Assembly (NCBI GenBank): GCA_949300485.1
Contig: CASGEL010000005.1
Span: 88,453 to 152,452 of the forward strand
Length of the DNA stretch: 64,000 nucleotides
Source: an uncultured bacterium
GTDB taxonomy: Bacteria > Cyanobacteriota > Vampirovibrionia > Gastranaerophilales > Gastranaerophilaceae
Direction of reading: 5' to 3'
This document shows positions 1 through 64,000 of this stretch, piece after piece. The position numbers and the translations under genes are program-made. The number at the start of each line of letters is the position of its first letter. Within the stretch, counting starts at the first letter, position 1. The notes below the pieces were generated by a model that saw only the letters and a program-made list of their open reading frames with translations, ran no database searches and was not told the origin of the DNA.

Positions 1-479
1 GACAGTCTGCAAGTATTCAGAGTATGATTGAGCAATTAACACGAAAGAATGCTTCATCAGGATCTTCTCAGGTTAAAGTTTCTTCAACCGGGTTTATATA
101 TCCTATATCAGGAAGAATTACGTCGCCGTTCGGCTGGAGAGTTCATCCTATATTTAAAAGCAGAATATTCCACTCAGGAATTGATATAGCCGGACCTAAT
201 GGTGGAGCCATTAAAGCTTCTAATGACGGTAAGGTTATATATTCAGGCTGGTACGGTGGATATGGTAAAGTCGTAATTTTAGACCATGGGGTTATCAATG
301 GAAAACCTATTACAACATTATATGGTCACATGTCAGCGATAAATGTCAGCAACGGGCAGTATGTAAAAAAAGGTCAAACAGTGGGTAGAGAAGGTTCTAC
401 AGGTTATAGTACAGGGCCTCATTGTCACTTTGAAGTTCGTGTAAATGGTAAACCTACAAATCCGTTAAATTACATTTAA
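1..479 (+). CDS. M23 family metallopeptidase, C-terminal part (5' end lies outside the window)
   Basis: Frame is open back to base 3. Motifs HSGIDIAGPNG, GYGKVVILDHG, LYGHMS and GSTGYSTGPHCHFEVRVNGKPTNP are typical LytM/M23 zinc-site motifs. Confidence 0.85.
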   Translation, partial: QSASIQSMIEQLTRKNASSGSSQVKVSSTGFIYPISGRITSPFGWRVHPIFKSRIFHSGIDIAGPNGGAIKASNDGKVIYSGWYGGYGKVVILDHGVINGKPITTLYGHMSAINVSNGQYVKKGQTVGREGSTGYSTGPHCHFEVRVNGKPTNPLNYI

Positions 480-495
480 TATAAAGGAAAATATT

Positions 496-2850
496 TTGAA
501 GAAATTTATATATACAATATTTTTTATATTATGTTTTACAAGTTCTGCTTATGCTATTGATGAACAGTATATGCCGGCAGTTACTCCTGCGGATTTGGAT
601 GGAAGTGAAACCTTTTTTAAATCTCCAATGCATATGCCTGATGTAAGAGATGTTACTCCGTCAAAGACAACTGGGGTTGGGGCTAATCCTAGTTCTATTT
701 CTAATTTTGATGATTACGGTTTTGATGCCTATACCAGAGAGTATTCCGAAATCGACCCTGATAATATGCCGTTTTTTAAACAAATGAGAATCAGAGCTAC
801 AAATAAACTTATGGGTCGGTCCGTACAATATGCTTCTAATAAAAAATCTTCAGCTCCGTTGAAGATGTCAGATATATGGAATAAGATGAAATTTTGGGAT
901 AAAAATTCAGAAAATCCTGAAGCTGGTGCAGATACAACCTCTTTTATTCCGGAGGAGGGTTCAATAGCTGATTCGATACAAAATGAAACAAGTTCTTTTG
1001 TCCCTGATCCTAATACTATTTCGTTAGAAGGCGGTGTTAATGAGCAGGTTACGGAAAAAGAATTGCAGTTGGATAGCGAATATGTAAATTTCGATGAGGA
1101 AACCGGCGATATAGTGGCAACAGGGCGTCCTGTTTTATATATTCCACCTCAAGATACAAAAGTTATTGCAGATAAGATGACATATAATGAGGATTCCAAT
1201 ATTCTAAAGGGTATTGGAAATGTATATGTTATAAAAAATGGTATGCCAACAAAAGCTGATTATATGGAAGTTGATATGAATGAAGAATCTATGATGATGG
1301 ATAATATTCATTCAAAAACAAATACTATGATAATGGATGCAAAGCATGCTGTTCAAAAAAATTCATTGCTGGTATTAACAGATGGTAATTTCCATTCTGA
1401 CGAATCACAAATTTACAGATTATCATCAAGGATGATAGGACCAAGATTTAGCAGCATGATAGTTGATGATGATGCTAAAGCATTGTTTTTTGGAGACCCT
1501 ACTGGTAATAAGCTTCATTTTAATGTTGAAAAAATCTATGTTGAAGGCAGAAAAAATCATGATGTTTTCACAATGAAAAATATTGAAGTTAGAAGAAAGG
1601 GTAAATATTGGTTTACTTGGCCAAGTTTGACTGCTTATACAAATAAAGACAGAGATTATTTTGAAGCTAATTATCCTGAATTAGGTTCAAGAAGAAAATT
1701 AGGTATGTTTATCGGTCCCGGATTTGTATTTGGCGGTCCTGGCGGTTCTGTTATGAAGGTTATTCCATTTTTGAATTACCAGCATGGTGATTTTGGATTT
1801 GGTGGAGCTTTAAAGTATAGAAATACTTATAACTCTACCGAATTGGGTTATGGTTCTGCGGCAGATATATTTTTCTTAAAAGGTATTCAAAGATTAGATG
1901 ATAATTTATTCTTGCAATATGCAGCTAATTCATATATGGATGAGTGGTTTTTAGGTTCCAGAATGCCGAAATATATGGCAGAAATATACTATGATAAGGG
2001 TTATCGAAAAAATGATTTCCTAATGGAAGGAAAAACTTTGACATTTCGTCACCGGATAGGTTTTGGGTTTATGGAAGATAATGATCGTAACTATTATGGA
2101 GAAAAGATTCGGTCAAATCAAATTTCTACCTCTAGGCTAAGATATATGGCGGAAATTAAACAAAGTTTGTATTCTTACGAAAATCCTGAAAATCATTTTT
2201 ACTTCAATTTTGGGATTGCAATGCAAGGATCTGCTGCAGTATATGGTACCGGTGATACTCAATTTATTGCAAGAATAGGTCCAAGAGCTCATGTTCAATA
2301 TAAAAATTGGATGCAAGATATAGGTTATTTCCAATCAGGATATTCTGATGAATCTCCTATTCCAAGATATGATATGTACCGCTATGGGCACTCTTGTTTA
2401 TATATTTCTGAAATCTTCAGATTGACAAAATATCTGTCAGTAGGGTGGTCTGGAAATATTAATTTAAGTGATGATTCTCCAAATGGTAAAATGTTCCAAG
2501 AAAACAGATTTGTTGTTGCTATTGGACCGGATGACTTAAAGGTTCGTTTGGGTTATGACTTTGTAAGACAAACAACATATTTTGGATTTGACGTTGCGTT
2601 CGATACAAAGGGTACTTCAATTACATATGGCAGAATGGAAATAAAAAATCCTGAGAGATTAGGTCAGAAGGATAAACAGGAAGAAAGACAGATTGCATTT
2701 GCTCCTGCAAAACAGCAGCCACAGGAAGCTGAAGAGGATGCTGAACAGGGTTTGTTATTTAAAAGACCAAAGGCAAAAGTAAAACCTAAAATTCTTGACC
2801 ATGCTCAGATAATTGAGATAGAAGATCCTAATAAGGAAACGATACAGTAA
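496..2850 (+). CDS. lptD: Large outer-membrane beta-barrel protein, LptD/OstA-like (LPS assembly)
   Basis: TTG start and signal peptide MKKFIYTIFFILCFTSSAYA. OstA-like segment (VATGRPVLYIPPQDTKVIADKMTYNEDSNILKGIGNVYV). Long Gly/aromatic-rich C-terminal region with alternating beta pattern. Lies directly upstream of lpxI-lpxB. Confidence 0.5.
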   Translation: MKKFIYTIFFILCFTSSAYAIDEQYMPAVTPADLDGSETFFKSPMHMPDVRDVTPSKTTGVGANPSSISNFDDYGFDAYTREYSEIDPDNMPFFKQMRIRATNKLMGRSVQYASNKKSSAPLKMSDIWNKMKFWDKNSENPEAGADTTSFIPEEGSIADSIQNETSSFVPDPNTISLEGGVNEQVTEKELQLDSEYVNFDEETGDIVATGRPVLYIPPQDTKVIADKMTYNEDSNILKGIGNVYVIKNGMPTKADYMEVDMNEESMMMDNIHSKTNTMIMDAKHAVQKNSLLVLTDGNFHSDESQIYRLSSRMIGPRFSSMIVDDDAKALFFGDPTGNKLHFNVEKIYVEGRKNHDVFTMKNIEVRRKGKYWFTWPSLTAYTNKDRDYFEANYPELGSRRKLGMFIGPGFVFGGPGGSVMKVIPFLNYQHGDFGFGGALKYRNTYNSTELGYGSAADIFFLKGIQRLDDNLFLQYAANSYMDEWFLGSRMPKYMAEIYYDKGYRKNDFLMEGKTLTFRHRIGFGFMEDNDRNYYGEKIRSNQISTSRLRYMAEIKQSLYSYENPENHFYFNFGIAMQGSAAVYGTGDTQFIARIGPRAHVQYKNWMQDIGYFQSGYSDESPIPRYDMYRYGHSCLYISEIFRLTKYLSVGWSGNINLSDDSPNGKMFQENRFVVAIGPDDLKVRLGYDFVRQTTYFGFDVAFDTKGTSITYGRMEIKNPERLGQKDKQEERQIAFAPAKQQPQEAEEDAEQGLLFKRPKAKVKPKILDHAQIIEIEDPNKETIQ

Positions 2851-3468
2851 ATGTTAGATAAAATAAAAGAAAATTTAATAGAGTTCGGACGTATAGCTGG
2901 TAGAAATGGATTAACTCCTGGAATATCAGGAAATATGTCAGTTCGTAGTGGAGATAAGATTGTTATTACTTCTTCCGGTTCCGCAAGCGGATATTTAGAT
3001 ATGTCAGATTTAGTTGTTATTGATTTTGACGGCAAGCTGATTGATGGAGATAAAAAGCCTTCAAGTGAGAAGTTTTTGCATATAGAATATTATAAGCAAA
3101 GACAAGATATAAATTCGGTATTGCATTTTCATAGTCCATATTTAACAGCTTTTGCTGCTGCTGGTTGTGAGTTATCAGAGCCTGTATTGCCTGAAATTGT
3201 ATATTGTTTTGATAAAATTCCATTGGCGACATATGCAATACCTGGTTCTGTAGAACTGGTTGAAAAAACTTCAAAGTTTTTTAATAATTATGATATGATA
3301 CTTATGGCTAACCATGGTGTGATAGCAGCTGGCGCTGATATTAAGCAGACATATTTAAAACTTGAATTAGCAGAAGCTTATGCAAAAACTTTACTTTTTA
3401 CAAAAATGCTTGGTGGTGCTAAAATATTACCAAAAGAAGAAGTTGAAAAAATATATTTATTAAAATAA
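2851..3468 (+). CDS. Class II aldolase/adducin family protein (FucA/MtnB-like)
   Basis: GISGNMSVR, HFHSPYLTAFA and ANHGVIAAG motifs. Start abuts the upstream stop. Confidence 0.75.
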   Translation: MLDKIKENLIEFGRIAGRNGLTPGISGNMSVRSGDKIVITSSGSASGYLDMSDLVVIDFDGKLIDGDKKPSSEKFLHIEYYKQRQDINSVLHFHSPYLTAFAAAGCELSEPVLPEIVYCFDKIPLATYAIPGSVELVEKTSKFFNNYDMILMANHGVIAAGADIKQTYLKLELAEAYAKTLLFTKMLGGAKILPKEEVEKIYLLK

Positions 3469-3489
3469 CTGAAAAAGAGGAAAATAATT

Positions 3490-4305
3490 GTGTCAATAAT
3501 TTTAGAGAAAAAACAAGGATTAATAGCAGGTGATGGAATTTTACCGGTTCGAATGGCGCAGTATGCAAAAGAAAACGGTTTAGATGTTGTTTGTATTTCG
3601 CTGGCTAAAGATAATGTTAGGGATTTGAAAAAATATTGTTCTAAAGTTTATCCTTGTCATCCAGGTGAAGTTAATAAGATTGAAGCTATTTTAAAGGATG
3701 AGCAGATTAAGCAATTAACTTTTTTAGGCAAAGTACATAAGAAAGTTCTTTTACAGTTGCATAAATTTGATAAAAAAGCAGTAGATTTGATTAAAGAGGC
3801 TTCAAGACTAAATGATGATCAGGTTATGCTTATGATTGTTCAAGAATTGCAAAAAATCGGTGTAGAGGTTTTGGATCAGACTATTTTTATAAAAAATTTA
3901 ATGATTCCTGCTGGAGTATTAGGTCGGCACAAACCTACAGAATCCCAAATGGAAGATGTAAATTATGGATTTTGGCTGGCTAAAGAAATGGGTAAACTTG
4001 ATGTAGGGCAATCTGTTATAATTAAAGATAGAATGATTATGGCAGTTGAGGCTATTGAAGGTACTGATGTTTGTATAAAAAGAGGTGCTAAACTTGCAAA
4101 AGACGGTGCTGTTGTCGTGAAAGTTTCTAAGCCTAAGCAGGATAAACGTTTTGATATTCCGGCAATAGGGATGAAAACTCTTAGAACTATGCATCATTAT
4201 CACGCAAATTTGATTGCAGTGGAAGCTAATGAAACTATTATTGTTGATCAGGAAAAAGTTATAAAGTATGCGGATGAACATAATATTGTTATTATGGCGG
4301 TGTAG
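3490..4305 (+). CDS. lpxI: UDP-2,3-diacylglucosamine pyrophosphatase LpxI (DUF1009)
   Basis: GTG start after GAGG. GLIAGDGILP N-terminus and EGTDVCIKRG...VVKVSKPKQDKRFDIPAIGMKT C-terminal signature. Stop abuts the lpxB start. Confidence 0.8.
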   Translation: MSIILEKKQGLIAGDGILPVRMAQYAKENGLDVVCISLAKDNVRDLKKYCSKVYPCHPGEVNKIEAILKDEQIKQLTFLGKVHKKVLLQLHKFDKKAVDLIKEASRLNDDQVMLMIVQELQKIGVEVLDQTIFIKNLMIPAGVLGRHKPTESQMEDVNYGFWLAKEMGKLDVGQSVIIKDRMIMAVEAIEGTDVCIKRGAKLAKDGAVVVKVSKPKQDKRFDIPAIGMKTLRTMHHYHANLIAVEANETIIVDQEKVIKYADEHNIVIMAV

Positions 4306-5430
4306 ATGAAGAAATTGTTTATTATTACAGGAGAATATTCCGGAGATATCCATGCAGCTAATGTTGTAAAACAATTAAAAGCGTTGGATTGTGATTTGGA
4401 ATTTGAGGGTATCGGCGGAATGAATATGTTTAATGCCGGTGTTAAATTATTTGCGAATCAGGATAAGATGTCAGCTGTAGGAATTTCTCCTAAAATACTG
4501 ATCGATCACTATAAATTGGGAAAAGAGGTAGTTGAATATTTAAAAGATGTTTATAAACCGGATCTGGTTTTGCTAATTGACTATGGTGCATTTAATTTAT
4601 CTGTTGCAAAATTTTTAAAAGCTGCAGGTATGAAAATTTTTTATTATATCCCTCCACAAGTTTGGGCAAGTCGTAAATACCGAATAAAGCTTATTAAAAA
4701 GTATGTTGATAAAGTTTTATGTATTTTCCCGTTTGAAAAATCTTTGTATGCTCAATATGGAATTGATGTTCATTATTGTGGGCATCCTTTGGTTTCTCAG
4801 TTACCTGCAGCCGCAAGTAAACATGAGTTTTTTGAAAAACATGGGTTGGATTTAAATAAAAAGTTAATATCAGTATTTCCTGGGTCTAGAGTTTTTGAAC
4901 TAAAAGAATTAATGAGTGTTTTCAAGTCTTCAGTTGAAAAATTAAGGCATAGGCACCCTGATGTACAGTTTTGTTTTTCACAAGCTCCTAATTTATCTGA
5001 TGAAGTTTACAAAAAATATTTAGGTGATTTTGATGTCAAGGTTATAAAAGGTGAAAATCAGGCATTGTTAAGTGTATCGGATGCTTTGATTTTGGCATCG
5101 GGAACTGTTGCATTAGAAGCGTGCTTGTATAAAGTTCCTATGGTGATAGCATATAAAGGACCAAAATTATTTTATTGGATATATCTGCTGGTCAGATGTA
5201 TTGAAAGAGTTTCATTGCCTAATATCATTGCTGGGAAGTATATTGTACCTGAATTGCTTATGAATGATGCTAATCCTTCTAATATAACTTTTGAAATAGA
5301 AGATTTATTATTTAACCAAGCCAAACGAGAAGAAAATATTAATGAATTAGGAAAAGTCAAAAACATGCTTTCAGATAAAAATTCTGCATTAGAGGTTGCA
5401 AAAGTTATAGATGTTGAATTATTTTCGTAA
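4306..5430 (+). CDS. lpxB: Lipid-A-disaccharide synthase
   Basis: GEYSGDIHAANVVKQLK (compare E. coli GETSGDILGA), PPQVWASRKYRI and GTVALEA motifs. Confidence 0.9.
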   Translation: MKKLFIITGEYSGDIHAANVVKQLKALDCDLEFEGIGGMNMFNAGVKLFANQDKMSAVGISPKILIDHYKLGKEVVEYLKDVYKPDLVLLIDYGAFNLSVAKFLKAAGMKIFYYIPPQVWASRKYRIKLIKKYVDKVLCIFPFEKSLYAQYGIDVHYCGHPLVSQLPAAASKHEFFEKHGLDLNKKLISVFPGSRVFELKELMSVFKSSVEKLRHRHPDVQFCFSQAPNLSDEVYKKYLGDFDVKVIKGENQALLSVSDALILASGTVALEACLYKVPMVIAYKGPKLFYWIYLLVRCIERVSLPNIIAGKYIVPELLMNDANPSNITFEIEDLLFNQAKREENINELGKVKNMLSDKNSALEVAKVIDVELFS

Positions 5431-5509
5431 CATAACTTTAACTGATTTTTGTTTACTGCGCAATTTTATTTTTCTTTTGTCTTTTATATATATGTAGGCT
5501 AGTGATTTT

Positions 5510-7288
5510 ATGACAAATTCAATTCCAAAAATTGAATCTAATAAGGTTAATTCATTTGGAAATGTTACCTTTAAGAAAAATCCAAATGGATATTGGCTTA
5601 CTGTTCAAAATTCTGCACCTGATACGGTTACACTTGATAGTGAAAAAAAGAATGATTCCGAAAATAATGATATAAAATTAAAGATTATTACACCAGATGA
5701 AGCAAGACAAACAAATAATACAAGGCTTATAGGTATTTCTATTGCAAGTGTTACCGTTTTAACTGCCGCAGGTTTATTTTTCTTGTTAAAAGGTGGGACA
5801 AAGGGCTTATCTAAGAATTTTCAAAGATTAAGAGACTTCTTTGATAGAAAAGCTCAGTCTTCAAAATTAGAAAATTCTGGAGAAATCTCTCCGTTAAATA
5901 GAATTTATATATATTTGGTAAAGGGATTAGATTATTTTCTTAAAAATTTTGAAGCAGTAAATAATTTTGCAACTATAAAAGATTTGGCATTTAAGGAATT
6001 AATGTTTAATAAATTTACTGGGAAGTATACAGGACCTATTCATGATGCTATTACAAGAATGTTTGAGAAAATAGGTCGACAATCAGTAGTAAATTGTTAT
6101 AAAAATACTCTTGCCAGAATGAAGACAACTTCAGCTTTAGCAGGTGAAGCTTCAGAATCTGTTATGAGGGGTAATTCTTATGAAATAGTTGAGATAAATG
6201 GAATTAGGAAAACTAAAGCTCAATGGTTATCTCAGGTAAATGAAATGAATAAACAGCTTTCTGAAAATTATGATAAGTATTTTAGTGAAAAACCTTTACA
6301 GGTGAGATATTATAAATTCAAGAAATCAGTAGAAGGTTTGAAGTCAATTTTTGCTAATTGGAAAGTTTTTTGGTCAAAGGATTTGTGGAGAACATTTTTA
6401 GCTGAATCTGCAGTTGTAAAAGAAAAAACGGCAATTCAAAAGATTGTTCATGCAAACAGACAAGAACTTTCATATTCATTGTTGGATATGGCAAAAGATT
6501 CTGAAGAAGCGATTATGAAGATGACAGAGTTAATCAGTTATAAAGATGTAGATAAAATAAGCAGGCTTCGTAATATCAGGGCTAATATAAAAAGGTATGC
6601 AAAGAATCCTAACGATTTAGAGTTAAGAGGCAAAATTCTTAAAGATATAGATTCCTTATCTGATAAAATCTGGAAATCTATTCCTGATAAGACTATGGAT
6701 AGTACAGTTGCTAATGATTTATTGGTGAATCTTGCTGATTTAAAGGATAAGTTTTTATATTTTAAACAAGGTCAGGTAGAAGATATTTTAGATATATATA
6801 AACGAATTTTGCCTGCTGATGAATATAGAAATATTGAAAAGGCTTATAAATCTACAATTAAATCTTTGGATAAGTCAATAAGAATTGAAACAGAAGAATT
6901 TGTAAGTAAGCTTAGGGATTTAGTGTTGGGTTCTGCTCCGACTGATATTTTGACAATTTTGGGTTCTTTAGGAGTATTGGGTTATCAATTAGGCAAATCT
7001 GATGATAAAGATCAAAGATTATCTATTTCCTTAAAATATGGTATTCCAGCCTTAGCCGGTATCGGAATTTCTCTGTATTGTAATGCTAAATTATATGCAG
7101 GTACAAAATCTTTGATTATAGGTACAGTTTCTTCGTTAGTAGTTAATAAGATAGGAGTTTGGGCAGATCATTTGTTAAAGAAATATAGAGAAAATCAAAA
7201 ATCACAAGCCAATATAAATGTTCAGCAGGAGATAAAGTCTTTCTCTCCTGCTGGATTTGTTACTCAAAATCCTCCAAAAACTGTATAG
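5510..7288 (+). CDS. Hypothetical membrane protein with the recurrent N-terminal module
   Basis: 592 aa. N-terminus MTNSIPKIESNKVNSFGNVTFKK. TM helix LIGISIASVTVLTAAGLFFLL, long helical region, then 3 C-terminal hydrophobic segments. No family recognised. Confidence 0.7.
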   Translation: MTNSIPKIESNKVNSFGNVTFKKNPNGYWLTVQNSAPDTVTLDSEKKNDSENNDIKLKIITPDEARQTNNTRLIGISIASVTVLTAAGLFFLLKGGTKGLSKNFQRLRDFFDRKAQSSKLENSGEISPLNRIYIYLVKGLDYFLKNFEAVNNFATIKDLAFKELMFNKFTGKYTGPIHDAITRMFEKIGRQSVVNCYKNTLARMKTTSALAGEASESVMRGNSYEIVEINGIRKTKAQWLSQVNEMNKQLSENYDKYFSEKPLQVRYYKFKKSVEGLKSIFANWKVFWSKDLWRTFLAESAVVKEKTAIQKIVHANRQELSYSLLDMAKDSEEAIMKMTELISYKDVDKISRLRNIRANIKRYAKNPNDLELRGKILKDIDSLSDKIWKSIPDKTMDSTVANDLLVNLADLKDKFLYFKQGQVEDILDIYKRILPADEYRNIEKAYKSTIKSLDKSIRIETEEFVSKLRDLVLGSAPTDILTILGSLGVLGYQLGKSDDKDQRLSISLKYGIPALAGIGISLYCNAKLYAGTKSLIIGTVSSLVVNKIGVWADHLLKKYRENQKSQANINVQQEIKSFSPAGFVTQNPPKTV

Positions 7289-7332
7289 TTTTATTCTGAA
7301 TTTCTGTTAAAATCACAACAGAGGGGAGAATT

Positions 7333-8361
7333 ATGTCTACATTAACCGTAAAAGAAAAGATTGAGAAAAGAGAACTGGAATATTTAAGTGAATTTGCTAC
7401 TAAATCTGTTAATACAAAAGGAAGAAAAGTTTATGAGGAGCCTTCCGATTTAAGAACAGAATTTCAGCGTGACAGGGATAGAATTCTTCATTCAAAGGCT
7501 TTTAGACGTTTGAAGCATAAGACGCAAGTATTTTTATCTCCTTTTGATGATCATTTTAGAACTCGTTTGACTCATACCCTTGAGGTTTCTCAAATTGGAA
7601 GAACAATAGCAAGGGCATTAGATCTTAATGAAGATTTGGTTGAGGCTATATCATTAGGGCATGATTTAGGTCATACTCCTTTTGGACATTGTGGTGAAGG
7701 TGTATTGAATGAACTTGTAGAAGGAGGGTTTCATCATAATTTACAAAGTGTAAGGGTCGTTGAAGTTTTAGAAAATTTAAACTTATGTCAAGAAACAATT
7801 GACGGTATAAGGACTCATTCGTGGGGTTTTGAACCGACTACGCCGGAGGGAAAAGTTGTTCAATTAGCGGATAAAATTGCTTATATAAATCATGATATTG
7901 AAGATTCAATAAGAGCTGGAGTTATATCTGAAAGTGACCTTCCTAAGGATTGCATTCAATATTTTTCTTCTAATCAAAGTAAAAGATTAAATAAAATGAT
8001 TTCTGAGATTGTGAATAATTCGATAGGAAAACCAGAAATTTCAATGAGTGATGAAGCTTGGGGGTATACAACTAAACTCAGAGCCTGGATGTTTGAACAT
8101 GTTTATGATGATGAGTCTATGGCAAAATTAGAAGAATCTAAAGCAAAAAGGGTTATTAAAGAATTATTTTATTTATATGTAAACATGTTAAAGCCCGTTT
8201 GTCCGCCTGAACGTATAATAAGAGTTGTTACGGACTACATTTCGGGTATGACAGATAGGTATGCTGTTGAACGTTTTAAAGATAATTTTATTCCTGTAGG
8301 GATAAAATGTAGCGCAAGAGATGACTTCTTGTTTAAATTAGCGGCAAATCCAATAGATTAA
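7333..8361 (+). CDS. dGTP triphosphohydrolase-like HD-domain protein
   Basis: FQRDRDRILHSKAFRRLKHKTQVF, HTLEVSQIGR and GHDLGHTPFGH motifs. GGGGAG RBS. Confidence 0.9.
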   Translation: MSTLTVKEKIEKRELEYLSEFATKSVNTKGRKVYEEPSDLRTEFQRDRDRILHSKAFRRLKHKTQVFLSPFDDHFRTRLTHTLEVSQIGRTIARALDLNEDLVEAISLGHDLGHTPFGHCGEGVLNELVEGGFHHNLQSVRVVEVLENLNLCQETIDGIRTHSWGFEPTTPEGKVVQLADKIAYINHDIEDSIRAGVISESDLPKDCIQYFSSNQSKRLNKMISEIVNNSIGKPEISMSDEAWGYTTKLRAWMFEHVYDDESMAKLEESKAKRVIKELFYLYVNMLKPVCPPERIIRVVTDYISGMTDRYAVERFKDNFIPVGIKCSARDDFLFKLAANPID

Positions 8362-8379
8362 GCTGGAAAGAGTTGTATT

Positions 8380-9258
8380 ATGGATGATATACAATATATA
8401 TCAGAATATTTAGAATATCTTGAGATAGAAAAAGGTCTTTCAGTAAATACGTCAGAGGCATACAGGCGAGATCTAACTTCTTTTGTCGATTTTTGTGTGC
8501 AAAAAGGTGTTTCGCAGATAAAAAATATAAAAAGAAATGATTTAAATTCTTTCATTTTAGATCTTAGAGAAAGACACTACGCTCCTTCTAGTGTAACAAG
8601 AAAAATAGCATCATTACGTGGTTTTTTTAAATGGTTCTGTGCAAATGAATATGGTACAAGTAATCCTGCTCAGACTTTGGAATTGCCTAAACTTCCAAAG
8701 AGATTGCCAAAAGTTATGACTGTTGAAGAGTTGAATTCTATACTTAATTCTGATTTAAGTACGGAAGAAAGTTTAATTGTGGAATTGTTGTATGGCTGTG
8801 GACTTAGAGTATCTGAGCTTGTAAATTTAAAGCTTAATAATATTGATGTTAATTCAAAATATATCCAGTGTTATGGTAAGGGGTCAAAAGAACGGATTGT
8901 TCCGTTTGGAGAAAAAGCAAAATCTGCTTTGAAAAAATATTTAAAATACAGAGATATTCTTATATTGCAACATCACATTCCTGATACAAAAATTTTGTTT
9001 ATAAAATCTGATGGAAAACAAATTTCAAGGCAGGATGTATATAATTTTATCAAAAAGCAGGGAGAAAAAATTCATAAGCATATTTCTCCGCATACACTAA
9101 GACACAGTTTTGCTACTCATTTATTGGAAAATGGTGCGGATTTAAGAGTTGTTCAGGAACTTCTAGGACATAGTGATGTTTCAACAACTCAATTATATAC
9201 GCATATTACAAAGAAACGATTGAAAGAAGTTTATTTTGCAATAAACAATAGCTCGTGA
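8380..9258 (+). CDS. xerD: Tyrosine site-specific recombinase, XerC/XerD type
   Basis: N-terminal SAM-like domain (YLEIEKGLSVNTSEAYRRDL). Catalytic region with GLRVSEL, HTLRHSFATHLLENGADLRVVQELLGHSDVSTTQLYTH. Confidence 0.85.
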   Translation: MDDIQYISEYLEYLEIEKGLSVNTSEAYRRDLTSFVDFCVQKGVSQIKNIKRNDLNSFILDLRERHYAPSSVTRKIASLRGFFKWFCANEYGTSNPAQTLELPKLPKRLPKVMTVEELNSILNSDLSTEESLIVELLYGCGLRVSELVNLKLNNIDVNSKYIQCYGKGSKERIVPFGEKAKSALKKYLKYRDILILQHHIPDTKILFIKSDGKQISRQDVYNFIKKQGEKIHKHISPHTLRHSFATHLLENGADLRVVQELLGHSDVSTTQLYTHITKKRLKEVYFAINNSS

Positions 9259-9264
9259 TAATAT

Positions 9265-9990
9265 GTGGCTATGTTACAGGTATTTATTTCAGGTCTAGAA
9301 AAACAATCGGGCAAAACTCTTGTCGCTGCAGGATTGGCTGCGACAATGCAAAGTTTGTCATATTCGACAGGAGTTTATAAACCTATAATTACTGGAGCAG
9401 AGTTAACCGCTAATGACAATAAAAATTTTTCCGATTTAGCATTATTAAATATGTGCGATCCTAATATTTCGGTTAAATGTTTATATTCTTTATCAAAGCC
9501 GGATTCTCCGTTTGTCGGGGCTTATGAGGATAATATAAAAATAGATATAAATGAAATTTATTCAAATTATAATATTTTTGCGAGTAATCTTGATTGTAGT
9601 TTAGTTGAGGGAATAAATAGTATATCAACTCCAGTAACTCAAAATGTGTCGGAAATTGATATTGTTCGAATGTTAAATATTCCGCTCATATTGGTAGTTA
9701 ATCCGAATTCTTCTTCAATCGATGATGTACTTATGGCTCTTTCGTATATAAAATCTAACGGTGTTCATTTGCAGGGTGTTGTTATTAATCAATATGATGA
9801 TAATTCTAATATTTTGGAAATAAAATATTTCCCACAGATTATCAAGGAATTATCTGGTATAAATATTTTAGGATGTATGCCTGATTATGGAAATATTTCC
9901 TCTTTAGATCCAGGTGTTCTTATAGCAGATGTTTTAAATAGATTACGGCTTGAAGAAATTTTTGGATTAAAAATAGCAAAGCTTGATTAG
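9265..9990 (+). CDS. BioD-family P-loop protein (dethiobiotin synthase-like)
   Basis: GTG start. ISGLEKQSGKTLVAAGLA P-loop followed by YKPIITG. Size is typical of BioD. Confidence 0.55.
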   Translation: MAMLQVFISGLEKQSGKTLVAAGLAATMQSLSYSTGVYKPIITGAELTANDNKNFSDLALLNMCDPNISVKCLYSLSKPDSPFVGAYEDNIKIDINEIYSNYNIFASNLDCSLVEGINSISTPVTQNVSEIDIVRMLNIPLILVVNPNSSSIDDVLMALSYIKSNGVHLQGVVINQYDDNSNILEIKYFPQIIKELSGINILGCMPDYGNISSLDPGVLIADVLNRLRLEEIFGLKIAKLD

Positions 9991-10012
9991 CTGGATATAC
10001 ATGTAATCGACA

Positions 10013-10041
10013 AAGGTTCCGATTATTACAGTCGGAACCTT
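10013..10041. terminator. Hairpin between convergent genes
   Basis: aaggttccga / tcggaacctt, a 10-bp stem with a 9-nt loop. Sits between the 9265-9990(+) and 10074-10460(-) stops. T-rich flank on the + side. Confidence 0.5.
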
Positions 10042-10073
10042 GTATAGTATTTATTTATAATAATTAATATATA

Positions 10074-10460
10074 TTAGCTTAGAGCCATTAAAGCTTTTAC
10101 AGAACGTGCGTTTTCTTTAACTTCTTCATCAAAACCTTCTGAAGAAATAGTATTATCAAGGACTTTCATTGCCTCTTCTTTGTTTTCTAAAGATAACAAT
10201 TCATTGATAGTACTCATTGCAACGACTGTTGACATATCATTAATACCTTTGCCTCTGTTAGCAATAACTACATGTAATGAATTAGGTTCATTTCTTTTAA
10301 CCAAGGCTCTTGAGGTTAATTCTCTAACTTCATCTATTGAAGAATTAGTGCCGATTTCTTCCAATACTGCTACAGATTCAGGATTTGGATTAATAGTAAG
10401 TGATTCAATAATATTACTTACTTTGTTAAAATTTTTGTTATTTTTGATATTATTATCCAT
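10074..10460 (-). CDS. Hypothetical small helical-repeat protein (possibly HEAT-like)
   Basis: 128 aa, starting 10 nt downstream of the 10471-10995 stop (operon partner). GGAGG RBS on the minus strand. No enzyme motif. Confidence 0.6.
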   Translation of the reverse strand: MDNNIKNNKNFNKVSNIIESLTINPNPESVAVLEEIGTNSSIDEVRELTSRALVKRNEPNSLHVVIANRGKGINDMSTVVAMSTINELLSLENKEEAMKVLDNTISSEGFDEEVKENARSVKALMALS

Positions 10461-10470
10461 TTAGTCCTCC

Positions 10471-10995
10471 TTATGCAGCTGCCGCCATGTCTGCTTCAAG
10501 AGCAGCTAAACTTTCTGTAAACATAGGTTTGATCTCTGTATGAGGATCCATTTTTGCCATTTTTGAAATTTCTCTGTCTCGGCTGTTTACGAAGAATGAA
10601 GTGATATCTCTTGTTAAAACTTCTTTTGCTCCGTCAAGTGAAACCTCTTTATTTCCTATTTCGTTGATTTTGTTCCAAGCATGTACAATGCCGTCTTTCA
10701 TTTTCATACCAAATTCTTTGATAGCTTCGATACCTTCATAGAATTTGTTACCGAAATCTGTAAGTGATCCTACAAATGTTGAATAGATTCTTTTTGAGCT
10801 TGCAGTTAAATTACCGGTAAAGCTTACATCTTTTTTGTCATTTTTGTTACTTGATTCAAAAACATCTTCTGTTAAGATATTTTTTTGAAAATTTGATGCT
10901 GCAAAAGGGTTACTTGTTCTTGCAACGTTTTGTTCTGTTACGCTCGTATTAAATATACGATGGCTTAATTGATTAATTTTTTCGATTGCTGACAT
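10471..10995 (-). CDS. Hypothetical protein with the recurrent N-terminal module
   Basis: 174 aa. MSAIEKINQ start and DVSFTG at aa 56-61. AGAGG RBS. No signal peptide or TM. Confidence 0.65.
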   Translation of the reverse strand: MSAIEKINQLSHRIFNTSVTEQNVARTSNPFAASNFQKNILTEDVFESSNKNDKKDVSFTGNLTASSKRIYSTFVGSLTDFGNKFYEGIEAIKEFGMKMKDGIVHAWNKINEIGNKEVSLDGAKEVLTRDITSFFVNSRDREISKMAKMDPHTEIKPMFTESLAALEADMAAAA

Positions 10996-11091
10996 ATATT
11001 AAACCTCTTTCTGGATTATCCACGTACCTAGTCTATCATAGTGTGTAGATTTTAAATCCACCTTTTGAATGATTTGTGTTAAAATACTAAT

Positions 11092-11865
11092 ATGAATTAT
11101 AAAAATCTGGAAGAATTAATAGAGGTTATACGCAGATTGAGGGCTCCTGGCGGGTGTCCCTGGGATAGGGAGCAGACTCATTCTTCTCTTCGCCCGAATA
11201 TGATTGAAGAAGCTTATGAAGCTGTAGATGCGATTGATGATAATGATATGCCGCATTTGCGAGAGGAACTTGGCGATGTTTTATTACAGGTTTTACTTCA
11301 CTCCCAAATTGCAAAAGAGGAAGGCGAATTTGATATTGAGGATGTTGCAAAAGAATTAAAAGATAAATTAATTCATCGTCATCCGCATGTTTTTGGAAAT
11401 GCAAAAATAGATACTCCTGATGGTGTTGTTGATGCTTGGGATAAATTAAAGGCTGAAGAAAAAAAACACAGAAAATCTGCTATGGATGGAATTTCAAGAA
11501 GTCAGGCCGCTTTGATTTCTGCTCAGAAAATATCTAAAAAGGCTGTAAAAACGGGTTTTGAATGGCCAGATGAAGAATCTTTGTATGATTGTATATATTC
11601 TGAATTTGAAGAATTTAAGCAGGCTGAACAAGATGGTGATAGAGCCCATATGGAAGAAGAGTTCGGAGATATTTTATTTGCTACGGTCAATCTTGCAAGA
11701 TGGAATAAAATTGATGCTGAGCAAGCTTTATTAAAAGCAAATAAAAAGTTTGAAAAGCGATTCAGAAAGATGGAAGAATTAGCAGTAAAACCTTTAAATG
11801 AATATTCGTTTGAAGAATTTGATGCTTTGTGGAAAAAGGCAAAAAAGGAAATATCTAGTAATTAA
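11092..11865 (+). CDS. mazG: Nucleoside triphosphate pyrophosphohydrolase MazG
   Basis: LRAPGGCPWDREQTHSSL and two EExxE/D-type MazG repeats (EEAYEAVDAI, EEFGDILFA). Confidence 0.9.
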   Translation: MNYKNLEELIEVIRRLRAPGGCPWDREQTHSSLRPNMIEEAYEAVDAIDDNDMPHLREELGDVLLQVLLHSQIAKEEGEFDIEDVAKELKDKLIHRHPHVFGNAKIDTPDGVVDAWDKLKAEEKKHRKSAMDGISRSQAALISAQKISKKAVKTGFEWPDEESLYDCIYSEFEEFKQAEQDGDRAHMEEEFGDILFATVNLARWNKIDAEQALLKANKKFEKRFRKMEELAVKPLNEYSFEEFDALWKKAKKEISSN

Positions 11866-11884
11866 TTGGTGGAATTATAATATA

Positions 11885-12676
11885 ATGAAAGATGTGCAAA
11901 ATACTCAGGATACAAGAAATGTTGATATTCAAAAAGTAGGAATAAAACATATAGAATTACCGCTTATAATTCAGCGAAAAAATAAATCTGACAAAGTAGT
12001 TTATGCTAAAGCTAGGGCTTGCGTTTCATTGCCTAGGGATTATAAAGGAACTCATATGAGTAGATTTGTTGAGGTCCTTAACGAGTGGCGTACGAAAAAC
12101 CTTTTAGGTGTTGATATTAAAGGCTGTTTAGAAAAGATTATAAAAAGGTTACATGCTCAAAGCGGTGAATTAGAGTTTGATTTTAAATATTTTGTTGATA
12201 AAAAAGCTCCGATAACAGGCTTTTCAGCTCCAATGTGCTATGATTGCTCGTTTGAAGGAATTATTGATAAGGATAGTTACAAATTTATACTGGGGGTAAA
12301 GGTTCCGGTAACTACTCTGTGTCCTTGCTCAAAAGAAATTTCTGATAACGGCGCACACAATCAACGTGCCATAATTTCAGTGAAGGTTTCTTATGATGAT
12401 AATGAACATGTTTGGCTTGAAGATTTGATTGAATTGATTGAAGCTTGCGCGTCTTGTCCTGTTTATCCGCTTCTAAAACGTCAAGATGAAAAATTTGTGA
12501 CAGAACATGCCTGGGATAATCCAAGATTTGTAGAAGATGTATTAAGAGAGGTTGTGGTGAAACTTCGCAGTAATTCTGTTATTAAATCTTTTGAGGTTGA
12601 TTGCGAGGCAATGGAGAGTATTCATAATCATTCTGCCTGGGCTTATCAAAAAGAATTCAAGGGTATTGATTATTAA
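11885..12676 (+). CDS. folE2: GTP cyclohydrolase I type 2 (FolE2/MptA family)
   Basis: Start moved to the internal ATG (M30 of the track ORF) to avoid a 68-nt overlap with mazG. DIQKVGIKHIELPL and GTHMSRF motifs. Confidence 0.85.
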   Translation: MKDVQNTQDTRNVDIQKVGIKHIELPLIIQRKNKSDKVVYAKARACVSLPRDYKGTHMSRFVEVLNEWRTKNLLGVDIKGCLEKIIKRLHAQSGELEFDFKYFVDKKAPITGFSAPMCYDCSFEGIIDKDSYKFILGVKVPVTTLCPCSKEISDNGAHNQRAIISVKVSYDDNEHVWLEDLIELIEACASCPVYPLLKRQDEKFVTEHAWDNPRFVEDVLREVVVKLRSNSVIKSFEVDCEAMESIHNHSAWAYQKEFKGIDY

Positions 12677-14025
12677 ATAATCCCTTCCATCATGTCATTC
12701 AATGCAAGTTTTGCTGTTCTAATCGGTGTTGAAAAGCTTGTGCCGCTTAGTGTTTCTATCGGTATATTATATTCACCTCTAATATTTACAAGTTCTCCTG
12801 CTGCGGATAAGATTTTTCTTTTCCTTTTTGCATAAATTGATATTTTTTCTTCTAAAATACTTCTTTTTTGTAAAAGACTTTTAAAAGATTCTTTTGATTT
12901 AAACAGAGCATATTTTTCTTGTTCTAAATATTTTATTCTGTTATTTAAGTCTTTTATAATATTTTGAATTCTGTCAACTGGTTTGCCTAATAAAGGATTT
13001 TTAAGGTATTTTTCAAAACGAGTGTTTAATAATGGAATATCAGTTCCTGGCAGTCCTGTTATATTAATCCCGAATTTTGTAAGTTTAGGGGTAAATTCTC
13101 CAAGCTCATAATGTTGTGTAAGTTCGGAATTTCTTGATATTGAAAATGGGGCTACTTTACCCCTTTTTTCGCATAACGAACCTACTCCTTCAACTTTATC
13201 ATTTGCACAAAGGTAAAAGTTTGCTAATTCAGATGAATTATTATATTCTCTGTAACTTGCATTGTTTGCAGCAAATATAATTCTGCGATTACCGGATATT
13301 AGTTTATCGTAAATAGTACTTTCCGACTGTAATAGTTTCTTTAAATCTGTTGGTATTTTGAATTTCTTTTTTGCATCTACTTTCAGGCCGTATGAGCATG
13401 ATATATAATCTGCAGTTCCTTGTTCCTCCAAATATTGAACTATTTTTGCAAGATCTTCATGTGTTTCTAATTCCCTATTGGTAACTGATAATCTTACATA
13501 CTTTGCAAACGGATTATTTCGTCTGGCATATGTTAATACAAGATCTCCATGTGTTATTCTGTAAAAAGGAAGAATTTCACTATAGTTATCAGGTATTAAA
13601 ATTGTTTTCGGGGTAAGTTTTGCATTTTTGATGAACCCTCCTTCTCTATCAAGAATTTTTACCAAAATTTTCCCGTCTTCTGTTTCTCCTTCTTTTAATA
13701 TGTTATAGATTTTCCCGTCTTTGGGGTTTGTCCATTCTGCACGAGCAAAGGAATCTCCAATAGTTTCAGAGGTTAATCTTTTTAAATCTTCTGCTGATGC
13801 TTTGGAATATTCTCGTACAATCGGATTTTTGGATTGATGAACAGCTATTTTGTTCATTGCCCTTGCCTGTAGCATTTCAACAGAACAAAATCTCGGTAAT
13901 TCAACAGTTTTTCCTGTGTTATGATCTATAGCTACGGGATTTATTCCATGGATATCTTCAGGTTTGATATTTAATTCACGCAAATATTTTATTACTTTTT
14001 GGCTTAGATGTGAACTTATATTCAT
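12673..14025 (-). CDS. Divergent subtilisin-like (S8) serine peptidase with a coiled-coil insertion and no signal peptide
   Basis: Motifs occur in subtilase order: ILIPDNY (Asp), ITHGDLV (His), ISCSYGL, IIFAANNAS (oxyanion Asn), LSGTSFSTPIRTAKLAL (Ser). About 100 aa of Lys/Glu-rich helix is inserted before the Ser motif. Confidence 0.5.
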   Translation of the reverse strand: MNISSHLSQKVIKYLRELNIKPEDIHGINPVAIDHNTGKTVELPRFCSVEMLQARAMNKIAVHQSKNPIVREYSKASAEDLKRLTSETIGDSFARAEWTNPKDGKIYNILKEGETEDGKILVKILDREGGFIKNAKLTPKTILIPDNYSEILPFYRITHGDLVLTYARRNNPFAKYVRLSVTNRELETHEDLAKIVQYLEEQGTADYISCSYGLKVDAKKKFKIPTDLKKLLQSESTIYDKLISGNRRIIFAANNASYREYNNSSELANFYLCANDKVEGVGSLCEKRGKVAPFSISRNSELTQHYELGEFTPKLTKFGINITGLPGTDIPLLNTRFEKYLKNPLLGKPVDRIQNIIKDLNNRIKYLEQEKYALFKSKESFKSLLQKRSILEEKISIYAKRKRKILSAAGELVNIRGEYNIPIETLSGTSFSTPIRTAKLALNDMMEGII

Positions 14026-14037
14026 TATTAACTCTTT

Positions 14038-14544
14038 CTATAAAGGAATAGATACACCAATGTTTACACTTGTTGTTGATGGATCAATTTTACTTACATC
14101 ATAGATTTGTCCTTCAACAAATACGTTTGCTTTGCCTATTTTGGTCGAAATCCCTGTAAAGTTTCCAACTGTTGTGGAGGCACCGTTTTTCCCGTAAGTT
14201 ACTTTTGTTGCAACATAAGGTGTTGTATAAATACTTGTTTTGTTGCTTATCGGCAGTGTGACTGTACATGGCTGAACTCTAAACTGTACAGATTTTGAAT
14301 TAGGATTTAGGTTGTGTCTTACCCGAAATCCTCCAGAAAAAGCCGAATTTCCGTAAGGCATTGAACCTTTTACATCAATAACGGCCCCTGTTGAACCGTC
14401 CGTAAATGATGTACCAACACCAGCATAGCCACCCAAGCTTCCTTTCCCTATATTTACCCCTGCATCGATCCCTGCAGTTGAAAAGTTTGTACCGTCGCAT
14501 TGTTGAAATGTCCATGCTGAAACCTTTGTGTTAATTCCAGGCAT
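14038..14544 (-). CDS. Gly/Thr/Ser/Asn-rich beta-type hypothetical protein
   Basis: 168 aa with no signal peptide, GGGGAAA RBS. Its stop is 12 nt upstream of the S8-like gene start, in the same orientation. Confidence 0.6.
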   Translation of the reverse strand: MPGINTKVSAWTFQQCDGTNFSTAGIDAGVNIGKGSLGGYAGVGTSFTDGSTGAVIDVKGSMPYGNSAFSGGFRVRHNLNPNSKSVQFRVQPCTVTLPISNKTSIYTTPYVATKVTYGKNGASTTVGNFTGISTKIGKANVFVEGQIYDVSKIDPSTTSVNIGVSIPL

Positions 14545-14689
14545 ATTAGTTTTCCCCTTTATTTATCCCCTTAGTTTTATAAAGTATTTTTTATAAGAGA
14601 AATTGCCTTATTTAAAAACATAGGTTACATTTTGTAACTTTGAAAACTTAAATCTCAGTGCAAAATTTTTTACGTGATATTATTCATTT

Positions 14690-15178
14690 ATGAAAGTTCA
14701 AAATATATGTTTTACCGGAGTTCCGGATAATTATGCAAAAATAGATAACTATGTATCACGTTCTGCCCAGCCAAAAAAGGATGATTTTCTATGGCTTAAA
14801 AATAACGGGGTAACAGATATTGTTAATTTTAGAACAATGACTGTTCCTGATCTTGATTTTGATGAAGCTGAATTAGTAAAGTCTTTGGGGATGAAGTATC
14901 ATAATATACCATCTGTTTCCAAGTATCCGCAAGAAAAAAATGTTTTTGATTTTCTTTCTTTGGCAGATGAAATATCATCTAAAAATGGTAAACTTCATAT
15001 ACATTGTAAACAAGGCGCAGACAGAACCGGCATGTATTCGTATATTTATAAATCATACAAGCATATCGGTTTGGAGTCTGAAAATATTGCAGAATGGATT
15101 GCCAAAGGGCTGCATTTAGAAAAATACCCGGATTTGATAGGCTGGGCTCAAAATTTTGTTAAAAATTATTTGAAGTAG
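14690..15178 (+). CDS. Cys-X5-Arg protein tyrosine / dual-specificity phosphatase
   Basis: HIHCKQGADRTGMY P-loop (HCxxGxxRT), preceded by a DIVNFR-type segment. N-terminus MKVQNICFTG. Confidence 0.8.
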   Translation: MKVQNICFTGVPDNYAKIDNYVSRSAQPKKDDFLWLKNNGVTDIVNFRTMTVPDLDFDEAELVKSLGMKYHNIPSVSKYPQEKNVFDFLSLADEISSKNGKLHIHCKQGADRTGMYSYIYKSYKHIGLESENIAEWIAKGLHLEKYPDLIGWAQNFVKNYLK

Positions 15179-15186
15179 TATTTATA

Positions 15187-16914
15187 TTATTCTGCAAGCA
15201 ATTTGTCTGCAAGTTCAGTTTCAAGAGTTCCGTTAAGAGCTTTTGAAACTTTTTGAAGCTTTTGGGCAATAAGTTCCATATTATCTGTCCAAACAAAGTT
15301 GTTATTTACATATTCTTCAGCCTTGTTAAAATCTCCGTCAATTTGAATACGTATAATTTCAGCCAGCATTTCTTTTGCAATCGGAACAACTTTATCTATA
15401 TTTACATGGATTTTGCCTTCCTGGGTAATGGAATATCCGCCTCTTTCTGCGAAGTATTTATTTTGCATTACTGTACGAACTCTATGAGCTTGAGAGAGGG
15501 TAGGCTTTGATTTTAGAAAATTATCCGCCATTGTTGTAACTATAATTTGAAGTCTCTGTTCTTGGGTGTACATACCAAGCTCTGTCAACAGGTCAACAAA
15601 TGCTAAAGCTCCCATATCTGCTTTGTTTTCTTCTATAATATTTCTGTATTTGCCGAGTTTTTCGCTGCTTTCTTTTGGTCCTAAAGAGTGTGCATTTTCA
15701 TGACCGATTGTAAACCAGTGATCAGCCTCGTCAAGATAATATTTGTGCTGTTCAGGATCTAATATTGCATCAAGTCTTTCCTGTAACTTTTTCATATCAC
15801 TGATAAATCTTATTTGTCTATGGTAAACATTACGTCTTCCGCCGCCTATTGTAAGTGATAATTTATCGGAATTCGGAAGATTTTCAGCTAATGTTATACC
15901 CCCCCTGTATTCTCCTACATCGCCTGAGGCCATTACCATATCAACATCAACCATTGTTTGTTTTGCATCTTCATCTGATGAAATTGTTTGTTCATACTCA
16001 TCTTTATATGGCATATTATCAGCAAGTGTTGGTAAATACTGCTTTATTGCCATCAAAGCATCTGTACCTTTTTTGTTTATAATACCTACTCTGCCGCCTA
16101 AAAAGTCTTTAGGAATAGGTGAAATTCCATGTTCTTTAAGTATTGCTGATAATTCTTCATTTTCAACAATAGTTCCTGTCATTTCATCTTCATAATTTTC
16201 TCTGGTAATAGTAAATTCAAGCGGGGTATCCTGCAAGGTTGCCCATTTTTTATCCGCATAAGCATCAAGCATCGGATCAGCTGTTCTTAATGCTTTTGCC
16301 TGAAGTTGTAAAAATTCGTTAAAGTCAGAATTTGTTGAAACTTCAGAAGCTTTATCGAGTTCGTCTGCCATTTGGGTAAAATCTTCTTTAAAATAATCAA
16401 TATAATCGATTCCTTTTAGTTCATCTCCGTCACGTTCTACTATTGAACGTTGAGTCAGGATATTTTTGACTTTATCGATTTTTCCTTCTTTTAACATTTT
16501 GGTAAGGATTGAATGAAATTCTTCTTTGGATAAGTCTTCAGGGTATACACCTTTTCCAGGTTTTTCTTCTATACCTTTGATTAATCTTATATGATTTGAC
16601 ATAGTATCAATAGCATTTACACCTTTTTGTGCATCAAATAAAATTTTTGTTAATCTTGCCTGTTCATTTCCTTTTTTAACTTCTTCTTCTAAAAATTCTT
16701 TAACTTCAAGATTATGTTTGCAGTCTATCTGCATATTTATTCTTTCTAAAATGTCTGCAGCTTTACACAAATGTTTAAGTGCCTTTTTATCGCCGTCTTC
16801 TAAAGATAAGTATTCAGGCGCATCGGCTTTTAAGAATTTTTTTGTTATTAAGTAATCTTTATTAGTTCTTTTTTCAAGTTCTTCCATAGAAAGATTGAAT
16901 TCAAATGTTTTCAT
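15187..16914 (-). CDS. M49 (dipeptidyl-peptidase III)-like zinc hydrolase, paralog 1, without N-terminal extension
   Basis: GHENAHSLGP (HExxH) followed by IIEENKADMGAL (EExKAD second zinc motif). 575 aa. Confidence 0.6.
   Translation of the reverse strand: MKTFEFNLSMEELEKRTNKDYLITKKFLKADAPEYLSLEDGDKKALKHLCKAADILERINMQIDCKHNLEVKEFLEEEVKKGNEQARLTKILFDAQKGVNAIDTMSNHIRLIKGIEEKPGKGVYPEDLSKEEFHSILTKMLKEGKIDKVKNILTQRSIVERDGDELKGIDYIDYFKEDFTQMADELDKASEVSTNSDFNEFLQLQAKALRTADPMLDAYADKKWATLQDTPLEFTITRENYEDEMTGTIVENEELSAILKEHGISPIPKDFLGGRVGIINKKGTDALMAIKQYLPTLADNMPYKDEYEQTISSDEDAKQTMVDVDMVMASGDVGEYRGGITLAENLPNSDKLSLTIGGGRRNVYHRQIRFISDMKKLQERLDAILDPEQHKYYLDEADHWFTIGHENAHSLGPKESSEKLGKYRNIIEENKADMGALAFVDLLTELGMYTQEQRLQIIVTTMADNFLKSKPTLSQAHRVRTVMQNKYFAERGGYSITQEGKIHVNIDKVVPIAKEMLAEIIRIQIDGDFNKAEEYVNNNFVWTDNMELIAQKLQKVSKALNGTLETELADKLLAE
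16185..16293 (-). repeat. High-identity core segment shared with 18002-18110
   Basis: By hand alignment, 109 nt with about 11 mismatches. Encodes the identical peptide DPMLDAYADKKWATLQDTPLEFTITRENYED in both paralogs. Confidence 0.8.
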
Positions 16915-17012
16915 TATAAAGCTCCTTTTATATCTGTAATTATAAAAGCATTATATCACTTTAGGGGTAAATATACAATAAAGTTTAAACGAGTAGCAGA
17001 TCGCTGCCAAGT

Positions 17013-18893
17013 TTATTGTTTAGTTTTTAGATAGTCAGCTAATGGTGTTTTAACTTCTCCGTTTAGTTTTTCGGAGGACTTTTGCAGGATATCTGATACA
17101 TATTGCATATCATCTGTCCAGATGAAGTTTTTTTCTACATAATCTTTAGCTGCTTTGTAATCTCCGTCTAGCTGAATTTTGATAATTTCTTTTAGCATTT
17201 TTTTGCAGGTTGGAATAACTTTATATGTATGTATATATATTTTTCCGTTATTTAGGATTTCATAAACTCCGTTATCTTTCAGGTATTTACACTGCATAAC
17301 TTGTCTTACCCTATGGGCGACAGACATATCAGGCTTGGCTGATAAAAAATTCTGCATTACAAAAGTAGTCAGAATTCCTTTTCTTTCTTCGTCTGTATAC
17401 ATTCCAAGTTCTGTCAGTTTATCAATAAATGATATTGCCGCAACATCAGCTTTATTTTCTTCAAGAATGTTTCGGTATTCTCCTAATTTTGCTTCATTTT
17501 TATGGGGGCCGAGTGTATGTGCATTTTCATGACCTACTGTAAAATGGTGGCTGGCCTCTTTTGTAATATATTTACTTTGTTCAGGGGTAAGTAATTTTTT
17601 GTAGTTTTCCAATATAAGAGCTTTATTTTCTCTCATTTGTCTGTGGTAAACATTACGTCTGCCGCCGCCAATTGAAAAAGACAGTTTATCCGGGTTTGGA
17701 AGATTTTCTGCAATTGTAATTTTGCCACGATATTCTCCTACTGCACCTGCTACATCTACAAGGTCAACATCAACCATTGTTTGTTTATTATTATTTGTTA
17801 TAATTTGTTCGTATTCATTATTGTATGGCATAAGTTTTGCCAATTCCGGAAGATATTCTTTTGATTTTAGCAAATATTCTGTGCCCTGTTTATTTATAAT
17901 TCCTACTCTCCCACCTAAAAAATCTTTTGAAACAGGGGTGATTCTGTGTTCGTTTAATGCATTTATTAATTTTTTATTTTTAAAAATTGTTTGAGTCATT
18001 TTATCTTCGTAATTTTCTCTGGTAATAGTAAATTCAAGCGGAGTGTCCTGTAATGTTGCCCATTTTTTATCGGCATAAGCATCAAGCATTGGATCTGCTG
18101 TTTTTAGTGCCGCAGCCTGTAATACTAAATAGTCATTAAAATCTTCATTTGTTGAGGTTAAAGATGCTTTTATTAATTCATCTGCAGCTTTTGTGAATTC
18201 TTTTTTAAATCTGTCAGCATAATCTATGCCTTTTAATTCATTTCCGTTTCGAATAACAACCGTTCTTTGGCTGAGAATTTTTTTTATTTCTTCGATTTTC
18301 CCTTCTTCAAGCATTTTGAATAGTATATTATGAAATTCTTCAGTAGATAAATCTCGAGGATATACCCCTCTGCCCGGAGATTGCTGCAATCCTTTGGCAA
18401 GAGATATTTCTTCCATTTTATTGTCTTTTGAAAAAATTCCTTTTTGACCATTAAAAAGTCGCATCGCAGCTTTTGCATCCGGATTGCCTTTGAGAATTTC
18501 TTTATTTAGATAATTTCGGAAAGGTATATTGTTTTCATCATCCAGCTGCAATTCTGCTTCTCCGATATAATATGCAGCTTTTACAAGGTGTTTTAGCGCC
18601 TGTTTATCTCCGGGTTTTAGATTTATGTATTCTTCAGAGTCGGGTGTTAATAGTGTTATTGTAGCGATTTTGTTTGAATTGCTTCTCTGTTTTAATTCGT
18701 CTGAAGATAATCCTAATTCATAATGTTTTCCTTTAAAAGAAATTGCATTTAATGCAGATAAGTTATTTAGTTGGTTGAGGATTACTGTATTATTATTTTT
18801 TGTAATATTTTGATTTTTGTATTGAAATTTATTAGGAATACTGTACTTATGATTATTTTGAATATAGCTTTGATTAATCTTTGATATTTGCAT
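17013..18893 (-). CDS. M49 (DPP III)-like zinc hydrolase, paralog 2, with a 55-aa N-terminal module
   Basis: GHENAHTLGP and ILEENKADVAAI. Collinear with paralog 1 from aa 58 onward. Extra N-terminus runs from MQISKINQSYIQNNHKYSIPNKFQYKNQ to AISFKG. Confidence 0.6.
   Translation of the reverse strand: MQISKINQSYIQNNHKYSIPNKFQYKNQNITKNNNTVILNQLNNLSALNAISFKGKHYELGLSSDELKQRSNSNKIATITLLTPDSEEYINLKPGDKQALKHLVKAAYYIGEAELQLDDENNIPFRNYLNKEILKGNPDAKAAMRLFNGQKGIFSKDNKMEEISLAKGLQQSPGRGVYPRDLSTEEFHNILFKMLEEGKIEEIKKILSQRTVVIRNGNELKGIDYADRFKKEFTKAADELIKASLTSTNEDFNDYLVLQAAALKTADPMLDAYADKKWATLQDTPLEFTITRENYEDKMTQTIFKNKKLINALNEHRITPVSKDFLGGRVGIINKQGTEYLLKSKEYLPELAKLMPYNNEYEQIITNNNKQTMVDVDLVDVAGAVGEYRGKITIAENLPNPDKLSFSIGGGRRNVYHRQMRENKALILENYKKLLTPEQSKYITKEASHHFTVGHENAHTLGPHKNEAKLGEYRNILEENKADVAAISFIDKLTELGMYTDEERKGILTTFVMQNFLSAKPDMSVAHRVRQVMQCKYLKDNGVYEILNNGKIYIHTYKVIPTCKKMLKEIIKIQLDGDYKAAKDYVEKNFIWTDDMQYVSDILQKSSEKLNGEVKTPLADYLKTKQ
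18002..18110 (-). repeat. High-identity core segment shared with 16185-16293
   Basis: See the partner segment. Synonymous sites are also conserved, unlike the rest of the two genes. Confidence 0.8.
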
Positions 18894-18952
18894 TTAAACT
18901 CCTTTAACGTTTTATAAATCTTATAAATATATTTTTTGCTATGTGTTTTTTA

Positions 18953-19423
18953 TTATTTATGGTAAGTTTCGCCCTTCATTATTTTGAAAGCTCGATAAAT
19001 TTGTTCAACCAGAATCAATCTTGCAAATTGGTGCAGAAATGTCATTTTTGATAAGCTCATTTTTAGATTTGCCCGGTTTGACACATTTTTCCCTATTCCG
19101 CAGGATGAACCTATTACAAAAACTACTTCTCCTATTCCTTCATTTGTAAGCTGTTCTATTTTTTTAGAAAATTCTTCACTTGAATATTGTTTACCGTTGA
19201 TTTCCATTGTTATAACGTAATCTTGAGGTTTTATATTAGATAGTATTTTTTCACCCTCTTCAAGTAAAATTTTATTAGTAAGGTTTTCATCTTTTATTTC
19301 AATAGGGTTTAATTCCAGTATCTGCACAGAAGAATAAGGTGTAAGACGTTTTAAAAATTCATCAATACCATCTTTTAGAAATTTTTCTTTTATTTTTCCA
19401 AGAGCTATTATTTTAATTTTCAA
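18953..19423 (-). CDS. rlmH: 23S rRNA (pseudouridine1915-N3)-methyltransferase RlmH
   Basis: SPOUT fold signature: MKIKIIALGKIKEKF, VFVIGSSCGI, LILVEQIYRAFKIMKGETYHK. Confidence 0.9.
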   Translation of the reverse strand: MKIKIIALGKIKEKFLKDGIDEFLKRLTPYSSVQILELNPIEIKDENLTNKILLEEGEKILSNIKPQDYVITMEINGKQYSSEEFSKKIEQLTNEGIGEVVFVIGSSCGIGKNVSNRANLKMSLSKMTFLHQFARLILVEQIYRAFKIMKGETYHK

Positions 19424-20234
19424 TTTTTGTATTCCCGTTTTCTAAATATACAGAGCTTGTAGGGAAAGCAAAATCAATATCAGCCTGTCTGTATTTTTCA
19501 ATAACTTGTCCTAAAAATTCACCCCGTACTTTTAAAAATTTATCATAAGAGCCCGATTTTACATATCCTCTAAATCTTATATTTATACTGCTGTCACCAA
19601 GATCGTGGATTGCGACAGTAAATTCGTTATGTATCTCTTTATGTGCGATTGCAATTTCTTTTAATATTTCTTGGGCCTGTTTAATTTTTTCGTTCGAAGT
19701 ACCATAAGTAACTCCAAAAGATACATTTATAAATCTTTTTTTAGCGTTGGAAACGTTTGTAATGACAGCGTTTGCAGCAAGGTTATTAGGGATACTTATA
19801 AGAAAATTATCTAAATCACGAATTTTTGTAGATCTCATATTAATATCTTCGACATAACCTTCAATTCCATCTACTTTAACATAATCTCCAACTTTATAAA
19901 CATGGTCAGTCAGAATTTCAAAGCTTCCGAAAATATTTGCAAGAGCATCCTTGGCCGCCATACCAACAGCAATACCTCCGATACCAAAACCTGCAAGTAT
20001 TGATGAAATTGAATATCCCTGGCTCTGCAAAAAGCCTGTGCACGCAATAAATATAAGTACGGCTTTTAATAGTTTGGTTATTATCGGCATAAATCTTAAA
20101 AGCGGTGAATCAGATTCTTCATTTCTTATTTTATTGCTTATTTTTTTATCAAAAAAGTTTATTACTTTGAATAATATAATTAAAAGTAAAATATTAATAG
20201 CGATTGCAATTAACCCTTTTTCCCAGTTTGTCAT
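19413..20234 (-). CDS. Small-conductance mechanosensitive channel (MscS family)
   Basis: 3 N-terminal TM segments, then FKVGDYVKVDGIEGYVEDINMRSTKIRDLDNFLISIPNN. Confidence 0.85.
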   Translation of the reverse strand: MTNWEKGLIAIAINILLLIILFKVINFFDKKISNKIRNEESDSPLLRFMPIITKLLKAVLIFIACTGFLQSQGYSISSILAGFGIGGIAVGMAAKDALANIFGSFEILTDHVYKVGDYVKVDGIEGYVEDINMRSTKIRDLDNFLISIPNNLAANAVITNVSNAKKRFINVSFGVTYGTSNEKIKQAQEILKEIAIAHKEIHNEFTVAIHDLGDSSINIRFRGYVKSGSYDKFLKVRGEFLGQVIEKYRQADIDFAFPTSSVYLENGNTKIEN

Positions 20235-20347
20235 AATTTACCTCGTATTTATTTAATTATAAGATATAAATTGTTATATGAAAGTACTATGTAAATAATT
20301 AATAAAAATTTTTACTTTCGTATAAAATTTGATAGACTATATCTGTT

Positions 20348-22339
20348 ATGTATGTGTTCAAAAATAAAGAGAGTATTTTTATAAAAATATTTGTATTAGT
20401 TATATTTTTGTTTTCAGGTTTTATATTTGCGAAATTATATCAACCTCAATCAAAAACGATTAATATTTATAAACAAGCTTTAAAAGATTACGAAAATGGT
20501 AATTACTCAAATTCATATTATTTATTTTCGAAGATAAGTTATTTGTCAAAACTGAAACCCGTCGCAATATACAGGCAGGCTCTTTGTGCAAGAGCTTTGG
20601 GTGATGAAAAGTCTGAATTAAGGCGTTATCAGCAATTATTTAATAATTATCCGTCAGATAAATTAAGTCTTGAAGCTAAATATCTTGCCGGTCAGTTAGT
20701 AATAGATTCTAATCCTAATCTTGCGTTGAGATATTTTAAGTCTGTAGCTAAATCGAGTACAGATGAAGATTATAAAATTGCTTCGGAATACTATAAATCT
20801 AAAATTATTGCATCTAAAATAAGATATTCTAATAGGATTTTTTCCAGGTCAAAGATTGCAACTGTTGAAAAATCCTTTAGGGAATATTTAACTAAATATC
20901 CTGATGGTCGCTTAGCTGTTAATGCGGCTAATACTTGGAAAAAGTTTAATCCAAATATAAAATCTGTGGACGCGACACTTATTGCTCGGGCCTATTATTT
21001 TGCTCAGATGTATAATGAAGCTTTAGAAATTTTTCCTAAAACACAATTAAAAAACAGTTGGGCTATTCAGGCTGCTACAGCATATTCAAAACATGACTAT
21101 CTGAAGGTAAAAACTTTGACAGAGCAGGGTGTGGCAAAATATGCAGATAGTGTAATCAGAGATGATTATAAAATGGCTGTTGATGATTATATTTTATTGT
21201 TTGAAGACAAGGATAAATACAAATATTCTTCAAAATTATTTTCGTTAGCAAAAGGGCCTAATAAGGATTATATTTGGAATTTAAAATGTATAAATTCTCC
21301 TCAAAATGCTAAGGCTGCTTGCTATAAAGATTTATATATGAATTACCCGAATGGCGAATATGCTTCAAATTCTTTATTGCAGGTTATATTTGCGGAAATA
21401 AATAATAAGAACTTTGCAACAGCAAGGATTTTGGCAAAAGATTTTATTGAAAAGTATCCAGATTCTGAAGATTATCCTAAGGTTCTGTTTTGGGCAGGAA
21501 AGATTGAACAAAAATATTATAATACTGCAGCGGCAGTTTCATACTATCAAAATATCGTAAACAAGTATCCTGATAGCTATTATGCATATCGTGCATTTTG
21601 GCTTTTGAAAGGTGTCCCTCAATCGACTATAGCCGCATCTCTTGATTATAAACCGGTGGTTTATCCGTATAAATATCCGAATCCGAATGAAATTTTATAT
21701 AACCTACTGGAGGTAAAGGATTATGATATGATTTTGAAGTATACAAAGGATGAATTTATAAAAAGTTGGGTTGAGTATGAACGCGGTAATTATTCATCTT
21801 CTGTGATTATCGCAAGAGATGCAATGGCTAAAGCGCAAGTAAAACCAATTAAATCAGATTTGCGATGGCGTCTTGTATATCCGCAAAATTATTATAGACA
21901 GGTTAAAAATTATGCAAATCAATATAAGAATAATGATGCTTTGATGATGGCGATAATCAGAGAAGAAAGTTATTTTAATCCAGAAGCTCAAAGCGGTGTA
22001 GGTGCTATAGGGCTTATGCAGTTAATGCCTTCGACCGCACATGAAATTGGTGCTAAAAATGGTATTGATTTTAATACAAGTTACTTGTTCAATCCAGAAT
22101 TAAATATAAGACTTGGAAATTTGTATTATTCAACCATAAGGAAGATGCTTGGGAATAAAGACGTTTCAGCTATTGCGGCTTATAACGGCGGTATAGGTTC
22201 TGTAACAAGATGGAAATCAACATTAAATTATAATGATACGGATGAATTTGTAGAGCAGATTCCTTATTTTGAAACAAAAAATTATGTAATAAAAGTATTT
22301 AGAAGTTATTGGAATTATACGAGAATATATCAGCAGTGA
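20348..22339 (+). CDS. Soluble lytic murein transglycosylase (Slt-like, TPR/superhelical N-domain plus SLT domain)
   Basis: IIREESYFNPEAQSGVGAIGLMQLMPSTA catalytic motif and AYNGG. Confidence 0.85.
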   Translation: MYVFKNKESIFIKIFVLVIFLFSGFIFAKLYQPQSKTINIYKQALKDYENGNYSNSYYLFSKISYLSKLKPVAIYRQALCARALGDEKSELRRYQQLFNNYPSDKLSLEAKYLAGQLVIDSNPNLALRYFKSVAKSSTDEDYKIASEYYKSKIIASKIRYSNRIFSRSKIATVEKSFREYLTKYPDGRLAVNAANTWKKFNPNIKSVDATLIARAYYFAQMYNEALEIFPKTQLKNSWAIQAATAYSKHDYLKVKTLTEQGVAKYADSVIRDDYKMAVDDYILLFEDKDKYKYSSKLFSLAKGPNKDYIWNLKCINSPQNAKAACYKDLYMNYPNGEYASNSLLQVIFAEINNKNFATARILAKDFIEKYPDSEDYPKVLFWAGKIEQKYYNTAAAVSYYQNIVNKYPDSYYAYRAFWLLKGVPQSTIAASLDYKPVVYPYKYPNPNEILYNLLEVKDYDMILKYTKDEFIKSWVEYERGNYSSSVIIARDAMAKAQVKPIKSDLRWRLVYPQNYYRQVKNYANQYKNNDALMMAIIREESYFNPEAQSGVGAIGLMQLMPSTAHEIGAKNGIDFNTSYLFNPELNIRLGNLYYSTIRKMLGNKDVSAIAAYNGGIGSVTRWKSTLNYNDTDEFVEQIPYFETKNYVIKVFRSYWNYTRIYQQ

Positions 22340-22385
22340 TAAAATCATACTTTTGGTTTATTACATTCTTGTATAAAGTGGTAGA

Positions 22386-23261
22386 ATGAAAGTTATGAAG
22401 AAGATTGTAGTTTTTTTATCAGTTTTAATTATCAATTTGATTATATCTAATCCGAGTTATGCTATAAAAATCGGGTTATTAACACAGGTCGATCAGGCAG
22501 GTATAGGTACAAATGTTGACGGACGAATGATTGATGTTAATACAAACAAAACGGTTTGTACCGCAACTGCAATGAAGGGTTATACTCTTGTTCCATATAA
22601 AAATGAAATTGCTATATACAGCGGTGGTCATTATTATGGACTGGGTACAGGGAGTATTGTATTAAGACCTGATACAGAAGGCTATGTTAGTACAAAAGGC
22701 AAATGGTATCGTGGAAAATTGATGGTTAAAAATGATAATGGGAAATTAACTGTTATCAATGATATCGATTTAGAAAGTTATATAAAAGGTGTTGTTCCAT
22801 CTGAAATGCCTCCAAGCTGGGAGTATGAGGCTTTAAAAGCTCAAGCGATTGCAGCTAGAAGTTTTGCTCTAGCTAATCTTGGGAAACAGGCAAAATATGG
22901 CTATGATCTAAAAGATAACACAGAAGATCAAGCTTATGGCGGAGCTTCTTCTGAAACAAATATTACTAATAAAGCTGTCGAGGAAACTCATGGGCTGGTT
23001 TTAACTTATGATATGAAAATTATTTCAGCCTATTATTTTGCCTCTGCCGGCGGCATGACTAATACTTCTATTTGGGGTGGTTCTGCTCCATACCTACGTT
23101 CTGTTCCTTCTTTTGATGATGAAGTAGGTAAAAAAGGGCATGGTGTAGGCATGTCGCAGCATGGTGCTAATAATTTGGCAAAACAAGGGTATAATGCTTA
23201 TCAAATTTTGCAGTATTTTTATCAGAATGTGAAATTTGCTAAATTAAATCAAGATTCATAG
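22386..23261 (+). CDS. SpoIID/LytB domain protein
   Basis: Signal peptide. VVPSEMPPSWEYEALKAQAIAARSFAL, DQAYGG, YYFASAGG. Confidence 0.85.
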   Translation: MKVMKKIVVFLSVLIINLIISNPSYAIKIGLLTQVDQAGIGTNVDGRMIDVNTNKTVCTATAMKGYTLVPYKNEIAIYSGGHYYGLGTGSIVLRPDTEGYVSTKGKWYRGKLMVKNDNGKLTVINDIDLESYIKGVVPSEMPPSWEYEALKAQAIAARSFALANLGKQAKYGYDLKDNTEDQAYGGASSETNITNKAVEETHGLVLTYDMKIISAYYFASAGGMTNTSIWGGSAPYLRSVPSFDDEVGKKGHGVGMSQHGANNLAKQGYNAYQILQYFYQNVKFAKLNQDS

Positions 23262-23346
23262 TCTTGCTATTGTTGGGTTTTAAGCATGATATACATCAAG
23301 ATATACACTATTGTTATATTTCATGGAATTTAATATCCAAAAACCC

Positions 23347-23374
23347 TTGACAGTCTTAAAAAAAATGTTATAAT
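23347..23374 (+). promoter_or_regulatory. Near-consensus sigma70-type promoter for the HU gene
   Basis: TTGACA (23347-23352), 16-nt spacer, then TGtTATAAT (extended -10; TATAAT at 23369-23374). AGGAGG RBS at 23434-23439. Confidence 0.7.
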
Positions 23375-23445
23375 AAGTTTGTCGATTACACAAACTGCGG
23401 GAAATGGTTATTCTCTCCGTAGTAAAAGGAAGAAGGAGGTTCGTA

Positions 23446-23718
23446 ATGAACAAAGAAGAATTGGTAAAAGAAGTATCTAAAAAAGCAAAAGTTTCTCAAA
23501 AAGCTACTGCTGACATTTTGTCTGCTACTTTAGAAACTATTCAAAAAACTGTTTCTAAAGGTAAAAAAGTAACTTTAGTTGGTTTCGGTACTTTCGAAGC
23601 TCGCAAAAGAGCTGCAAGAACAGGTAGAAACCCTCAAACAGGTGCTACATTGAAAATTGCTGCAAAAACAGTTCCTGCTTTTTCAGCTGGTAAAAAATTC
23701 AAAGAACTTGTTAAATAG
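23446..23718 (+). CDS. hup: DNA-binding protein HU
   Basis: Start set at the ATG following AGGAGG. MNKEELV, GFGTFEARKRAARTGRNPQTG, PAFSAGKKFK. Confidence 0.95.
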   Translation: MNKEELVKEVSKKAKVSQKATADILSATLETIQKTVSKGKKVTLVGFGTFEARKRAARTGRNPQTGATLKIAAKTVPAFSAGKKFKELVK

Positions 23719-23741
23719 TTTTATTTGAAGAATTATATATT

Positions 23742-23785
23742 ATCCGGTAGTTATATCATTGTATGTTACTACCGGATATTTTTTG
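23742..23785 (+). terminator. Rho-independent terminator of the HU gene
   Basis: atccggtagt / actaccggat, a 10-bp stem followed by atttttt. Confidence 0.8.
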
Positions 23786-23867
23786 CTATTATCTTGTTAC
23801 AAAGGCTTGAATATTGGCTATTATCGTGCTACTATTTTTATCATAAAGACAGGGTAGTGAGGTAGTT

Positions 23868-24551
23868 ATGAAAAGTTCGACAATAAGAAGATCTACGTTA
23901 TCAAGAGAAAGTATGGAAGTTATTGAAAATCTTGTGAAGCAACAAGATGCAGAAAATGATATGGGAGAATATATCAGACCTGTTGATTATGAAAAAAGTT
24001 CTTCAGAAACAGGAAATAGTAAGGCTCAAGAGATCGATTTATTATGGCAAAATTTTAAGACTACCCAATTTAATACAAATTCTCCAACCGCATATATTTT
24101 ATTAGGTTTTTTAATAGGTGTAGTTGTTTCGTTAGTTTTAACTTTTGGTACCGGATATTATTATTCTAAATCTGGGAAATTGACTTTCAATTCTGCAGTA
24201 CCAGTTAAAAAGTCAATGACTCTTGAACAGCAAGCTGAATCAGCTCAGGAAGTTGTAGAAGCGAAAGTTTCTGTGCCTACTGAGGATGAGGTATCTCAAA
24301 CTGGTACTAACGTTTCTGTTCAATCTGAGAATTCACAAAGTACAGAAGCTGCGATTGCTGATGTGCAAAATATAGATAAGTCAAAAATGAAAAAATATAT
24401 TGTTAAATCTGGTGATACTGGAGAAAGCATTATCAAACACTATTTTGGATCTTATTCTCCAGAAAAGGCGGAGTTAATTAAGAAAGTAAATAATTTGGAA
24501 TCTCTTGATAGAATAAATATTGATCAAGAGTTATTAATTCCTGTTGAATAG
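23868..24551 (+). CDS. Membrane-anchored LysM domain protein
   Basis: One TM (AYILLGFLIGVVVSLVLTFG). C-terminal LysM (YIVKSGDTGESIIKHYFG...LIPV). Confidence 0.75.
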   Translation: MKSSTIRRSTLSRESMEVIENLVKQQDAENDMGEYIRPVDYEKSSSETGNSKAQEIDLLWQNFKTTQFNTNSPTAYILLGFLIGVVVSLVLTFGTGYYYSKSGKLTFNSAVPVKKSMTLEQQAESAQEVVEAKVSVPTEDEVSQTGTNVSVQSENSQSTEAAIADVQNIDKSKMKKYIVKSGDTGESIIKHYFGSYSPEKAELIKKVNNLESLDRINIDQELLIPVE

Positions 24552-24570
24552 TTATAAAATAGGGGTGATT

Positions 24571-26121
24571 ATGAAAATTTTGGGCAGAATATTGTCATTA
24601 TCTGTTGGACTATTAGCTTTTTCGTGTTTATCAGCCTATTCTATAGAAGAAACATGGCATAATGATTTGCGTTCAAAATTTTTGAATAATGATGCTGTCA
24701 TAATGGAAATTAATATAAGATCTTTTAATTCTAATGACGTCAATGGTGATGGTTTTATTCAAGAAAAAATGGGCGAGAAAAAGGGAACATTTATTAATGC
24801 GATTGAAAGGCTTGATGAATTAAAAAATCTTGGTGTAAACACTCTACATGTTCTTCCTATAACTCCGTCAGGTAAATTAAAAGCGTTGGGAACTGCGGGT
24901 AGTGTTTATTCTACGGCCGCATTTGATTCTATAAGCGAAGATTTATATGATAAAGAGTCTAAATTAACCTTGGAAGAGCAGGCTAAGTTATTTATAAAAG
25001 AGGCCCATAAAAGAAATATCAGGGTAATTGTAGATGTTCCGGCTTGTGCTTCATATGATTTGTATTTACAAAGGCCGGATCTTTTTGTAAGCAACCCTGC
25101 CGGAGAACCTGTTGTTCCTTCAGATTGGACTGATGTACGTTTATTATCTGTAGGTACTGAAGAAAAGATTGATTCTAATGTTTTCAGCCTATATAAGGAT
25201 TTTGTGAAATATATGATGAGTTTGGGGGTTGATGGCATAAGGGCTGATGTTGCTCATTCCAAAACAGCTGCTTTCTGGAAAGAATTGATAGAATATTCAA
25301 GAGAAAAGGATCCGGAATTTTTATGGCTTGCAGAATCTTCTGAGTCTTGGCATGATCCGATTTCCCCATATGCAGTGTTTACACCATATGATAAGTTATT
25401 AGAAGCCGGATTTGATGGTTATTATGGATCATTTTTTAATATCAAAGACTGGAAAAACGCAAAAGATTTGTATAAACAAATTTCTACAACTTTAAATAAT
25501 ACAAAAAAATTTAAAGATAAAAAAAGTGTCATTGGAAGTTTTACCACTCATGATGAGGTTAGTCCGATATTGTTAAAAGGTCCTAATTTGAGTGATATGA
25601 TAATTTGGATGAATGCAACTTTGCCGGTGAATTCCTATTTTGTAGACGGATTTCAAACAGGAGATGATTATTACTATCTTAATGGAAATAAACTCGCTGA
25701 AGAAACTTTAACAGATGATGATATGTATTTTACTCATCGCGGTAAGATTGATATTTTTAATTTTTCAAGGAAACCAGGTGGTGACAATATAGAGATCAAG
25801 AATAATTTTCTGTTGGGTAATAATGTAAAAAAGAGTATTTTGACGGTATTAAATGATGGTACTTTTACACCATTAAAAACTAATAATCAAAAAGTTTTTG
25901 CATATTCTTTTCAAAATAATATAAAGAAAGTTATTACAATAGGAAATTTAAATTTTGAAGAACCCGCTAAAGTAACTGTTAAAATTCCGAAGTTTAACCC
26001 TAAAAGGCAAAATGTTTTACCTATCAAAATTACTGAAATGCCTGATGTAAAAAGGGGGAAAGTTTCTATGACATTAAAACCTGGCGAAACAGTAGTTTTA
26101 ATCATTCATGAACTTTTATAA
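24571..26121 (+). CDS. Secreted GH13 alpha-amylase family glycoside hydrolase
   Basis: Start set at the ATG after AGGGG. Signal peptide MKILGRILSLSVGLLAFSCLSAYS. GH13 regions: RVIVDVP, GVDGIRADVAH, FLWLAES, FTTHDE. Confidence 0.8.
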   Translation: MKILGRILSLSVGLLAFSCLSAYSIEETWHNDLRSKFLNNDAVIMEINIRSFNSNDVNGDGFIQEKMGEKKGTFINAIERLDELKNLGVNTLHVLPITPSGKLKALGTAGSVYSTAAFDSISEDLYDKESKLTLEEQAKLFIKEAHKRNIRVIVDVPACASYDLYLQRPDLFVSNPAGEPVVPSDWTDVRLLSVGTEEKIDSNVFSLYKDFVKYMMSLGVDGIRADVAHSKTAAFWKELIEYSREKDPEFLWLAESSESWHDPISPYAVFTPYDKLLEAGFDGYYGSFFNIKDWKNAKDLYKQISTTLNNTKKFKDKKSVIGSFTTHDEVSPILLKGPNLSDMIIWMNATLPVNSYFVDGFQTGDDYYYLNGNKLAEETLTDDDMYFTHRGKIDIFNFSRKPGGDNIEIKNNFLLGNNVKKSILTVLNDGTFTPLKTNNQKVFAYSFQNNIKKVITIGNLNFEEPAKVTVKIPKFNPKRQNVLPIKITEMPDVKRGKVSMTLKPGETVVLIIHELL

Positions 26122-27246
26122 CTGTAATTTTTTTACGAAGTCTTTGATTGCAGAAGCTTCATGAGTTCCTACTATAAAGTTAAAGTCAGGTGATGCTTCG
26201 TTTAATTCTTCTGTCATATGTGCAAGTAGCCCAGGAATAATTATTGTTCTCGTATTAATTCGATTTTTTATATCCAGTTTTTTTAGGGTATTTGCAACAA
26301 TTTGTGCTGTGAATTTTTCTGCTGACCAGGCTGTTAACACACTCATCCCTTCTGCCGGTATAACAATAAGATATGATGGAATATTAAGGCTTTCTAACTC
26401 GTTTGCAACCGCAAAAAATGTTAATGCAAAATTTGTAGTTAAAAAGACTATAGAATTTTTGTCAGGATTATTAAATTCATATAAGTTTGATTCAACTTGG
26501 AGAGGCTTTTGCGGATCTGTATAGATATTTTGTCTTAATGTGATTAATGTTGAGAACATAGCTTCATCAAATTGTTCAAAGACAAGCATATTTGCATATT
26601 TACATATATAGTAGCTTGCTTGTGCACATGTGTTGTATAAATCCAGTTTCTCTCCCATAAAAACGCATACCGGATTAGAATAATTGTCATCTTTTTCTAA
26701 GATAGCTTTTTTACGAGTTGTAATTAACTGTTCTTTTGTTTTGTGAAAATCTTTATTAAATATTTTTATTAAATCATAAGTTTCAAATTCTTCAAGGGTT
26801 ATAGTTGGAACATTACAGATTATTGATTTATTTTTTTGATAATTTTGTAAAATTACTAAGTCAACGTGAAATATCTCATTTACACCTTTAATTTCAAATT
26901 CGTTTATTCTGTTTAGTATATTTTGATAATCCAATTTGTCACAATCAACTAAGACTGCAAGTATAGTTCTGTTTATAAATGTTTTTTCATGTCTGTACAG
27001 GACATTTTCTCCGCCTATTTTTAAACCTTTTATTTCTATGGTTTTTTGCGGATGTTTTATACTGTGAAGGTATTTTTCATTCAACTCAGCTGTTGCATAT
27101 GGGCATTTTGATAATTCAATATTTTGTTTTGCCAATTTCAAGGCAAAAGCCATGCAGGTTGGACAGCCGCATTCTTTGCAGTTTGCTTGGGGTTCTTTTT
27201 TTGCTCCCGGTAAATATTTAAATATTTGTAAGCCTGTCATTTCCAT
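26116..27246 (-). CDS. acsC: Corrinoid iron-sulfur protein large subunit-like (AcsC/CdhE family)
   Basis: N-terminal Fe-S domain LTGLQIFKYLPG..NCKECGCPTCMAFALKLA...CPY. C-terminal LRQNIYTDPQKPLQVE, TTNFALTFFAV, IPSYLIV..EGMSVLTAWSAEKF. Confidence 0.7.
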   Translation of the reverse strand: MEMTGLQIFKYLPGAKKEPQANCKECGCPTCMAFALKLAKQNIELSKCPYATAELNEKYLHSIKHPQKTIEIKGLKIGGENVLYRHEKTFINRTILAVLVDCDKLDYQNILNRINEFEIKGVNEIFHVDLVILQNYQKNKSIICNVPTITLEEFETYDLIKIFNKDFHKTKEQLITTRKKAILEKDDNYSNPVCVFMGEKLDLYNTCAQASYYICKYANMLVFEQFDEAMFSTLITLRQNIYTDPQKPLQVESNLYEFNNPDKNSIVFLTTNFALTFFAVANELESLNIPSYLIVIPAEGMSVLTAWSAEKFTAQIVANTLKKLDIKNRINTRTIIIPGLLAHMTEELNEASPDFNFIVGTHEASAIKDFVKKLQL

Positions 27247-27248
27247 GG

Positions 27249-28046
27249 CTACACCAATCCTTTCATTATGGAAATATTTTCAGGATTATTCATTATGACT
27301 ATATTGGCACCTGCAGATATAACACCTGCGCAGGCGCTGATTTCTATCATCCTTGCCCTTTTAGAAAGTTCCCCCCAGCTTTTTGAAAAATCGTTTGATT
27401 TTGCTTCTTTTGTTTTTAGTGCTTCTGTTGATGCATCAGATATAATAGGCATATTTAAATATTTATCACCTGAATTACCTTCGATATTTATTTTTTCCAT
27501 GATGCTAAAGCCATATTCATATCCGTAACCTAGCCCTCCAATGTCTGCATTTATTATCATTTTATCAATAGGCAGTCCTATCTCGGATGATAAAATATTT
27601 AATTCTTTTGCTAGATTTATATCAATCGGGCTTTTTAAGACGATATAATGTTCTTTTTTTATAATCGAGGGTATAATTGATTTATAGGTTTTTTCGTTTG
27701 CATATGATATTATGCAATTTTTTCTATCAAGTCTATTTATAAGAGCAGGAAGAAGTTCTTTATCTATTTCATCGTCTCCTGTTCCGCAAATCATGAGTGG
27801 TTTTGTTATCTTTGGAAGCTGCTTTTGTAATAAATCTACAGCATTATTAATTTCAGATTTTGAAGGTATATTAAATTTCAATGCTAATATGTCACAATCG
27901 GTTTTTTGAGCAATATTGATTAAATCCGAAGGATTTTCGGATTTGAAATATTGTTTTGATATTTCAAAATTTTCCTTCGGATTATAAATATTTATTTGTA
28001 ATGCAAAAAGTTTTGAGTTTTTAGTTATCTTAAGCTTGTCTTCCAC
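27249..28046 (-). CDS. acsD: Corrinoid iron-sulfur protein small subunit-like (AcsD/CdhD family)
   Basis: GTG start overlapping the ftsH 3' end by 17 nt. [19 protein letters not shown] and [12 protein letters not shown] resemble AcsD TIM-barrel motifs. Confidence 0.6.
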
Positions 28047-29937
28047 TTTTTACTCTGTCCATAATTTGTTCAAATTCTTTATCATCGATTGTTTCTTTAT
28101 CAAGAAGTTCTTTTGATATTTCTTCAAGCATATCCCTATTTTCTGTCAGTAAACGTTTTGCCAGTTCATATCTTTCTTCAACAATTCGTTTGATTTCTTC
28201 ATCGATTTCAAAAGCAACTTGATCTGAATAATCTCTTTGGTGTCCAAAATCTCTGCCCATAAAAACATTTTCCTGATTTTTCCCATATGCCATCGGACCG
28301 AGTTTTTCTGACATACCCCAGGCTGTTACCATTTTTCTGGCGATATCCGTAACGTTTATGAGATCTTGAGATGCTCCGGTGCTTACGTTGTCTTTTCCGT
28401 AGACGATTTCTTCTGCAGCCCTGCCTCCAAGAGAAACCGCAATTTTTGCCAGTAATTTTGCTTTGCTTACATGAACGCTTTCATCTTTAGGTCTTGTCCA
28501 GGTTACCCCAAGTGCCATTCCTCTTGGAATAATAGAAACTTTATGAAGTTCGTTAGCATCAGGTAATAGTTTATCAATAAGAGCGTGACCTACTTCATGG
28601 TATGAAGTTAATTCCTTATCTGCATCAGTTAATACTTTGCTTCGTTTTTCCACCCCGGCGATAACTCTATCTATTGAACAATCAATATCTGCCATTGTAA
28701 TTTTGTCTTCACCATTACGAGCGGCTAATAAGGCTGATTCATTCAACAGGTTTTGTAAATCTGCACCGGTAAATCCTGGAGTTCTTTTTGCAAGTACTTT
28801 TAAATCAACATCTTTATCCAACTTTTTATTTCTTGCATGAACTTCTAAAATTTGTTCTCTGCCTTTAACATCAGGAGCATTGATATAAATTTGTCTGTCA
28901 AATCTTCCGGGTCTTAACAATGCATTATCAAGAATATCAGGTCTATTAGTTGCTGCGATTACAATGATATTTGTATTAACATCAAAACCATCCATTTCAA
29001 CTAACAGTTGGTTAAGAGTTTGTTCTCTTTCATCATGTCCGCCGCCAAGTCCTGCTCCACGCTGACGACCAACTGCATCGATTTCATCAATAAAGATGAT
29101 GCAAGGCTGATGTTTTTTAGCCTGTTCAAATAAATCTCTTACTCGGCTAGCACCGACACCGACAAACATTTCAACAAAGTCAGATCCTGAAATTGAGAAA
29201 AACGGAACACTGGCTTCTCCTGCAACAGCTTTAGCCATTAATGTTTTACCTGTTCCCGGAGGGCCTACAAGAAGTACTCCTTTTGGAATTTTAGCCCCTA
29301 ATTTCATATATTTTTCACCGTTTTTTAAGAAATCAACAATTTCTTCTAATTCCTTTTTTTCTTCATCAATACCAGCAACATCATTGAACGTTGTTTTAAC
29401 TTTTGAATCTAAAAGCATTTTTGCTTTACTTTTTCCAAAAGACATTGCCTGAGAGCCGCCTGCTTGTATTGCTTTTATCATCAATCCGAGAGATATAACC
29501 GCAAACAGTACTATTATAAATGTCCCGATATTTCCTGCCAGCTGATTGGTTTCAGGTGCTTTTTTTACTGTAATATCAGCCCCTGATGCGTTTAATTTGT
29601 CCATTAAATCAGGATCATTTGCGGATATTTGAACTTTATACTGATACAGGGGAGCTTGCATATTTTTATTTTCAGGTGTCAAAAATGGTGAAACTGTATT
29701 TTTGTTTTCTTTTGAAGGAGTCTGCTGTAGGGCAGGTTGATCTTTTGGAATTGCGATAATCATTTCATCATATTTTTCAATTTTTGAAAATTCTTTATTA
29801 GCTAATTTCTGTAAGAAATTAGTATAAGAAATTTCCGTAGTGCTGGTTGAAGGACCTGTCATAAATATTGTTGAAATAAAGACAAGCACAACAATAGCTA
29901 ATATTACATACATACCCATTGATTGACTTTTGTTCAT
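28030..29937 (-). CDS. ftsH: ATP-dependent zinc metalloprotease FtsH
   Basis: 2 TM segments, [20 protein letters not shown] region, HEVGHAL. Confidence 0.97.
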
Positions 29938-30072
29938 AAAAATAACCTTTCAAAAATATTAAACTCTCGTAGTTAAATTATACCCTAAAAAACAGAAAAG
30001 TGAAGGGTAAGGTTTATTTTATTCGTCGGAAATCATTTTTTCCTGTTCTTTTAACTCTGAGATTTTTCATAT

Positions 30073-30438
30073 CTAGTTTTTCCTTTCTATATTTTTGGAC
30101 GGAGGATTGTCCTTCAGTTTTTTTCTGCCTGAAAAATAATCTGCAACTTCTCTAGGATCTGCAGTCGAAATACACTGTCCGTTTTCAATCAAATTTTGTA
30201 ATGAAATTACACATTCCTGATATCGTTTTTCTCTTACTTTGAGTTCTACATATCCGGTTTCTTTATTTGATCTGTTGAATTGTTCGCAATAGTCAGCTGG
30301 GGTTATTCCTTCCCCCATGCATTTCCAGCCTGATACATCCTGACAGCAATAACCTCCTACTTTGTTTGCAGCATTTGCAGGCATTGATACGGAAATGGTA
30401 CATATAAAAAGCGTGAATATTAGAATGCGTTGTTTCAT
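30073..30438 (-). CDS. Small secreted Cys-rich hypothetical protein
   Basis: Signal peptide MKQRILIFTLFICTISVSMPANA and 6 Cys in the mature part. Starts 9 nt after the gcvPA stop. Confidence 0.6.
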   Translation of the reverse strand: MKQRILIFTLFICTISVSMPANAANKVGGYCCQDVSGWKCMGEGITPADYCEQFNRSNKETGYVELKVREKRYQECVISLQNLIENGQCISTADPREVADYFSGRKKLKDNPPSKNIERKN

Positions 30439-30447
30439 TTTTTTTCC

Positions 30448-31692
30448 TTATATTGTAGTAATATACTGTTCAATTTCTTCTTCTGTATTCATTTCTGTTG
30501 CGGCAACAAGGATTTTGTTTTTATTAATTTTTATTCCGCCTAAGATGTTATTATTTCTTAGTTTTGTAAGAAATTCATCTGCATCATTAACTTCTATTGT
30601 AAATTCATTGAAAAAGTTTTTATTAAGAATTTTTATACCTTTTTCTTTTAATTTATCAGCTAAAAGGTGAGCATTTTTAGTTGATAAATAGCCGGCTTGT
30701 TTAAAGCCTTTTTCGCCAAGAACTGATAAATATAAAGTAGAACACAGTGCAATAAGAGCCTGGTTAGAGCAAATATTACTTGTAGCCTTTTCTCTTTTTA
30801 TGTGCTGTTCTCTTGTTTGTATTGTAAGACAAAAAGCTTGATTTCCACCTTTATCAACTGTTCTACCTGCAAGTCTTCCAGGAAGTTGTCGCATATATTT
30901 TTCTTTACAAGCCATATAGCCTGCAGTCGGGCCGCCAAAGTTCATTGGTATCCCAAGAGTTTGAATATCTCCGACAGCTATATCCGCATCAAATTCACCT
31001 GGTGTTTTTAGATATGCCAGAGTTGACGGATCGCAGCAGATTACGGATAAACATTCACCTTTTTGTGGTTGAATAATTTCTCCGAAATAATTCGGGGTTT
31101 GCACCAGTGTGCAGGCATAATCTTTTGTTTCATTTGGAATTTCATCAACCCAGTCAACTTGAATTGATTGGGCATTAGTATATGTTGTTATAACTTTTTT
31201 ATATTCAGGGTTTATTGAATTTAGTACACAAGCTTTGTATTTTTTAGTTATTCTGCAAGCCATTAATATTGCTTCTGCACAAGCTGTTCCGCCATCATAC
31301 ACTGTAGCGTTTGCAATATCCATGCCTGTCAGGTTACAAATCATTGTTTGAAATTCATACATAACCTGGAGTGTTCCCTGGGATATTTCAGGCTGATAGG
31401 GAGTGTATGCTGTATTAAATTCAAAACGGTTGGCTACTTGAGAAATACAAGCCGGTATGAATTTGTTATAAATACCTCCTCCAAGAAAACTGATATAGTC
31501 TGTTTTGTTTTCTTTTGCCAGGTTTTTTATAATCCGCTGAGTTTCTAGTTCACTCAAACCTTCAGGTAAATCTAATCCGCTGGATCTTACATCTTGAGGA
31601 ATTTGTTTAAACAAATCTTCTGCTTGTTTTATTCCTATGCTTTCGCACATTTCTTTTATTGTATTTTCGTTGTGTACTAAAAAATTTTTCAT
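30448..31692 (-). CDS. gcvPA: Glycine dehydrogenase (decarboxylating) subunit 1
   Basis: Start set at M19 of the track ORF, 1 nt after the gcvH stop. YTPYQPEISQGTLQ and GGPTAGYMACK motifs. Confidence 0.9.
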   Translation of the reverse strand: MKNFLVHNENTIKEMCESIGIKQAEDLFKQIPQDVRSSGLDLPEGLSELETQRIIKNLAKENKTDYISFLGGGIYNKFIPACISQVANRFEFNTAYTPYQPEISQGTLQVMYEFQTMICNLTGMDIANATVYDGGTACAEAILMACRITKKYKACVLNSINPEYKKVITTYTNAQSIQVDWVDEIPNETKDYACTLVQTPNYFGEIIQPQKGECLSVICCDPSTLAYLKTPGEFDADIAVGDIQTLGIPMNFGGPTAGYMACKEKYMRQLPGRLAGRTVDKGGNQAFCLTIQTREQHIKREKATSNICSNQALIALCSTLYLSVLGEKGFKQAGYLSTKNAHLLADKLKEKGIKILNKNFFNEFTIEVNDADEFLTKLRNNNILGGIKINKNKILVAATEMNTEEEIEQYITTI

Positions 31693-31693
31693 A

Positions 31694-32074
31694 TTATTCC
31701 AATTCTTCTTTGTAATCTGAGTATGACAATAAATCAGCAAGTTCATCTTCGCCTGCTGTATGTTTAACTTTTATAAGCCAGCCATTTTCGTAGCAGTCTT
31801 CATTTAGCATTTCTGGCGAATCTATCAGTTTTTCATTTATTTCAGTAACTTTGCCACTGATTGGCATATAAATTTCAGATGCAGCCTTAACTGATTCAAT
31901 ATTAGCAAAGGTGTCTCCTTTGGAAAATTCATCATCGACTGATGGAAGTTCTAGGAAAACGATATCTCCTAACTGTTCAATTGCATAATCAGTAAGACCT
32001 ATAGTATAAGTATCTCCCTGTTGTAATAAGTATTCATGGGATTTTGTACATAAAATATCATCAGTAAAACTCAT
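31694..32074 (-). CDS. gcvH: Glycine cleavage system H protein
   Basis: IESVKAASEIYMPISGKV lipoyl-lysine motif. 126 aa. Confidence 0.95.
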   Translation of the reverse strand: MSFTDDILCTKSHEYLLQQGDTYTIGLTDYAIEQLGDIVFLELPSVDDEFSKGDTFANIESVKAASEIYMPISGKVTEINEKLIDSPEMLNEDCYENGWLIKVKHTAGEDELADLLSYSDYKEELE

Positions 32075-32105
32075 TATATTCTCCTTTTCATACCTTATTT
32101 ATATT

Positions 32106-33209
32106 TTATTTGACTTTATTTCGTTTTTCTATAAACGGGCGTTTTACAACTTTTGCGTCGTGTAATTTTTCTCTTATCATAACCTGAATAGTAGAACCTA
32201 TGCAAATATCTTTTGTGTTATTAACATATGCAAGTGCAATATTTTTACCGGTAGATGGTGAAACCCCACCGCTTGTGATTACACCGGCTTTTTCTCCGTT
32301 AAAATAGATTTCATAACCATGTCGTGCAATGTTACGGTCAAGCATTTCAAGTCCTATGAGTTTCTTTTCCGTTCCGATTTGTAGCTGCTCCATTATAATT
32401 TCTTTACCGTTGTAATCTGCTTTTTTATCTTTTGGTATAGACCATGATAGACCTGCTTCCACAGGTGTTGTATTCTCATCCAGATCGTTTCCGTATAAAT
32501 GTAAAGCAGCTTCAAGCCTTAATGTATCCCTGGCGCCAAGTCCAATCGGTTTTATGCCGAATTCTTGTCCCTGCTCCAGTATTTTATCCCATAAAAATTC
32601 AGAATATTCGTTTTCTACAAGCAGTTCAAATCCGTCTTCTCCGGTGTATCCGGTTCTAGAAATAAGAAGTTTTATCCCTTCTATAATGGCCGGTTTTATT
32701 GTAAAGGATACCTGATGTTCAAGATTATAACCCATTTCCCTGACAAGATCGATTGCTTTTGGCCCTTGTATTGCTAAAAGTGAATAGTTATGTGAAAGGT
32801 TGTCAATTTTTACATCCATTCCTCTTTTGTTTCTTACCATCCAGTTTAAGTCTTCATCAAGTCTTGAGGCATTACAGATTACAAGGTAATGATTGATGCC
32901 TAATTTATAAATAATTAAATCGTCTATTAAACCGCCGTTTTTATTTGGTAATTGGCAGTAAACAGCTTTTTCATAGGCCAGTTTTTCTATATCTTGCGGA
33001 ACTATTTTATTTAAAAATGCGGTTGCATCTTTTCCGGAAACAAATACTTCTCCCATATGCGACACATCAAATAATCCGACAGCTTCTCTTACTGTTTTAT
33101 GTTCTTCTATAATTGATGAGTACTGTACAGGCATGTGCCATCCAGCAAAATCAACCATTTTAGCTCCGAGTGCAACATGTTTGTCATGCAAATAAGTCTC
33201 TTTTACCAT
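32106..33209 (-). CDS. gcvT: Glycine cleavage system aminomethyltransferase T
   Basis: Start set at the ATG after GGTGGGGGA. AGWHMPVQY, FDVSHMGE, RTGYTGEDGFE, GLGARDTLRLEA. Confidence 0.95.
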   Translation of the reverse strand: MVKETYLHDKHVALGAKMVDFAGWHMPVQYSSIIEEHKTVREAVGLFDVSHMGEVFVSGKDATAFLNKIVPQDIEKLAYEKAVYCQLPNKNGGLIDDLIIYKLGINHYLVICNASRLDEDLNWMVRNKRGMDVKIDNLSHNYSLLAIQGPKAIDLVREMGYNLEHQVSFTIKPAIIEGIKLLISRTGYTGEDGFELLVENEYSEFLWDKILEQGQEFGIKPIGLGARDTLRLEAALHLYGNDLDENTTPVEAGLSWSIPKDKKADYNGKEIIMEQLQIGTEKKLIGLEMLDRNIARHGYEIYFNGEKAGVITSGGVSPSTGKNIALAYVNNTKDICIGSTIQVMIREKLHDAKVVKRPFIEKRNKVK

Positions 33210-33429
33210 AATATCCCCCACCAAAATATATTCTATTTTTTCACCTAAATATGGGGTTTGTCAATAATATATTTAGATACTTTACATTATTTAAGCAGAG
33301 TAATAATTTAATGCAAGTAACTCATATTTTGAGTTGTTAAAACCCAATATGCACATCCGTATCCTGTTGAATCTTGCGGTATGTAGTGAGTCTTATATGG
33401 GTAATGTGAGTCAGGGGCGCCAAAAGGTC

Positions 33430-33978
33430 TTATACCCCCGTTTTCATAAGAAAAAACAAATAGATCTTTCCCCAGGTGTTTGGCGGAGTTACCCCGTTTG
33501 TGTCAACAAAGAATTCTATATATGTGCCGCTTAGTCTTTCGTTTTGATCTGTTGCTTTCCACCAGACAGCCGTTCCGTTAAGCAGTACTATTTTATAATA
33601 TCTGTTATCTGTTGCATAGTTTATATCGTGCTTTTGTCCGTTTTTTCGTAAATATGTTTTTTTGATACAGTAATTGTTGGAGTCAGATACTCCGCAATCT
33701 GTTGCAATTTTAAGGGAATATTTTAATTTTTCTGCAATATCTTCTGCTCCTTTTGCGGACCAGTATTCTGTTGTCCAGCTTGAGGCATCACCGTATTCAT
33801 CTTCACTCATTCTTATTGCCTGCGCAATTATAGATTGTGTTTCTTTTAATTGGTTTACAGTTCTTTTTTCATAGTATCTTGTCATAAGATTGGGGATAGT
33901 CATAGCCGCAACAATTCCTATAATACCAAGAGTTATAAGAACTTCGGCAAGAGTGAATGCTTGTTGTGATATTTTCAT
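33430..33978 (-). CDS. Prepilin-type N-terminal cleavage/methylation domain protein (type IV pilin or pseudopilin-like)
   Basis: MKISQQAFTLAEVLITLGIIGIVAAMTIPNL is a class III signal with Glu at +5. Confidence 0.8.
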   Translation of the reverse strand: MKISQQAFTLAEVLITLGIIGIVAAMTIPNLMTRYYEKRTVNQLKETQSIIAQAIRMSEDEYGDASSWTTEYWSAKGAEDIAEKLKYSLKIATDCGVSDSNNYCIKKTYLRKNGQKHDINYATDNRYYKIVLLNGTAVWWKATDQNERLSGTYIEFFVDTNGVTPPNTWGKIYLFFLMKTGV

Positions 33979-34039
33979 ATTGCCCCTTCATATAATCTAC
34001 TTAGTGTCAAGAATTATAAAAGTAATCTAAAATATTTAT

Positions 34040-34279
34040 ATGGGGATAAAAATAGATATAGATTATAAAACAGACTTAAATGAGGTAGTTCGGCTGTTAT
34101 TATATAGAAACAAAATTACAATTGCAGAACTTGAAAGAAGGATGTCTGAATTGTCAGGCAAACAATATACAAGATTTAATCTTCGTGCAAAGCTGCAAAA
34201 TAACAGAGTAAAATTTAATGAAGCTGTTTTAATATTTGATATTCTTGGGTATAAAATTGATTTAAAAGAGTTAGGTTAA
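34040..34279 (+). CDS. Small hypothetical protein, possible XRE-like HTH
   Basis: 79 aa. ITIAELERRMSELSGKQYTRFNL resembles a helix-turn-helix. Divergent from the pilin-like gene. Confidence 0.4.
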   Translation: MGIKIDIDYKTDLNEVVRLLLYRNKITIAELERRMSELSGKQYTRFNLRAKLQNNRVKFNEAVLIFDILGYKIDLKELG

Positions 34280-34299
34280 TTTTTGTATGTCATAATAAA

Positions 34300-34329
34300 A
34301 CCGATAAATTGAAATTTCAATTTATCGGT
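34300..34329. terminator. Perfect palindromic hairpin between convergent genes (mainly terminates the minus-strand DnaJ-like gene)
   Basis: accgataaattgaaa / tttcaatttatcggt. A-run on the left flank gives a U-run for the minus-strand transcript. Confidence 0.7.
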
Positions 34330-34347
34330 AATTTCGGAGTTTGGTAA

Positions 34348-35421
34348 TTATAATAATTGTTTATATAAATCAATTTGTTTTTGGGTTAATTTTGCAGGAA
34401 GTACTATTTTTATTTTTGCGTTAAGGTTTCCGTAGCCTCCTGATTTTTTAGGTAGTCCCAGATTTTTCAGCCTTAGCGTTTTCCCGCTTGAGGTCATAGG
34501 CGGAATTTTTATACCTATAGTTCCATGCAGAGTTTCTATATCTTTTTTGCAACCTAAGACAGCTTCTGGTGGAGTTATTTCAACCTCTTTTGTTAAATCT
34601 GAGCCTTTTATTTCGTATTCCGGATCTTTAGGAGTTATAATTAAGTATAAATCTCCTTTTTGACCGTAGGCATCAGTCTTTCCTTCTCCTTTTAGCCTTA
34701 CTTTTTGACCTTCTTTGATTTCTTTCGGAAGTTTTACTTTTATGGATTTATTTTCGTTTATAATTCCTGTTCCTCCGCAGGCGCTGCAATATCCTCCGCC
34801 TCCAGGACACTGTGTACATTTTCTCATATCATTGAATTTAACTGTAATTGGGGTGTCTGAGAATAAGTCTTTAGCTGTAACATTTAATGTTTTTGTAACA
34901 TCTAAATCTTCTGTTTTTCTGCTTGTGGATGAAGTTCTTGAGGCTTTTGGGTTTGTATAAGCTTGTCTAGTATAGGCTTGTTGACCTATATCTCCAAAAT
35001 CCCCAAAATCAAATCCTGAAAATCCGCTGCGTGAGGTTCTGCCTGATGCTCCGGCACCCATCATATCACCGAACAAAGAACTGAAAAAGTCAGAAAATCC
35101 GCCCATATCTTGTCCGTTAAAGTTGAATTGATATGTGCCGCCTTGGCCTCCGCCAAAGTTAAAATGTTCAAATCCAGGAGGCGGTGTATAATCTGCTCCT
35201 CCTTGCCAGCCAGAACCTAAACTGTCATATCTTTGACGTTTTTGTTTGTCGCCTAAGACTTCGTATGCTTCATTTATTTCTTTGAATTTTTCTTCTGCTT
35301 CCTTGGTTTTATTAACATCCGGATGGTATTTGCGTGCAAGTTTTCTGTAGGCTGATTTGATTTCAGCTTCTGTTGCTTCTCGTTTTACACCCAGAATTTC
35401 ATAGTAATCTTTGTACTTCAT
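34348..35421 (-). CDS. DnaJ-class J-domain chaperone with a reduced zinc-finger region
   Basis: YYEILGV...KYHPDVNK J-domain and a G/F-rich linker. Only two adjacent CxxCxGxG motifs ([16 protein letters not shown]). DnaJ C-terminal domains are present. Confidence 0.85.
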
Positions 35422-35430
35422 AATAATAAA

Positions 35431-35471
35431 ATCTCCTATTCTAATGATAATATAAAATAGGAGATTTTTTT
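35431..35471 (-). terminator. Hairpin downstream of 35502-35912
   Basis: atctcctatt / aataggagat, a 10-bp stem with a 15-nt loop. Both flanks are T/A-rich. Confidence 0.55.
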
Positions 35472-35501
35472 GATTTTTTAATTATTTCTTAATTATATTA
35501 T

Positions 35502-35912
35502 TTATAATGCTGAAAGTTTTTGGGACATTTCAGATATATCTTTTTTAATATTATTTAGGGTGTTATTGTTGTTTAAATATTCAAGAATTTCTTTTCTGTT
35601 TCCCATAGCAAGCGGTCTTTTGATTTCTGTTGCCATAGCAGGATGAAGAAGGGATATTTCTATCATATGTTGGGCTTTATTTGTTTCATCTTGAGAAATA
35701 GTCAATGCTGCACCTTTATACGGTAACTTTTTATTCTTTGAATATAGCCCTTCATTTATCGGTCTGTAATAATGCGTGTCAGAAATTTCAAATTCTGCAC
35801 GAGATTTTATTTTATGCAACAATGATTCTAAGTCTTGAATGTTATCCATATACTTTTTATTAATTTTGTTAGTTGTACGTTTTAAAATGCTTACTTGATT
35901 AAATCTTATCAT
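35502..35912 (-). CDS. Hypothetical 136-aa protein, operon partner of the RelA/SpoT-like gene
   Basis: GAGG RBS. Starts 18 nt after the stop of 35930-37387. No recognised motif. Confidence 0.6.
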   Translation of the reverse strand: MIRFNQVSILKRTTNKINKKYMDNIQDLESLLHKIKSRAEFEISDTHYYRPINEGLYSKNKKLPYKGAALTISQDETNKAQHMIEISLLHPAMATEIKRPLAMGNRKEILEYLNNNNTLNNIKKDISEMSQKLSAL

Positions 35913-35929
35913 ATTTACCTCTATTATGT

Positions 35930-37387
35930 CTACATTGTATAATCTATACTTGAGTTTTCATATTCTATGTGCGGTACAAATGTTTCCATTTTTTTTGCCT
36001 GGTCGGCTTCATTTAAATCATGGAGTCTTTTCATATTTTCTTCTGATAGAATTTTATCAAATTTTTCCGGAAGCTGAGGTTTTGTTCTTTTTATTCCTAG
36101 CTCTAAATCCCTGTAATAATCATAGCAGTCGCTTTTGTATTTATCATAGTCAGGCATATCTTTTTTGGGAGATTTTTGGATTGCAGTTTTAAAATCGTCA
36201 AAAATTTCGCCAAGAGTATTTTTCTCAAGAGTTGCATCGTATGCAATATGTTCATATTCTGCAAACTGTCCGGAACCTCTTATTTGAATTTCGGCCAAAG
36301 AGCCGTCACTTAGAACTGCATTTATTTGAGCTGTCGTGTAACCTGATTTTTTTATCGCATCTTGTGCAGTTTGCGGTAATTCATTAATACCGTATTTTGA
36401 AAAATCAATATCTTCAGAGCAGGTAATTATATCAAATTTTTGACCTGTGGCTAATTGCATTTTTTCAAATTCGCGAATTTGTCTGTCAGAAAAATATGCA
36501 ACTCCGTCTTTCCCTTTATAATTGTTGATTTCTGTCATTCTAAGCGGTTTTATCTTTGGATTGGCTTTTAATTCTTCAAGAATATCTTTTCGAATTCCTG
36601 CTTTTTCTAATTTTTCCAATGTAGTCATATTGTTATCCAAAGCATATTTCATATTTGATAGTAGAAATTTTCTTACGACAGGATCGGATTGTTTTTCTGC
36701 CAGAGCTATTTTTATAGGTTTGGCCAGTTTTTTTGCCGCTTCTAATTCAATATCAGTCAGTTTTTCATTGTTAAACAATCTTTGGACAAGTGTTTTTTCT
36801 GATTGTGTCAGAGGTTTGCCTTCGATTTTAATTGTATTTAAAGTTTCAATTATATCTTTTGTTGTTAAGTCTTTTAACTGAATTCTGCCCCCTATTGCAT
36901 CCTGAATTATCTGTCTTGCATCTTCATCTGTTTTTATAGTTTTATTTAATTTCGGAATCATTCTTTCTAATTTTGAGAATACGGAATTTGCTCCTTTTGT
37001 TCGTACAGAAACTTCAAATCCGTTAAAAACTTCTGATAATTCTTTTCGTGCAGATTCTTCAACAGCTTTATATCTGTTTGCCAATCGCACAGATATGTTC
37101 CCCAGCTCGCCTAATTGAACAGGATTTTTGGCCTGTAACTGTTTTCCGTCTATTGGTATAAACGGTCTATCCATATGCATTGTTTCAGGTCTTATTGGCA
37201 TTGTAATATCAGGTTTTATCCTGTATTGAACCACACCTGTATCTCCGATTTTGAAAACTTCTTTCCCGTTTGGAGTGAATGATAATAATGCCTTAGCTTC
37301 TGTTTTTATCGGATTGCTGGCAGCTTTTACAGAATCTGCAGTAATTAATCTTCCTGCGGTTTTAATAATTTTAGGAAGTAGTCCCAT
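35930..37387 (-). CDS. RelA/SpoT-homolog synthetase-like nucleotide pyrophosphokinase (SAS-type, no HD hydrolase domain) with a large insertion
   Basis: R129-x-K-x3-S-x3-K (VRTKGANSVFSKL), D163-x2-G-x-R (DAIGGRI), GY at 349-350, EIQIRG at 366-371, EYEHIAYD. About 180 aa lie between the DxxGxR and GY/EIQIR motifs. Confidence 0.6.
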   Translation of the reverse strand: MGLLPKIIKTAGRLITADSVKAASNPIKTEAKALLSFTPNGKEVFKIGDTGVVQYRIKPDITMPIRPETMHMDRPFIPIDGKQLQAKNPVQLGELGNISVRLANRYKAVEESARKELSEVFNGFEVSVRTKGANSVFSKLERMIPKLNKTIKTDEDARQIIQDAIGGRIQLKDLTTKDIIETLNTIKIEGKPLTQSEKTLVQRLFNNEKLTDIELEAAKKLAKPIKIALAEKQSDPVVRKFLLSNMKYALDNNMTTLEKLEKAGIRKDILEELKANPKIKPLRMTEINNYKGKDGVAYFSDRQIREFEKMQLATGQKFDIITCSEDIDFSKYGINELPQTAQDAIKKSGYTTAQINAVLSDGSLAEIQIRGSGQFAEYEHIAYDATLEKNTLGEIFDDFKTAIQKSPKKDMPDYDKYKSDCYDYYRDLELGIKRTKPQLPEKFDKILSEENMKRLHDLNEADQAKKMETFVPHIEYENSSIDYTM

Positions 37388-37460
37388 ATTTTTCCTTTTT
37401 CTTAATTTCCCCTATATTTTAATAAAGGTTAAATTTTTTGAAAAAGTGCTAAAATAAAAA

Positions 37461-37488
37461 AAGATATTACATTTTTGTAATATCTTTT
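37461..37488 (-). terminator. Rho-independent terminator of the small wHTH gene
   Basis: aaagatattaca tttt tgtaatatcttt. Followed on the minus-strand RNA by UUUUAUUUUA. Confidence 0.7.
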
Positions 37489-37519
37489 TACCAATTATAA
37501 GTTATATTCAACTATAATC

Positions 37520-37744
37520 TTATTTTAAGCTTACTTTAACAGCAGGTCCTTTTTGAGAAATTTCAACTTTGTTTTCTCTAGCTAACCAGCCTAAACCTAA
37601 ATCTGCAAAGTTGCCTTTTAGATCTAATTCTTTTTTCATTTTAGCAAAAGAAGTTGTACCGTTAGTGTGTAGGTAGTTGTAGATTTCTCCTGCTGAAAAT
37701 CCGATTTGTTCTTCTAAAGTTAAGTTTGATTTTTTTGTTGCCAT
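37520..37744 (-). CDS. Small winged-helix protein (DUF2582-like)
   Basis: Start set at the ATG after GGAGGG (M25 of the track ORF). 74 aa, with LTLEEQIGFSAGEIYNYL...LGWLARENKV. Confidence 0.6.
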   Translation of the reverse strand: MATKKSNLTLEEQIGFSAGEIYNYLHTNGTTSFAKMKKELDLKGNFADLGLGWLARENKVEISQKGPAVKVSLK

Positions 37745-37890
37745 GATCTTTTTCCCTCCGTTGATTGATTGTTTGTATGACACTTTTTTATTTTCGATAT
37801 TCAAATGATAGTGCATTTTTGAATATTAGACAATCATTTCAATAATGTAGTTTTGGCGAAATTTTATGATAAAATACGTTATAAGGAGTA

Positions 37891-40800
37891 TTGAATTTGT
37901 TAATTGACGGCAGCATAACCTCAAATAAAACAGAATTTTTGATTGAAAAATATTCTGAGCTTATAAACAATGGTGTTAAGACTTCTGAAATTTTGGTTAT
38001 AGTACAAAATTCTACTTTAAAAAATTCTTTTATAGATGAAGTTTTTAAGAAAATTGAAGTATCTTGTATTGAAAAATTGCAGGTCTATTCGTTCTACTCT
38101 CTTGTTTATAACGCAGTTTCGGATAATTGGGCTTTTTTAGAAGATAGAAATATTTTTGATAATCCTGTTATTTTACCTAATTTGGCCGGTTTAGAGGTTT
38201 CTCAGTTTATATTAAAAGATATCCTAAATGAAGTTAAATTCAGAGGATATAATTCGAGAATGTCATTATTACATCAAATTTTCAGAAGATATTCTCTGAT
38301 AGTTCAGAATAACCTTACTCAAAGTGACATAAATAAAAGGGCAGAAATTTTAAAGGAAGGATTTTCTGAGGATGCGAGTCTCGTAATTAAGAAGTTCTTG
38401 AAAAAAACGCTTGAATTAAGAGATTTTGACTATTTACGTCAGTGTCTAATGTTCAATTTTATATATAAAAATACTGATTATTTTAAAAATATTAAGTATT
38501 TACTTGTTGATGATGCTGATGAATGCACTCCTATTTGTATCGATTTTATTGAGTATTTATCAAAACAGCTAAAAGATGTTTATATTGCAGTAGATCCTTT
38601 AGGTTCAAGCAGGTGCGGTTATTTAAGTGCTGATAAAAATAATTTCGAAAAGCTAAAGAGTATATTTAAAAATTCTCAGATTATAAAACTTGAGGATTCG
38701 AGTTCGGTTGATGCTTTAAATCTTTATAAAAATTCCTGTTATGATGAAAATAATATCTTAAATATGTTTGAGTATGACTCTTATTCAAAACGTTCAAATA
38801 TGGCTGATGCAGCATTGGATAAAGTAATTAACCTTTTAAAAAACAAGGTGCTTCCTTGTGAAATTGCTGTTATATCTCCTGTTGTAGATGATATGCTGAA
38901 ATTTACACTGAGAGAAAATTTAAAAGCAAACGTCAACTTACTATATTTATCAGGGAGTGAAAAACTTATTCAAAACAGGCTTGTACAAGCTGCCATAACT
39001 GTTTTGAAATTAAATACCGAATTAAAAAATTCATTATCCGAGTTTGATATCAGAGTTATTTTGTCAGAATTTTTGCAAATCCCATTGAAATACTGTGCGG
39101 AGATTCTTTCAGAATTTAATACTTCTAAAGAACTTATTCCTTATGAATTTAAGGATGAAACTTATACAGAAAAATACTGCAAATTTTTAACGCTTGTTGA
39201 AAGATTAGCTGTTTCTGAAGAAAAGTTGTCTGAGCAAATTATTTTAATATATAAGGAACTATCTTCTTTGGGAGTAGTAAAATCTTCTGAGTTAAATAAA
39301 TTTAATTTCTTTGTAAAAGAAATTGTTGATTTTGAAAATATATTCGGACAAAATTTTAATCGCAGGAAATCCGAAATTATTTTGCAGATAGAAAATTCTA
39401 TTATTGCTGAAAATCCTTATTCAGTATTAGAAATTAAAAAAAATGATCTTGTTGTTTCAACTCCGCAAAAGATAATAGATAATCATATTAAAACAAAATA
39501 TCAAATTTGGCTTGATATATCAAGCTCAGAATGGATAAAATCTGATACGGGACCTTTATATAATGCTTGGGTTTTCCAAAAAGATTGGGATAAACCTGAT
39601 TATACTATTGAAGATAATATAAATTTATCAAAAGATAAAACCGCCAGAGTTTTAAGGAAACTTACCTTGTGTGCTTCAGATAAGATTTATTGTTATTCAA
39701 GTTTGTTTGATTCTAACGGTATTGAAAATTACGGCGGTATTGAACCTTATATTATTGTGCATTCTCAGGATGAAAAAAATAAAGAGGATGATAAGCCGCA
39801 ATTTAAAATTGTACCTCGTCCGGATCAAAAACCGGTTTTAGATTATAAAAACGGTTATATGGGAATTTCTGCAGTGCCTGGTGCTGGTAAAACAACTATA
39901 TTGCTTGCTTTAATTATCAATTTACTTGAAAGGGGAATAAATCCTGAAAATATTTTTGTTTTAACTTATATGGATTCAGCTGCAAGAAATTTTAGAGAAA
40001 GAATTAAAAACGTTCGCAAAAATTCTTCTAAACTTCCGAATATAAGTACAATCCATGGACTTGCATTACGAATATTGAAAGAAAACGGAAATTACGAGAA
40101 ACTGGGCTTATCTTCTGATTTTGAAATTTGTGATGATTCCCAAAGGGGCAGAATTTTGCGTGAAATTTCTTCTAAATTGAAAATAGAATCTAAAACTGCT
40201 GAAGAATTTGACAGAGCAGTTTCTGTTTTTAAAATTGGCGGAGGCAGTTTTGAGTCTTCAATTTCTGATATTAAATTGAAGAAGTTTAAAGCCTTTTATG
40301 ATGCGTATACAGATAACTTAAAAGAGTACAATCTAATTGACTATGATGATATGCTGACAGGCTCTGTAAAAATCTTGAAGGAAAATCCTGATATTTTGGC
40401 TCATTATCAAAATATTTGTGAGTATATTATCGAAGATGAGGCTCAAGATTCTTCTTCTGTTCAGCAGGAATTGATTTCTCTACTATCAGGAAAGCATAAA
40501 AATATTATAAGATGCGGAGATGTTAACCAATCAATCACAGCAACATTTTCAAATGCTGATGTTGATGGGTTTAGAAATTTCATTACGGAAAATAATAATG
40601 TTTCAATGAATTGTTCTCAGCGATGTACAAAAGATGTTTGGACGTTAGCAAATAAGTTGGTGGAAAAGGCTTCTTTAAATTCCGAGAGCAAGAATTCCTT
40701 TTTTAAAATGTATATGCAGCCTGTTGAGGGTAAAAATCCGCAAAGCATAAATGCTGTTACTCCGATGATTTTTGAGTCAGTTATTGATGAAAAAAATTAT

Positions 40801-41772
40801 GTTTTAAAATCAATAACAGAAATCCTATCAAAGCATCCTGATTATACTGTTGGTGTATTATTGAGAAATAATTTTCAGGTTGCTTCCTGGCAGAATTTGA
40901 TTGAAAACAGTGGCTTAAAAGTTATTACAAGAAATCAGTGTCTTGAACAGAAGTCTATTTTTAGGGTTATATTTGCGGTATTAAAAATGGTTCTATCTCC
41001 TTTTGATAATGAAGTTATAGCCTCCAATTACGAAATACTTGCAGATTCGGGATTTTATAAACGGGGGTTGGATAATGAAATAAGAAAATATGAAAATCCG
41101 TTTATTCAGATTAATGCTGATTATATTGATAATTCTGTTTTAGAACAATTTTATTGGGATTTGAACTATTGGATTTCACTTTGCTATCTTCCGCCGAATG
41201 AGCTGGCTGTTAAAATAGGTATGGGATTTTTTAAGAATGATATTGAAAAATCAAATATACATCTGATTTCAACTCTTATAAAACGAATTTGCATAAGGAA
41301 TAATTCTTTAGAATATGCAGTTTCACGTCTTGCGGAATTATCTAAAAAACCAAACTTAAGCGGATTTAAGTTTTTTTCTGAGGAAGATGAAGATGATAAA
41401 TCTTATTTGGCAGGTAAAGTGCAGATTATGACAATGCACAAATCAAAAGGGGATGAGTTTGATGTTGTGTTTATTCCTGAATTAACCGAAAGAAACCTGC
41501 CGCTCACTATAAATTCTATCAGTCTGAAGTCTTCTGAGTTTATAGAATCAGTAAAAAAACTTAATCCTGATTATAAACCTAAATCAGAATATGAACTTAA
41601 GCAGGAAATTCTATCAGAGAATTTGCGGCTTTTGTATGTTGCTATAACAAGAGCAAAGCAGAAATTATATATAACAGTCAGTAAAAAATCAAAAAATCGT
41701 TTTAATAAAGAACAAAAGCAGGGGATAAATGTTATATTTGAACAGTTGTTGGGGGTAGTTGAAAATGTTTAG
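37891..41772 (+). CDS. Fused AddB-like (degenerate P-loop) plus UvrD/AddA-like SF1 helicase, no nuclease domain
   Basis: N-half: GSITSNKT instead of a Walker A, and LLVDDADE. C-half: AVPGAGKTT, YIIEDEAQDSS, VQIMTMHKSKGDEFDVVFIPEL, RLLYVAITRAKQKLYI. Confidence 0.75.
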   Translation: MNLLIDGSITSNKTEFLIEKYSELINNGVKTSEILVIVQNSTLKNSFIDEVFKKIEVSCIEKLQVYSFYSLVYNAVSDNWAFLEDRNIFDNPVILPNLAGLEVSQFILKDILNEVKFRGYNSRMSLLHQIFRRYSLIVQNNLTQSDINKRAEILKEGFSEDASLVIKKFLKKTLELRDFDYLRQCLMFNFIYKNTDYFKNIKYLLVDDADECTPICIDFIEYLSKQLKDVYIAVDPLGSSRCGYLSADKNNFEKLKSIFKNSQIIKLEDSSSVDALNLYKNSCYDENNILNMFEYDSYSKRSNMADAALDKVINLLKNKVLPCEIAVISPVVDDMLKFTLRENLKANVNLLYLSGSEKLIQNRLVQAAITVLKLNTELKNSLSEFDIRVILSEFLQIPLKYCAEILSEFNTSKELIPYEFKDETYTEKYCKFLTLVERLAVSEEKLSEQIILIYKELSSLGVVKSSELNKFNFFVKEIVDFENIFGQNFNRRKSEIILQIENSIIAENPYSVLEIKKNDLVVSTPQKIIDNHIKTKYQIWLDISSSEWIKSDTGPLYNAWVFQKDWDKPDYTIEDNINLSKDKTARVLRKLTLCASDKIYCYSSLFDSNGIENYGGIEPYIIVHSQDEKNKEDDKPQFKIVPRPDQKPVLDYKNGYMGISAVPGAGKTTILLALIINLLERGINPENIFVLTYMDSAARNFRERIKNVRKNSSKLPNISTIHGLALRILKENGNYEKLGLSSDFEICDDSQRGRILREISSKLKIESKTAEEFDRAVSVFKIGGGSFESSISDIKLKKFKAFYDAYTDNLKEYNLIDYDDMLTGSVKILKENPDILAHYQNICEYIIEDEAQDSSSVQQELISLLSGKHKNIIRCGDVNQSITATFSNADVDGFRNFITENNNVSMNCSQRCTKDVWTLANKLVEKASLNSESKNSFFKMYMQPVEGKNPQSINAVTPMIFESVIDEKNYVLKSITEILSKHPDYTVGVLLRNNFQVASWQNLIENSGLKVITRNQCLEQKSIFRVIFAVLKMVLSPFDNEVIASNYEILADSGFYKRGLDNEIRKYENPFIQINADYIDNSVLEQFYWDLNYWISLCYLPPNELAVKIGMGFFKNDIEKSNIHLISTLIKRICIRNNSLEYAVSRLAELSKKPNLSGFKFFSEEDEDDKSYLAGKVQIMTMHKSKGDEFDVVFIPELTERNLPLTINSISLKSSEFIESVKKLNPDYKPKSEYELKQEILSENLRLLYVAITRAKQKLYITVSKKSKNRFNKEQKQGINVIFEQLLGVVENV

Positions 41773-42415
41773 TATTTATTCGCCTAATATGTTAAAAACT
41801 TACGAACAGTGTCCGAGAAAGTTTTTTTACAGATATATTTCAAATCTCAATGTTCCTGTTTCATCACTGCCTTTTGAGAAGGGTAAAAAAATACATGCTC
41901 TTGCAAACTACTTTTTAAAAGGGGTAAATATTTCCCGAATAGAAACTGCTTTGGCTCCTGCTGAAGCTGAAATTTGGCATACCCTGCTTGATAATCCGTT
42001 TTTTCAAAAAGATTGTCTTCAGTCAGAATATCAACTGTCTTGTAAAATTGGTGAATTTTGGATAGGCGGAAGGCTTGATGCTGTAGTTCATGATTATGAA
42101 CAGTATTATATTTTGGATTATAAAACTGGTTCTGTTCCTAAAAATCCCGAGTATGATTATCAAACAATGATTTATTTATTGAGTATGGATAAATTATTGA
42201 ACGGTAAGTATGAGTCGCTTTCTTTTGTTTATATAAATCTTAAAGAAAAAAATAATTATGTAATTGAATTTAATGATAAATTAAGACTTGATTATCAGGA
42301 ACGAATTATAAATATCTGCGACAAAATAAATACAGATACGATATATCAGGGCATAAGTTCTAATTGTAAATCGTGTGAATTTGTAAATATCTGCGATTCT
42401 TCCTGTGTTATTTAG
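41759..42415 (+). CDS. PD-(D/E)XK nuclease with Cas4/AddB-type Fe-S cysteines
   Basis: C18 (EQCPRKFFYRY), GGRLDAV...ILDYKTG (D...D-x-K), YQTMIY, and C-terminal CKSCEFVNIC (CX2CX5C). Overlaps the helicase stop by 14 nt. Confidence 0.75.
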   Translation: MKMFSIYSPNMLKTYEQCPRKFFYRYISNLNVPVSSLPFEKGKKIHALANYFLKGVNISRIETALAPAEAEIWHTLLDNPFFQKDCLQSEYQLSCKIGEFWIGGRLDAVVHDYEQYYILDYKTGSVPKNPEYDYQTMIYLLSMDKLLNGKYESLSFVYINLKEKNNYVIEFNDKLRLDYQERIINICDKINTDTIYQGISSNCKSCEFVNICDSSCVI

Positions 42416-43223
42416 TGAAATCTTTCATTTTATTACCTGTTTGGTTTTGGTAGTTCATACAGGTTGCATAATAAAAGTATGTTAGTCTAAGGTCTTTATT
42501 TTCAAATTTGATTTTATTATTCAGTTTAAATTTTTTATTTTTAAAATAGTTTTCGGAATGAATTTCTTTATCATTATCAGAATAGATACCGAGGTATGCT
42601 AAGTTTGCTGCACCATTTTTGCAGTCACATATATATAATTCTTTTGTGTATTCAAAATTTAATTTATCAGTGCTTATAGGGTGTATCAGTTGAAAGTGTG
42701 CGTCTTTGTATACTTTAAACCAGCCTAGTGCATAATTGTTTTTGAAGTTTAAGCTGTCCGGGTATAGATATATAGTTTCTTTAGAAATATTTATATTCTC
42801 ATTTTTTATAAGAATATTTTTGATTTCATTTTTTCTTTTTATTGAAAGCTTTATCTTTTTGGGTGAGTTCAGGTATTGAGATTTTATAAGTATTTTAAAA
42901 TTGGTTATGTTGTCTTTGAGTTTTTCATTATTTATTTCTAATATTATATCCCCTATTTTTAGTCCGGCTTTTTGTGCATTAGAATCAGGTATGATTTTAA
43001 TTATTTTTTGTTTTTTATCTTTAGTTCCTATTGATGTATATCCGAAAGATACAGGGTGTTCTTTGTACTTATCTCTGTATTTTACAGATTGATATAAGTC
43101 ATTGTATGAAAATCCTGTATTATCATTAAATAAATATTTTGGAGTTATTAAATAGAATATGCTTGCTGTAAATGTAATTAGCAAAATTGATATTGCAATT
43201 AAGATAATAGTATTTATTTTCAT
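42408..43223 (-). CDS. Membrane-anchored PDZ domain protein
   Basis: N-terminal TM. PDZ segment DSNAQKAGLKIGDIILEINNEKL. Confidence 0.6.
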   Translation of the reverse strand: MKINTIILIAISILLITFTASIFYLITPKYLFNDNTGFSYNDLYQSVKYRDKYKEHPVSFGYTSIGTKDKKQKIIKIIPDSNAQKAGLKIGDIILEINNEKLKDNITNFKILIKSQYLNSPKKIKLSIKRKNEIKNILIKNENINISKETIYLYPDSLNFKNNYALGWFKVYKDAHFQLIHPISTDKLNFEYTKELYICDCKNGAANLAYLGIYSDNDKEIHSENYFKNKKFKLNNKIKFENKDLRLTYFYYATCMNYQNQTGNKMKDFTK

Positions 43224-43251
43224 AAATCATGAACTCCATAATTTTATATAT

Positions 43252-43785
43252 TTATTGTAATATTATCAGTGTTTTGTCTAAAACGGCATATTTTAGTGCT
43301 TTACAGATATTAATGAACCAGTCTTTATATTTCTTGAGTTTCCAGTTTGCTTTAGCTCGTAATTGATAAAATATTTGCATTTGGGTATTTAGTTTTTCTT
43401 CAGGCAGTTTTGGATAATCATTTAATATTTGATTGGTATTTATAATTACCTGTTTATAATTACCTGTGTTATCGTAGGTCAATGCTAAGCACCAGTATGC
43501 TCGATTATCAACAGTTGTAAGTTTTTGACATACATCTATAGCTTTATCATATTGCTGTAATGTTATATAGCATCCTGCAAGATTAAGTCTTTCTTCTATA
43601 TTTAAATTTGATTTTTTTTCTAATTCAATCATTTTTGTTTTTTGTTGAGTTAGAATTTGTTCAGGCATTTTGGTAATTGGTCTGTTGTAATATTTATCGA
43701 GTGAAAAATATATTCCAAATCCTGCGGCAATAAAAATAAGAATAATCACAGTAGTTATTGTAATTGTTTTATAAATACTTTTCAT
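43252..43785 (-). CDS. Membrane-anchored TPR-like protein
   Basis: N-terminal TM (ITITTVIILIFIAAGFGIYF). TPR-like helices (LNLAGCYITLQQYDKAIDVCQKL, YWCLALTYDNTGNYKQ). Confidence 0.55.
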   Translation of the reverse strand: MKSIYKTITITTVIILIFIAAGFGIYFSLDKYYNRPITKMPEQILTQQKTKMIELEKKSNLNIEERLNLAGCYITLQQYDKAIDVCQKLTTVDNRAYWCLALTYDNTGNYKQVIINTNQILNDYPKLPEEKLNTQMQIFYQLRAKANWKLKKYKDWFINICKALKYAVLDKTLIILQ

Positions 43786-43812
43786 CTTACAATCAAACTC
43801 CTTTCGTGCAGT

Positions 43813-44727
43813 TTACAGTACTTCTGTTATTGCCGCAATCATTCCGTTTGGAGATGCAATGTTTTTGCCTGCAATGTCAAAAGCTGTTCCATGACCGGGG
43901 GAGGTTCTTATTATATCAAGTCCTATTGTCATATTAACTGTTTCCTCTCCTGCAACTGTTTTTATTGGGATCAATCCTTGGTCATGGTAATTTGCAATAT
44001 AGCAATCGTATTCATCTTTTTCATTATTAAAATAATGTTTTGCCGCTTTTACAAACAGTGTATCAGCCGGCATGGGCATTGTTATATTTATACCGTCTTT
44101 TTGTAATTTTTTCACTGCTGGGATTAGGATATCTATTTCTTCTCGCCCTAAAATTCCGTCTTCTCCTGAATGAGGATTAAATCCGCACAGTGCAAATTTT
44201 GGATTTGAGATTCCGAATTGGTTTTCGAAAGTTTTTACTAAATTCTTAACTTTTTCTATAACCATTTGTTTTGTAATTGTAACATCTTTTAATGCACAGT
44301 GTCTTGTAAGAAGCAGAACTCTGAATTTCTTTGCTACAAAAAGCATTTCTGCCAATTGTCCGTTATGTGATAAAAATTTTTGTAAGATTTCAGTCTGTCC
44401 GTTGTATTTATGTCCGGCAAGGTACAGTGCATTTTTGGCAACAGGAGCTGTTACTATGGCTTTGGGCTTTATTTCACAAACTTTTTTCAAGCTTTGAAAC
44501 GAAAATTCACCTGCTTCTTTGGTAACTTTTCCCGGAGTAACTCCTGTTTCATATGGAATTTCAATGATTTCATAATTTTTGTTTAGTTTACCGTAGTAAT
44601 TCAAAATTTTTTTATTAGATATCAATACTATTTTATTTTCCGGTAAATCCAAAATATTCAGAGCTTTTATTGTTATTTCAGCTCCTATACCATTTGGATC
44701 TCCTGTTGTTATTGCAATTTTATCCAT
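43813..44727 (-). CDS. pdxA2: PdxA-family NAD-dependent 4-phospho-hydroxyacid dehydrogenase (likely PdxA2 type)
   Basis: ITTGDPNGIGAEI, GFNPHSGE, HDQGLIPIK, RTSPGHGTAFDIAGK. Immediately downstream of a DUF1537 kinase. Confidence 0.8.
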   Translation of the reverse strand: MDKIAITTGDPNGIGAEITIKALNILDLPENKIVLISNKKILNYYGKLNKNYEIIEIPYETGVTPGKVTKEAGEFSFQSLKKVCEIKPKAIVTAPVAKNALYLAGHKYNGQTEILQKFLSHNGQLAEMLFVAKKFRVLLLTRHCALKDVTITKQMVIEKVKNLVKTFENQFGISNPKFALCGFNPHSGEDGILGREEIDILIPAVKKLQKDGINITMPMPADTLFVKAAKHYFNNEKDEYDCYIANYHDQGLIPIKTVAGEETVNMTIGLDIIRTSPGHGTAFDIAGKNIASPNGMIAAITEVL

Positions 44728-44729
44728 TT

Positions 44730-46049
44730 TTATTCTTCGTGTTTTTCAAAATAATTAAGAATTTCAATAAGCGTATTAACTCCACCCAAATTACCGGATT
44801 TAGTAACTATCCATTGGTCAGAATTTTCTTTTCTGCTCAATGCAATAGCAGGACATACTTCATCGATAAGCTGAAGTTGATTTGCATTGATTGCTTCACA
44901 ACATTTGTAAGAAGTTTCTCCTCCTAGAGTAATTAATACTGCTTTTTTCTTTTCTAACACTTGTCTTGTTAATTCTGCAAGGTAATCTGTAATTGCGCAG
45001 GCAAGATCAGATTTCGTAAGATCAGCATTACTTGTGTCATCTGCAAATCCGTTAAAATTTCTGAGAAGTTGTGATGTATGTATTAAAACAACATTATCAT
45101 TATTTAAATTTGATATTATTCTATTGACTATTTCGTCATTTACCCCAGCCAGTATAGTATTCAATTCCAGTTCAATTACTAAGCTGTTTTCTTCATACTC
45201 GTCACATTGTTCAAACTTTTCGATTTGGCTTGCTGTAATTTGAGTTGCGCTACCTGAAACTATAAATTTAGGCAGCTTTGGTAATTTTGCGGGTAAAATT
45301 TCGTGGTCTTCTTGTTGAGGAAACCATTCATTACTTAGGATTTTCCCTGTGGCAGCTGTTCCAACAGGCAGAATATTATATCCTGATTTACCCATAGCCA
45401 GAATTATTTGTTCTATATCAGTTGTAGATACAGAGTCTGCCACTATTATTTTAACCCCATCTTCTATCTGTTTATTTATTTGTTTGAGTATTGGACCGGC
45501 TCCGTCCATAATCGTTTTTAATTCCAAACTTCCGACTAAATCTTTAAGATTTTCACCCAGTTGATATTTTAAAAGTGTTGGAAGATGAGATTCATATATT
45601 GGCGAATGGGGATCTCGTGCCATCTCGGTTCGTTCAATTGGAATACCTTTTAACATGTGGTATCCGCCTACAGTGATTCTCCCCTCTTGAGGAAATGCAG
45701 GTATTATTATTGCAGCATCCCATTTAAGCACTTCAAGCATAGACATAACTTCAACTGCGATGTTTCCTCGTATAGTTGAATCAATTTTTTTGTAGAAAAA
45801 GTCAGGATTGAAATTATCTGCAAGAAATTGAGTTGCATTTTTTACTTTTTCAAAGGCTTCTTCAGGTGGGATGTTTCTTGATTCTGTAGAAACAGCCCAT
45901 ATCTGTTGAGTCTTAGCTGATTCATTTTCTATATTAGGATTTAGCAGAATGGTTGTTTCTGCTCCATTTAATTTAAATTGTAATGCGGTATCGTTTGCTC
46001 CTGTTAAATCATCAGCAATGATACCTACGGTATTTGAATTTATTATCAT
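44730..46049 (-). CDS. Four-carbon acid sugar kinase family protein (DUF1537; OtnK/DtnK-like)
   Basis: IIADDLTGANDTALQF N-terminal signature. 439 aa. Paired with the pdxA-family gene. Confidence 0.75.
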   Translation of the reverse strand: MIINSNTVGIIADDLTGANDTALQFKLNGAETTILLNPNIENESAKTQQIWAVSTESRNIPPEEAFEKVKNATQFLADNFNPDFFYKKIDSTIRGNIAVEVMSMLEVLKWDAAIIIPAFPQEGRITVGGYHMLKGIPIERTEMARDPHSPIYESHLPTLLKYQLGENLKDLVGSLELKTIMDGAGPILKQINKQIEDGVKIIVADSVSTTDIEQIILAMGKSGYNILPVGTAATGKILSNEWFPQQEDHEILPAKLPKLPKFIVSGSATQITASQIEKFEQCDEYEENSLVIELELNTILAGVNDEIVNRIISNLNNDNVVLIHTSQLLRNFNGFADDTSNADLTKSDLACAITDYLAELTRQVLEKKKAVLITLGGETSYKCCEAINANQLQLIDEVCPAIALSRKENSDQWIVTKSGNLGGVNTLIEILNYFEKHEE

Positions 46050-46396
46050 AATACAGCTTCTGTTTCTGCGTCCTTTTTAGATCCAAGTAATCTTATAGTA
46101 TTTGCAACAATATAGAAAGATTCTTTTTCCTGACTTGTAACTTTATCAACCCAGCGTCTGTTTGCAATTCGTCCGTCAATAGCTACAAGTCTGCCTTTTT
46201 TTACATATTCCGCAGCAAATTCAGCTTGATTCCCCCAAACTTCAATATTAAACCAATCGGTTACTTCCGATTTTGTCTTAGTGTCCCATCTGTTAACGGC
46301 AACAGAAAATGTAGCTTTTGTTTTTCCAGAATCATACGAATTAAAATTTTCTGAAGCATCTCTGCCTACTCTGCCTACTACTGTAACTGTGTTCAT
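46046..46396 (-). CDS. ssb: Single-stranded DNA-binding protein (short form, no acidic C-terminal tail)
   Basis: MNTVTVVGRVGRD, WFNIEVWGNQAEFAAEYVKKGRLVAIDGRI OB-fold motifs. 116 aa. Confidence 0.85.
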   Translation of the reverse strand: MNTVTVVGRVGRDASENFNSYDSGKTKATFSVAVNRWDTKTKSEVTDWFNIEVWGNQAEFAAEYVKKGRLVAIDGRIANRRWVDKVTSQEKESFYIVANTIRLLGSKKDAETEAVL

Positions 46397-46449
46397 TTTA
46401 TTTACCTTTCGATTTTAATATTATACTGAATATTTTTCATTTGTCCAAA

Positions 46450-47448
46450 TTAATACATTTTGACCAATTTTCTCACTTGAGATAATATCTCTTTTGCTTT
46501 TGTTCTTGCTTTTATTGAACCCTGTTCTATTATTTTTTCGACTTCCTGTGGGTTGTCCTCATAATATTTACGTTTTTCTCTGATTTGAGCAAGTTTTGAG
46601 TTTATTTTATCTCCAAGTTCTCTTTTGCATTGAGCACAGCCTCTTTGTCCTTTTTCGCATTCGCATCTTATAGTTTTTACTTCATCTTCATCACCGAAAA
46701 TTTTCCAATATTTGAATGCAACTTCACACTCATCAGGATGCCCTAAGTCATCTTTGCGAAGTCTTGATCTGTCTGTAATTGCGGTCATTATTTTTTTAGA
46801 AGTCACTTCTGCGGTGTCAGAAATTTTTATATCGTTATTAAAAGATTTGCCCATTTTGTTTCCATCTAGACCACAAATTAGAGAACAATGATTTAATAGA
46901 GGCTTGGCTTCGTTGAAAAATTCTCCGTATAAGTTATTAAATCTTCTTGTAATATCTCGTGTGATTTCAATATGGGCAACTTGATCTATTCCTACAGGAA
47001 CATAGTCAGCATTAAACATCATGATATCTGAACTCATTAAAACCGGATATCCCATTAAACCAAAGTTAATTTGGGAAGATTGACCTTCTTTTGTTTTTAA
47101 AATTTTAGCCATATCTTTAAGACAAGGATCTCTTTCAACCCAATTTTGCGGAGTAATCATTCCAAGATATATGTTTAGTTCTGCGATTTCAGGAACTAGA
47201 GATTGGACATATATTGTTGATTTTTCAGGGTCAATTCCGCATGCCAACCAATCCATAATAACATCCAAAGTGTTTTGTTTTAGGTCGTCTGTTTTATCAT
47301 ATTTTGTAGTCAAGGCATGCCAGTCTGCTGCAAAAAAATAGCAATCATATTTGTCTTGTAATTCTACCCAGTTTTGAATAACTCCCAAATAATGTCCGAG
47401 ATGGAGTTTTCCTGTAGGTCTCATGCCTGATACTATTGTTTGTTTCAT
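46450..47448 (-). CDS. trpS: Tryptophan--tRNA ligase with a C-x22-C-x6-C-x2-C motif
   Basis: KLHLGHY (HIGH) and KMGKS (KMSKS). Cys241, 264, 271 and 274. Confidence 0.95.
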   Translation of the reverse strand: MKQTIVSGMRPTGKLHLGHYLGVIQNWVELQDKYDCYFFAADWHALTTKYDKTDDLKQNTLDVIMDWLACGIDPEKSTIYVQSLVPEIAELNIYLGMITPQNWVERDPCLKDMAKILKTKEGQSSQINFGLMGYPVLMSSDIMMFNADYVPVGIDQVAHIEITRDITRRFNNLYGEFFNEAKPLLNHCSLICGLDGNKMGKSFNNDIKISDTAEVTSKKIMTAITDRSRLRKDDLGHPDECEVAFKYWKIFGDEDEVKTIRCECEKGQRGCAQCKRELGDKINSKLAQIREKRKYYEDNPQEVEKIIEQGSIKARTKAKEILSQVRKLVKMY

Positions 47449-47596
47449 AAAACAGTCCTTTCTATTACTGTTTTATTATATAACAAAGGGGGAAAAAGAT
47501 ATAAAAAGGGGTAAATATTTGTAAATTTATTATTTTCCAAAAATTTATACAATATAGTATATGTCTGTAAATATTGAATATAACTTTTGAAAAATT

Positions 47597-48331
47597 TTAA
47601 GCAATATAGAAGACAAGATTTATTAAAAAATCTGCAATAAGCATGTATATTGTTGAAAGAATAGCGGCTTGGGTTGTTGATGTTCCGACTTCTTTTGCTC
47701 CGCCTCTTGTTTCATAGCCTTTTGTTGCGCAGACTAACGCTATCAAGGCTCCAAATATGCAAGCTTTTAGAAGGCTTATATAAATATCTTTCGTTGCCAG
47801 CCAGGCCCAAACAGAGGCCATGTATCTGGCCGGATTTAGGTTAATGGTACCCAAGGCAACAAACATTCCGCCTAAAATTCCTACAAATTCTGCAATTATA
47901 ACAACCATTGGAACTGTTATTGCGGATGATAGAATTCTTGGTGTAAAATAGTACCCCACAGGATCTATTTTTAAGGTTTTTATAGCATCTACTTGAGATG
48001 TAACTTGCATATTTGCAATTTCGGCAGATATTGCGGTTCCAGCTCTTGCTCCGATTGCAAGTGCAACAAATCCCGGGGCAATTTCTCTTATCATAACAAT
48101 TGCTATAGTTCCTCCAATATAGGCTTCAGCACCAGTCATAAGAAATTCTTTTGAAACTTGAATGGTGATGACGGCTGCAGATATGAATGCAATAATAAGT
48201 GATATCGGAAGAGAGTCATAGCTTATTGCGGCGGCTTGAGATACGATTGTTCGGAATTTTACATTACCGTCTATAACGTATTTTAAGCATTTTATAAAGT
48301 TTTGAACACACAATCCTAAAAATTTAATCAA
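47597..48331 (-). CDS. mlaE: MlaE/TGD1-family lipid ABC transporter permease
   Basis: TTG start. SLPISLIIAFISAAVITIQ, REIAPGFVALAIGARAGTAISAEIANMQVTSQVDA. Confidence 0.85.
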   Translation of the reverse strand: MIKFLGLCVQNFIKCLKYVIDGNVKFRTIVSQAAAISYDSLPISLIIAFISAAVITIQVSKEFLMTGAEAYIGGTIAIVMIREIAPGFVALAIGARAGTAISAEIANMQVTSQVDAIKTLKIDPVGYYFTPRILSSAITVPMVVIIAEFVGILGGMFVALGTINLNPARYMASVWAWLATKDIYISLLKACIFGALIALVCATKGYETRGGAKEVGTSTTQAAILSTIYMLIADFLINLVFYIA

Positions 48332-48402
48332 GATCCTCTAGCCCTTTTCTTTTTCTGAATATAACATAAAAAATATTAAAGGGCTAGAAGTCGGAGATTT
48401 TC

Positions 48403-49095
48403 CTATTTTTCTTTTGTCGAATCTGCGATTTTATGTTTATCTACTGAGGCAATGAATTTGACCGCTTCATTTGATGGAATCGCAAAACCAATACCTATGT
48501 TTGAAATATTATGATCCGGATTATATATTGATTGGCTTATTCCTATTACTTCACCTGTTGAATTTAGTAATGGTCCGCCCGAGCACCCAGGATTTATTGC
48601 AGCATCAGTCTGAAATCTGTTTTTAACATAGTCGATTCTTGAGATTATCCCTTGTGTTAATGTGTTTGAAAAGCCAAACGGGTTTCCTATGGTTAAAACT
48701 TTTTGACCGACTTTTACTTCTTCTGAATCTCCGAAGGAAACAGTTTGAAGAGGTTTTTGCGGATTGATTTTTATAAGTGCAAGGTCTTTATTTTTCCCTA
48801 CCTGAGCGACAAGTTTTGCCTTGTAGGTTTGTCCGTTGTGAGTAGTTACGTCAATGCTTTTGTAATTTTCTACGACATGTGAGCCTGTTAATATAAGACC
48901 ATCAGAGCTTACAATACATCCTGTGCCTGCCGAAATTCCGTCTGATACTTGTGCTTCTATTGCAACAATCGCAGGACTGATTTTTTCATATACATTTATA
49001 TTTATCTGTTCTTCAGGGCCGTAATTTACTTGCGCAACTACTGTATTTATACCTAGTAATATCATTGTAAATAATAATAAAATCTTTTTTTTCAT
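48403..49095 (-). CDS. Secreted trypsin-like (S1C) serine protease without a PDZ domain
   Basis: Signal peptide. GSHVV (His), DLALIKI (Asp), NPGCSGGPLLN (Ser). Confidence 0.85.
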   Translation of the reverse strand: MKKKILLLFTMILLGINTVVAQVNYGPEEQININVYEKISPAIVAIEAQVSDGISAGTGCIVSSDGLILTGSHVVENYKSIDVTTHNGQTYKAKLVAQVGKNKDLALIKINPQKPLQTVSFGDSEEVKVGQKVLTIGNPFGFSNTLTQGIISRIDYVKNRFQTDAAINPGCSGGPLLNSTGEVIGISQSIYNPDHNISNIGIGFAIPSNEAVKFIASVDKHKIADSTKEK

Positions 49096-49174
49096 AGTTA
49101 CCTCTTTTAAGACAATTATTTTTTTTATTAAACCTAAAATGAATTCTCTCAGATGCTTTTTTTTCGGTTACTTC

Positions 49175-49203
49175 TTGAAAATATTAAAATTTTAATGTAT
49201 AAT
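49175..49203 (+). promoter_or_regulatory. Sigma70-type promoter for 49245-50003
   Basis: TTGAAA (49175-49180), 17-nt spacer, TATAAT (49198-49203). AAGGAG RBS before the ATG. Confidence 0.6.
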
Positions 49204-49244
49204 TCAGGAAACATTATGTTTGAGATTTTAATAAGGAGAAATTT

Positions 49245-50003
49245 ATGTCTAGAATTGATTTATTTAAACAGCATTTGGAAGAAAAACGTGCAGTAAAAAT
49301 TATTGCAGGTATTGATAATTTTGATATAGAAAATATTAAAAAGGTTGTTACATCTGCAGAAACAGCTAAAGCTTCTGCTGTAGATATTTGTGCAAGAGAA
49401 GATATAGTTAAAGAAATCAGATCAATGACTGAAATGCCTTTATTTGTTTCTTCTATTGTACCTTCAGAACTTGTTAAAGCTGTTGATCTTGGCGCAGACG
49501 CTATTGAATTAGGCAACTTTGATGTTCTATATAAAAAAGGAACTTCATTCTCTGCAAATGATGTTTTAGAATTGGTACAAGAAACAAAATCTTTATTAAG
49601 CGATAGGGAAGTGTTCTTCTCAGTTACAATTCCTGGAGAAATTTCTACTGCTGATCAGATTGCGTTGGCTGTTAAATTGGAATCTATGGGTATTGATTTA
49701 GTTCAAACAGAAGGTCATTATACTTCTGATATAGAATTATCAGGTGCTAGAGCATTGATGGATAGAGCTGAGTTAACAATTTCTAATACAATTGAACTTG
49801 TAAGAAATGTTGAAATTCCTGTAATGACAGCTACAGGAATCAATCCTACAACAGCTCCGTTTGCATTTGCTGCAGGCGCATCTGCTATTGGTTGCGGATC
49901 TTGCATAAATAAATTAAATTCTACAATTTCAATGATTGCTACAATTTCATCATTGGTTGAAATTGCAGCTAAAAATGCTGTTAAAGTTGCAGAATTAGTT
50001 TAA
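49245..50003 (+). CDS. DUF561 / Ycf23-like TIM-barrel protein
   Basis: RAVKIIAGIDNFDIENIKKVVTSAETAKASAVDICA resembles the Ycf23 family N-terminus. 252 aa. Confidence 0.5.
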   Translation: MSRIDLFKQHLEEKRAVKIIAGIDNFDIENIKKVVTSAETAKASAVDICAREDIVKEIRSMTEMPLFVSSIVPSELVKAVDLGADAIELGNFDVLYKKGTSFSANDVLELVQETKSLLSDREVFFSVTIPGEISTADQIALAVKLESMGIDLVQTEGHYTSDIELSGARALMDRAELTISNTIELVRNVEIPVMTATGINPTTAPFAFAAGASAIGCGSCINKLNSTISMIATISSLVEIAAKNAVKVAELV

Positions 50004-50024
50004 TTAAATTAAGTTTTAAGAAAA

Positions 50025-50058
50025 ATCGTCATATCAAAACAGATATGACGATTTTTTT
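50025..50058 (+). terminator. Rho-independent terminator
   Basis: atcgtcatatc aaaaca gatatgacgat, followed by tttttt. Confidence 0.85.
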
Positions 50059-50226
50059 ATGCATAAAAAAAAGACCTTGTTAATATCAAGGCCTATCCGT
50101 TTAAATAAGAAGAGAGAGCTTTATATATTTATATAAAGTATGGTGAATTTAAAAAATTGCTAAATTTGTAATAGTAAATTTACATATCTTAATATTTGAT
50201 TTATGAATTGTTTTTCGTCGTAGTTT

Positions 50227-50254
50227 TTGCTTAATTTTATGTTTGTGCTAGAAT
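50227..50254 (+). promoter_or_regulatory. Candidate promoter for the heptose kinase gene
   Basis: TTGCTT (50227-50232), 16-nt spacer, TGcTAGAAT (extended -10; TAGAAT at 50249-50254). Confidence 0.45.
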
Positions 50255-50286
50255 TTTTTTATAAATATTTTACGAGTGTTGGTATT

Positions 50287-51297
50287 ATGAATTTAGACAA
50301 AGAAAAACTAATATCTTGTATGAAAAAAATAAATACGCCGAAAGTTTTGATTGTTGGCGATTTGGCGTTGGATGAAATGATATACGGAGATGCCGAAAGA
50401 ATTTCAAGAGAAGCGCCGGTTCTTATTTTACAGCATACAAAAACAAAATTGATATTAGGCGGGGCATCCAATGCCGCTCATAACGTTGCAACTTTAAATG
50501 AAGGAAAAGTCGGTGTAATTGGTGTCTGCGGTGATGATTATTATTCTGAACTTTTATTGGATACTTTTAATGAGGCTAATATTGATTGTTCAAAAATAGT
50601 TAAAGATAAGGATAGAAAAACTATTGTCAAAACAAGAATATCAGGTTCAATTACTACGTCTATAACTCAGCAGATTGTGAGAGTTGATAGGCAGTCTAAG
50701 GGGCCTATATCTGTTGAAACAGAAAATAAAGTTATTAATAATATTAAAAATGTTTTACCTGAATATGATGCTGTCATATTATCAAATTATCATATCGGAA
50801 CTTTAACTGATAATGTTATTAACTATACCATAGATTATGCAAATAAATTAGGAAAAGTTGTAGTTGTTGATGCTCAAAAAGATTTGGATTTATATAAAAA
50901 TGTGACATCTATGACTCCGAATTTGCCTGATACGGAAAAATCTGTAGGGTTTAAAATTGAAAATGAAGAAGATTTAAAATGTGCAGGTTCAACCTTGTTG
51001 ACAAAGACTAATGCAAAATCAGTATTAATAACTTGCGGTGCTGATGGTATGTTTTTGACCAAGCCAAATAATGATTTTACTAAAATTCCGGTATTTAATA
51101 AATCCGAAGTTTTTGATGTTACAGGTGCTGGGGATACAGTAACTGCCGTTTATTCATTAGCATTAGCAGCTGGCATTGATCCGGTATATTCTGCAGTCAT
51201 AGGTAATATCGCGGCAAGTCTTGTTGTTAAACAGTTCGGTTGTGCTACTACAACGGTTGAAGAATTGATTTCTGCTGTTGCTGATTTGAAGTTTTAA
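50287..51297 (+). CDS. D-glycero-beta-D-manno-heptose-7-phosphate kinase (RfaE/HldE domain I only; PfkB family)
   Basis: Start set at M21 of the track ORF. VLIVGDLALDEMIYGDAERISREAPV and DVTGAGDTV. Confidence 0.8.
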   Translation: MNLDKEKLISCMKKINTPKVLIVGDLALDEMIYGDAERISREAPVLILQHTKTKLILGGASNAAHNVATLNEGKVGVIGVCGDDYYSELLLDTFNEANIDCSKIVKDKDRKTIVKTRISGSITTSITQQIVRVDRQSKGPISVETENKVINNIKNVLPEYDAVILSNYHIGTLTDNVINYTIDYANKLGKVVVVDAQKDLDLYKNVTSMTPNLPDTEKSVGFKIENEEDLKCAGSTLLTKTNAKSVLITCGADGMFLTKPNNDFTKIPVFNKSEVFDVTGAGDTVTAVYSLALAAGIDPVYSAVIGNIAASLVVKQFGCATTTVEELISAVADLKF

Positions 51298-51313
51298 TTT
51301 AAGGAGAAATTTT

Positions 51314-51883
51314 ATGGATAATTTAAAAGAACTTATAAAAAAAATCAGAATTGTTGATTTTATTATAGTTGCTTGTGTTATTATTGCTCTTGGTGTGGGT
51401 TTTGTTACTTATAAAGGTTACAGACAAACTGCAGATAAGCAGATTGAAGCAACTTCTGATATTGTATTCAAGGTATATCTCAGAGGGGTAACTTATTCCG
51501 GTGATGATTTGCCGATTAAAAAAGGCGAAAAAACATTTATCAGTATAAGGAATGTTCCTTATTCTGATTTGCAAATTTTAGATGTAAAGGCTGATAGAAG
51601 AAAAATTGTTTTACCAACATTAAATTCTAAAAAGGTTGTTATTGTGGTTGAAGATGTTTCTCAGCCAGATTTGTATGACGTGGTTGTAACTTTAACGGAT
51701 AAAGCTAAAATTACAAAGGACGGAGCTGTTGTAGGCGGTAATAAGGTTAAATTAGGTTTGCCTATTACACTTGAAGGTTCCAATTATAAATTTACAGGGT
51801 CTGTATCTGATATAAAAGTTGTAGATGCAGTTGTTGATGAAGCTTTAGATAAAGATATGAATACTACTGATGATGTTCAATAG
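51314..51883 (+). CDS. Membrane-anchored hypothetical protein (possibly DUF4330-like)
   Basis: AAGGAG RBS. Single N-terminal TM (VDFIIVACVIIALGVGFV). Beta-rich remainder. Confidence 0.6.
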   Translation: MDNLKELIKKIRIVDFIIVACVIIALGVGFVTYKGYRQTADKQIEATSDIVFKVYLRGVTYSGDDLPIKKGEKTFISIRNVPYSDLQILDVKADRRKIVLPTLNSKKVVIVVEDVSQPDLYDVVVTLTDKAKITKDGAVVGGNKVKLGLPITLEGSNYKFTGSVSDIKVVDAVVDEALDKDMNTTDDVQ

Positions 51884-53213
51884 AATTTTTAAATTTTCCC
51901 AAAATAAGTTAAATTATTTATATGAAAATAGTTTGTTTTTACAAAATATTGACTGGTTTATCCTGCCATTTATTTTGTTGACCTTTATAGCATCAACAGT
52001 AATGAATTCGGATGCTATCGGATTCTTTGCATTGATAGTAATGTTTTTAACGGTTGTTAAGATGCTTACAAAACCAGGTGAATTGATTAGTTTGAGGCAT
52101 TTTGAAGTCTGGATTGTTGCATATTTTATGATTGTTGTTATAAGTTTATTCGGTTCAACTTTATTTACCCTTAGTTTAAAAGGCTTTTTCAAGACATTTG
52201 TATATGTTGGTTTTTATTTTTCTGTTGCTCAGTATTTAAAAAACAATAAGGATAAAATAGTTTGGCTTTTGGCAGTCATTGGCTTATGTGTGGCAGGTGA
52301 ATCCGTAGTCGGATTTTTGCAAAGCTTTTTACATTTAGATGCGATTTCAACCTGGCAGGATACTTCTCATTTAAATCCTGAAGATGTCCTATCCAGAGTA
52401 TACGGAACCTTGAAACCTCTTAACCCAAATCTTTTCGGAGGTTATTTGGTTTGCGGTTTTCCTGTAATTTTAGGATCTGTATTTTATTTTGTTAATAAGA
52501 AGTATTTTAAATGTGCAATTGCAGCATTATTATTTACTCTTTGGGGGATATATACAATATTCCAAACCGGTTGCAGGGGTGCGTATTTGGCTTTGATGTT
52601 AATTTTTGGCTGTACATTTTTACTTTCTGCAAAATTTTTCTGGAAAACTTATAAAAAATTATATATTTCACTTATAGCTGCGGTATTTGCTTTGTTTATA
52701 GGTGCATTAACTTTTGTTAGTTCTTTAAGGCACAGGTTTTTATCTATTTTTGCTATGAGGAACGATTCTTCCAATTCGTTCAGATTTAATGTGTATCATT
52801 CTTCTATTGAAATGTTTAAGGATAATTGGCTGTTAGGAATTGGTGTTGGTAATAAAAATTTCAGAGAAATATATGGTTTGTATATGAAAACTGGTTTTGA
52901 TGCATTGAGTGCTTATAATATTTATCTTGAAACAGCTGTTGAAAGTGGTATTTTTGCATTAATTGCATTTTTAGGTTTTTTAATTACCGTATCTATTGAT
53001 GCTGTTAGATATATTATGCACTCAAATAACAAAGATTATATAATCTTTGTCGCAATATCAATAATTTCGGTTTGGGCTGTAATGTTTCATGGTTTGGTAG
53101 ATACAATTTATTTCAGACCGCAGCTTCAATTTATGTTTTGGACATTTATTGCAATAATAGCAACAGTGCTAACAGAAAATAATTCTAGCAATAAAAACCA
53201 GGTCGATGAGTAG
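51870..53213 (+). CDS. O-antigen ligase (Wzy_C) family polytopic membrane protein
   Basis: About 10 TM segments. QTGCRGAYLALMLIFG segment and a large loop typical of the WaaL/O-antigen polymerase family. Confidence 0.65.
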   Translation: MMFNRIFKFSQNKLNYLYENSLFLQNIDWFILPFILLTFIASTVMNSDAIGFFALIVMFLTVVKMLTKPGELISLRHFEVWIVAYFMIVVISLFGSTLFTLSLKGFFKTFVYVGFYFSVAQYLKNNKDKIVWLLAVIGLCVAGESVVGFLQSFLHLDAISTWQDTSHLNPEDVLSRVYGTLKPLNPNLFGGYLVCGFPVILGSVFYFVNKKYFKCAIAALLFTLWGIYTIFQTGCRGAYLALMLIFGCTFLLSAKFFWKTYKKLYISLIAAVFALFIGALTFVSSLRHRFLSIFAMRNDSSNSFRFNVYHSSIEMFKDNWLLGIGVGNKNFREIYGLYMKTGFDALSAYNIYLETAVESGIFALIAFLGFLITVSIDAVRYIMHSNNKDYIIFVAISIISVWAVMFHGLVDTIYFRPQLQFMFWTFIAIIATVLTENNSSNKNQVDE

Positions 53214-53634
53214 TAGTTGATGATATGGATATGCTACCTCCAAATGGCATATAAGGCATCATTCCGAAGCCTCCAAAACCCATACCCATACTGCCCCAGA
53301 AACCCATTGGTGGAGGACAGAACATATAGCTTGGGCAATTAAAGAACATCCAAGGAGAGCAGGCTCCCATTAATCCCAGAGTCCCAACTGTATTAGATAC
53401 AGGATTTCCGTATCCTGCATACATATTTATTGTGTTACCTACGGGGTTTCCGAATTTTTGCATTTCATATGCAACTTCGTTTCTGGCCATTCCGTTCATA
53501 AGGTTACCGATTAAGTTTCCGCCAGCATATGCACCTGAAACCCCCATACTTTTTTGTTGCAAAAAGGTTACGGCTGAAGCCAGTCCGCAATTTATATTGC
53601 TTAAAACTCTCATGTTCTCGGCGTAACCCATCAT
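53185..53634 (-). CDS. Gly/Met/Pro/Phe-rich low-complexity hypothetical protein
   Basis: AAGGAGA RBS. C-terminal part PPPMGFWGSMGMGFGGFGMMPYMPFGG. 3' end overlaps the convergent ligase gene by 29 nt. Confidence 0.5.
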   Translation of the reverse strand: MMGYAENMRVLSNINCGLASAVTFLQQKSMGVSGAYAGGNLIGNLMNGMARNEVAYEMQKFGNPVGNTINMYAGYGNPVSNTVGTLGLMGACSPWMFFNCPSYMFCPPPMGFWGSMGMGFGGFGMMPYMPFGGSISISSTTTHRPGFYC

Positions 53635-53836
53635 GTCTCCTTGTGTTAGTAATATTATTTATATAAAGTTTTTTTTGTGTAAAAAATTGACATAAATTTT
53701 ATATATTATTAAGATATATTAAGTATATATTTTTTATATTAGCAATTAAGACTATAATTTTTTATACATTACGGCGATTATTTTAAATTAAACTATCGGT
53801 ACAATTCATATATAAAGACTTAGTGGAGTAAATTTT

Positions 53837-54145
53837 ATGTTTATTGGAAATAGTTGTAATGATTGTAGCAGATATAATCGCTTGGAAATGAAAAATATTG
53901 ACCAAAATATTTTACCATGGCTTGAAGATATTATTGAAGAAAATAACAGCCGTATAGAACGAAAAGAATGGAAAAGTAAGTATAACAGCTATGTTGTATA
54001 TGATTATGAACCTTTCTGTACTGAAGGTTTTGAAATCAATTTGGTGATAACATCCAAGGAGATTTCCTATCTGAATTTTATTAAATATCTTTATGATGAA
54101 AAGGTTAGTACAATTGAATATTTAAATAATTGTGTTGCCATATGA
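53837..54145 (+). CDS. Hypothetical protein
   Basis: 102-aa ORF with a GGAG RBS. No motif recognised. Confidence 0.5.
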   Translation: MFIGNSCNDCSRYNRLEMKNIDQNILPWLEDIIEENNSRIERKEWKSKYNSYVVYDYEPFCTEGFEINLVITSKEISYLNFIKYLYDEKVSTIEYLNNCVAI

Positions 54146-54154
54146 TAGCAAAAA

Positions 54155-54180
54155 AGAGGAAGTGAAATTTCACTTCCTCT
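54155..54180. terminator. Hairpin between convergent genes (U-run on the minus-strand transcript)
   Basis: agaggaagtgaaa / tttcacttcctct perfect palindrome. A-run on the left flank. Confidence 0.7.
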
Positions 54181-54219
54181 GCCTAAATTATAATTTAAAA
54201 TTTATATAAAACTTATTAA

Positions 54220-54495
54220 TTATTCTTCAGGTTGTTTTTGAAAACATTCTTTGCAGAATACTTCTTTTCCCGGAATTGGTTTAAAAGGTACTTGAGTTTG
54301 TGCGCCGCATTTAGAACATACAGCATCATACATTCTTCTTTTTTTTCTGTTGTTTTTTCTGCGGATAGTTCGGCATTCAGGGCATCTTTTAGGTTTGTTT
54401 ACTAATCCTTTTTCTGCATAGAATTCTTGTTCCCCTGCAGTGAAGACAAATTCTTTGCCACAGTCTTCACATACTAATTTTTCATCTTCGTACAT
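54220..54495 (-). CDS. CxxC-x17-CxxC zinc-ribbon domain protein
   Basis: Two units: CEDCGKEFVFTAGEQEFYAEKGLVNKPKRCPEC and CSKCGAQTQVPFKPIPGKEVFCKEC. AGGAGA RBS. Confidence 0.8.
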   Translation of the reverse strand: MYEDEKLVCEDCGKEFVFTAGEQEFYAEKGLVNKPKRCPECRTIRRKNNRKKRRMYDAVCSKCGAQTQVPFKPIPGKEVFCKECFQKQPEE

Positions 54496-54594
54496 TGTTT
54501 TTCTCCTGATTGTGTACTTTGGGTTTTAACAACCCGACGGTTGTATCCTTTAATTGTACACTATTTTTTAGAATTTGCAAGTATGGATATATTT

Positions 54595-56007
54595 TTATGA
54601 TTCGAAGCGTGAAGAGTGCCTTAAAACTTTTCTATTTTCAATTATGTGACCGTTTTTATCTATATATTGTTCTTTATGGTTATTATCGGCGTGCCCACAT
54701 TTTTTCAATTTTTTAGCCGTTTGTTTTATGCTTGATTGCTCTGCTTTTTCTTTTATTTCAGGGATTTTTTGTTCAAAATTATCTAAATCGATTTTTATTT
54801 TAGATGATCGTAATTCAAATTCCTTTTTAAGTACAAGAATATAGTCAGACAAGGTGGAGGCATCTTTTAACCTTCCGTATTTTGTCCATTTTTCAGCTAT
54901 ATAAATAAGTTTGTTAATTTGTTTTTGTATGTATTGCGGAATATTTGGATCTTGGGTAGTTATAAAATCATCAATCGGAGTGTCTGATTTAAGTTCATTC
55001 AGTCTTTTGGATGTCAGTATGCTTACTTTGTATCGGCTTAGATTTTCTGCTGTTTTGTCTCCATTTTGTCTTGCTTTTTCTTCAGCTCGAAAAGCTTTTT
55101 GCGGGTGAATGTGATCATCCGTTCCTACAGACGGTATAAGTAGCCTTAATCCTATTTCTTCAGAGTCTCTTGGAATTTTAACGATTTCGCCTTTTGCATT
55201 ATGAACAACTTTGTATGGCTGAGAGTATTTTACAATAAAAGCATGTGCAGAATCTGATGATTGCGGTAATTTGGCTGCAACATCAAGCATTTTTTGTTTT
55301 ATTTTATTGTTTGATATTTGAATACCCCTTAAAGCAATGATAAATTCCTTTCTTCCGAAACGATCTTCAGGCAGAGGGTCTGTAGTAAATATTTTGTTAT
55401 ATGAATTTTGGATAAGTTTTCTGATTTCCAGAAATTCTTTTTTAGGTAAAACTTTACTTATTTGGCTTATTTTATTTAAGACTTTACTTTGGTGATTTAT
55501 TAATGATTGTTCTGCATTTGGGTATTTTAACCGAATAAGTTCTTGAAGAGTTAAATCGGGATTTTTTTTAGATAAAGTTTCAAGTAAGGCAAATACTTCT
55601 TTTTCTATCGGAAACATATTATCACGATACTCTTTAAGATATTTTATTGCAATGGAACTCTTTTTGTTTAGAACTTTCAAATCTTTTAATAAGTTGATAT
55701 CTTCTGATGTGATTAGTTCTTTGTCAGAATACGCATCAGGGATACCTTCTCTTAAAAGTTTTTTAAAAAATAATTTTGTAAATTTTTGTTCAAAAGTATT
55801 GCTAATATTAGCAATACCGCCTAGAAAACTAACGTTTCTGTGCGGTATTTGACTATTTAAACTGGTTTTTTGTGTCGTTTTGGTAAATGTGTCATGATTT
55901 AAAGGCCTTAAATTATATATTGCACTTTGTTTTGTGTAATATCTGTTGCTATTGTTTATGTTATAATACTGATTTGTATTATATTGTTGAATTTTTGAAA
56001 TTAGCAT
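54595..56007 (-). CDS. Hypothetical protein with the recurrent N-terminal module and a Cas9-type HNH nuclease motif
   Basis: MLISKIQQYN...NVSFLGG (aa 1-64). GTDDHIHPQKAF...YKVSILTSKRLNELKSDTP (aa 295-343; compare DVDHIVPQSF...NKVLTRSDKNRGKSDNVP). Confidence 0.5.
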   Translation of the reverse strand: MLISKIQQYNTNQYYNINNSNRYYTKQSAIYNLRPLNHDTFTKTTQKTSLNSQIPHRNVSFLGGIANISNTFEQKFTKLFFKKLLREGIPDAYSDKELITSEDINLLKDLKVLNKKSSIAIKYLKEYRDNMFPIEKEVFALLETLSKKNPDLTLQELIRLKYPNAEQSLINHQSKVLNKISQISKVLPKKEFLEIRKLIQNSYNKIFTTDPLPEDRFGRKEFIIALRGIQISNNKIKQKMLDVAAKLPQSSDSAHAFIVKYSQPYKVVHNAKGEIVKIPRDSEEIGLRLLIPSVGTDDHIHPQKAFRAEEKARQNGDKTAENLSRYKVSILTSKRLNELKSDTPIDDFITTQDPNIPQYIQKQINKLIYIAEKWTKYGRLKDASTLSDYILVLKKEFELRSSKIKIDLDNFEQKIPEIKEKAEQSSIKQTAKKLKKCGHADNNHKEQYIDKNGHIIENRKVLRHSSRFES

Positions 56008-56064
56008 ATTGTTTTAATGTTTATGAATATTATTTTTGTTAGTTATTTAACAAAAATTTACTCA

Positions 56065-56706
56065 TTATATTGATTTTTCTAAATTTACCCCATGTACTCC
56101 AGGTGGTTGAATATATAAAGGTTTCAATTCTTGCCATTTTGTTGATGTTTGTTTTAATTTATCATAAGTCAATTTAGCAAGTATTTCTCCTAATTGATAT
56201 TCTCCTTGTTGGTATGATATTCCACCTAATTCTTTTTGTAGTTTGTCATCTGTTATTAAATAATAATTTTCTTTTGATAGCAAATTCTTAACATTTTCTA
56301 ATTTAACAGCCCCTTTAATTGTATTGTCAAGATATAGGTAAGCACTGTCTTTTCTGGCATCTAATGCTACTACTGTTTTTTGGTTTGTATTGTTAAGATG
56401 TGATAATATTTCAAGAGAGGAAATTCCTATTGCCTGAATATCTAGCTGCTGTGCAATCATTCTTGCTACAGTTGTGCAGGCTCTGATTCCAGTAAAACTT
56501 CCAGGACCTATGTTTGTTCCGATTGCATCTAACTCTTTGGGTGTTAAGTTATTTTCTTTAAGCATTTCTTTTATTGTTGAGATTAAAAATGCTGAATGAT
56601 ATTTATTATCTCTATTGGTTACTACCTTTGAAGATAAGATTTTGTTATCTTCAGCCAAAGTTACGTACATTTTATCTAAACATGTATCAAATACTAATAT
56701 TTTCAC
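56065..56706 (-). CDS. tsaB: tRNA t6A37 biosynthesis protein TsaB
   Basis: MKILVFDTC and GPGSFTGIRACTTVARMIAQ. Confidence 0.9.
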   Translation of the reverse strand: MKILVFDTCLDKMYVTLAEDNKILSSKVVTNRDNKYHSAFLISTIKEMLKENNLTPKELDAIGTNIGPGSFTGIRACTTVARMIAQQLDIQAIGISSLEILSHLNNTNQKTVVALDARKDSAYLYLDNTIKGAVKLENVKNLLSKENYYLITDDKLQKELGGISYQQGEYQLGEILAKLTYDKLKQTSTKWQELKPLYIQPPGVHGVNLEKSI

Positions 56707-57176
56707 TGTTCTAATCCTTTTACAATTTCAATACATTCTTTTCCAAAGCCTTCAAATGAATATTTCCTGTAATCATTATCTTCGTATGTAACGTTGATTT
56801 TTATATGATTAAAAGGAATTTCATTTTGTGAAAATTCGGCCCATTCTACAAAAGTTATCTGTCTGCCTTCTGAATATTCTCTCAACTCATCCGTAATTGT
56901 TTTAACTCCTTCATTTTCCAATCTGTATAAATCAAAATGGTAAACCGGAATTTTTGCGCTATGATATTCATTTAGTATAACAAAGCTTGGGCTTGTAACT
57001 TTTTCTGTTACCCCGATTGCTTCTGCTACAAGTTTTACAAAGGCAGTTTTTCCTGCGCCTATTTCGCCATATAGATTTATGAAGCAACCGCTATTTTCGA
57101 TAAGCTTTGCAAATTTATAGGCTAAATTTTTTGTATCATCTAAATTTTTACATATTACTTCGTATTTTTTATCCAT
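56703..57176 (-). CDS. tsaE: tRNA t6A37 biosynthesis ATPase TsaE
   Basis: LYGEIGAGKTAFVK, TSPSFVILNEY, HFDLYRL. Confidence 0.9.
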   Translation of the reverse strand: MDKKYEVICKNLDDTKNLAYKFAKLIENSGCFINLYGEIGAGKTAFVKLVAEAIGVTEKVTSPSFVILNEYHSAKIPVYHFDLYRLENEGVKTITDELREYSEGRQITFVEWAEFSQNEIPFNHIKINVTYEDNDYRKYSFEGFGKECIEIVKGLEQ

Positions 57177-58416
57177 TATGTATCACTACCTTATTTCTTC
57201 CTGTATTTTTTGCTTGATAGAGGGCTTTATCTGCTTTTTTTAGCAAATCTTCTCCATTGTCATTTTGTGTCATTTCATATATACCAAGGCTCAGAGTCAC
57301 TTTAATTTTTTTTGTGTCACTGTCCGGATTTACTTTTGATATATCGATTTCATTGTTTTCAATAAGTTTTCTAAGACGTTCTGCGACTCTTTGAGCCTCT
57401 TCTATTTTTGTAAATGGCAGTAATATAGAAAACTCTTCTCCGCCGTAACGGCCTGCAATATCATATTCACGAAGTTGTCCTCGAATTATTTTTGCTATTG
57501 TTTTTAAAACCAGGTCTCCAACAGCGTGTCCATAAGTATCATTTACACCTTTGAAAAAATCTATATCAGTCATAATCCCGCAAAGCGGTGAGTTCTGACG
57601 TTTTGCATTTGAAACTTCTTGTTTTAAACGATCTTCAAGTTGCCTTCTGTTATAAAAACCCGTTAAAGCATCCAAAGTTGCGTGTTTTAATATTTCAGCA
57701 TAAACATTTGCCCGGTGTATTGTTGTTGCAATTTGAACAGATAATTGAATTAAATAATCAGTGTCTTTTGGGGTAATTTCTTTATTGGTACTTTTTGCAA
57801 CAAGTACTCCAACTTCTCGCCCTTCACTTTTTAGAGGAAGTGCCAGAGTCTTTTTGTCAGGAGTGAATACCGGTGTTTCAATACGTGAAACTATATCTAA
57901 AATATTTGTATCATTGCAGGCTGATGGCCAAGCCAAGGTATTACCTTGAGTATTTTCGTCTTTTAGAAAGATGTAGATCAAGCAATCTGCGAAGAATTTG
58001 TCTAGCATTTCTCCAATGATCGGTATTACATAATTAAGCTCATATTGAGTTTCTATAATCTTAGCAATATTTTTCATTGTTTCATGAAAATTAATGTTTT
58101 TTTGCATTTTATCGCTTAAAATGAGATTTTGAATTTTTAAGGATATAAAAGGCGCTGTGTATTTTAAAAATTCATCTAAATCTTCTGTTTCATTTGAAAA
58201 ACTCAAATAACCTATATTTTTCTTATGTTTAAATATAGGATAGTTAAAATTATTAGAATCTATTTTATTTAAATTATCTTCGTCGTTTTCAGTGTAAATA
58301 GAAAAAGTTTTTATATTAAAATTTTTTTCAAAAAAAGTTCCCAAAGAGTTAATCAGCGATTTTTCACTGTAACTTTCATTAAGAACTTTTGAAAGCTTTT
58401 CTATTTTTTCTAACAA
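57169..58416 (-). CDS. GAF-like sensor diguanylate cyclase (GGDEF) with an intact I-site
   Basis: LTGFYNRR, DIDFFKGVNDTYGH, REYDIAGRYGGEEF (RxxD five residues before GGEEF). Confidence 0.9.
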   Translation of the reverse strand: MLEKIEKLSKVLNESYSEKSLINSLGTFFEKNFNIKTFSIYTENDEDNLNKIDSNNFNYPIFKHKKNIGYLSFSNETEDLDEFLKYTAPFISLKIQNLILSDKMQKNINFHETMKNIAKIIETQYELNYVIPIIGEMLDKFFADCLIYIFLKDENTQGNTLAWPSACNDTNILDIVSRIETPVFTPDKKTLALPLKSEGREVGVLVAKSTNKEITPKDTDYLIQLSVQIATTIHRANVYAEILKHATLDALTGFYNRRQLEDRLKQEVSNAKRQNSPLCGIMTDIDFFKGVNDTYGHAVGDLVLKTIAKIIRGQLREYDIAGRYGGEEFSILLPFTKIEEAQRVAERLRKLIENNEIDISKVNPDSDTKKIKVTLSLGIYEMTQNDNGEDLLKKADKALYQAKNTGRNKVVIHNG

Positions 58417-58418
58417 AT

Positions 58419-59168
58419 TTAAACCTCAACTTGTTCTGCAATTTCATCAGGGATATCGCAGTTTGCATAAACATTTTGCACGTCATCCAGTTCTTCCAAA
58501 CGTTCAATCAATCTCATTACAGAAGTTGCAGTTTTAAGATCAGTAACTTCTATTGTGTTTTGTGGAATTCTTGTTAATTCTGCGGTTGTACTTTTAAATC
58601 CTTCGGCTTCAAGTCCTTCTACAACGCTTTGGAAGTTTTCTACAGAAGTAATAACTTTATAGCATTCATCATCTTCTGTTACATCTTCGGCATCAAGGTT
58701 TATTGCGGCTTCAAATAATTTTTCAAAATCAACAGACTTATCAAATTCTATAGAACCTTTTTTGTCAAACATCCAGCTTACACAGTTTGTTTCACCAAGG
58801 TTTCCGTTGAATTTTGTGAAAATACTTCTTACATCTCCTGCTGTTCTGTTTCTGTTATCAGTCATTGCTTCTAATACAACGGCAACACCGCCTGCAGCAT
58901 AACCTTCATATGTTAATTCTTCGTAATTATCTGTAGCGCCGGCTCCTGAACCTTTTTCAATTGCTCTTTTAATATTGTCATTAGGAAGACCTGCAGCCTT
59001 AGCTTTTTCAATCGCTGTTCTGAGTCTGAAATTGCCGGCAGGATCAGGTCCGCCAAGTCTTGCTGCAACTATTAATTCTCTTGAATATTTTTGAAATACT
59101 ACGGCTTTTTGTGAATCTGTTTTTGCTTTTTTGTTTTTAATATTAGCCCACTTTGAATGTCCTGACAT
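58419..59168 (-). CDS. yebC: YebC/PmpR family DNA-binding transcriptional regulator
   Basis: MSGHSKWANIKNKK and the conserved YEGYAAGGVAV. Confidence 0.95.
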   Translation of the reverse strand: MSGHSKWANIKNKKAKTDSQKAVVFQKYSRELIVAARLGGPDPAGNFRLRTAIEKAKAAGLPNDNIKRAIEKGSGAGATDNYEELTYEGYAAGGVAVVLEAMTDNRNRTAGDVRSIFTKFNGNLGETNCVSWMFDKKGSIEFDKSVDFEKLFEAAINLDAEDVTEDDECYKVITSVENFQSVVEGLEAEGFKSTTAELTRIPQNTIEVTDLKTATSVMRLIERLEELDDVQNVYANCDIPDEIAEQVEV

Positions 59169-59253
59169 TTTTACCTCTTTATAATCTATAATACTTATAA
59201 TTTGATAATATCAAAAAGGTATTTCATTTTCAATGATTGAAATTTGTAAATTA

Positions 59254-59283
59254 AAAGACAGCCGGAATATTCTGACTGTCTTT
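59254..59283 (-). terminator. Hairpin downstream of the SLH protein gene
   Basis: aaagacag / ctgtcttt, an 8-bp stem with a 14-nt loop. Weak U-tract. Confidence 0.45.
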
Positions 59284-59314
59284 CAATGTTATTTATGGAA
59301 TTTTAAATTGATAT

Positions 59315-60460
59315 TTATTCAAAAATCCAACCATTAGTAAGGTCAACTTTTACAGGTTGTAAAAGTTTCAGATTAGCGGTGCCTTCAGCCTGTACTTCTA
59401 ATTTTTCACCTTTAAATGCCCATCTTACAAATTTCATCCACCAGTTTCTGTCTTTTTTAATTTCTGCAGTTCCAACAAATGGTGCGGTTTGATCATTTTC
59501 GGTTGTAATAAGTGCATTTTTAAGTACAAGTACACCGTTTCTTACAAAATATTTACCCGGTCTTACATCAAGAAGTTGTCCTTTTAATACAGCACCTTCT
59601 CTGACTAAAATAAATTTTTCTTTTGTAACATAGTTTTGAGGTACAGTTGCAGTATATAATGTTCCGCCTTCAGATGTTTGAGAGCTTACATAAGTTTTTA
59701 ATTTTACCGGAACTATGGTTCCTGCAGGTAAAGTACCTACGTTTCCTTGTACTGTTGCATTTTCAACTACAAATCCTTCGCCTGTTTTCTTCCTCATTGC
59801 TTCTGCTAATTTTGCATTCGGATTTAGTTTTGCCTGCTCCATCATTTTAAATAGTATTGCAGCTACTTCTGCTCTTGTTGCAGGTCTTGTTGCCTCTAGG
59901 GATGCTTTTTGAGCTGTTGGTGCAACTACTATCATTCCTAAGATTTCTGCTTTTCCTGCAGGAATTAAAAACCATTCAGGAATTTCGTTAGCATCAATAT
60001 ATTGTTTTGCAAGGACTTCTTGTGCTTTTTGCAGACTTATTGTTTCGGTTGTCAGCGCGTTAACAGCTACCGATAATGATTCTGCTCTTGATACAGAATC
60101 TTCAGGTCTGAAGGTGTCTCCTGATTTGTCATTTGATATCAGATCAAAATATACAGCTTTTTGAATATCTTCATAAGCCCAATAATTTTCATCTATGTCA
60201 GAAAAATTAACAGGTTGAGCCACTTTTGTGTGCTGTTGTCCTAAAGCTCGGATTGCCATTGCTGCGAACTCTGCTCTTGTAACATTAGCATCAGGTTTAA
60301 AAGTTCCGTCAGGATAACCTACAATAACTCCTTGTTCTGATAATAAATTGATTTGTGATGCAGCCCAATAATCATCATTTACATCAGGAAATGCCATAAC
60401 AGGTGATACTGCAAAGCATAGAATAGCAACAGCAAGAACTGTTTTTAAAAATTTCTTCAT
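59315..60460 (-). CDS. Secreted protein with three N-terminal SLH domains
   Basis: Signal peptide. FPDVNDDYWAASQINLLSEQGVIVGYPDGTFKPDANVTRAEFA, FSDIDENYWAYEDI...FRPEDSVSRAE, and a third degenerate SLH repeat. Confidence 0.85.
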   Translation of the reverse strand: MKKFLKTVLAVAILCFAVSPVMAFPDVNDDYWAASQINLLSEQGVIVGYPDGTFKPDANVTRAEFAAMAIRALGQQHTKVAQPVNFSDIDENYWAYEDIQKAVYFDLISNDKSGDTFRPEDSVSRAESLSVAVNALTTETISLQKAQEVLAKQYIDANEIPEWFLIPAGKAEILGMIVVAPTAQKASLEATRPATRAEVAAILFKMMEQAKLNPNAKLAEAMRKKTGEGFVVENATVQGNVGTLPAGTIVPVKLKTYVSSQTSEGGTLYTATVPQNYVTKEKFILVREGAVLKGQLLDVRPGKYFVRNGVLVLKNALITTENDQTAPFVGTAEIKKDRNWWMKFVRWAFKGEKLEVQAEGTANLKLLQPVKVDLTNGWIFE

Positions 60461-60649
60461 ATTCCCTCCTATTTAATATACACATTTAAATTTAGCATAG
60501 TTAATTTCTTTTTTATAGTCTTAAGCTTTTATATTGTTAATTTCTGTAACAAGAAAGATTAATATATAGAAATATACTGACAAAAAATATTTTTATGGTG
60601 TTTAATTATTACATCATTTAAAATGGTCTTTATAACTCTGGGGTTTAAT

Positions 60650-61369
60650 ATGATTATTAACAGTATTTCTTTAGGTCAGAATCATCCATATAGTTCAAAT
60701 CAAAAATTTGGAACTGCACCCTCTTTTACATCCGTTCATCCTGCGGTGTATTTCGTAAAAGGTACAGATGGTAAGTTTCATCAGGTTTCTTCTGCAGATA
60801 TTATTAAAACTCTTCAAAGGAAAATAGTCGGATGGTTAAACAAGCCGTATAATGATTCTGCGGCTATTAAAAAAGGCAAAAAGCCTAAGGTTTCTAAGTC
60901 TGAATCGCCTGAAGAGAAATCAATAAGGGATAGATTAGTACGATTTTTTTATAATAATGATCCTGATTATGCAAAAAGACCTTTTGTAAGATCTTTTTAT
61001 ACAAAAAATAATAACGGAAGATTGTATTCTTTTATATTGTCAGGACAGTCTTCTGAGTTAGTCGAGGCTGCGGCTAAACCGATAGGACAGGCTCGAGGTG
61101 TTATAAAAGCTAAAAAAGATAATATAACTAAAAATTTTGGAATAGATGAATATAGAGCAAAGAATTATGTGCCGAGGGAAGATGTCAGGGAGCTTGCAGA
61201 GGCGTCTAAAAACTATCATGAAGATGCAGTTAAAGTGATAAAAACTCTCTTATCTCAAAATAGACCTCGCGATATGAGGTTTGAAGCTTATTTTGTTCCT
61301 TATACGAAAGGTAAGGAAGTTAAATATCAGCTTGCGGATGCTTGTTTAAAAAGAGAAGTAAGATTATAA
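60650..61369 (+). CDS. Hypothetical basic protein with the recurrent N-terminal module
   Basis: Start set at the ATG after GGGG (M10 of the track ORF). MIINSISLGQNHPYSSNQKFGTAPSFTS. No family recognised. Confidence 0.55.
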   Translation: MIINSISLGQNHPYSSNQKFGTAPSFTSVHPAVYFVKGTDGKFHQVSSADIIKTLQRKIVGWLNKPYNDSAAIKKGKKPKVSKSESPEEKSIRDRLVRFFYNNDPDYAKRPFVRSFYTKNNNGRLYSFILSGQSSELVEAAAKPIGQARGVIKAKKDNITKNFGIDEYRAKNYVPREDVRELAEASKNYHEDAVKVIKTLLSQNRPRDMRFEAYFVPYTKGKEVKYQLADACLKREVRL

Positions 61370-62017
61370 ATAATAGTTTAAATTTTTTCTCATCCATCCT
61401 TGGTATTCAAAATCATCATTATATTGAGTGTTTAATATTTGTACAGCTTTACATTTAGTAGGCAGGTAATTAAAACCGAGTTCGTGATAGATATGATGCC
61501 CTCCTATGTATGGAGATTTTGTTACTACGTCACTGAACTGACCTTGAGCACTTTGAGTTATTTTATTAAGCAGATAATGTCCTAAATTGCTTTTTGTATA
61601 TTTATAGTCAAGGTAAATATTTTCAATAACTCCGACTTTGTCTGTTACACCGTCCATACTTTCCATTGTTGCATAGCCGATAACTTTGCCATCCCCATTT
61701 TTAGCAACAAGAATAGAGGAGTTTCCGTCAGGTTTTTCAAGAAGTTTTGTAAGATAATGTTTTATATCTTTTAGCCATTGGTATTTGTTTATTTGTTTAT
61801 AAAATTCTTTTGATTCAGCTGCATTTGGTCCGTAGAAATTTCTTATCTTAAACCCCTTCATTTCTTGAGCTCTTATAAGCTTGGCTACAGGAGTAATATC
61901 ATCTGTTGAAGCTTCGCTCATTGTGATTTTTCCCAATGCAGATATGAAAGTTTCTGTTGGGATGGGATTATTTCTTGATGTAAATGTATTTGTAGATTGA
62001 ATGTTGTTTATCTGCAT
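61364..62017 (-). CDS. GNAT-family N-acetyltransferase-like protein with the recurrent N-terminal module
   Basis: MQINNIQSTNTFTS N-terminus. ILVAKNGDGKVIGYATME, IENIYLDYKYTKSNLGHYLLNKI, IYHELGFNY in GNAT-like order. Confidence 0.5.
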   Translation of the reverse strand: MQINNIQSTNTFTSRNNPIPTETFISALGKITMSEASTDDITPVAKLIRAQEMKGFKIRNFYGPNAAESKEFYKQINKYQWLKDIKHYLTKLLEKPDGNSSILVAKNGDGKVIGYATMESMDGVTDKVGVIENIYLDYKYTKSNLGHYLLNKITQSAQGQFSDVVTKSPYIGGHHIYHELGFNYLPTKCKAVQILNTQYNDDFEYQGWMRKNLNYYL

Positions 62018-62195
62018 TTTATGTTTCCTTAAACATATTAAAAACTAACATAAATTTTTTTGCTTTATTTTTATTAAATTTTTTATGTATTTATAGATAT
62101 CATAAATTTATAATCAATTGTATAATGTCTTTTTTTTGTTTATCTGACTAAAATAAAATGCCCAATAATAGATAAATAATAAAGGATATAGATAT

Positions 62196-64000
62196 ATGAA
62201 GCCCAAAAAGATTACAATTATCTTTGGAATTTTGCTGTGTTTATTTGTTCATAATTTTGTTTGCGCAAATCAGGAAACAAAGTATCCCGATTATTCATAT
62301 ATATTTGTAGGAGATGATAAATGGGAAAATTTTAACAGGAAAATATTTGATTTTAATTTAAAACTTAACAAATATGCAATAAGGCCTATTCATATATTCT
62401 GGTCATCAATTATGCCGGAATATGGAATGGATAGAATACAGGCGATGACTTATAATATAGAATTTCCGATAAGGCTTGTAAGCAGCCTAATTCAAAAAGA
62501 TTTTGAAGCCTCTAAAACTGAAACAATAAGATTTTTTACCAATACTATAATTGGTCTTGGTGGAATGTTTGATCCTGCAAAAAGTATTTTCAATATAGAG
62601 CCGGTTAAAGAAAATATGGAGCAGGCTCTTGCAGGATGTAAAATGAAATCCGGCCCATATGTGGTATTGCCTGTAATTTCCTCAACTACATTAAGAGGAA
62701 TTTTGGGTAAAATTTTAGATATGGCATTAAATCCTGGTTCTTATATTGCAACTCCTGTTCTAGCTATTGTAAAGGCCGGATTAACCGTAAACAAAACTTC
62801 TTATTATCAGCCATTAATAAAGATGGTTGAATCTACTTATGCAGATCCTTATGAGATTGCTAAAAAGGCATATGGGATTGATCTGTACATGAAGTGTGCA
62901 AATCTTGACAGAATTGATATATTCCCGTTAATAGTTCCACCAAAAGATGAAGGAGTGAAAGAAAATACTGTAGTAAAAAAGCCTCCTGTTGTTGAGGTAA
63001 AAAAGAAGGGCTCTGTGTCAGATAATAATATTGCCAAAAAAGAAGTTTCATCGGTTATTATAGTGCCCGGATTATTAAAAGGCGGAACAAATATTGATGA
63101 TGTTTTTGAACAATATGGTACAGAGGATTTTAGATTAGGATCAGATATTATTTTACCCGGATATCATCCGCAAAATCCGATAGTCGATTCTATGAGAACA
63201 GCATTATTTCAAATCTCGGGGGTAGATAAATCAATTTGGAATGAACTTTCTATCTGGAACAGAAGTTTTGCGAAGCGAATAAAAACATCCTCGGTTAATA
63301 TTGTTGCGGAGCGTGAAGATTACGATTTTAGATATTTAATGCAAAAAGATAAAAATTCTCCGGTAGTTATCATTTATCCATCTATTGGAGAAGGTATATT
63401 GTCTAGCCACTCGGTTTCTCTGGCAAAAATGTTTTATGATGAAGGATATTCTGTAGTGATTTTAGGCAGTCATTTTCAGTGGGAATTTGTAAAAAGTATG
63501 CCGGAATTTTATAAACCTGGGCTCCCTGCTCAAGATGCAGAAGCTGTAAGAATTGTCACCTTAAAGATTTTAGATTTTTTGCAGAATAAGTATGAATGTA
63601 AATTCTCTGATAAAATTATAATAGGAACATCGTTCGGGGCTTTAACCGCATTATTTGTAGCAGATAAAGAGTCACGCAATAATACTTTGGGCAATACAAA
63701 ATATATTTCTATTTGTCCGCCTATTGAATTAATCTATGCAATGAAGCAGGTTGATAAATTATCTCAGGATTGGAATAATTCTCCAGAGGATTTTAAAAGA
63801 AAAACTGCAGAAACTGCTGCTAAAGTTTTGAAACTCTATGAGTCAAAAGATGAGCTGAGTATAGATGATTTTGTATTACCTTTTACGGAAGAGGAAGGAA
63901 AGCTCATAACAGGTTTTATAATGCATCAAAAGCTTTCTGATTTGATTTTTACTATTGAAAATTCTTCAACATCTGTAAGAAGTGATATATACCATCAAAT
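62196..64000 (+). CDS. MlaA/VacJ-like lipoprotein domain fused to an alpha/beta-hydrolase-like domain (3' end outside the window)
   Basis: Not in the supplied ORF track because there is no stop before the window end. I translated it by hand and found no stop from 62196 to 64000. Signal peptide MKPKKITIIFGILLCLFVHNFVCA. MlaA motifs FNRKIFDFNLKLNKYAIRPI, IGLGGMFDPA, GPYVVLPVISSTTLRG. Later, VVIIYPSIGEG and a nucleophile elbow GTSFG (63624-63638). Confidence 0.7.
   Translation, partial: MKPKKITIIFGILLCLFVHNFVCANQETKYPDYSYIFVGDDKWENFNRKIFDFNLKLNKYAIRPIHIFWSSIMPEYGMDRIQAMTYNIEFPIRLVSSLIQKDFEASKTETIRFFTNTIIGLGGMFDPAKSIFNIEPVKENMEQALAGCKMKSGPYVVLPVISSTTLRGILGKILDMALNPGSYIATPVLAIVKAGLTVNKTSYYQPLIKMVESTYADPYEIAKKAYGIDLYMKCANLDRIDIFPLIVPPKDEGVKENTVVKKPPVVEVKKKGSVSDNNIAKKEVSSVIIVPGLLKGGTNIDDVFEQYGTEDFRLGSDIILPGYHPQNPIVDSMRTALFQISGVDKSIWNELSIWNRSFAKRIKTSSVNIVAEREDYDFRYLMQKDKNSPVVIIYPSIGEGILSSHSVSLAKMFYDEGYSVVILGSHFQWEFVKSMPEFYKPGLPAQDAEAVRIVTLKILDFLQNKYECKFSDKIIIGTSFGALTALFVADKESRNNTLGNTKYISICPPIELIYAMKQVDKLSQDWNNSPEDFKRKTAETAAKVLKLYESKDELSIDDFVLPFTEEEGKLITGFIMHQKLSDLIFTIENSSTSVRSDIYHQ

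Follow-up and report, generated by a model that had tools for sequence, protein, structure and literature searches.

Why do two adjacent genes encode what appears to be the same enzyme, with only one of the copies carrying 55 additional N-terminal residues? The question is raised by a tandem pair on the minus strand of a 64,000-nucleotide stretch of DNA (the window) from a member of the Gastranaerophilales (gut Melainabacteria), a gut relative of the cyanobacteria. Here, we propose, tentatively and at slightly less than an even chance of being right, that the additional residues are a leader for sorting or recognition, portable between proteins and specific to the lineage, by which the leader-bearing paralog (P2) would be sent elsewhere than its leaderless neighbour (P1). 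We base this on a bipartite layout that P2 has in common with at least three unrelated families of the order, and that stops in each where the fold starts.

The tandem pair

15187..16914, minus strand: P1, leaderless paralog, 575 aa, N-terminus MKTFEFNLSMEELEKRT (ORF, BLASTP)
15616-15633, minus strand: EENKAD of P1
15688-15702, minus strand: HENAH of P1
16915..17012, minus strand: P2-P1 spacer, 98 nt, holding a -10-like TGATATAAT
16927-16922, minus strand: Shine-Dalgarno AAGGAG of P1, inside the spacer region
17013..18893, minus strand: P2, leader-bearing paralog, 626 aa, N-terminus MQISKINQSY...ISFKGKHYELGLSSDELKQRS (ORF)
17445..17462, minus strand: EENKAD of P2 (residues 478-483), second M49 motif
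17517..17531, minus strand: zinc-binding/catalytic HENAH of P2 (residues 455-459)
18899..18905, minus strand: Shine-Dalgarno AAAGGAG of P2, 5 nt upstream of the ATG at 18893

P1 and P2 are collinear, with 326 identities over 571 positions (57%, E = 0) and only two gaps of 2 residues each in a pairwise BLASTP alignment, and GHENAH(S/T)LGP, EENKAD, GGGRRNVYHRQ and LGGRVGIINK are common to both. The alignment pairs K56 of P2 with K2 of P1, and codons 1-55 of P2 occupy nt 18729-18893, closing with ISFKG. The first-pass annotation, which had described collinear minus-strand paralogs sharing these four motifs and an extra block of residues 1-55 ending at SFKG, is thus borne out by alignment and codon count. 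A promoter/terminator scan of the P2-P1 spacer did no better than shuffled sequence.

The label “M49-like” also stands, on PDB matches and Foldseek: both proteins are short HExxH-type M49 (DPP III-like) zinc peptidases. With P1 as the query, phmmer against the PDB retrieves 6eom_A (3.4e-30) and 5zum_A (1e-12). The AF2 model of P2 (pLDDT 88.7) has the two-lobe DPP III fold of M49 and matches 6eom (Foldseek E 4e-28, target-normalised TM 0.84), 5zum (E 9e-27, TM 0.89), and human and yeast DPP3 (E 1e-13 to 1e-17). Of the motifs that mark M49 (HExxGH or the pentapeptide HExxH; EExR/KAE/D for the third zinc ligand), each protein has both; HENAH of P2 aligns with HEISH of 6EOM, and across 47 family members H455, E456, H459 and all six residues of EENKAD are invariant. 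EEAKAD is the second motif of HExxH-type DPP III in Corallococcus and plants (PMC9820243). Pfam-A and NCBIfam profiles gave no match to P1 or P2 at E <= 0.01, so membership of M49 rests on the PDB sequence matches and the fold. As the metal-binding and catalytic residues are retained in both, P1 and P2 are probably active peptidases.

The closest characterised enzymes are CaDPP III (Caldithrix abyssi, 6EOM) and CoDPP III (Corallococcus, 5ZUM), which have the same two-lobe fold of about 550 residues, with HExxH in place of HExxGH and with EExKAD, though identity to P1 and P2 is just 19-24%. Both are predicted to begin with Sec signal peptides (residues 1-18 in CaDPP III and 1-22 in CoDPP III), and CoDPP III has been identified extracellularly, in the supernatant of cultures (PMC5805324, PMC9820243). 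The N-terminus is therefore where localisation signals attach in these relatives; P1, in contrast, has no signal at all, and P2 has a hydrophilic, acid-free leader of 55 residues where the relatives have a hydrophobic signal peptide.

Anatomy and conservation of the leader

18873..18893, minus strand: element 1, codons 1-7 (MQISKIN), family-wide M-x-I/V-x-K-I/V-(N/T/S)
18786..18872, minus strand: linker, codons 8-36, acid-free, N/Q/S/T/K/Y-rich, variable in length, unconserved
18729..18785, minus strand: element 2, codons 37-55 (VILNQLNNLSALNAISFKG), an amphipathic helix followed by the F-motif I-S-F-K-G

The P2 extension is obligatorily translated, since a strong Shine-Dalgarno sequence at 18905-18899 precedes its ATG and there is no alternative in-frame start: codons 2-56 contain no in-frame ATG, GTG or TTG, and the next in-frame Met (about residue 144) lies well within the sequence shared with P1. 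A candidate start at the boundary between leader and core, AAAGGA (18734-18729) with ATG (18721-18719), was rejected as it is out of frame and meets a stop two codons on.

Among 59 M49 leaders, element 1 has M in 57, I/V at position 3 in all 59, K in 45 and I/V at position 6 in 56. Element 2 follows the helix pattern L-x3-L-N-x-L-A-x-L-N, with L, L, L/M, A, N, F and G as its conserved columns, and a sub-HMM built from it recovers all P2 orthologs (E 1e-7 to 1e-9); the linker alignment, by contrast with these ends, has no conserved column. Purifying selection acts on both ends of the leader, and the middle is nearly neutral: compared with the closest relative (L024), pN/pS is 0.11 for the pooled ends, 0.89 for the linker, which has one in-frame codon indel, and 0.07 for the core. 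The bipartite layout is kept across more than 50 diverged M49 orthologs.

The extension is predicted to be disordered, a point that the first-pass annotation had proposed to check by structure prediction. AF2 pLDDT is about 30 over residues 1-33 and about 50 over residues 34-49, where a helix is predicted at low confidence; it exceeds 90 from about residue 60 onwards. Alignments with the solved relatives 6EOM and 5ZUM cover the core only.

Gain and loss among relatives

The tandem pair with and without the leader, in the order mscS-rlmH-P2-P1, is kept in seven Gastranaerophilales genomes (L001-L007). Across these genomes P1 is 78-91% identical and P2 60-76%, and P2 has diverged at 1.8-2.9 times the rate of P1 between the same genome pairs. 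Leader presence is evolutionarily labile: some P1-type genes bear a leader, single-copy genomes have the gene with it or without it in the same syntenic slot, and the rooted tree calls for no fewer than 3 gains or transfers, or else no fewer than 5 losses. Hence the statement that P2 carries exactly one extra block holds for this pair but does not extend to a general rule. Core pI and charge of P1-type proteins do not differ between leader-bearing and leaderless forms.

A leader shared with unrelated families

14690..15178, plus strand: candidate short-form carrier, PTP/DSP-like phosphatase, MKVQNICFTG (Pfam Tc-R-P/PTP matches)
54595..56007, minus strand: second leader-bearing family, 470 aa, no known domain (homolog alignment)
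55819-56007, minus strand: its leader, residues 1-63, MLISKIQ ... NVSFLGG
60650..61369, plus strand: third leader-bearing family, 239 aa from ATG 60650, with a G-run Shine-Dalgarno sequence before it
60650-60733, plus strand: its leader, about residues 1-28, MIINSIS ... APSFTS
61364..62017, minus strand: fourth leader-bearing family, GNAT acetyltransferase, 217 aa (Pfam GNAT from residue 79)
61976-62017, minus strand: its leader, residues 1-14, MQINNIQSTNTFTS

At least three further unrelated Gastranaerophilales families, all with members in the window, have the layout M-x-I/V-x-x-I/V, a variable, acid-poor polar linker, and (S/T/N)-F-x-(G/S) abutting the fold. About 90 homologs of the 470-aa protein keep M-x-I/V-x-x-I/V-(Q/N), a variable spacer of 25-62 aa and V/I-S/N-F-L/T-G, with the F-motif 20 residues ahead of an FFKKLL core and I/V at positions 3 and 6 in 76 of 79 leaders. 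The 11 homologs of the 239-aa protein share M-x-I/V-x-x-I/V, a variable spacer of 11-19 aa and P-S-F-(T/G)-(S/A)-(V/I)-H-P. All 53 cluster representatives of the GNAT family start M-x-I/V ... F-(G/T)-S-(K/R)-N-x-P, with F12, S14 and P18 as the only invariant columns and a pLDDT of about 83 for the F-motif segment adjoining the domain. Phosphatase orthologs begin M-x-V-x-Q-I-S-F-Q-G-x-P, which may make this protein a further carrier, albeit an ambiguous one, since the motif could be the first strand of the phosphatase fold. A 174-aa family was rejected as a carrier when its match proved superficial.

The leaders are poor in D+E (3-6% vs 10-11% in background N-termini) and rich in N+Q+S+T (37-42% vs 23%). 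Similarity between families is restricted to the two short motifs, and the full-length M49 leader HMM matches no other ORF of the window. With orthologs collapsed, a loose F-motif is modestly enriched at N-termini proteome-wide (13/164 vs 3/132, p = 0.027). The carriers are syntenic core genes in housekeeping neighbourhoods rather than in effector islands, and no upstream DNA motif common to them was found.

These findings agree with the first-pass view of the block as a separable add-on, outside the catalytic fold: the solved relatives are core-only, residues 1-33 have a pLDDT of about 30, P1 and many orthologs are leaderless, and the same leader architecture stands on unrelated folds.

Comparison with known signals

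The P2 leader belongs to none of the Sec, Tat, lipoprotein or prepilin signal types. It has no Sec h-region (about 10-15 hydrophobic residues after a basic n-region), its maximum Kyte-Doolittle value (10-residue window, first 70 aa) being 0.99 as against 3.1-3.2 for two Sec-type controls from the same window. As for a Tat motif (S/T-R-R-x-F-L-K) or a lipobox Cys, RR and Cys are both absent from residues 1-40 of P2, as is an h-region, and no carrier has RR in its first 40 residues; the one Cys is in the phosphatase. A type IV prepilin leader (G/A at -1, F/M at +1, Glu at +5, and a hydrophobic helix of about 20 residues) was also rejected, as S-F-x-G of P2 precedes polar sequence without Glu+5, whereas the true pilin-like genes of the window and related DNA have AFTLAE or GFTLAE plus a hydrophobic helix. 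Paralog pairs that differ by an N-terminal targeting peptide (Sec-bearing vs cytosolic) resemble P1 and P2 in having collinear cores with an extra block up to the fold start, a labile block and a faster-evolving block-bearing copy; the block of P2, unlike theirs, fits no recognised signal class.

What might the leader do?

The leader looks like an undescribed address tag, and the earlier suggestion that P2 is a re-targeted copy is plausible. Residues 1-55 of P2 are a flexible, basic, acid-free leader lying outside the enzyme, with two constrained elements (the extreme N-terminus M-x-I-x-K-I, and the amphipathic helix closing with I-S-F-x-G) and a free spacer between them. In the mechanism that we infer, one common cellular machinery would bind both short motifs and take P2 where leaderless P1 does not go, most likely outside the cytoplasm and without the use of Sec. 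The leader might then be cut off after F-x-G, in which case mature P2 would start where P1 does. We counted in favour of a sorting or recognition leader the translation, anatomy, conservation, synteny, portability and composition described above, its position, which is that of the predicted Sec signal peptides in CaDPP III and CoDPP III, and the faster divergence of P2; we counted against it the negative Kyte-Doolittle, RR and lipobox results, the equal core pI, the core-gene synteny, the lack of a shared upstream motif, the modest collapsed F-motif enrichment, and the negative cross-family leader HMM.

The most concrete candidate for a route, by analogy and at a low probability, is the flagellar type III export gate. 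Early flagellar substrates carry small non-polar residues 3-7 positions from the N-terminus and an F-containing gate-recognition motif (FxxxPhi), which sits at least 30 residues from the N-terminus, with 19-24 or more residues of spacer, whatever their sequence, between the two signals, as in Salmonella FlgD (2-SIAV-5 and 36-FLTLL-40) (PMC8983047). [quoted passage not shown] Like the early flagellar signals, the P2-type leaders have small non-polar residues at positions 3-6 of a polar N-terminus (I/V at 3 and 6 in 56-59 of 59 M49 leaders), a spacer of irrelevant sequence followed by a Phe motif, and no chaperone-like or hydrophobic segment. Spacing in the M49 (23-51) and 470-aa (25-62) families, with medians of 45-50 and minima of 23-25, agrees with the published 19-24, but that of the 239-aa (11-19) and GNAT (0-20) families falls below this minimum. 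The motif itself differs, being (S/T/N)-F-x-(G/S) rather than FxxxPhi, with Phi at F+4 frequent only in the 470-aa family (I/V in 30/69) and F+4 mostly K or Q in M49. The cargoes are enzymes rather than axial proteins, and the leaders have a sequence conservation that type III signals normally lack. An hhalign comparison of the leader with the rod/hook N-terminal signature was weak (P = 0.04, probability 1.3%), and no flagellar genes are present in the window or in about 426 kb of related DNA.

Could the leader instead act inside the cell? It may be a flexible tether whose short linear motifs attach to a partner in the cytoplasm (a scaffold, chaperone, protease adaptor or membrane-associated complex, for instance), so that P2 is recruited or regulated there. 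We consider this unlikely, yet a serious contender, as it accounts for a disordered tether with two conserved short motifs, for carriers that are conserved core genes, for core charge being alike with and without the leader, and for the well-modelled GNAT F-motif segment that holds its family's only invariant residues; the very short spacers of some families also suit docking better than threading. Docking does not explain why the M49 leader coincides in position with the Sec signal peptides of relatives, nor why in four folds the leader stops just where the domain begins, as cleavable or targeting leaders typically do. The leader may also be a pro-peptide, with residues 1-55 holding P2 inactive or aiding its folding until cut after F-x-G, and P1 and P2 forming a constitutive and activatable enzyme pair. 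The leader finishes precisely where P1 begins, its helix adjoins the core, and in L001-L003 the pair has conserved synteny with a subtilase-like ORF (12673-14025), whose D, H, N and S are invariant and correctly ordered. That assignment is nonetheless weak (Pfam E = 0.17, PDB search without a match), the helix is M49-specific and of low confidence, and the end motifs also occur on GNAT and two unknown folds, where peptidase-specific inhibition would make no sense; pro-peptides are not known from M49 enzymes, and we regard this reading as quite improbable.

Improbable, too, is that the extensions share no function and are tolerated low-complexity tails of an AT-rich genome, with M-x-I-x-x-I reflecting A/T-rich codon preference after the start and S-F-x-G a short-motif coincidence. 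The genome is 32% GC with N/K/I-rich composition, M.[IV]..[IV] starts occur in 30 of 339 ORFs, the unrelated RlmH among them, the negative cross-family HMM and the modest collapsed enrichment (p = 0.027) fit this reading, and the 174-aa match did turn out superficial. What speaks against it is purifying selection on the leader ends beside a neutral linker, conservation of positions 3, 6, F and G in four families (as many as 50-90 diverged members each) while their flanks vary, F12, S14 and P18 as the sole invariant GNAT columns, and an F-motif that always adjoins the fold start. Prepilin-type processing, in which the short form M-K-V-Q-Q-I-S|F-x-G would mimic a pilin leader and be cut before Phe by a type IV prepilin peptidase, we hold to be very improbable. 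A pilin-like gene of the window (33430-33978) starts MKISQQAFTLAEV (MKISQQA|FTLAE), with F at position 8 as in the phosphatase and short GNAT forms, and the short-form leaders resemble it in being short and basic and in preceding a Phe. The leaders, however, have neither the hydrophobic alpha1-N segment nor Glu+5, other pilin leaders of the window and related DNA have no M-x-I start, and the long leader forms put F at residues 47-61.

A tandem M49 pair that differs by an N-terminal leader

We propose that P2, the longer of two tandem M49-like paralogs, carries a portable N-terminal leader (residues 1-55) that P1 lacks. The leader begins with the start motif M-x-I/V-x-x-I/V, continues through a variable linker and ends, just before the fold, in an F-motif (S-F-x-G/S).

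15187-16914, minus strand: P1, ORF of 575 aa
17013-18893, minus strand: P2, ORF of 626 aa, adjoining P1

The two proteins are 57% identical over 571 collinear residues (BLASTP) and all four motifs singled out by the first-pass annotation are found in both, so its description of collinear paralogs was right. It was equally accurate in placing a single extra block at P2 residues 1-55: BLASTP pairs K56 of P2 with K2 of P1, and nt 18729-18893 are P2 codons 1-55, ending in ISFKG. A strong Shine-Dalgarno (SD) sequence, AAAGGAG, lies 5 bases 5' of the P2 ATG, and P1 is preceded by an AAGGAG of its own (window GC is ~32%). There is no in-frame ATG, GTG or TTG in P2 codons 2-56, the next in-frame Met lies well within the sequence shared with P1, and an SD-like AAAGGA and ATG at the leader/core boundary are out of frame, with a stop after two codons; thus the extension must be translated. 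Around the pair, no promoter- or terminator-like sites stood above shuffles.

Neither protein matches a Pfam or NCBIfam model. The label "M49-like" is nevertheless justified by PDB sequence matches (phmmer; 6EOM, Caldithrix abyssi DPP III, E 3e-30; 5ZUM, Corallococcus DPP III, E 1e-12), by superposition of the P2 AlphaFold2 model (pLDDT 88.7) on both structures at TM 0.84-0.89, and by HENAH and EENKAD being invariant in 47/47 family members. The P2 model also matches human and yeast DPP3 (E 1e-13 to 1e-17). The two motifs correspond to the HExxH / EExKAD signature of a short bacterial M49 branch (PMC5805324, PMC9820243), and both P1 and P2 are predicted to retain the catalytic machinery. They join an already known family as new members: a search at E <= 1e-10 returns more than 5000 database proteins, and named sources and a genome scan place M49 matches in Candidatus Gastranaerophilales / Melainabacteria MAGs. 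The genes thereby add a well-sampled clade to a little-studied branch not covered by current Pfam or NCBIfam models.

Gain or loss of the leader

The order mscS-rlmH-P2(leader)-P1(no leader) is kept in 7/7 species-level genomes (L001-L007). Orthologous loci in related genomes nevertheless show both states: the same slot holds a single P1-type gene with a leader in L009 and a single P1-type gene without one in L011, L012 and L014. Hence the earlier statement that P2 carries the one extra block stands for the window, and beyond it gives way to a labile leader that either paralog type may have or lack. In the same genome pairs, identity to the window copy is 78-91% for P1 and 60-76% for P2, which gives P2 a divergence 1.8-2.9x that of P1.

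A tree was made unrooted and also rooted on leaderless outgroups (L017, L015, L016). In the rooted version, all members of the P2 clade bear the leader and its branches are long; in the P1 clade the branches are short, the basal lineages are leaderless and the leader-bearing members form two nested subclades. The leaders of the P1 type and the P2 type show clear homology (compare NIDRSDALMKELNIMANRNNISFKG with NIDKSELLMAQLNNISAINNITFTG), and this pattern therefore needs at least 3 gains or transfers, or at least 5 losses. A possible route of loss is seen in one leader-bearing P1-type subclade, the database proteins P0047 and P0051 and their relatives (634 aa), which have a Met at the leader/core junction (...ISFERKSNMREFELNLS) exactly where their leaderless sisters begin (MREFELNLS); such a gene could therefore give both forms by alternative initiation, and the leader could be lost in this subclade through a simple start shift.

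Outside Gastranaerophilales, only the leaderless form was found. L008 and L010, Endomicrobiaceae MAGs (Elusimicrobiota, Candidatus Ruminimicrobiellum), hold a leaderless P1-type M49 (L010/L008 match 9998-11725) that is 76-78% identical to window P1; it has no synteny with Gastranaerophilales yet is nested inside their P1 clade, which hints at horizontal transfer among gut lineages or an error of binning. Separately, L024 has an extra 206-aa gene (6709-7329; no Pfam match) between P1 and an adjacent phosphatase gene; it is missing from the window, where 9 nt separate the P1 end from the phosphatase stop.

Anatomy of the leader

Among 59 non-identical M49 leaders, the conserved start columns are M1, I/V3, K5 and I/V6, followed by ~30-40 unconserved, length-variable positions rich in N/Q/S/T/K/Y and by the end L-x3-L-(N/E)-x-(L/M)-A-x-(L/I)-N-(K/N)-x-(S/T)-F-x-G, with the core Y-E-L-G-L-S immediately after. 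The window P2 leader has 0 acidic residues, 6 Lys and 19 Asn+Gln (pI 10.1). In the AlphaFold2 model its pLDDT is ~30 at residues 1-33 and ~50 in a helix at 34-49, rising above 90 from ~60, so that alignment and structure prediction agree in leaving residues 1-55 outside the core. When P2 was compared with its counterpart in L024, the closest relative (95% protein identity), a simple Nei-Gojobori count, which rests on small numbers, gave a pN/pS of 0.07 in the core, 0.11 in the two leader ends and 0.89 in the linker, where there is also one in-frame codon indel, in agreement with the multi-species pattern.

The leader appears to match none of the signal classes tested. It has no Sec hydrophobic region (its maximum KD(10) is ~1, where two Sec controls taken from this window reach 3.1-3.2), and no twin arginine or lipobox Cys. 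Core pI differs within the window (P1 5.1, P2 8.1), the P2 clade having a median of 6.2 (range 5.0-8.3) and P1-type cores ~5.2-5.4; we rejected it as a clue to localisation, the P1-type median being 5.24 with a leader and 5.41 without.

Other leader-bearing families

A full-length HMM of the 59 M49 leaders matched P2 alone among all window ORFs, and a sub-HMM restricted to the helix and F-motif found nothing but M49 orthologs above noise; the amphipathic helix is therefore M49-specific. Against a leader profile a true member scores ~25-40 bits, which lies under the noise of 1.8 billion database sequences. Only the two end motifs are shared with other families. They also occur N-terminally in unrelated lineage-specific proteins and are conserved within each family sampled:

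54595-56007: 470-aa family; ~90 homologs with M-x-I/V-x-x-I/V-(Q/N) and a 25-62-residue spacer
60650-61369: 239-aa family; M-x-I/V-x-x-I/V, 11-19 variable residues, P-S-F-(T/G)-(S/A)-(V/I)-H-P
61364-62017: GNAT family; 53 cluster representatives with M-x-I/V..., 0-20 residues, F-(G/T)-S-(K/R)-N-x-P

In the 470-aa family, V/I-S/N-F-L/T-G-(G/N) stands exactly 20 residues before the FFKKLL core. In the GNAT family, no column other than F12, S14 and P18 is invariant anywhere in the protein, and the model has a pLDDT of 51 for residues 1-10 and 83 for 11-20, with the domain starting at residue 22. Leaders are poor in D+E (3-6% versus 10-11%) and rich in N/Q/S/T (37-42% versus 23%). Pfam and PDB searches with the 470-aa and 239-aa proteins, and with a 707-aa protein of L009, gave no match; the latter and a 517-aa protein of L011 are further candidate carriers. 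The phosphatase (PTP-like) adjacent to the M49 pair has M-x-V-x-Q-I-S-F-Q-G in 4 orthologs, and it too stays a candidate, as MKVQQISFQG may belong to the PFA-DSP fold as its first strand.

A loose regular expression for the F-motif, applied to the first 70 residues and to interior windows, matched 27/326 ORF N-termini versus 5/255 interior windows. With orthologs collapsed, the counts were 13/164 versus 3/132 (p = 0.027), so the proteome-wide signal is modest; the strong evidence lies in conservation within families and in a position that stays fixed where the fold begins. No upstream DNA motif common to the carrier genes and no secretion genes near them were found, and the neighbourhoods of the 470-aa family are housekeeping, with no extra carriers. 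The first-pass view of a separable add-on is thus upheld and extends to a portable leader common to several families.

In L007, the stretch directly upstream of mscS-rlmH-P2-P1 (7512-8561) encodes a distant, leaderless homolog of the 470-aa family (349 aa, 25% identity), which brings two leader-associated families into one neighbourhood.

Possible role and route

What might the leader do? Quite possibly, and this is the reading that we tentatively prefer, P1 is cytosolic and P2 is sent elsewhere by a recognition or sorting leader. The leader is a predicted disordered tether bearing two constrained short motifs with a sequence-free spacer between them, it meets four different folds at precise junctions, and it is evolutionarily labile; together with the position of signal peptides in relatives, these features fit recognition or sorting. 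At this very position, Sec signal peptides are predicted in the characterised M49 relatives, one of which, CoDPP III (the Corallococcus enzyme), has been identified among extracellular proteins. One resident and one re-targeted copy, as first suggested, is a reasonable hypothesis. Alternatively, the leader may be a docking motif acting inside the cell, which we consider somewhat unlikely, or the shared motifs may have no common function, which seems unlikely. That the leader is a pro-peptide is decidedly improbable. Prepilin-type processing is very improbable: the likeness of short leader forms to the window pilin (MKISQQA-FTLAE) is superficial, there is no hydrophobic helix or Glu+5, and the remaining pilin leaders in related loci differ from the leader.

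For a sorting leader, the most concrete route would be the flagellar type III export gate. In about 75% of Gastranaerophilales genomes, only flhB, fliI, flgG and similar genes remain, for which a secretion role has been postulated. In early flagellar substrates, a set of small non-polar residues lies 3-7 positions from the N-terminus and is followed, after a spacer of no fewer than 19-24 residues whose sequence does not matter, by a Phe-containing gate-recognition motif (PMC8983047). By analogy, the bipartite leader might be the export signal of the reduced flagellar apparatus that persists in most non-motile members of the order, which we regard as unlikely: the M49 and 470-aa leaders have the required spacing, but those of the GNAT and 239-aa families are too short, the leader motif is S-F-x-G and not the FxxxPhi of gate recognition, and the profile match to rod/hook N-termini is weak. 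Kinship of the helix plus F-motif to rod/hook ANNLAN..T.GF was rejected (hhalign in the expected register, P = 0.04, probability 1.3%), and that alignment counts as no evidence for a type III signal.

A gene near the pair is a speculative candidate for a leader-processing protease:

12673-14025, minus strand: ORF of 450 aa, no family match, syntenic with the M49 pair in L001-L003

D146, H159-G160, N255 and G428-T-S430-x-x-T-P are invariant, in the order of the subtilase (S8) tetrad, and the product could be a divergent cytoplasmic subtilase. It has no signal peptide, Pfam Peptidase_S8 gives E = 0.17, and the PDB lends the subtilase reading no support at the sequence level (no match).

Significance

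Next to nothing is known about the cell biology of Gastranaerophilales, uncultured relatives of cyanobacteria that are widespread in the gut. A non-Sec leader that can be recognised from sequence and sits on unrelated enzymes (one peptidase, one acetyltransferase and proteins of two or three unknown folds) would, if real, be a new sorting class of the lineage and help to predict which proteins share one destination. P1/P2, together with the leader-bearing and leaderless single-copy variants that occur naturally, form a ready-made comparative experiment, the leader being delimited to the residue, and the leaderless copies indicate that the predicted catalytic core works without it, allowing a clean test of its role. 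Were the type III route true, the remnant system would gain its first candidate substrates in P2, the 470-aa, 239-aa and GNAT proteins and perhaps the phosphatase; these would display a rare type III signal recognisable from sequence, with P1/P2 as a built-in plus/minus control. A destination at the remnant gate would also address the long-standing question of what reduced flagellar systems export.

Additional observations

33430-33978, minus strand: type IV pilin-like gene; position -1 is Ala (MKISQQA followed by FTLAEVLITLGIIGIVAAM)
53185-53634, minus strand: ~140-aa protein
14038-14544, minus strand: 168-aa Gly/Ser/Thr-rich, apparently all-beta protein
10471-10995, minus strand: 174-aa protein
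10074-10460, minus strand: 128-aa protein, adjoining the 174-aa gene, which lies upstream

Several pilin-like genes with varying leaders occur in related loci. The ~140-aa protein (also L019 6626-7036 and L022 12383-12805) is conserved, is in every case encoded two or three genes from the leader-bearing 470-aa gene and has an extremely Gly/Met/Asn/Pro/Phe-rich C-terminus (...MGFWGSMGMGFGGFGMMPYMPFGG...) and no family match. The 168-aa protein, likewise with no family match, is conserved beside the M49/phosphatase cluster in L001-L005, L011 and L012. The N-terminus of the 174-aa protein (MSAIEKINQ ... VSFTGNLTASSKR) resembles the leader only superficially, and this family was rejected as a carrier: its N-terminus is uniformly conserved and has acidic residues, and SFTG is lost in L001. 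The 128-aa protein has no Pfam match and is unusually strongly conserved, at 91-100% identity across genomes versus 55-90% for its neighbours.

Follow-up and report, generated by a model that had tools for sequence, protein, structure and literature searches.

RelA/SpoT-type (RSH) enzymes are stress regulators, and some of them act as toxins, either by producing (p)ppApp or (p)ppGpp or by blocking tRNA. The toxSAS enzymes (FaRel, FaRel2, PhRel and CapRel; Jimmy et al. 2020, PMC7229694; PMC11782079) consist of a single synthetase domain without hydrolase or regulatory domains, carry a complete set of donor-ATP and G-loop residues and are encoded next to a small, closely linked partner gene. In the exported synthetases Tas1/Apk1-Tis1 (Ahmad et al. 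2019; 2025, PMC12691689) and in polymorphic-toxin cargo (Zhang et al. 2012, PMC3482391), the RSH domain lies at the C-terminus of larger delivery proteins, where it alternates with other modules, and a small protective gene is adjacent. RelA/SpoT-like domains are well documented as cargo of both polymorphic toxins and effectors (PMC3482391, PMC12691689). In polymorphic toxin systems, the immunity gene is usually found directly downstream of the toxin domain (PMC3482391). Here, we describe a gene pair from an uncultured bacterium of the Gastranaerophilales that shares the features listed above for toxSAS and has relatives organized like the exported synthetases, and that differs from both in several respects.

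The window, that is, the whole stretch of 64,000 nucleotides that was analysed, carries on its minus strand an ORF for a 485-aa RSH-like protein (35930-37387) and one for a 136-aa partner (35502-35912), both first proposed in a sequence-only reading of this DNA. The stop-to-stop frame of the 485-aa ORF leaves room for only eight more codons 5' of its start. Directly before its ATG we read a ribosome-binding site, AAGGAAA, and a consensus scan gave a promoter-like site further 5', TTTTCA-17-TAAAAT (37416-37444, minus strand), which is a pattern match only. The partner gene follows after a spacer of 17 nt that holds its own ribosome-binding site, AGAGG (35918-35922, minus strand), 5 nt before the ATG. 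Upstream of the pair, a hairpin with a 14-bp stem (37458-37489, minus strand; -12.8 kcal/mol, z -5.5) is followed by a U-run, UUUUUUUAUUU. This terminator-like element, overlooked by the terminator scan because its stem is AT-rich, would form the boundary behind the upstream winged-helix (DUF2582) gene and shield the pair from upstream transcription. A second hairpin, 3' of the partner gene (35428-35468, minus strand; 16 bp, -17.9 kcal/mol, z -6.0), precedes a U-rich tract and holds in its 3' arm the Shine-Dalgarno sequence AGGAG of dnaJ. It is kept with compensatory changes in six related loci (L001-L003, L005, L007 and L009); an Rfam scan of the locus, this hairpin included, gave no match. 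It possibly represents the downstream limit of the two-gene unit and may regulate dnaJ translation as well. The tight linkage, the partner's ribosome-binding site and the two flanking hairpins had all been pointed out in the sequence-only reading, and our measurements agree with it.

The same reading had classified the 485-aa protein as a RelA/SpoT synthetase from its motifs and had proposed profile and structure searches. Every motif residue is present at the position that it gave (R129, K131, S135, K139, D163, G166, R168, G349-Y350, E366-I-Q-I-R370 and EYEHIAY at 377), and R142 can be added to the list. Likewise, the HD, TGS and ACT domains that it had reported as missing were not detected in a domain scan. 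In the family alignment, which comprises 34 homologs at 33-72% identity, R129, K131, S135, K139, D163, R168, Y350 and Q368 are invariant, and E366 and R370 are nearly so; motif columns that stay constant over such a range of identity reflect more than chance. Moreover, the donor-ATP and G-loop residues of FaRel2, as listed in PMC11782079, have one-to-one counterparts in the 485-aa protein.

Profile searches were less straightforward. The proposed check against Pfam PF04607 gave no match for the 485-aa protein even at E<=1, and nothing meaningful was returned from Pfam, NCBIfam, PADLOC or PHROGs. PF04607 is matched by 11 of the 34 family members (best E 6.1e-6), and a more distant relative, P0123, clears the Pfam threshold of 27 bits with a score of 34.6 and can be aligned with residues 262-466 of the window protein. 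Among PDB sequences, phmmer and profile searches returned no RSH, even with a core-only profile from which the insertions had been spliced out, and protein-mode searches of annotated phage and plasmid collections gave no match. With a template-free AlphaFold model (pLDDT 86.5, pTM 0.82) as query, Foldseek retrieved RelA/SpoT-type proteins almost throughout, the top PDB matches being RelP (probability 0.98, target TM 0.50), the exported synthetase SaEAS (TM 0.54), RelQ, Tas1 and the N-terminal domains of Rel. The E-values of these PDB matches are only 0.04-1, which is due to the insertions in the core. Among viral proteins, a phage 'RelA/SpoT' protein scores best (E 1.5e-4). The original assignment is therefore upheld by the Pfam matches of the family, the invariant catalytic residues and Foldseek. 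The modelled fold and the catalytic residues show the 485-aa protein to be, as predicted structures go, a highly divergent RelA/SpoT-fold synthetase, belonging to an RSH-like clade that is invisible to standard annotation.

One difference from toxSAS enzymes lies within the catalytic domain. In the window protein, D163 is separated by 186 aa from G349 (the sequence-only reading had estimated about 180 aa between the motif halves) and by 187 aa from Y350, whereas the corresponding distance in FaRel2, from D90 to Y128, is 38 aa (PMC11782079), which indicates a net insertion of ~150 aa. Among stand-alone family members, the median distance between D and GY is 186 aa; in the giant carrier proteins described below, it ranges from 81 to 202 aa. 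In the AlphaFold model, the insertion is made of two blocks, a helical one (~176-280) and a second one (~293-343). Residues 49-175 (36863-37243, minus strand) would form an N-terminal beta-hairpin and helices followed by beta1-beta2 with the donor-ATP site, as judged from the invariant columns, the match to FaRel2 and the model. Residues 176-280 (36548-36862, minus strand) form the basic helical insertion (pI 9.4) between beta2 and beta3, which is missing from canonical small alarmone synthetases, with helices at 176-185, 195-205, 212-251, 257-262 and 267-275 modelled at pLDDT >90. Residues 281-485 and the stop (35930-36547, minus strand) comprise beta3 with N289 and Y290, the smaller insertion, the G-loop with G349-Y350, beta4-beta5 with E366-x-Q368-x-R370, EYEHIAYD and the C-terminal helices; this is the portion most strongly common to the giant carriers. 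The N-terminal half and the insertion are basic, and the C-terminal half with the G-loop is acidic. The residues that bind the 5'-phosphate of the acceptor in (p)ppGpp synthetases are presumably replaced here by the invariant N289, Y290 and Q354. RelP and RelQ, the best structural matches (6fgj, 5dec, 5f2v), share the catalytic strands and motifs with the window protein. However, the latter differs from them by the two insertions in its core, an obligate partner gene, other C-terminal helices and an acceptor side with Q354 in place of the usual His and N289-Y290 on beta3.

The N-terminal end of the protein, residues 1-48 (37244-37387, minus strand), is a basic leader (pI 10.1) that is predicted to be disordered (pLDDT <50). 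It is the least conserved part (48-53% identity, dN 0.36), varies across the family and is missing in P0072, P0074 and P0080-P0083. The sequence-only reading had seen in it a module recurring elsewhere in the window. This claim survives in weak form, as a loose pattern, M-x-[ILV]-x-K-I ... [ILV]-[ST]-F-x-G, common to four or five other unannotated window ORFs as counted with a regular expression composed after looking at those ORFs; tblastn and profile HMM searches detect no other copy of the module in the window. The leader is possibly a targeting signal. It has no N-terminal hydrophobic signal (highest 19-residue hydropathy 0.65), and searches with Pfam, PHROGs and hydropathy gave neither a signal peptide nor a transmembrane segment for the 485-aa protein or the sampled carriers, and no domain of a known secretion system either.

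The 136-aa partner has no counterpart in Pfam, NCBIfam, PADLOC, PHROGs or PDB sequences. Its AlphaFold model (pLDDT 81, pTM 0.73) begins with a basic disordered tail (residues 1-21) and continues with one helix, a sheet of four strands and two further helices, and the fold search gave only a weak Whirly/PUR-alpha/MRP-like match. The protein is basic overall and has no match among known immunity or antitoxin families. In each of the 16 informative loci (the window and L001-L015), the RSH-like domain is directly followed by a partner homolog, with intergenic gaps of 8-81 nt; absence of the partner from orthologous loci, which the sequence-only reading had named as an outcome speaking against its proposal, was not observed. 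The partner gene is missing from both loci of carriers that share a body with RSH carriers and have another C-terminal module instead of the RSH domain, in one case a calpain-type protease, a module-swap control that consists of these two loci only. The two genes co-occur obligately, and the 136-aa protein is a putative immunity protein or neutralizing partner.

The RSH-like domain is not confined to stand-alone proteins. The family HMM matches 92 large proteins of 600-7,567 aa, which retain RxKxxxSxxxK (84 of 92) and GY..Q..ExQxR (91 of 92). The domain ends <=60 aa from the C-terminus in 63 of these carriers and is internal in the other 29. The N-terminal body of P0238 (~700 aa) is common to P0125, P0254, P0256 and P0257, and the C-terminal modules carried on a body of this type are an RSH domain in P0125, a calpain-type protease in P0254 and unrecognized tails in P0256 and P0257. 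As judged by sequence comparison, C-terminal modules are exchanged on a shared carrier body, with the RSH domain as C-terminal cargo. A J domain is present inside the 7,567-aa carrier. No partner-like domain was found fused into a carrier, and none of the other ORFs of the window is related to the giant carriers. Because the same RSH domain and its partner end giant modular proteins, an effector-immunity reading is favoured over a classical toxin-antitoxin pair; the two alternatives had been left side by side in the sequence-only reading, and it is the position of the cassette at the C-terminus of carriers that makes us prefer effector-immunity.

Compared with the exported synthetases and polymorphic-toxin cargo, the relatives of the window protein have the same C-terminal toxin-like domain and swapped modules, the window protein itself being a stand-alone cassette with only a 48-aa disordered leader. 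Unlike in these systems, however, we find no Sec signal here and none of the PAAR/Rhs, LXG/WXG, MuF, XopAD or DUF4157 domains, and neither the window protein nor the sampled carriers have an N-terminal trafficking domain according to Pfam and PHROGs. Moreover, the carrier bodies are without known domain, the partner family is new and the hosts are Gastranaerophilales or other uncultured gut bacteria.

The layout of the pair, the C-terminal cargo position and a partner that tracks the domain fit polymorphic toxin-immunity systems. We lean, if only slightly, towards the view that the pair is a divergent RSH-type pyrophosphokinase with its neutralizing partner, the stand-alone form of a polymorphic-toxin-like cargo-immunity cassette. 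In the scheme that we infer, the 485-aa protein would be a toxic, exported toxSYNTH-like enzyme, its catalytic core broken by the ~150-aa basic helical insertion, and is predicted to transfer pyrophosphate from ATP to the 3'-OH of an acceptor. As acceptor, a purine nucleotide is one candidate, with (p)ppApp or (p)ppGpp as the product, and the 3' end of an RNA or tRNA is another. The partner, made from the same transcript, would presumably bind the enzyme and neutralize it by blocking the substrate site in the producing cell, and the leader may stand in for the giant carriers as a targeting signal.

The chromosomal setting adds a different set of observations. A dnaJ-type co-chaperone gene with DnaJ and DnaJ_C domains (34348-35421, minus strand) is a conserved neighbour, and the order RSH-partner-DnaJ recurs in L001-L005 and L007-L009, with L009 retaining it despite an altered upstream flank. 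The dnaJ link is missing in L010-L015, and clpB adjoins the pair in L011. In many species, the stand-alone pair occupies a conserved position amid housekeeping genes and is apparently inherited vertically, which is unusual for toxin cassettes; neither secretion genes nor a mobile-element context were found near it. The 485-aa gene has a dN/dS of ~0.12, which indicates purifying selection with no sign of positive selection and supports that the gene is real. Diversifying selection, which the low identity of the RSH gene to L001 against flanks of 99-100% had suggested, was dropped in view of this dN/dS; the near-identical block upstream of the RSH gene in the comparison with L001 is a recent recombination tract on a genome baseline of ~80% in the DNA profile. 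Several features sit uneasily with a toxin-immunity reading: the lack of a secretion signal, the conserved locus near dnaJ, the purifying selection, the internal domain in 29 of 92 carriers and a basic partner of no recognized family.

An alternative is a physiological enzyme rather than a weapon, namely a lineage-specific alarmone or nucleotide-signal synthetase of the Gastranaerophilales with the 136-aa protein as regulatory subunit, wired through dnaJ into a chaperone or stress response. The core-genome site and apparently vertical descent, an RSH-partner-dnaJ arrangement retained despite a changed upstream flank, purifying selection on the 485-aa gene and the absence of both mobile-element and secretion context are consistent with such a role, as are the recurrent chaperone links (the hairpin over the dnaJ Shine-Dalgarno, the J domain in a carrier and clpB in L011). 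However, it does not account for the dozens of giant proteins that have the domain as their C-terminal module and are each accompanied by a partner gene, or for the alternation of the domain with a protease module on a common body. The dnaJ link does not extend to L010-L015, and the acceptor residues of (p)ppGpp synthetases are apparently replaced (N289, Y290 and Q354, set against the Rel/SAS motifs). We consider this explanation unlikely.

A classical type II toxSAS toxin-antitoxin or abortive-infection module would instead act on the producing cell, for example by tRNA pyrophosphorylation upon loss of the antitoxin or a phage trigger. The tight bicistron between terminator-like hairpins is what such a module would look like, there is precedent for toxSAS pairs whose small antitoxins are non-homologous (PMC7229694), the basic tail and weakly nucleic-acid-binder-like fold of the partner would suit an autoregulating antitoxin, and the basic N-terminal half and insertion, set against an acidic C-terminal half, loosely recall the small positive patch on the acceptor side of the tRNA-targeting FaRel2. 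However, fusion to carriers that reach 7,567 aa does not resemble a toxin-antitoxin system, PADLOC and the phage and plasmid collections gave no match, and stable synteny contrasts with the patchy spread usual for toxin-antitoxin genes. In addition to the larger catalytic domain, the window protein differs from toxSAS in falling below Pfam detection, in the occurrence of its family's domain on giant carriers and in a syntenic, core-like rather than patchy locus, and profile, PDB sequence and fold searches do not relate its partner to the pZFD, Tis1, Panacea or SAH antitoxins. We regard a classical module as rather improbable.

We give a similarly low probability to a more speculative pair of options, in which the protein is either a core-genome, toxin-derived enzyme in a chaperone-linked stress circuit or one of the substrates of an undescribed leader-guided export pathway. 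For the toxin-derived enzyme, it is possible that the insertion and the nucleic-acid-binder-like partner steer pyrophosphorylation to a new acceptor, for instance an unusual nucleotide or the 3' end of an RNA. For the export pathway, the leader 'M-x-I-x-K-I ... S-F-x-G', common to several unannotated proteins, could be an export signal in this uncultured lineage.

Finally, rather than inhibiting an RSH-like effector, the 136-aa protein could serve it as a dedicated chaperone or adaptor for export, or as a cofactor that presents its substrate. Known effector chaperones are small alpha/beta proteins, typically acidic, and the partner falls within their range of size and alpha/beta architecture. 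Strict co-occurrence would suit any obligate partner and the weak Whirly/PUR-like match could mean RNA binding, but the protein is basic, nothing speaks positively for such a role and its constant place downstream of a toxin-like domain is the usual position of an immunity gene (PMC3482391), which makes this reading very improbable.

The clade described here is employed both alone and as cargo of giant proteins in uncultured gut bacteria, together with an unrecognized partner family. Its characterization could uncover a new acceptor specificity or a new mode of neutralization for RSH enzymes, and it would give the RSH field a natural system in which to ask how a conserved pyrophosphokinase core is redirected by a domain inserted into it. 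For gut Melainabacteria, it could also open a first way into protein-based antagonism or the delivery of effectors.

In the window, the gene for the 485-aa RelA/SpoT-like (RSH) protein (35930-37387, minus strand) is followed, after a 17-nt spacer, by that of its 136-aa partner, orf136 (35502-35912, minus strand), the spacer containing an AGAGG 5 nt ahead of the orf136 ATG. On the upstream side of the pair, a 14-bp AT-rich hairpin with a U-run (37458-37489, -12.8 kcal/mol, z -5.5) marks the end of a DUF2582 winged-helix gene. This DUF2582 ORF (37520-37816, minus strand) was mechanically called at 98 aa; its true start is probably the internal ATG at 37744 (MATKKSN...), which is preceded by GGAGGG, and orthologues in two related loci (L007, L008) are called at 74-75 aa. 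Downstream of orf136, a 16-bp hairpin (35428-35468, minus strand, -17.9 kcal/mol, z -6.0) holds the dnaJ Shine-Dalgarno sequence within its 3' arm. It is kept with compensatory changes in at least six related loci, has no Rfam match, and could be a terminator, a translational control of dnaJ (e.g. temperature-sensitive), or both. Its conserved loop, TATATTATCAT, resembles a -10 element.

The catalytic motif residues listed by the sequence-only reading were each found at their position. In an alignment of family members 33-72% identical to the window protein, R129, K131, S135, K139, D163, R168, Y350 and Q368 are invariant, and G166, G349, E366 and R370 nearly so. The PF04607 profile gave no match to the window protein itself at E<=1, and NCBIfam, PADLOC and PHROGs scans of it, as well as PDB sequence searches, including those with family profiles, returned nothing. 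The same profile individually matched 11 of 34 family members (best E 6.1e-6), and a more distant relative, P0123, scored 34.6 bits against a Pfam threshold of 27 bits, with an alignment covering window residues 262-466. In FaRel2, the residues reported to bind donor ATP and Mg2+ and to stack on the acceptor base are R64, K66, S70, K74, R77, D90, G93, R95, Y128, E145 and Q147 (PMC11782079); they correspond one-to-one to the catalytic residues of the 485-aa protein. A template-free AlphaFold model was confident (pLDDT 86.5, pTM 0.82), and its top PDB structural matches were almost all RSH synthetases, with RelP at a probability of 0.98, followed by the exported synthetase SaEAS, RelQ, Rel N-terminal domains and Tas1; the best viral match was a phage RelA/SpoT protein (E 1.5e-4). 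Four lines of evidence (family profile matches, invariant residues, FaRel2 correspondence and predicted structure) thus agree on a RelA/SpoT-type enzyme, as had been proposed.

The two motif halves are set far apart, as first noticed from the sequence: the D163-to-Y350 distance is 187 aa, and the corresponding one in FaRel2 is 38 aa. The model folds the added stretch into two blocks, a basic helical one (~176-280) and a smaller one (~293-343), and the structural-match E-values are modest because the catalytic core is interrupted. The G-loop tyrosine is retained, and the invariant N289, Y290 and Q354 presumably replace the acceptor 5'-phosphate-binding positions of Rel/SAS motifs. Residues 1-48 are disordered and basic. 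The N-terminal half and the insertion are likewise basic, whereas the G-loop-containing half is acidic (pI 4.9). Given this polarity, and by analogy with the small positive patch on the acceptor side of FaRel2 (PMC11782079), an RNA or tRNA acceptor would be about as plausible as a nucleotide.

The N-terminal module reported earlier as recurrent was recovered as a loose pattern and failed alignment-based tests. This two-part leader (M-x-[ILV]-x-K-I, 20-50 polar residues, then [ILV]-[ST]-F-x-G) matched 6/58 ORFs against 0.4 in shuffles, with an expression devised after viewing these ORFs. It is carried by window ORFs 5510-7288 (plus), 10471-10995, 17013-18893, 54595-56007 and 35930-37387 (all minus), and by an ORF of another locus (L011, 8001-10547); the bearers are unannotated and lack Pfam domains. 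The leader is possibly a sorting or export signal peculiar to this lineage.

An indexed search for orf136 homologues returned only eight, and no family library matched orf136. Every RSH-like gene examined has, directly downstream, a homologous ORF of 128-157 aa. This holds in L001-L006, in L007-L010, where RSH identity falls to 34% and the flanks are entirely different, for a remote relative of 848 aa in L011 (hhalign E 5e-5), and for each of four giant carriers (large proteins matched by the family HMM) of 1,124, 1,756, 2,233 and 7,567 aa. Behind the carriers and the L011 relative, hmmsearch E-values ranged from 2.6e-33 to 1.9e-6. In a six-frame scan of all loci, the partner accompanied the domain in 16/16 cases and was found in 0/2 where the domain is missing, one further locus being uninformative (contig end); the linkage seen in the window therefore holds across orthologous loci. 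The orf136 model (pLDDT 81) comprises a disordered basic tail, a helix, four strands and two helices. Its likeness to the Whirly/PUR-alpha/MRP single-strand nucleic-acid binders (probability 0.97, E 0.012, TM 0.3-0.4) is weak, a lead short of a fold assignment.

Across species, the stand-alone pair keeps a conserved order (helicase, winged-helix gene, RSH, partner, dnaJ, glycine-cleavage genes), of which the RSH-partner-dnaJ part is retained even at loci with another upstream flank. A 182-aa pseudopilin-like gene with a prepilin-type N-terminal methylation motif (PF07963; 33430-33978, minus strand), between the glycine-cleavage genes and dnaJ, is found in L001 and L002 and missing from more distant loci. 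The window has ~32% G+C, and the genomes nearest to it were assembled from gut metagenomes, one of them under the label Candidatus Gastranaerophilales. Between 43400 and ~37500, the DNA is 99-100% identical to that of L001, against a baseline of ~80%, pointing to recent recombination or transfer; the tract spans an AddA-like helicase gene, a PD-(D/E)XK nuclease-like gene and the winged-helix gene, and ends in the intergenic/promoter region upstream of the RSH gene, at whose 5' end identity falls to 64-66%. By dN/dS values that are approximate because dS is near saturation (RSH ~0.12, partner 0.07-0.13, dnaJ and gcvT 0.03), the RSH and partner genes are constrained, evolving several-fold faster than their housekeeping neighbours, with no sign of positive selection.

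An exhaustive search gave 284 family representatives, and 92 proteins between 600 and 7,567 aa long were matched by the family HMM. Of these, 63 have the domain no more than 60 residues from the C-terminus and 29 have it internally; the catalytic motifs are retained in 84/92 and 91/92, with a variable, expanded D-to-GY spacing of 81-202 aa. Proteins with different C-terminal parts share, at 48-57% identity, the N-terminal ~700 aa of the 1,756-aa carrier: the RSH-like domain in P0125, a calpain-type protease above the Pfam threshold, without an RSH domain, in P0254, and other non-RSH tails in P0256 and P0257. The orf136 homologue was not found at two non-RSH carrier loci examined. An enzymatic module that sits at the C-terminus, can be swapped on a common body and has its own small gene downstream combines the defining traits of polymorphic toxin systems, for which RelA/SpoT-like cargo is already listed (PMC3482391; PMC12691689). 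Giant proteins of 1,200-7,500 aa, among them P0238 (L012), P0256 (L017) and P0254 (L018), are almost without recognisable domains. They have N-terminal bodies in common, as well as brief conserved beginnings like '..KI..YI...P.LK......SIM...G.LT..E..W' or the EF-hand-like 'F.IFD.D..G', while RSH-like, calpain-type and unknown domains alternate at their C-termini, and they look like an uncharacterised modular effector family.

We somewhat favour a reading in which an ATP-dependent 3'-pyrophosphokinase, harmful when unbound, would be restrained inside the producer by its co-translated partner and deployed alone or as carrier cargo. Caution comes from the internal domains, the conserved neighbourhood, the lack of any sign of positive selection and links to chaperones; in addition, neither a signal sequence nor any trafficking domain of a known kind was found in the window protein or the carriers. 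Chaperone-related elements recur near the domain: dnaJ (34348-35421) adjoins the stand-alone pair, with the conserved hairpin over its ribosome-binding site; the 7,567-aa P0095 (L013, 340-23043) has a genuine J domain (residues 1365-1416, 45.5 bits); and clpB adjoins the L011 pair, with clpX, clpP and trigger factor also around. A physiological enzyme that is under regulation and linked to stress is an unlikely alternative. The classical toxSAS toxin-antitoxin or defence module, one of the two readings first proposed, seems slightly less probable still. That the partner is a chaperone or cofactor instead of an inhibitor is improbable.

In principle, both RSH toxins that come with a protective partner and polymorphic toxins with RSH cargo are already known. 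Our literature search found nothing that connects either RSH enzymes or toxin systems with Melainabacteria. What is new is an RSH-like clade below annotation thresholds, with its large intradomain insertion and partner family, together with giant carriers without known domains and the host lineage itself.

Follow-up and report, generated by a model that had tools for sequence, protein, structure and literature searches.

The question raised by this locus is whether a 470-residue protein encoded beside tsaB in the analysed stretch of 64,000 nucleotides (the window) is a genuine HNH nuclease, and what such an enzyme would do outside a CRISPR setting. The original prediction had placed a Cas9-type HNH motif behind a putative targeting module and had suggested a DNase-type effector. 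The open reading frame is intact, starting at the first ATG past the upstream stop, and the quoted motif is real: the translation includes SVGTDDHIHPQKAFRAEEKARQNGDKTAENLSRYKVSILTSKRLNELKSDTPIDD, with H299 and N337 where they had been located. The 92 homologues have about 460–470 residues, and none of the 92 carries a functional name.

54595-56007, minus strand: complete gene for the 470-residue HNH-superfamily protein, stop codon included (open reading frame list and sequence).

Direct searches with the protein against Pfam, NCBIfam and PADLOC matched nothing relevant, and no match was found in the PDB sequences with either the protein or its orthologue profile. Likewise, no Pfam HNH model matched any of the 35 sequences in the orthologue alignment (A1; the target and 34 orthologues). 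Relatives were then gathered with a profile of residues 248–378, which yielded 156 sequences, and 78 of these were scanned against Pfam. HNH (PF01844) was found in 23 of the 78 (best E-value 9e-9), HNH_5 (PF14279) in 14 and HNH_4 (PF13395) in 13; several matches lie above the curated cut-off, and they cover the columns aligned to H299, V328 and N337. The two sub-families align with each other by hhalign (alignment A4 versus A2) with a probability of 99.9 and an E-value of 5e-34. When the relatives' profile (A4) was compared with the PDB, the best match was the Cas9 HNH domain 8d2k (E = 9.8e-6), followed by AnaCas9 (4ogc), IscB and HNH-domain proteins. Because the relatives match the Pfam HNH models at the H299 and N337 columns, and Cas9 and IscB in the PDB, residues 294–340 are assigned by homology to the HNH (His-Me finger) domains, as a genuine member with a Cas9/IscB flavour. 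The HNH call is thereby borne out transitively, through relatives that match at these columns, as the target and its close orthologues match no HNH model themselves. Judged by its sequence, the gene product is a highly diverged HNH-type nuclease, previously undescribed and found only in gut Melainabacteria; the literature on Melainabacteria with HNH proteins or secretion signals yielded nothing on this family.

The catalytic core and the positions discussed below are as follows.

54988-55128, minus strand: HNH (beta-beta-alpha-metal) core, residues 294–340 (predicted secondary structure and homology).
55111-55116, minus strand: D298-H299 codons, gat cac, predicted metal ligand and general base (sequence); the H299 codon is 55111-55113.
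55024-55026, minus strand: V328 codon, at the column of the middle Asn of the H-N-N motif (alignment of 79 sequences).
54997-54999, minus strand: N337 codon, aat, predicted second metal ligand on the alpha-helix (sequence).

In the full-length AlphaFold2 model, the core runs from a strand (294–299) ending in D297-D298-H299, through a helical hairpin insertion (303–326) and a second strand (329–333), to a helix (334–340) that carries N337, with pLDDT above 90 at both strands and the helix and about 81–88 over the insertion. H299, the predicted general base, thus closes the first strand with an acidic residue before it, and N337, at the predicted last metal-binding position, lies within the helix. 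Both residues are invariant in the 35 orthologues and in 79 sequences that include the distant relatives (alignment A3), which argues that the motif is not a chance occurrence; D/E298 (always D or E), I300, P302 and K340 are nearly invariant. Other elements of the motif are absent. The middle Asn is replaced by V328 in the target clade and its nearest relatives, at a column where at least 90% of the 79 sequences have Asn; the zinc-binding cysteine pairs of the relatives (PCxYCG and C-x-x-C-N) read IPDAYSD and T-S-K-R-L-N in the target clade, where about 25 helical residues are also inserted in the hairpin of the core. Without this Asn and the zinc-binding cysteines, activity could be reduced or altered. 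The beta-beta-alpha fold proposed for residues 295–345 has weak support: the predicted secondary structure shows the topology that such a fold calls for, yet the full model found no Foldseek match at E < 0.1 in the PDB and BFVD. Residues 248–378 predicted alone gave a poor model (pLDDT 69, catalytic strands below 50), whose Foldseek matches carry no meaning.

The remainder of the protein had been described as helical, and this agrees with the full-length model (mean pLDDT 82), which is mostly helical past the leader, confident over residues 67–440 and below 50 over residues 1–66. It can be divided into the following parts.

55723-55743, minus strand: IPDAYSD, residues 89–95, in the alignment columns where distant relatives have the Cys-rich PCxYCG (alignment consensus).
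55222-55707, minus strand: all-helical domain, residues 101–262, inserted so as to separate the putative knuckle remnant from the nuclease core (AlphaFold2 helices, pLDDT above 90).
55222-55269, minus strand: superfamily signature LPQSSDSAHAFIVKYS, residues 247–262, closing the helical domain (conserved in 79 sequences).
54688-54975, minus strand: C-terminal helical region, residues 345–440 (AlphaFold2 helices 345–351, 356–376, 380–400 and 411–440).
54598-54687, minus strand: conserved basic C-terminal tail, residues 441–470 (alignment A1; low pLDDT).

In alignment A5, C64, C66 and C67 are invariant; in the target clade the cysteines are gone and Y93 is invariant, and from this alignment IPDAYSD is probably the remnant of a first zinc knuckle. 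The signature has the consensus LPxSxxxxxAFIVKYS, conserved in the 79 aligned sequences, and for the helical domain that it closes Foldseek with the full model found no counterpart in the PDB or BFVD. In the profile search, the alignment with Cas9 8d2k takes in the stretch directly after the HNH core, and the C-terminal tail (consensus ...ADNxHKExY...ENRKxQKHSSRF in alignment A1) is specific to the orthologous group of the target.

The first 64 residues form, as originally described, a module rich in Asn, Gln and Tyr that ends in NVSFLGG. Similar N-termini were found on other proteins in the window.

55816-56007, minus strand: leader, residues 1–64, predicted disordered and Asn/Gln/Tyr-rich, starting MLISKI and ending NVSFLGG (pLDDT below 50 for residues 1–66).
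55990-56007, minus strand: leader element 1, M-L-I-S-K-I, pattern M-x-[IV]-x-x-[IV] (leader alignment).
55816-55836, minus strand: leader element 2, N-V-S-F-L-G-G, pattern [IV]-[SN]-F-x-G, marking the leader end (conservation).
17013-18893, minus strand: 626-residue HExxH protein (peptidase) with the same leader type, leader residues 1–55 at 18729-18893.
10471-10995, minus strand: 174-residue protein of a family without a name, with the same leader, MSAIEKINQ ... DVSFTG (leader HMM).

Across 97 leaders, position 3 is I or V in 80 and position 6 is I, V or L in 73, and the second motif has a median position of 48; the orthologues of the target all have F61, and conservation of G63 among them is at least 90%. 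The pattern M-x-[IV]-x-x-[IV] ... [IV]-S-F-x-G heads nearly all members of the Melainabacteria-restricted superfamily to which the target belongs. It also heads the 626-residue peptidase, which past its leader is 57% identical to an adjacent leaderless paralogue of 575 residues (15187-16914): BLASTP aligns the peptidase from residue 56 onward with the paralogue from residue 2 onward, the leader ending exactly at ISFKG, and the peptidase orthologues keep MKIxKI ... [IV][ST]FxG. The module proposed for targeting is therefore upheld as a portable unit. The leader HMM also matched the 174-residue protein (E = 5.5e-5 and 6.4e-4), which has no Pfam match, and leader-like N-termini were seen on a zeta-toxin-domain protein in a related genome and possibly on a DSP phosphatase, whose Pfam family is of the 'polymorphic toxin system' kind. 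Across families the likeness is at the motif level only, with HMM E-values of 0.01–5 for the peptidase leaders. Flagellar rod proteins were considered as further carriers and rejected, as the leader HMM gave no match to the rod proteins in locus L098.

Hydrophobic runs in the leaders are short, the longest being 3 residues at the median and 7 at most, and a Sec, Tat or lipoprotein signal was ruled out because the leader has no hydrophobic core. As it occurs on unrelated enzymes and is without a Sec-type core, we hypothesize that the leader is a targeting or export signal, in which case the nuclease would be exported. A speculative candidate for the route is the flagellar type III export apparatus, since non-motile Gastranaerophilales are reported to retain it: about 75% of Gastranaerophilales genomes keep only flhB, fliI, flgG and similar genes, for which the authors postulate secretion (bioRxiv 10.64898/2026.04.24.720558). 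In Salmonella, early flagellar substrates carry an N-terminal hydrophobic signal and a downstream F-x-x-x-hydrophobic motif at least 19–30 residues apart, as in FlgD with 2-SIAV-5 and the gate-recognition motif 36-FLTLL-40 (PMC8983047). The target leader is similarly bipartite and N-terminal, with L2-I3...I6, a polar disordered spacer and F61-L-G-G-I65, and the spacing of its elements is well above the 19–30 residues reported for flagellar substrates; this is a resemblance only. Compared with the flagellar motif, the leader core is [IV]-S-F-x-G, and the residue at +4 after the Phe is hydrophobic in 43 of the 97 leaders.

The genomic neighbourhood is compact, and the neighbours named originally, tsaB and a zinc-ribbon gene, were both recovered by Pfam.

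56703-57176, minus strand: tsaE, upstream of the target gene (Pfam, 1.6e-31).
56065-56706, minus strand: tsaB, directly upstream of the target gene (Pfam TsaD family, 8.6e-20).
56065-57176, minus strand: the tsaE and tsaB block (Pfam and conserved adjacency).
54220-54495, minus strand: zf_Tbcl gene (treble-clef zinc finger), downstream of the target gene (Pfam, 4.9e-23).
54155-54180, minus strand: terminator-like hairpin past the zf_Tbcl gene, the only one on this strand in the scanned region 53600-59400.

The HNH gene is flanked by intergenic regions of 57 nt, on the tsaB side, and 99 nt, the latter with a promoter-like site for the next gene. The order YebC-GGDEF-tsaE-tsaB-HNH-zinc finger, on one strand, is conserved in about 30 close genomes; all 33 loci recovered come from Gastranaerophilales/Melainabacteria MAGs and share it, orthologue identity is 41–90% across the order, and the gene occurs only once in the single genome window that was examined and in the 33 loci syntenic with it. 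In Gastranaerophilales it is a core gene, single-copy and strictly syntenic. Because the synteny is strict, a mobile or defence-island origin was ruled out, and tblastn against phage and plasmid collections gave no match to the HNH protein. In 21 deeper Melainabacteria loci (the distant loci were obtained from seven closer sequences), one or two HNH-superfamily genes directly follow tsaB, with many paralogues elsewhere, not beside tsaB; the downstream neighbour differs there, being another, very conserved ORF of 98 residues. As originally stated, no adjacent immunity gene is evident. If the precursor were active in the cytoplasm and had no immunity protein to restrain it, the cell would be at risk, which counts against an exported nuclease; so does the combination of strict synteny, single copy and 41–90% identity, which is more housekeeping-like than that of a typical effector.

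The reading we favour, with a probability of roughly 0.55, is that the protein is a diverged HNH nuclease of a Melainabacteria-restricted superfamily, active with one metal ion and probably exported. By homology with Cas9, IscB and the classical HNH enzymes, H299 would act as the general base that activates water, and D298 and N337 would hold one divalent metal ion, leading to hydrolysis of a phosphodiester bond, most likely in DNA. In the target clade such an enzyme would have lost its zinc cysteines, as Cas9 has, exchanged the middle Asn for Val and acquired the helical insertion in its hairpin, and we infer from the leader that it would be exported. A wider version, in which the leader is a Melainabacteria-specific export signal on an enzyme repertoire secreted via the retained flagellar type III apparatus, with the 470-residue protein as a core secreted Cas9-type HNH nuclease, is rather unlikely and is put forward tentatively; that repertoire may comprise the HNH superfamily, the metallopeptidase, the zeta-toxin-like kinase, possibly the phosphatase, and small proteins without a named family. 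The main rival to an exported nuclease, possible though doubtful, is a cytoplasmic housekeeping nuclease for repair, recombination or RNA/tRNA processing, co-transcribed with tsaE and tsaB and using its N-terminus as a regulatory or interaction tail. The conserved order on one strand, the short gap to tsaB, the position of the only terminator-like hairpin past the next gene, the lack of an immunity-like partner and a sequence that looks to be under strong purifying selection all fit such a role, and the constant presence of an HNH-superfamily gene after tsaE-tsaB in the deeper clades could mean a linked cytoplasmic function. However, the conserved block also includes the functionally unrelated YebC and GGDEF genes, so the adjacency to tsaB may be plain synteny, and many paralogues lie distant from tsaB. 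A tail specific to the nuclease also leaves unexplained why the leader occurs on a peptidase with a leaderless form, and on other unrelated proteins.

Three further explanations bear on the activity of the protein or on its origin. Loss of the cysteine ligands and of the middle Asn, the large hairpin insertion and the lack of a direct HNH model match would all suit a catalytically inactive module kept as a nucleic-acid-binding or structural scaffold; we consider this unlikely, as clade and superfamily alike keep the histidine, the acidic residue before it and the helix Asn unchanged or almost unchanged, and as Cas9 HNH domains do not need zinc cysteines for activity and use the middle Asn structurally, not as a metal ligand. 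The effector idea, in its classical form a polymorphic-toxin or bacteriocin-type DNase with zf_Tbcl or the small ORF 53837-54145 as immunity gene, would account for a nuclease domain behind an N-terminal module, for the small conserved genes downstream and for the toxin-type domains (Zeta_toxin and DSP phosphatase) on other leader proteins. It is nevertheless very unlikely, and the DNase-type effector label was not substantiated: the locus is invariant rather than polymorphic in about 30 genomes, without variable context or an evident immunity gene; no PAAR, RHS, LXG, MIX or similar trafficking domain was found in the protein; and there is no phage or plasmid association. Since the deeper clades do not retain zf_Tbcl, having the 98-residue ORF in its place, its candidacy as immunity gene was dismissed; it is an established Pfam family, probably widespread outside toxin loci, and not a locus-specific partner. 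Finally, the Cas9, IscB and other HNH domains among the best PDB matches, and a helical domain large enough in principle to bind RNA, could point to an RNA-guided nuclease or its remnant, which is extremely improbable and was already disfavoured. Neither Pfam nor NCBIfam finds a RuvC or Cas9 domain in the protein, whose 470 residues are fully taken up by leader, helical domains and HNH core, with no split RuvC around the HNH; among solved structures, REC lobes included, the helical domain has no match. Scans of the window for tandem and short direct repeats revealed no CRISPR-like array, and no Rfam family matched; the neighbours (tsaB, tsaE, GGDEF, YebC and zf_Tbcl) are not those of a type II CRISPR system, and the 57- and 99-nt intergenic regions leave no room for a non-coding RNA. 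An RNA-guided system was rejected because RuvC, array and such room are all absent, and the description of the context as non-CRISPR is correct for the window, in which no cas gene was found either.

The HNH superfamily gains an uncharacterised, lineage-restricted branch that current profile libraries miss entirely. The build of this branch is unusual, with the zinc-knuckle remnant and the catalytic core held about 200 helical residues apart by a region without a structural match. Why flagellar export genes persist in gut Melainabacteria that have lost motility, and whether and what these bacteria secrete, can be approached in a concrete, testable way through the shared leader. Should it prove to be an export signal, a conserved set of secreted nucleases and hydrolases would be part of these uncultured cyanobacterial relatives from the gut, with a bearing on their ecology, such as the use of extracellular DNA as food, competition or interaction with the host. 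Even if the export reading fails, annotation of the family can now change from 'hypothetical' to HNH-type.

Among known His-Me-finger enzymes, the defence nucleases Septu PtuB and GmrSD_C are matched weakly by some distant relatives (PtuB E about 1e-3, GmrSD_C E = 0.009), through the generic core motif only, and the target differs from these systems in having no PADLOC match, partner ATPase or defence-island context. The classical HNH endonucleases include McrA and the colicin-type DNases. For the classical HNH families (PF01844 and HNH_5 PF14279; e.g. Geobacter HNH 4h9d), the distant relatives reach 35.8 bits against a PF01844 cut-off of 21.4 and have the full EH-I-x-P ... GG ... N ... L-x-C-x-x-C-N motif, whereas the target falls below detection on PF01844 and HNH_5, has neither the GG turn nor the CxxC pair, and has no known immunity, restriction-modification or terminase partner.

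In comparison with Cas9 and IscB, the target is without a RuvC domain, a guide RNA and a CRISPR context, and its HNH domain sits inside a helical protein that begins with a leader and is otherwise unmatched. By hhalign against SpCas9, H299 falls on H840 and N337 on N863, and the position matching N854 is Val; the aligned letters were read against the SpCas9 numbering. The designation 'Cas9-type' is reasonable at the level of the domain, given the 8d2k match and this register. The Val at the N854 position, like the insertion of about 25 helical residues in the hairpin, sets the target apart. The target and the Cas9/IscB HNH domains (HNH_4, PF13395) share the register D-H-I-x-P-Q ... [IV]-L-T-x-x-x-x-N-x-x-K-x-D, SpCas9 and the target clade are alike in the absence of zinc cysteines, and isolated Cas9 HNH domains are among the best solved-structure matches of the superfamily profile.

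The 470-aa ORF at 54595-56007 (-) was found to be intact, and its translation contains the stretch in which an HNH motif had been proposed (...SVGTDDHIHPQKAFRAEEKARQNGDKTAENLSRYKVSILTSKRLNELKSDTP...), as well as the N-terminal module of the original prediction, 64 Asn/Gln/Tyr-rich residues with NVSFLGG at the end. Two residues of the putative active site were located in the sequence:

nt 55111-55113, (-) strand: codon of H299
nt 54997-54999, (-) strand: codon of N337

The gene lies downstream of tsaB, tsaE, a GGDEF protein and YebC and upstream of a treble-clef zinc-finger gene, all on the same strand. Scans of the window detected neither a CRISPR-like array nor an Rfam RNA, in keeping with the non-CRISPR context claimed for it. 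At 53185-53634 (-), the window also encodes a 149-aa Gly/Met-rich ORF (...GMGFGGFGMMPYMPFGG...) without a Pfam match, which occupies the same position in ~30 genomes. A 1293-aa UvrD-type helicase (37891-41772 (+)) has an N-terminal extension of ~640 aa without a domain match, and a PD-(D/E)XK nuclease gene (41759-42415 (+)) overlaps the end of the helicase gene; the two genes (37891-42415) may form an AddAB-like pair.

Direct searches of the 470-aa protein against Pfam, NCBIfam, PADLOC and PDB sequences gave no meaningful match. Its 92 homologues, each ~460-470 aa, all lack both a Pfam HNH domain and a functional name, and an HNH match was still absent when 35 of them were scanned one by one. 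H299 and N337 do not vary among the aligned orthologues, and D297, I300, P302, K340 and D346 hardly do. With a profile of aa 248-378, 156 relatives (E <= 1e-3) were retrieved from 1.84 billion representative proteins; they share the signature LPxSxxxxxAFIVKYS ... RSxxEIxxRLLxPSxxTxEHIxPxS..GG..N..N..L.C..CN..R. Pfam HNH matched 23/78 relatives (best 9e-9), HNH_5 14/78 and HNH_4 13/78, several scoring above the curated HNH threshold (e.g. one with 35.8 bits, the cut-off being 21.4), and the matched segments span exactly the columns aligned to H299, V328 and N337. The distant and close sub-family profiles were linked by hhalign with a probability of 99.9 (E 5e-34). The HNH call was therefore correct by transitive homology, and we infer from these alignments that the protein carries a true HNH domain despite the silent direct searches.

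The full-length AlphaFold2 model (mean pLDDT 82, pTM 0.72) is confident for aa 67-440. It contains a strand at 294-299 (...DDH), a helical insert, a strand at 329-333 and a helix at 334-340 with N337, a predicted beta-beta-alpha topology for aa 294-340. Foldseek with the whole model found no significant match in PDB or BFVD, and a model of the HNH domain only was of poor, unusable quality, so that the HNH fold remains a prediction.

The family was recovered in 33 loci, all from Gastranaerophilales/Melainabacteria MAGs, a few with evidently wrong taxon labels, in the shared order YebC-GGDEF-tsaE-tsaB-HNH-zf_Tbcl-.... tsaB and the HNH gene are 57 nt apart, and a single terminator-like hairpin was found on that strand in the scanned stretch (53600-59400), downstream of the zinc-finger gene. 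No relative is encoded in the phage and plasmid records searched. We conclude that the HNH gene belongs to the vertically inherited core of these genomes and is not mobile, polymorphic or part of a defence island. At loci L034, L035, L037, L039, L062, L064 and L065, and at L015 and L020, this Melainabacteria-specific family lies on contigs assigned to Muribaculaceae, Anaerovoracaceae, Clostridium sp. CAG:768, Brachyspira, Acutalibacteraceae or Bacteroidaceae, probably through mis-binning or mislabelling. The family might truly occur outside Melainabacteria in three Chitinispirillaceae loci (38-43% GC).

With the distant sub-family as query, 70 further loci were recovered, almost all from Melainabacteria; in 21/70, tsaE-tsaB is directly followed by one or two HNH-superfamily genes of the canonical, Cys-containing type. 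Further paralogues in these deeper clades lie elsewhere, often as tandem pairs or triplets. Two tandem genes follow tsaE-tsaB in loci L050, L053, L058, L062, L064, L066, L074, L078, L080, L087 and L089, and L043 has three in a row; such pairs (e.g. 317 aa + 517 aa) often have a very short leader on the first copy. The downstream neighbour also differs, being in 18 loci a very conserved 98-aa ORF (L050, 5119-5415 (+), and 17 others; MTDTGASFNRPYKPFGMNVKVPEIGE...) immediately 3' of the tsaB-linked HNH genes, with no Pfam match and no homologue in the window. The HNH-region profile matches the superfamily proteins P0101 (823 aa), P0109, P0117, P0119, P0132, P0134 (1351 aa) and P0192 (1365 aa) in 2-3 separate stretches, and these giant members appear to carry multiple HNH modules per polypeptide. 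One other member of the 79-sequence alignment has an AddB N-terminal domain (1.9e-53); its identification as P0208 is a guess from the N-terminal sequence.

The element of most interest is the leader, which is common to several proteins. Nearly every superfamily member begins with M-[KRN]-[IV]-x-x-[IV], after which come 20-90 polar residues, rich in Asn, and then [IV]-[SN]-F-x-G. Among 97 leaders, position 3 is I/V in 80 and position 6 is I/V/L in 73, and the median position of the Phe is 48. Hydrophobic runs in them are short (longest run per leader: median 3, maximum 7), so the leader is not a Sec-type signal. The leader is disordered in the AlphaFold2 prediction. A 626-aa HExxH protein (17013-18893 (-)) corresponds to its 575-aa neighbour (15187-16914 (-); 57% identity) extended by a leader of 55 aa, MQISKINQ...NAISFKG, ending exactly at ISFKG; neither paralogue has a Pfam match. 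MKIxKI ... [IV][ST]FxG is preserved in leader-bearing orthologues of the 626-aa protein from other genomes, and leader-bearing (~620-634 aa) and leaderless (~573-575 aa) forms both recur among many metagenomic relatives. The N-terminal module is thus a portable leader.

An HMM built from the HNH family leaders matched a 174-aa protein of unknown family (10471-10995 (-); E 5.5e-5 and 6.4e-4). Its weaker matches were to a 248-aa family (60623-61369 (+)), to another family of 168 aa and to a 326-aa protein whose Zeta_toxin kinase domain scores 3.9e-18. The peptidase leaders scored E 0.01-40, with 16/16 leader-bearing forms outscoring both leaderless controls reported. The case for homology of the leader between families is a modest one. 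The 248-aa protein, of unknown family, probably starts at an internal MIINSISLG...APSFTS; the 326-aa protein, from a related Melainabacteria MAG (L044, 5789-6769 (+)), begins MINLI...PAISFAGK (E 0.024). A 162-aa dual-specificity phosphatase (14690-15178 (+)) has a leader-like start, directly MKVQNICFTG, and its best Pfam match is 'polymorphic toxin system DSP-PTPase' (2.3e-8).

By homology, H299 would act as the general base, D298 and N337 would bind one divalent metal, and a phosphodiester bond, most likely in DNA, would be hydrolysed. The portability of the leader suggests that it acts as a signal for the protein's export or localisation. Its layout is similar to that of the bipartite signal on early flagellar type III substrates, and flagellar type III export is a speculative route based on this likeness. 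The Salmonella FlgD signal comprises 2-SIAV-5 and 36-FLTLL-40, a spacing of at least 19-30 residues being required (PMC8983047). In ~75% of Gastranaerophilales genomes full flagella are absent and flhB, fliI and flgG are retained, which the authors postulate to serve secretion (bioRxiv 10.64898/2026.04.24.720558); partial flagellar gene sets were likewise found by Soo et al. (2014). In a Melainabacteria rumen MAG (L098), a compact, Pfam-confirmed rod set of FlgB-, FlgC- and two FlgF/G-like genes (5732-8018 (-)) directly adjoins an HNH-superfamily gene (3818-5224 (+)). Two weaknesses of the parallel are that just 43/97 leaders have a hydrophobic residue at +4 from their Phe, and that the leader HMM did not match the L098 rod proteins.

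The reading of the protein as an effector has some circumstantial support but remains a hypothesis, and the housekeeping-like conservation of the gene is a substantial argument against it. The main rival, a housekeeping nuclease in the cytoplasm with a link to the tsaE-tsaB unit, is favoured by their deeply conserved adjacency and by the absence of an immunity gene; the occurrence of the leader on unrelated enzymes counts against it. A classical polymorphic toxin is not supported by the tests run, and no consistent immunity-like partner was seen across the loci compared. An inactive HNH-like scaffold is possible given the lost Asn and Cys residues, but the invariant D/E-H...N residues speak against it.

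An RNA-guided Cas9/IscB relative is likewise not supported by the tests run, and the description 'Cas9-type HNH' holds at the domain level. The best PDB match of the distant-relative profile was Cas9 (8d2k, E 9.8e-6), followed among the top matches by several 'HNH nuclease domain-containing proteins', Geobacter HNH (4h9d), AnaCas9 (4ogc) and IscB. In hhalign with the SpCas9 HNH segment, verified against PDB Cas9 chains, H299 and N337 fall in the same register as the residues we take to be H840 and N863, the aligned letters having been read against SpCas9 numbering that neither tool prints. The SpCas9 N854 position is Val (V328) in the target clade, whereas it is Asn in at least 90% of 79 aligned sequences. 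Both Cys of the relatives' C-x-x-C-N are replaced by T/S...L in this clade, their upstream PCxYCG element becomes IPDAYSD, and the hairpin contains ~25 helical residues (aa 303-326) where a GG turn is usual. The protein is an unannotated new variant inside a well-known enzyme superfamily.
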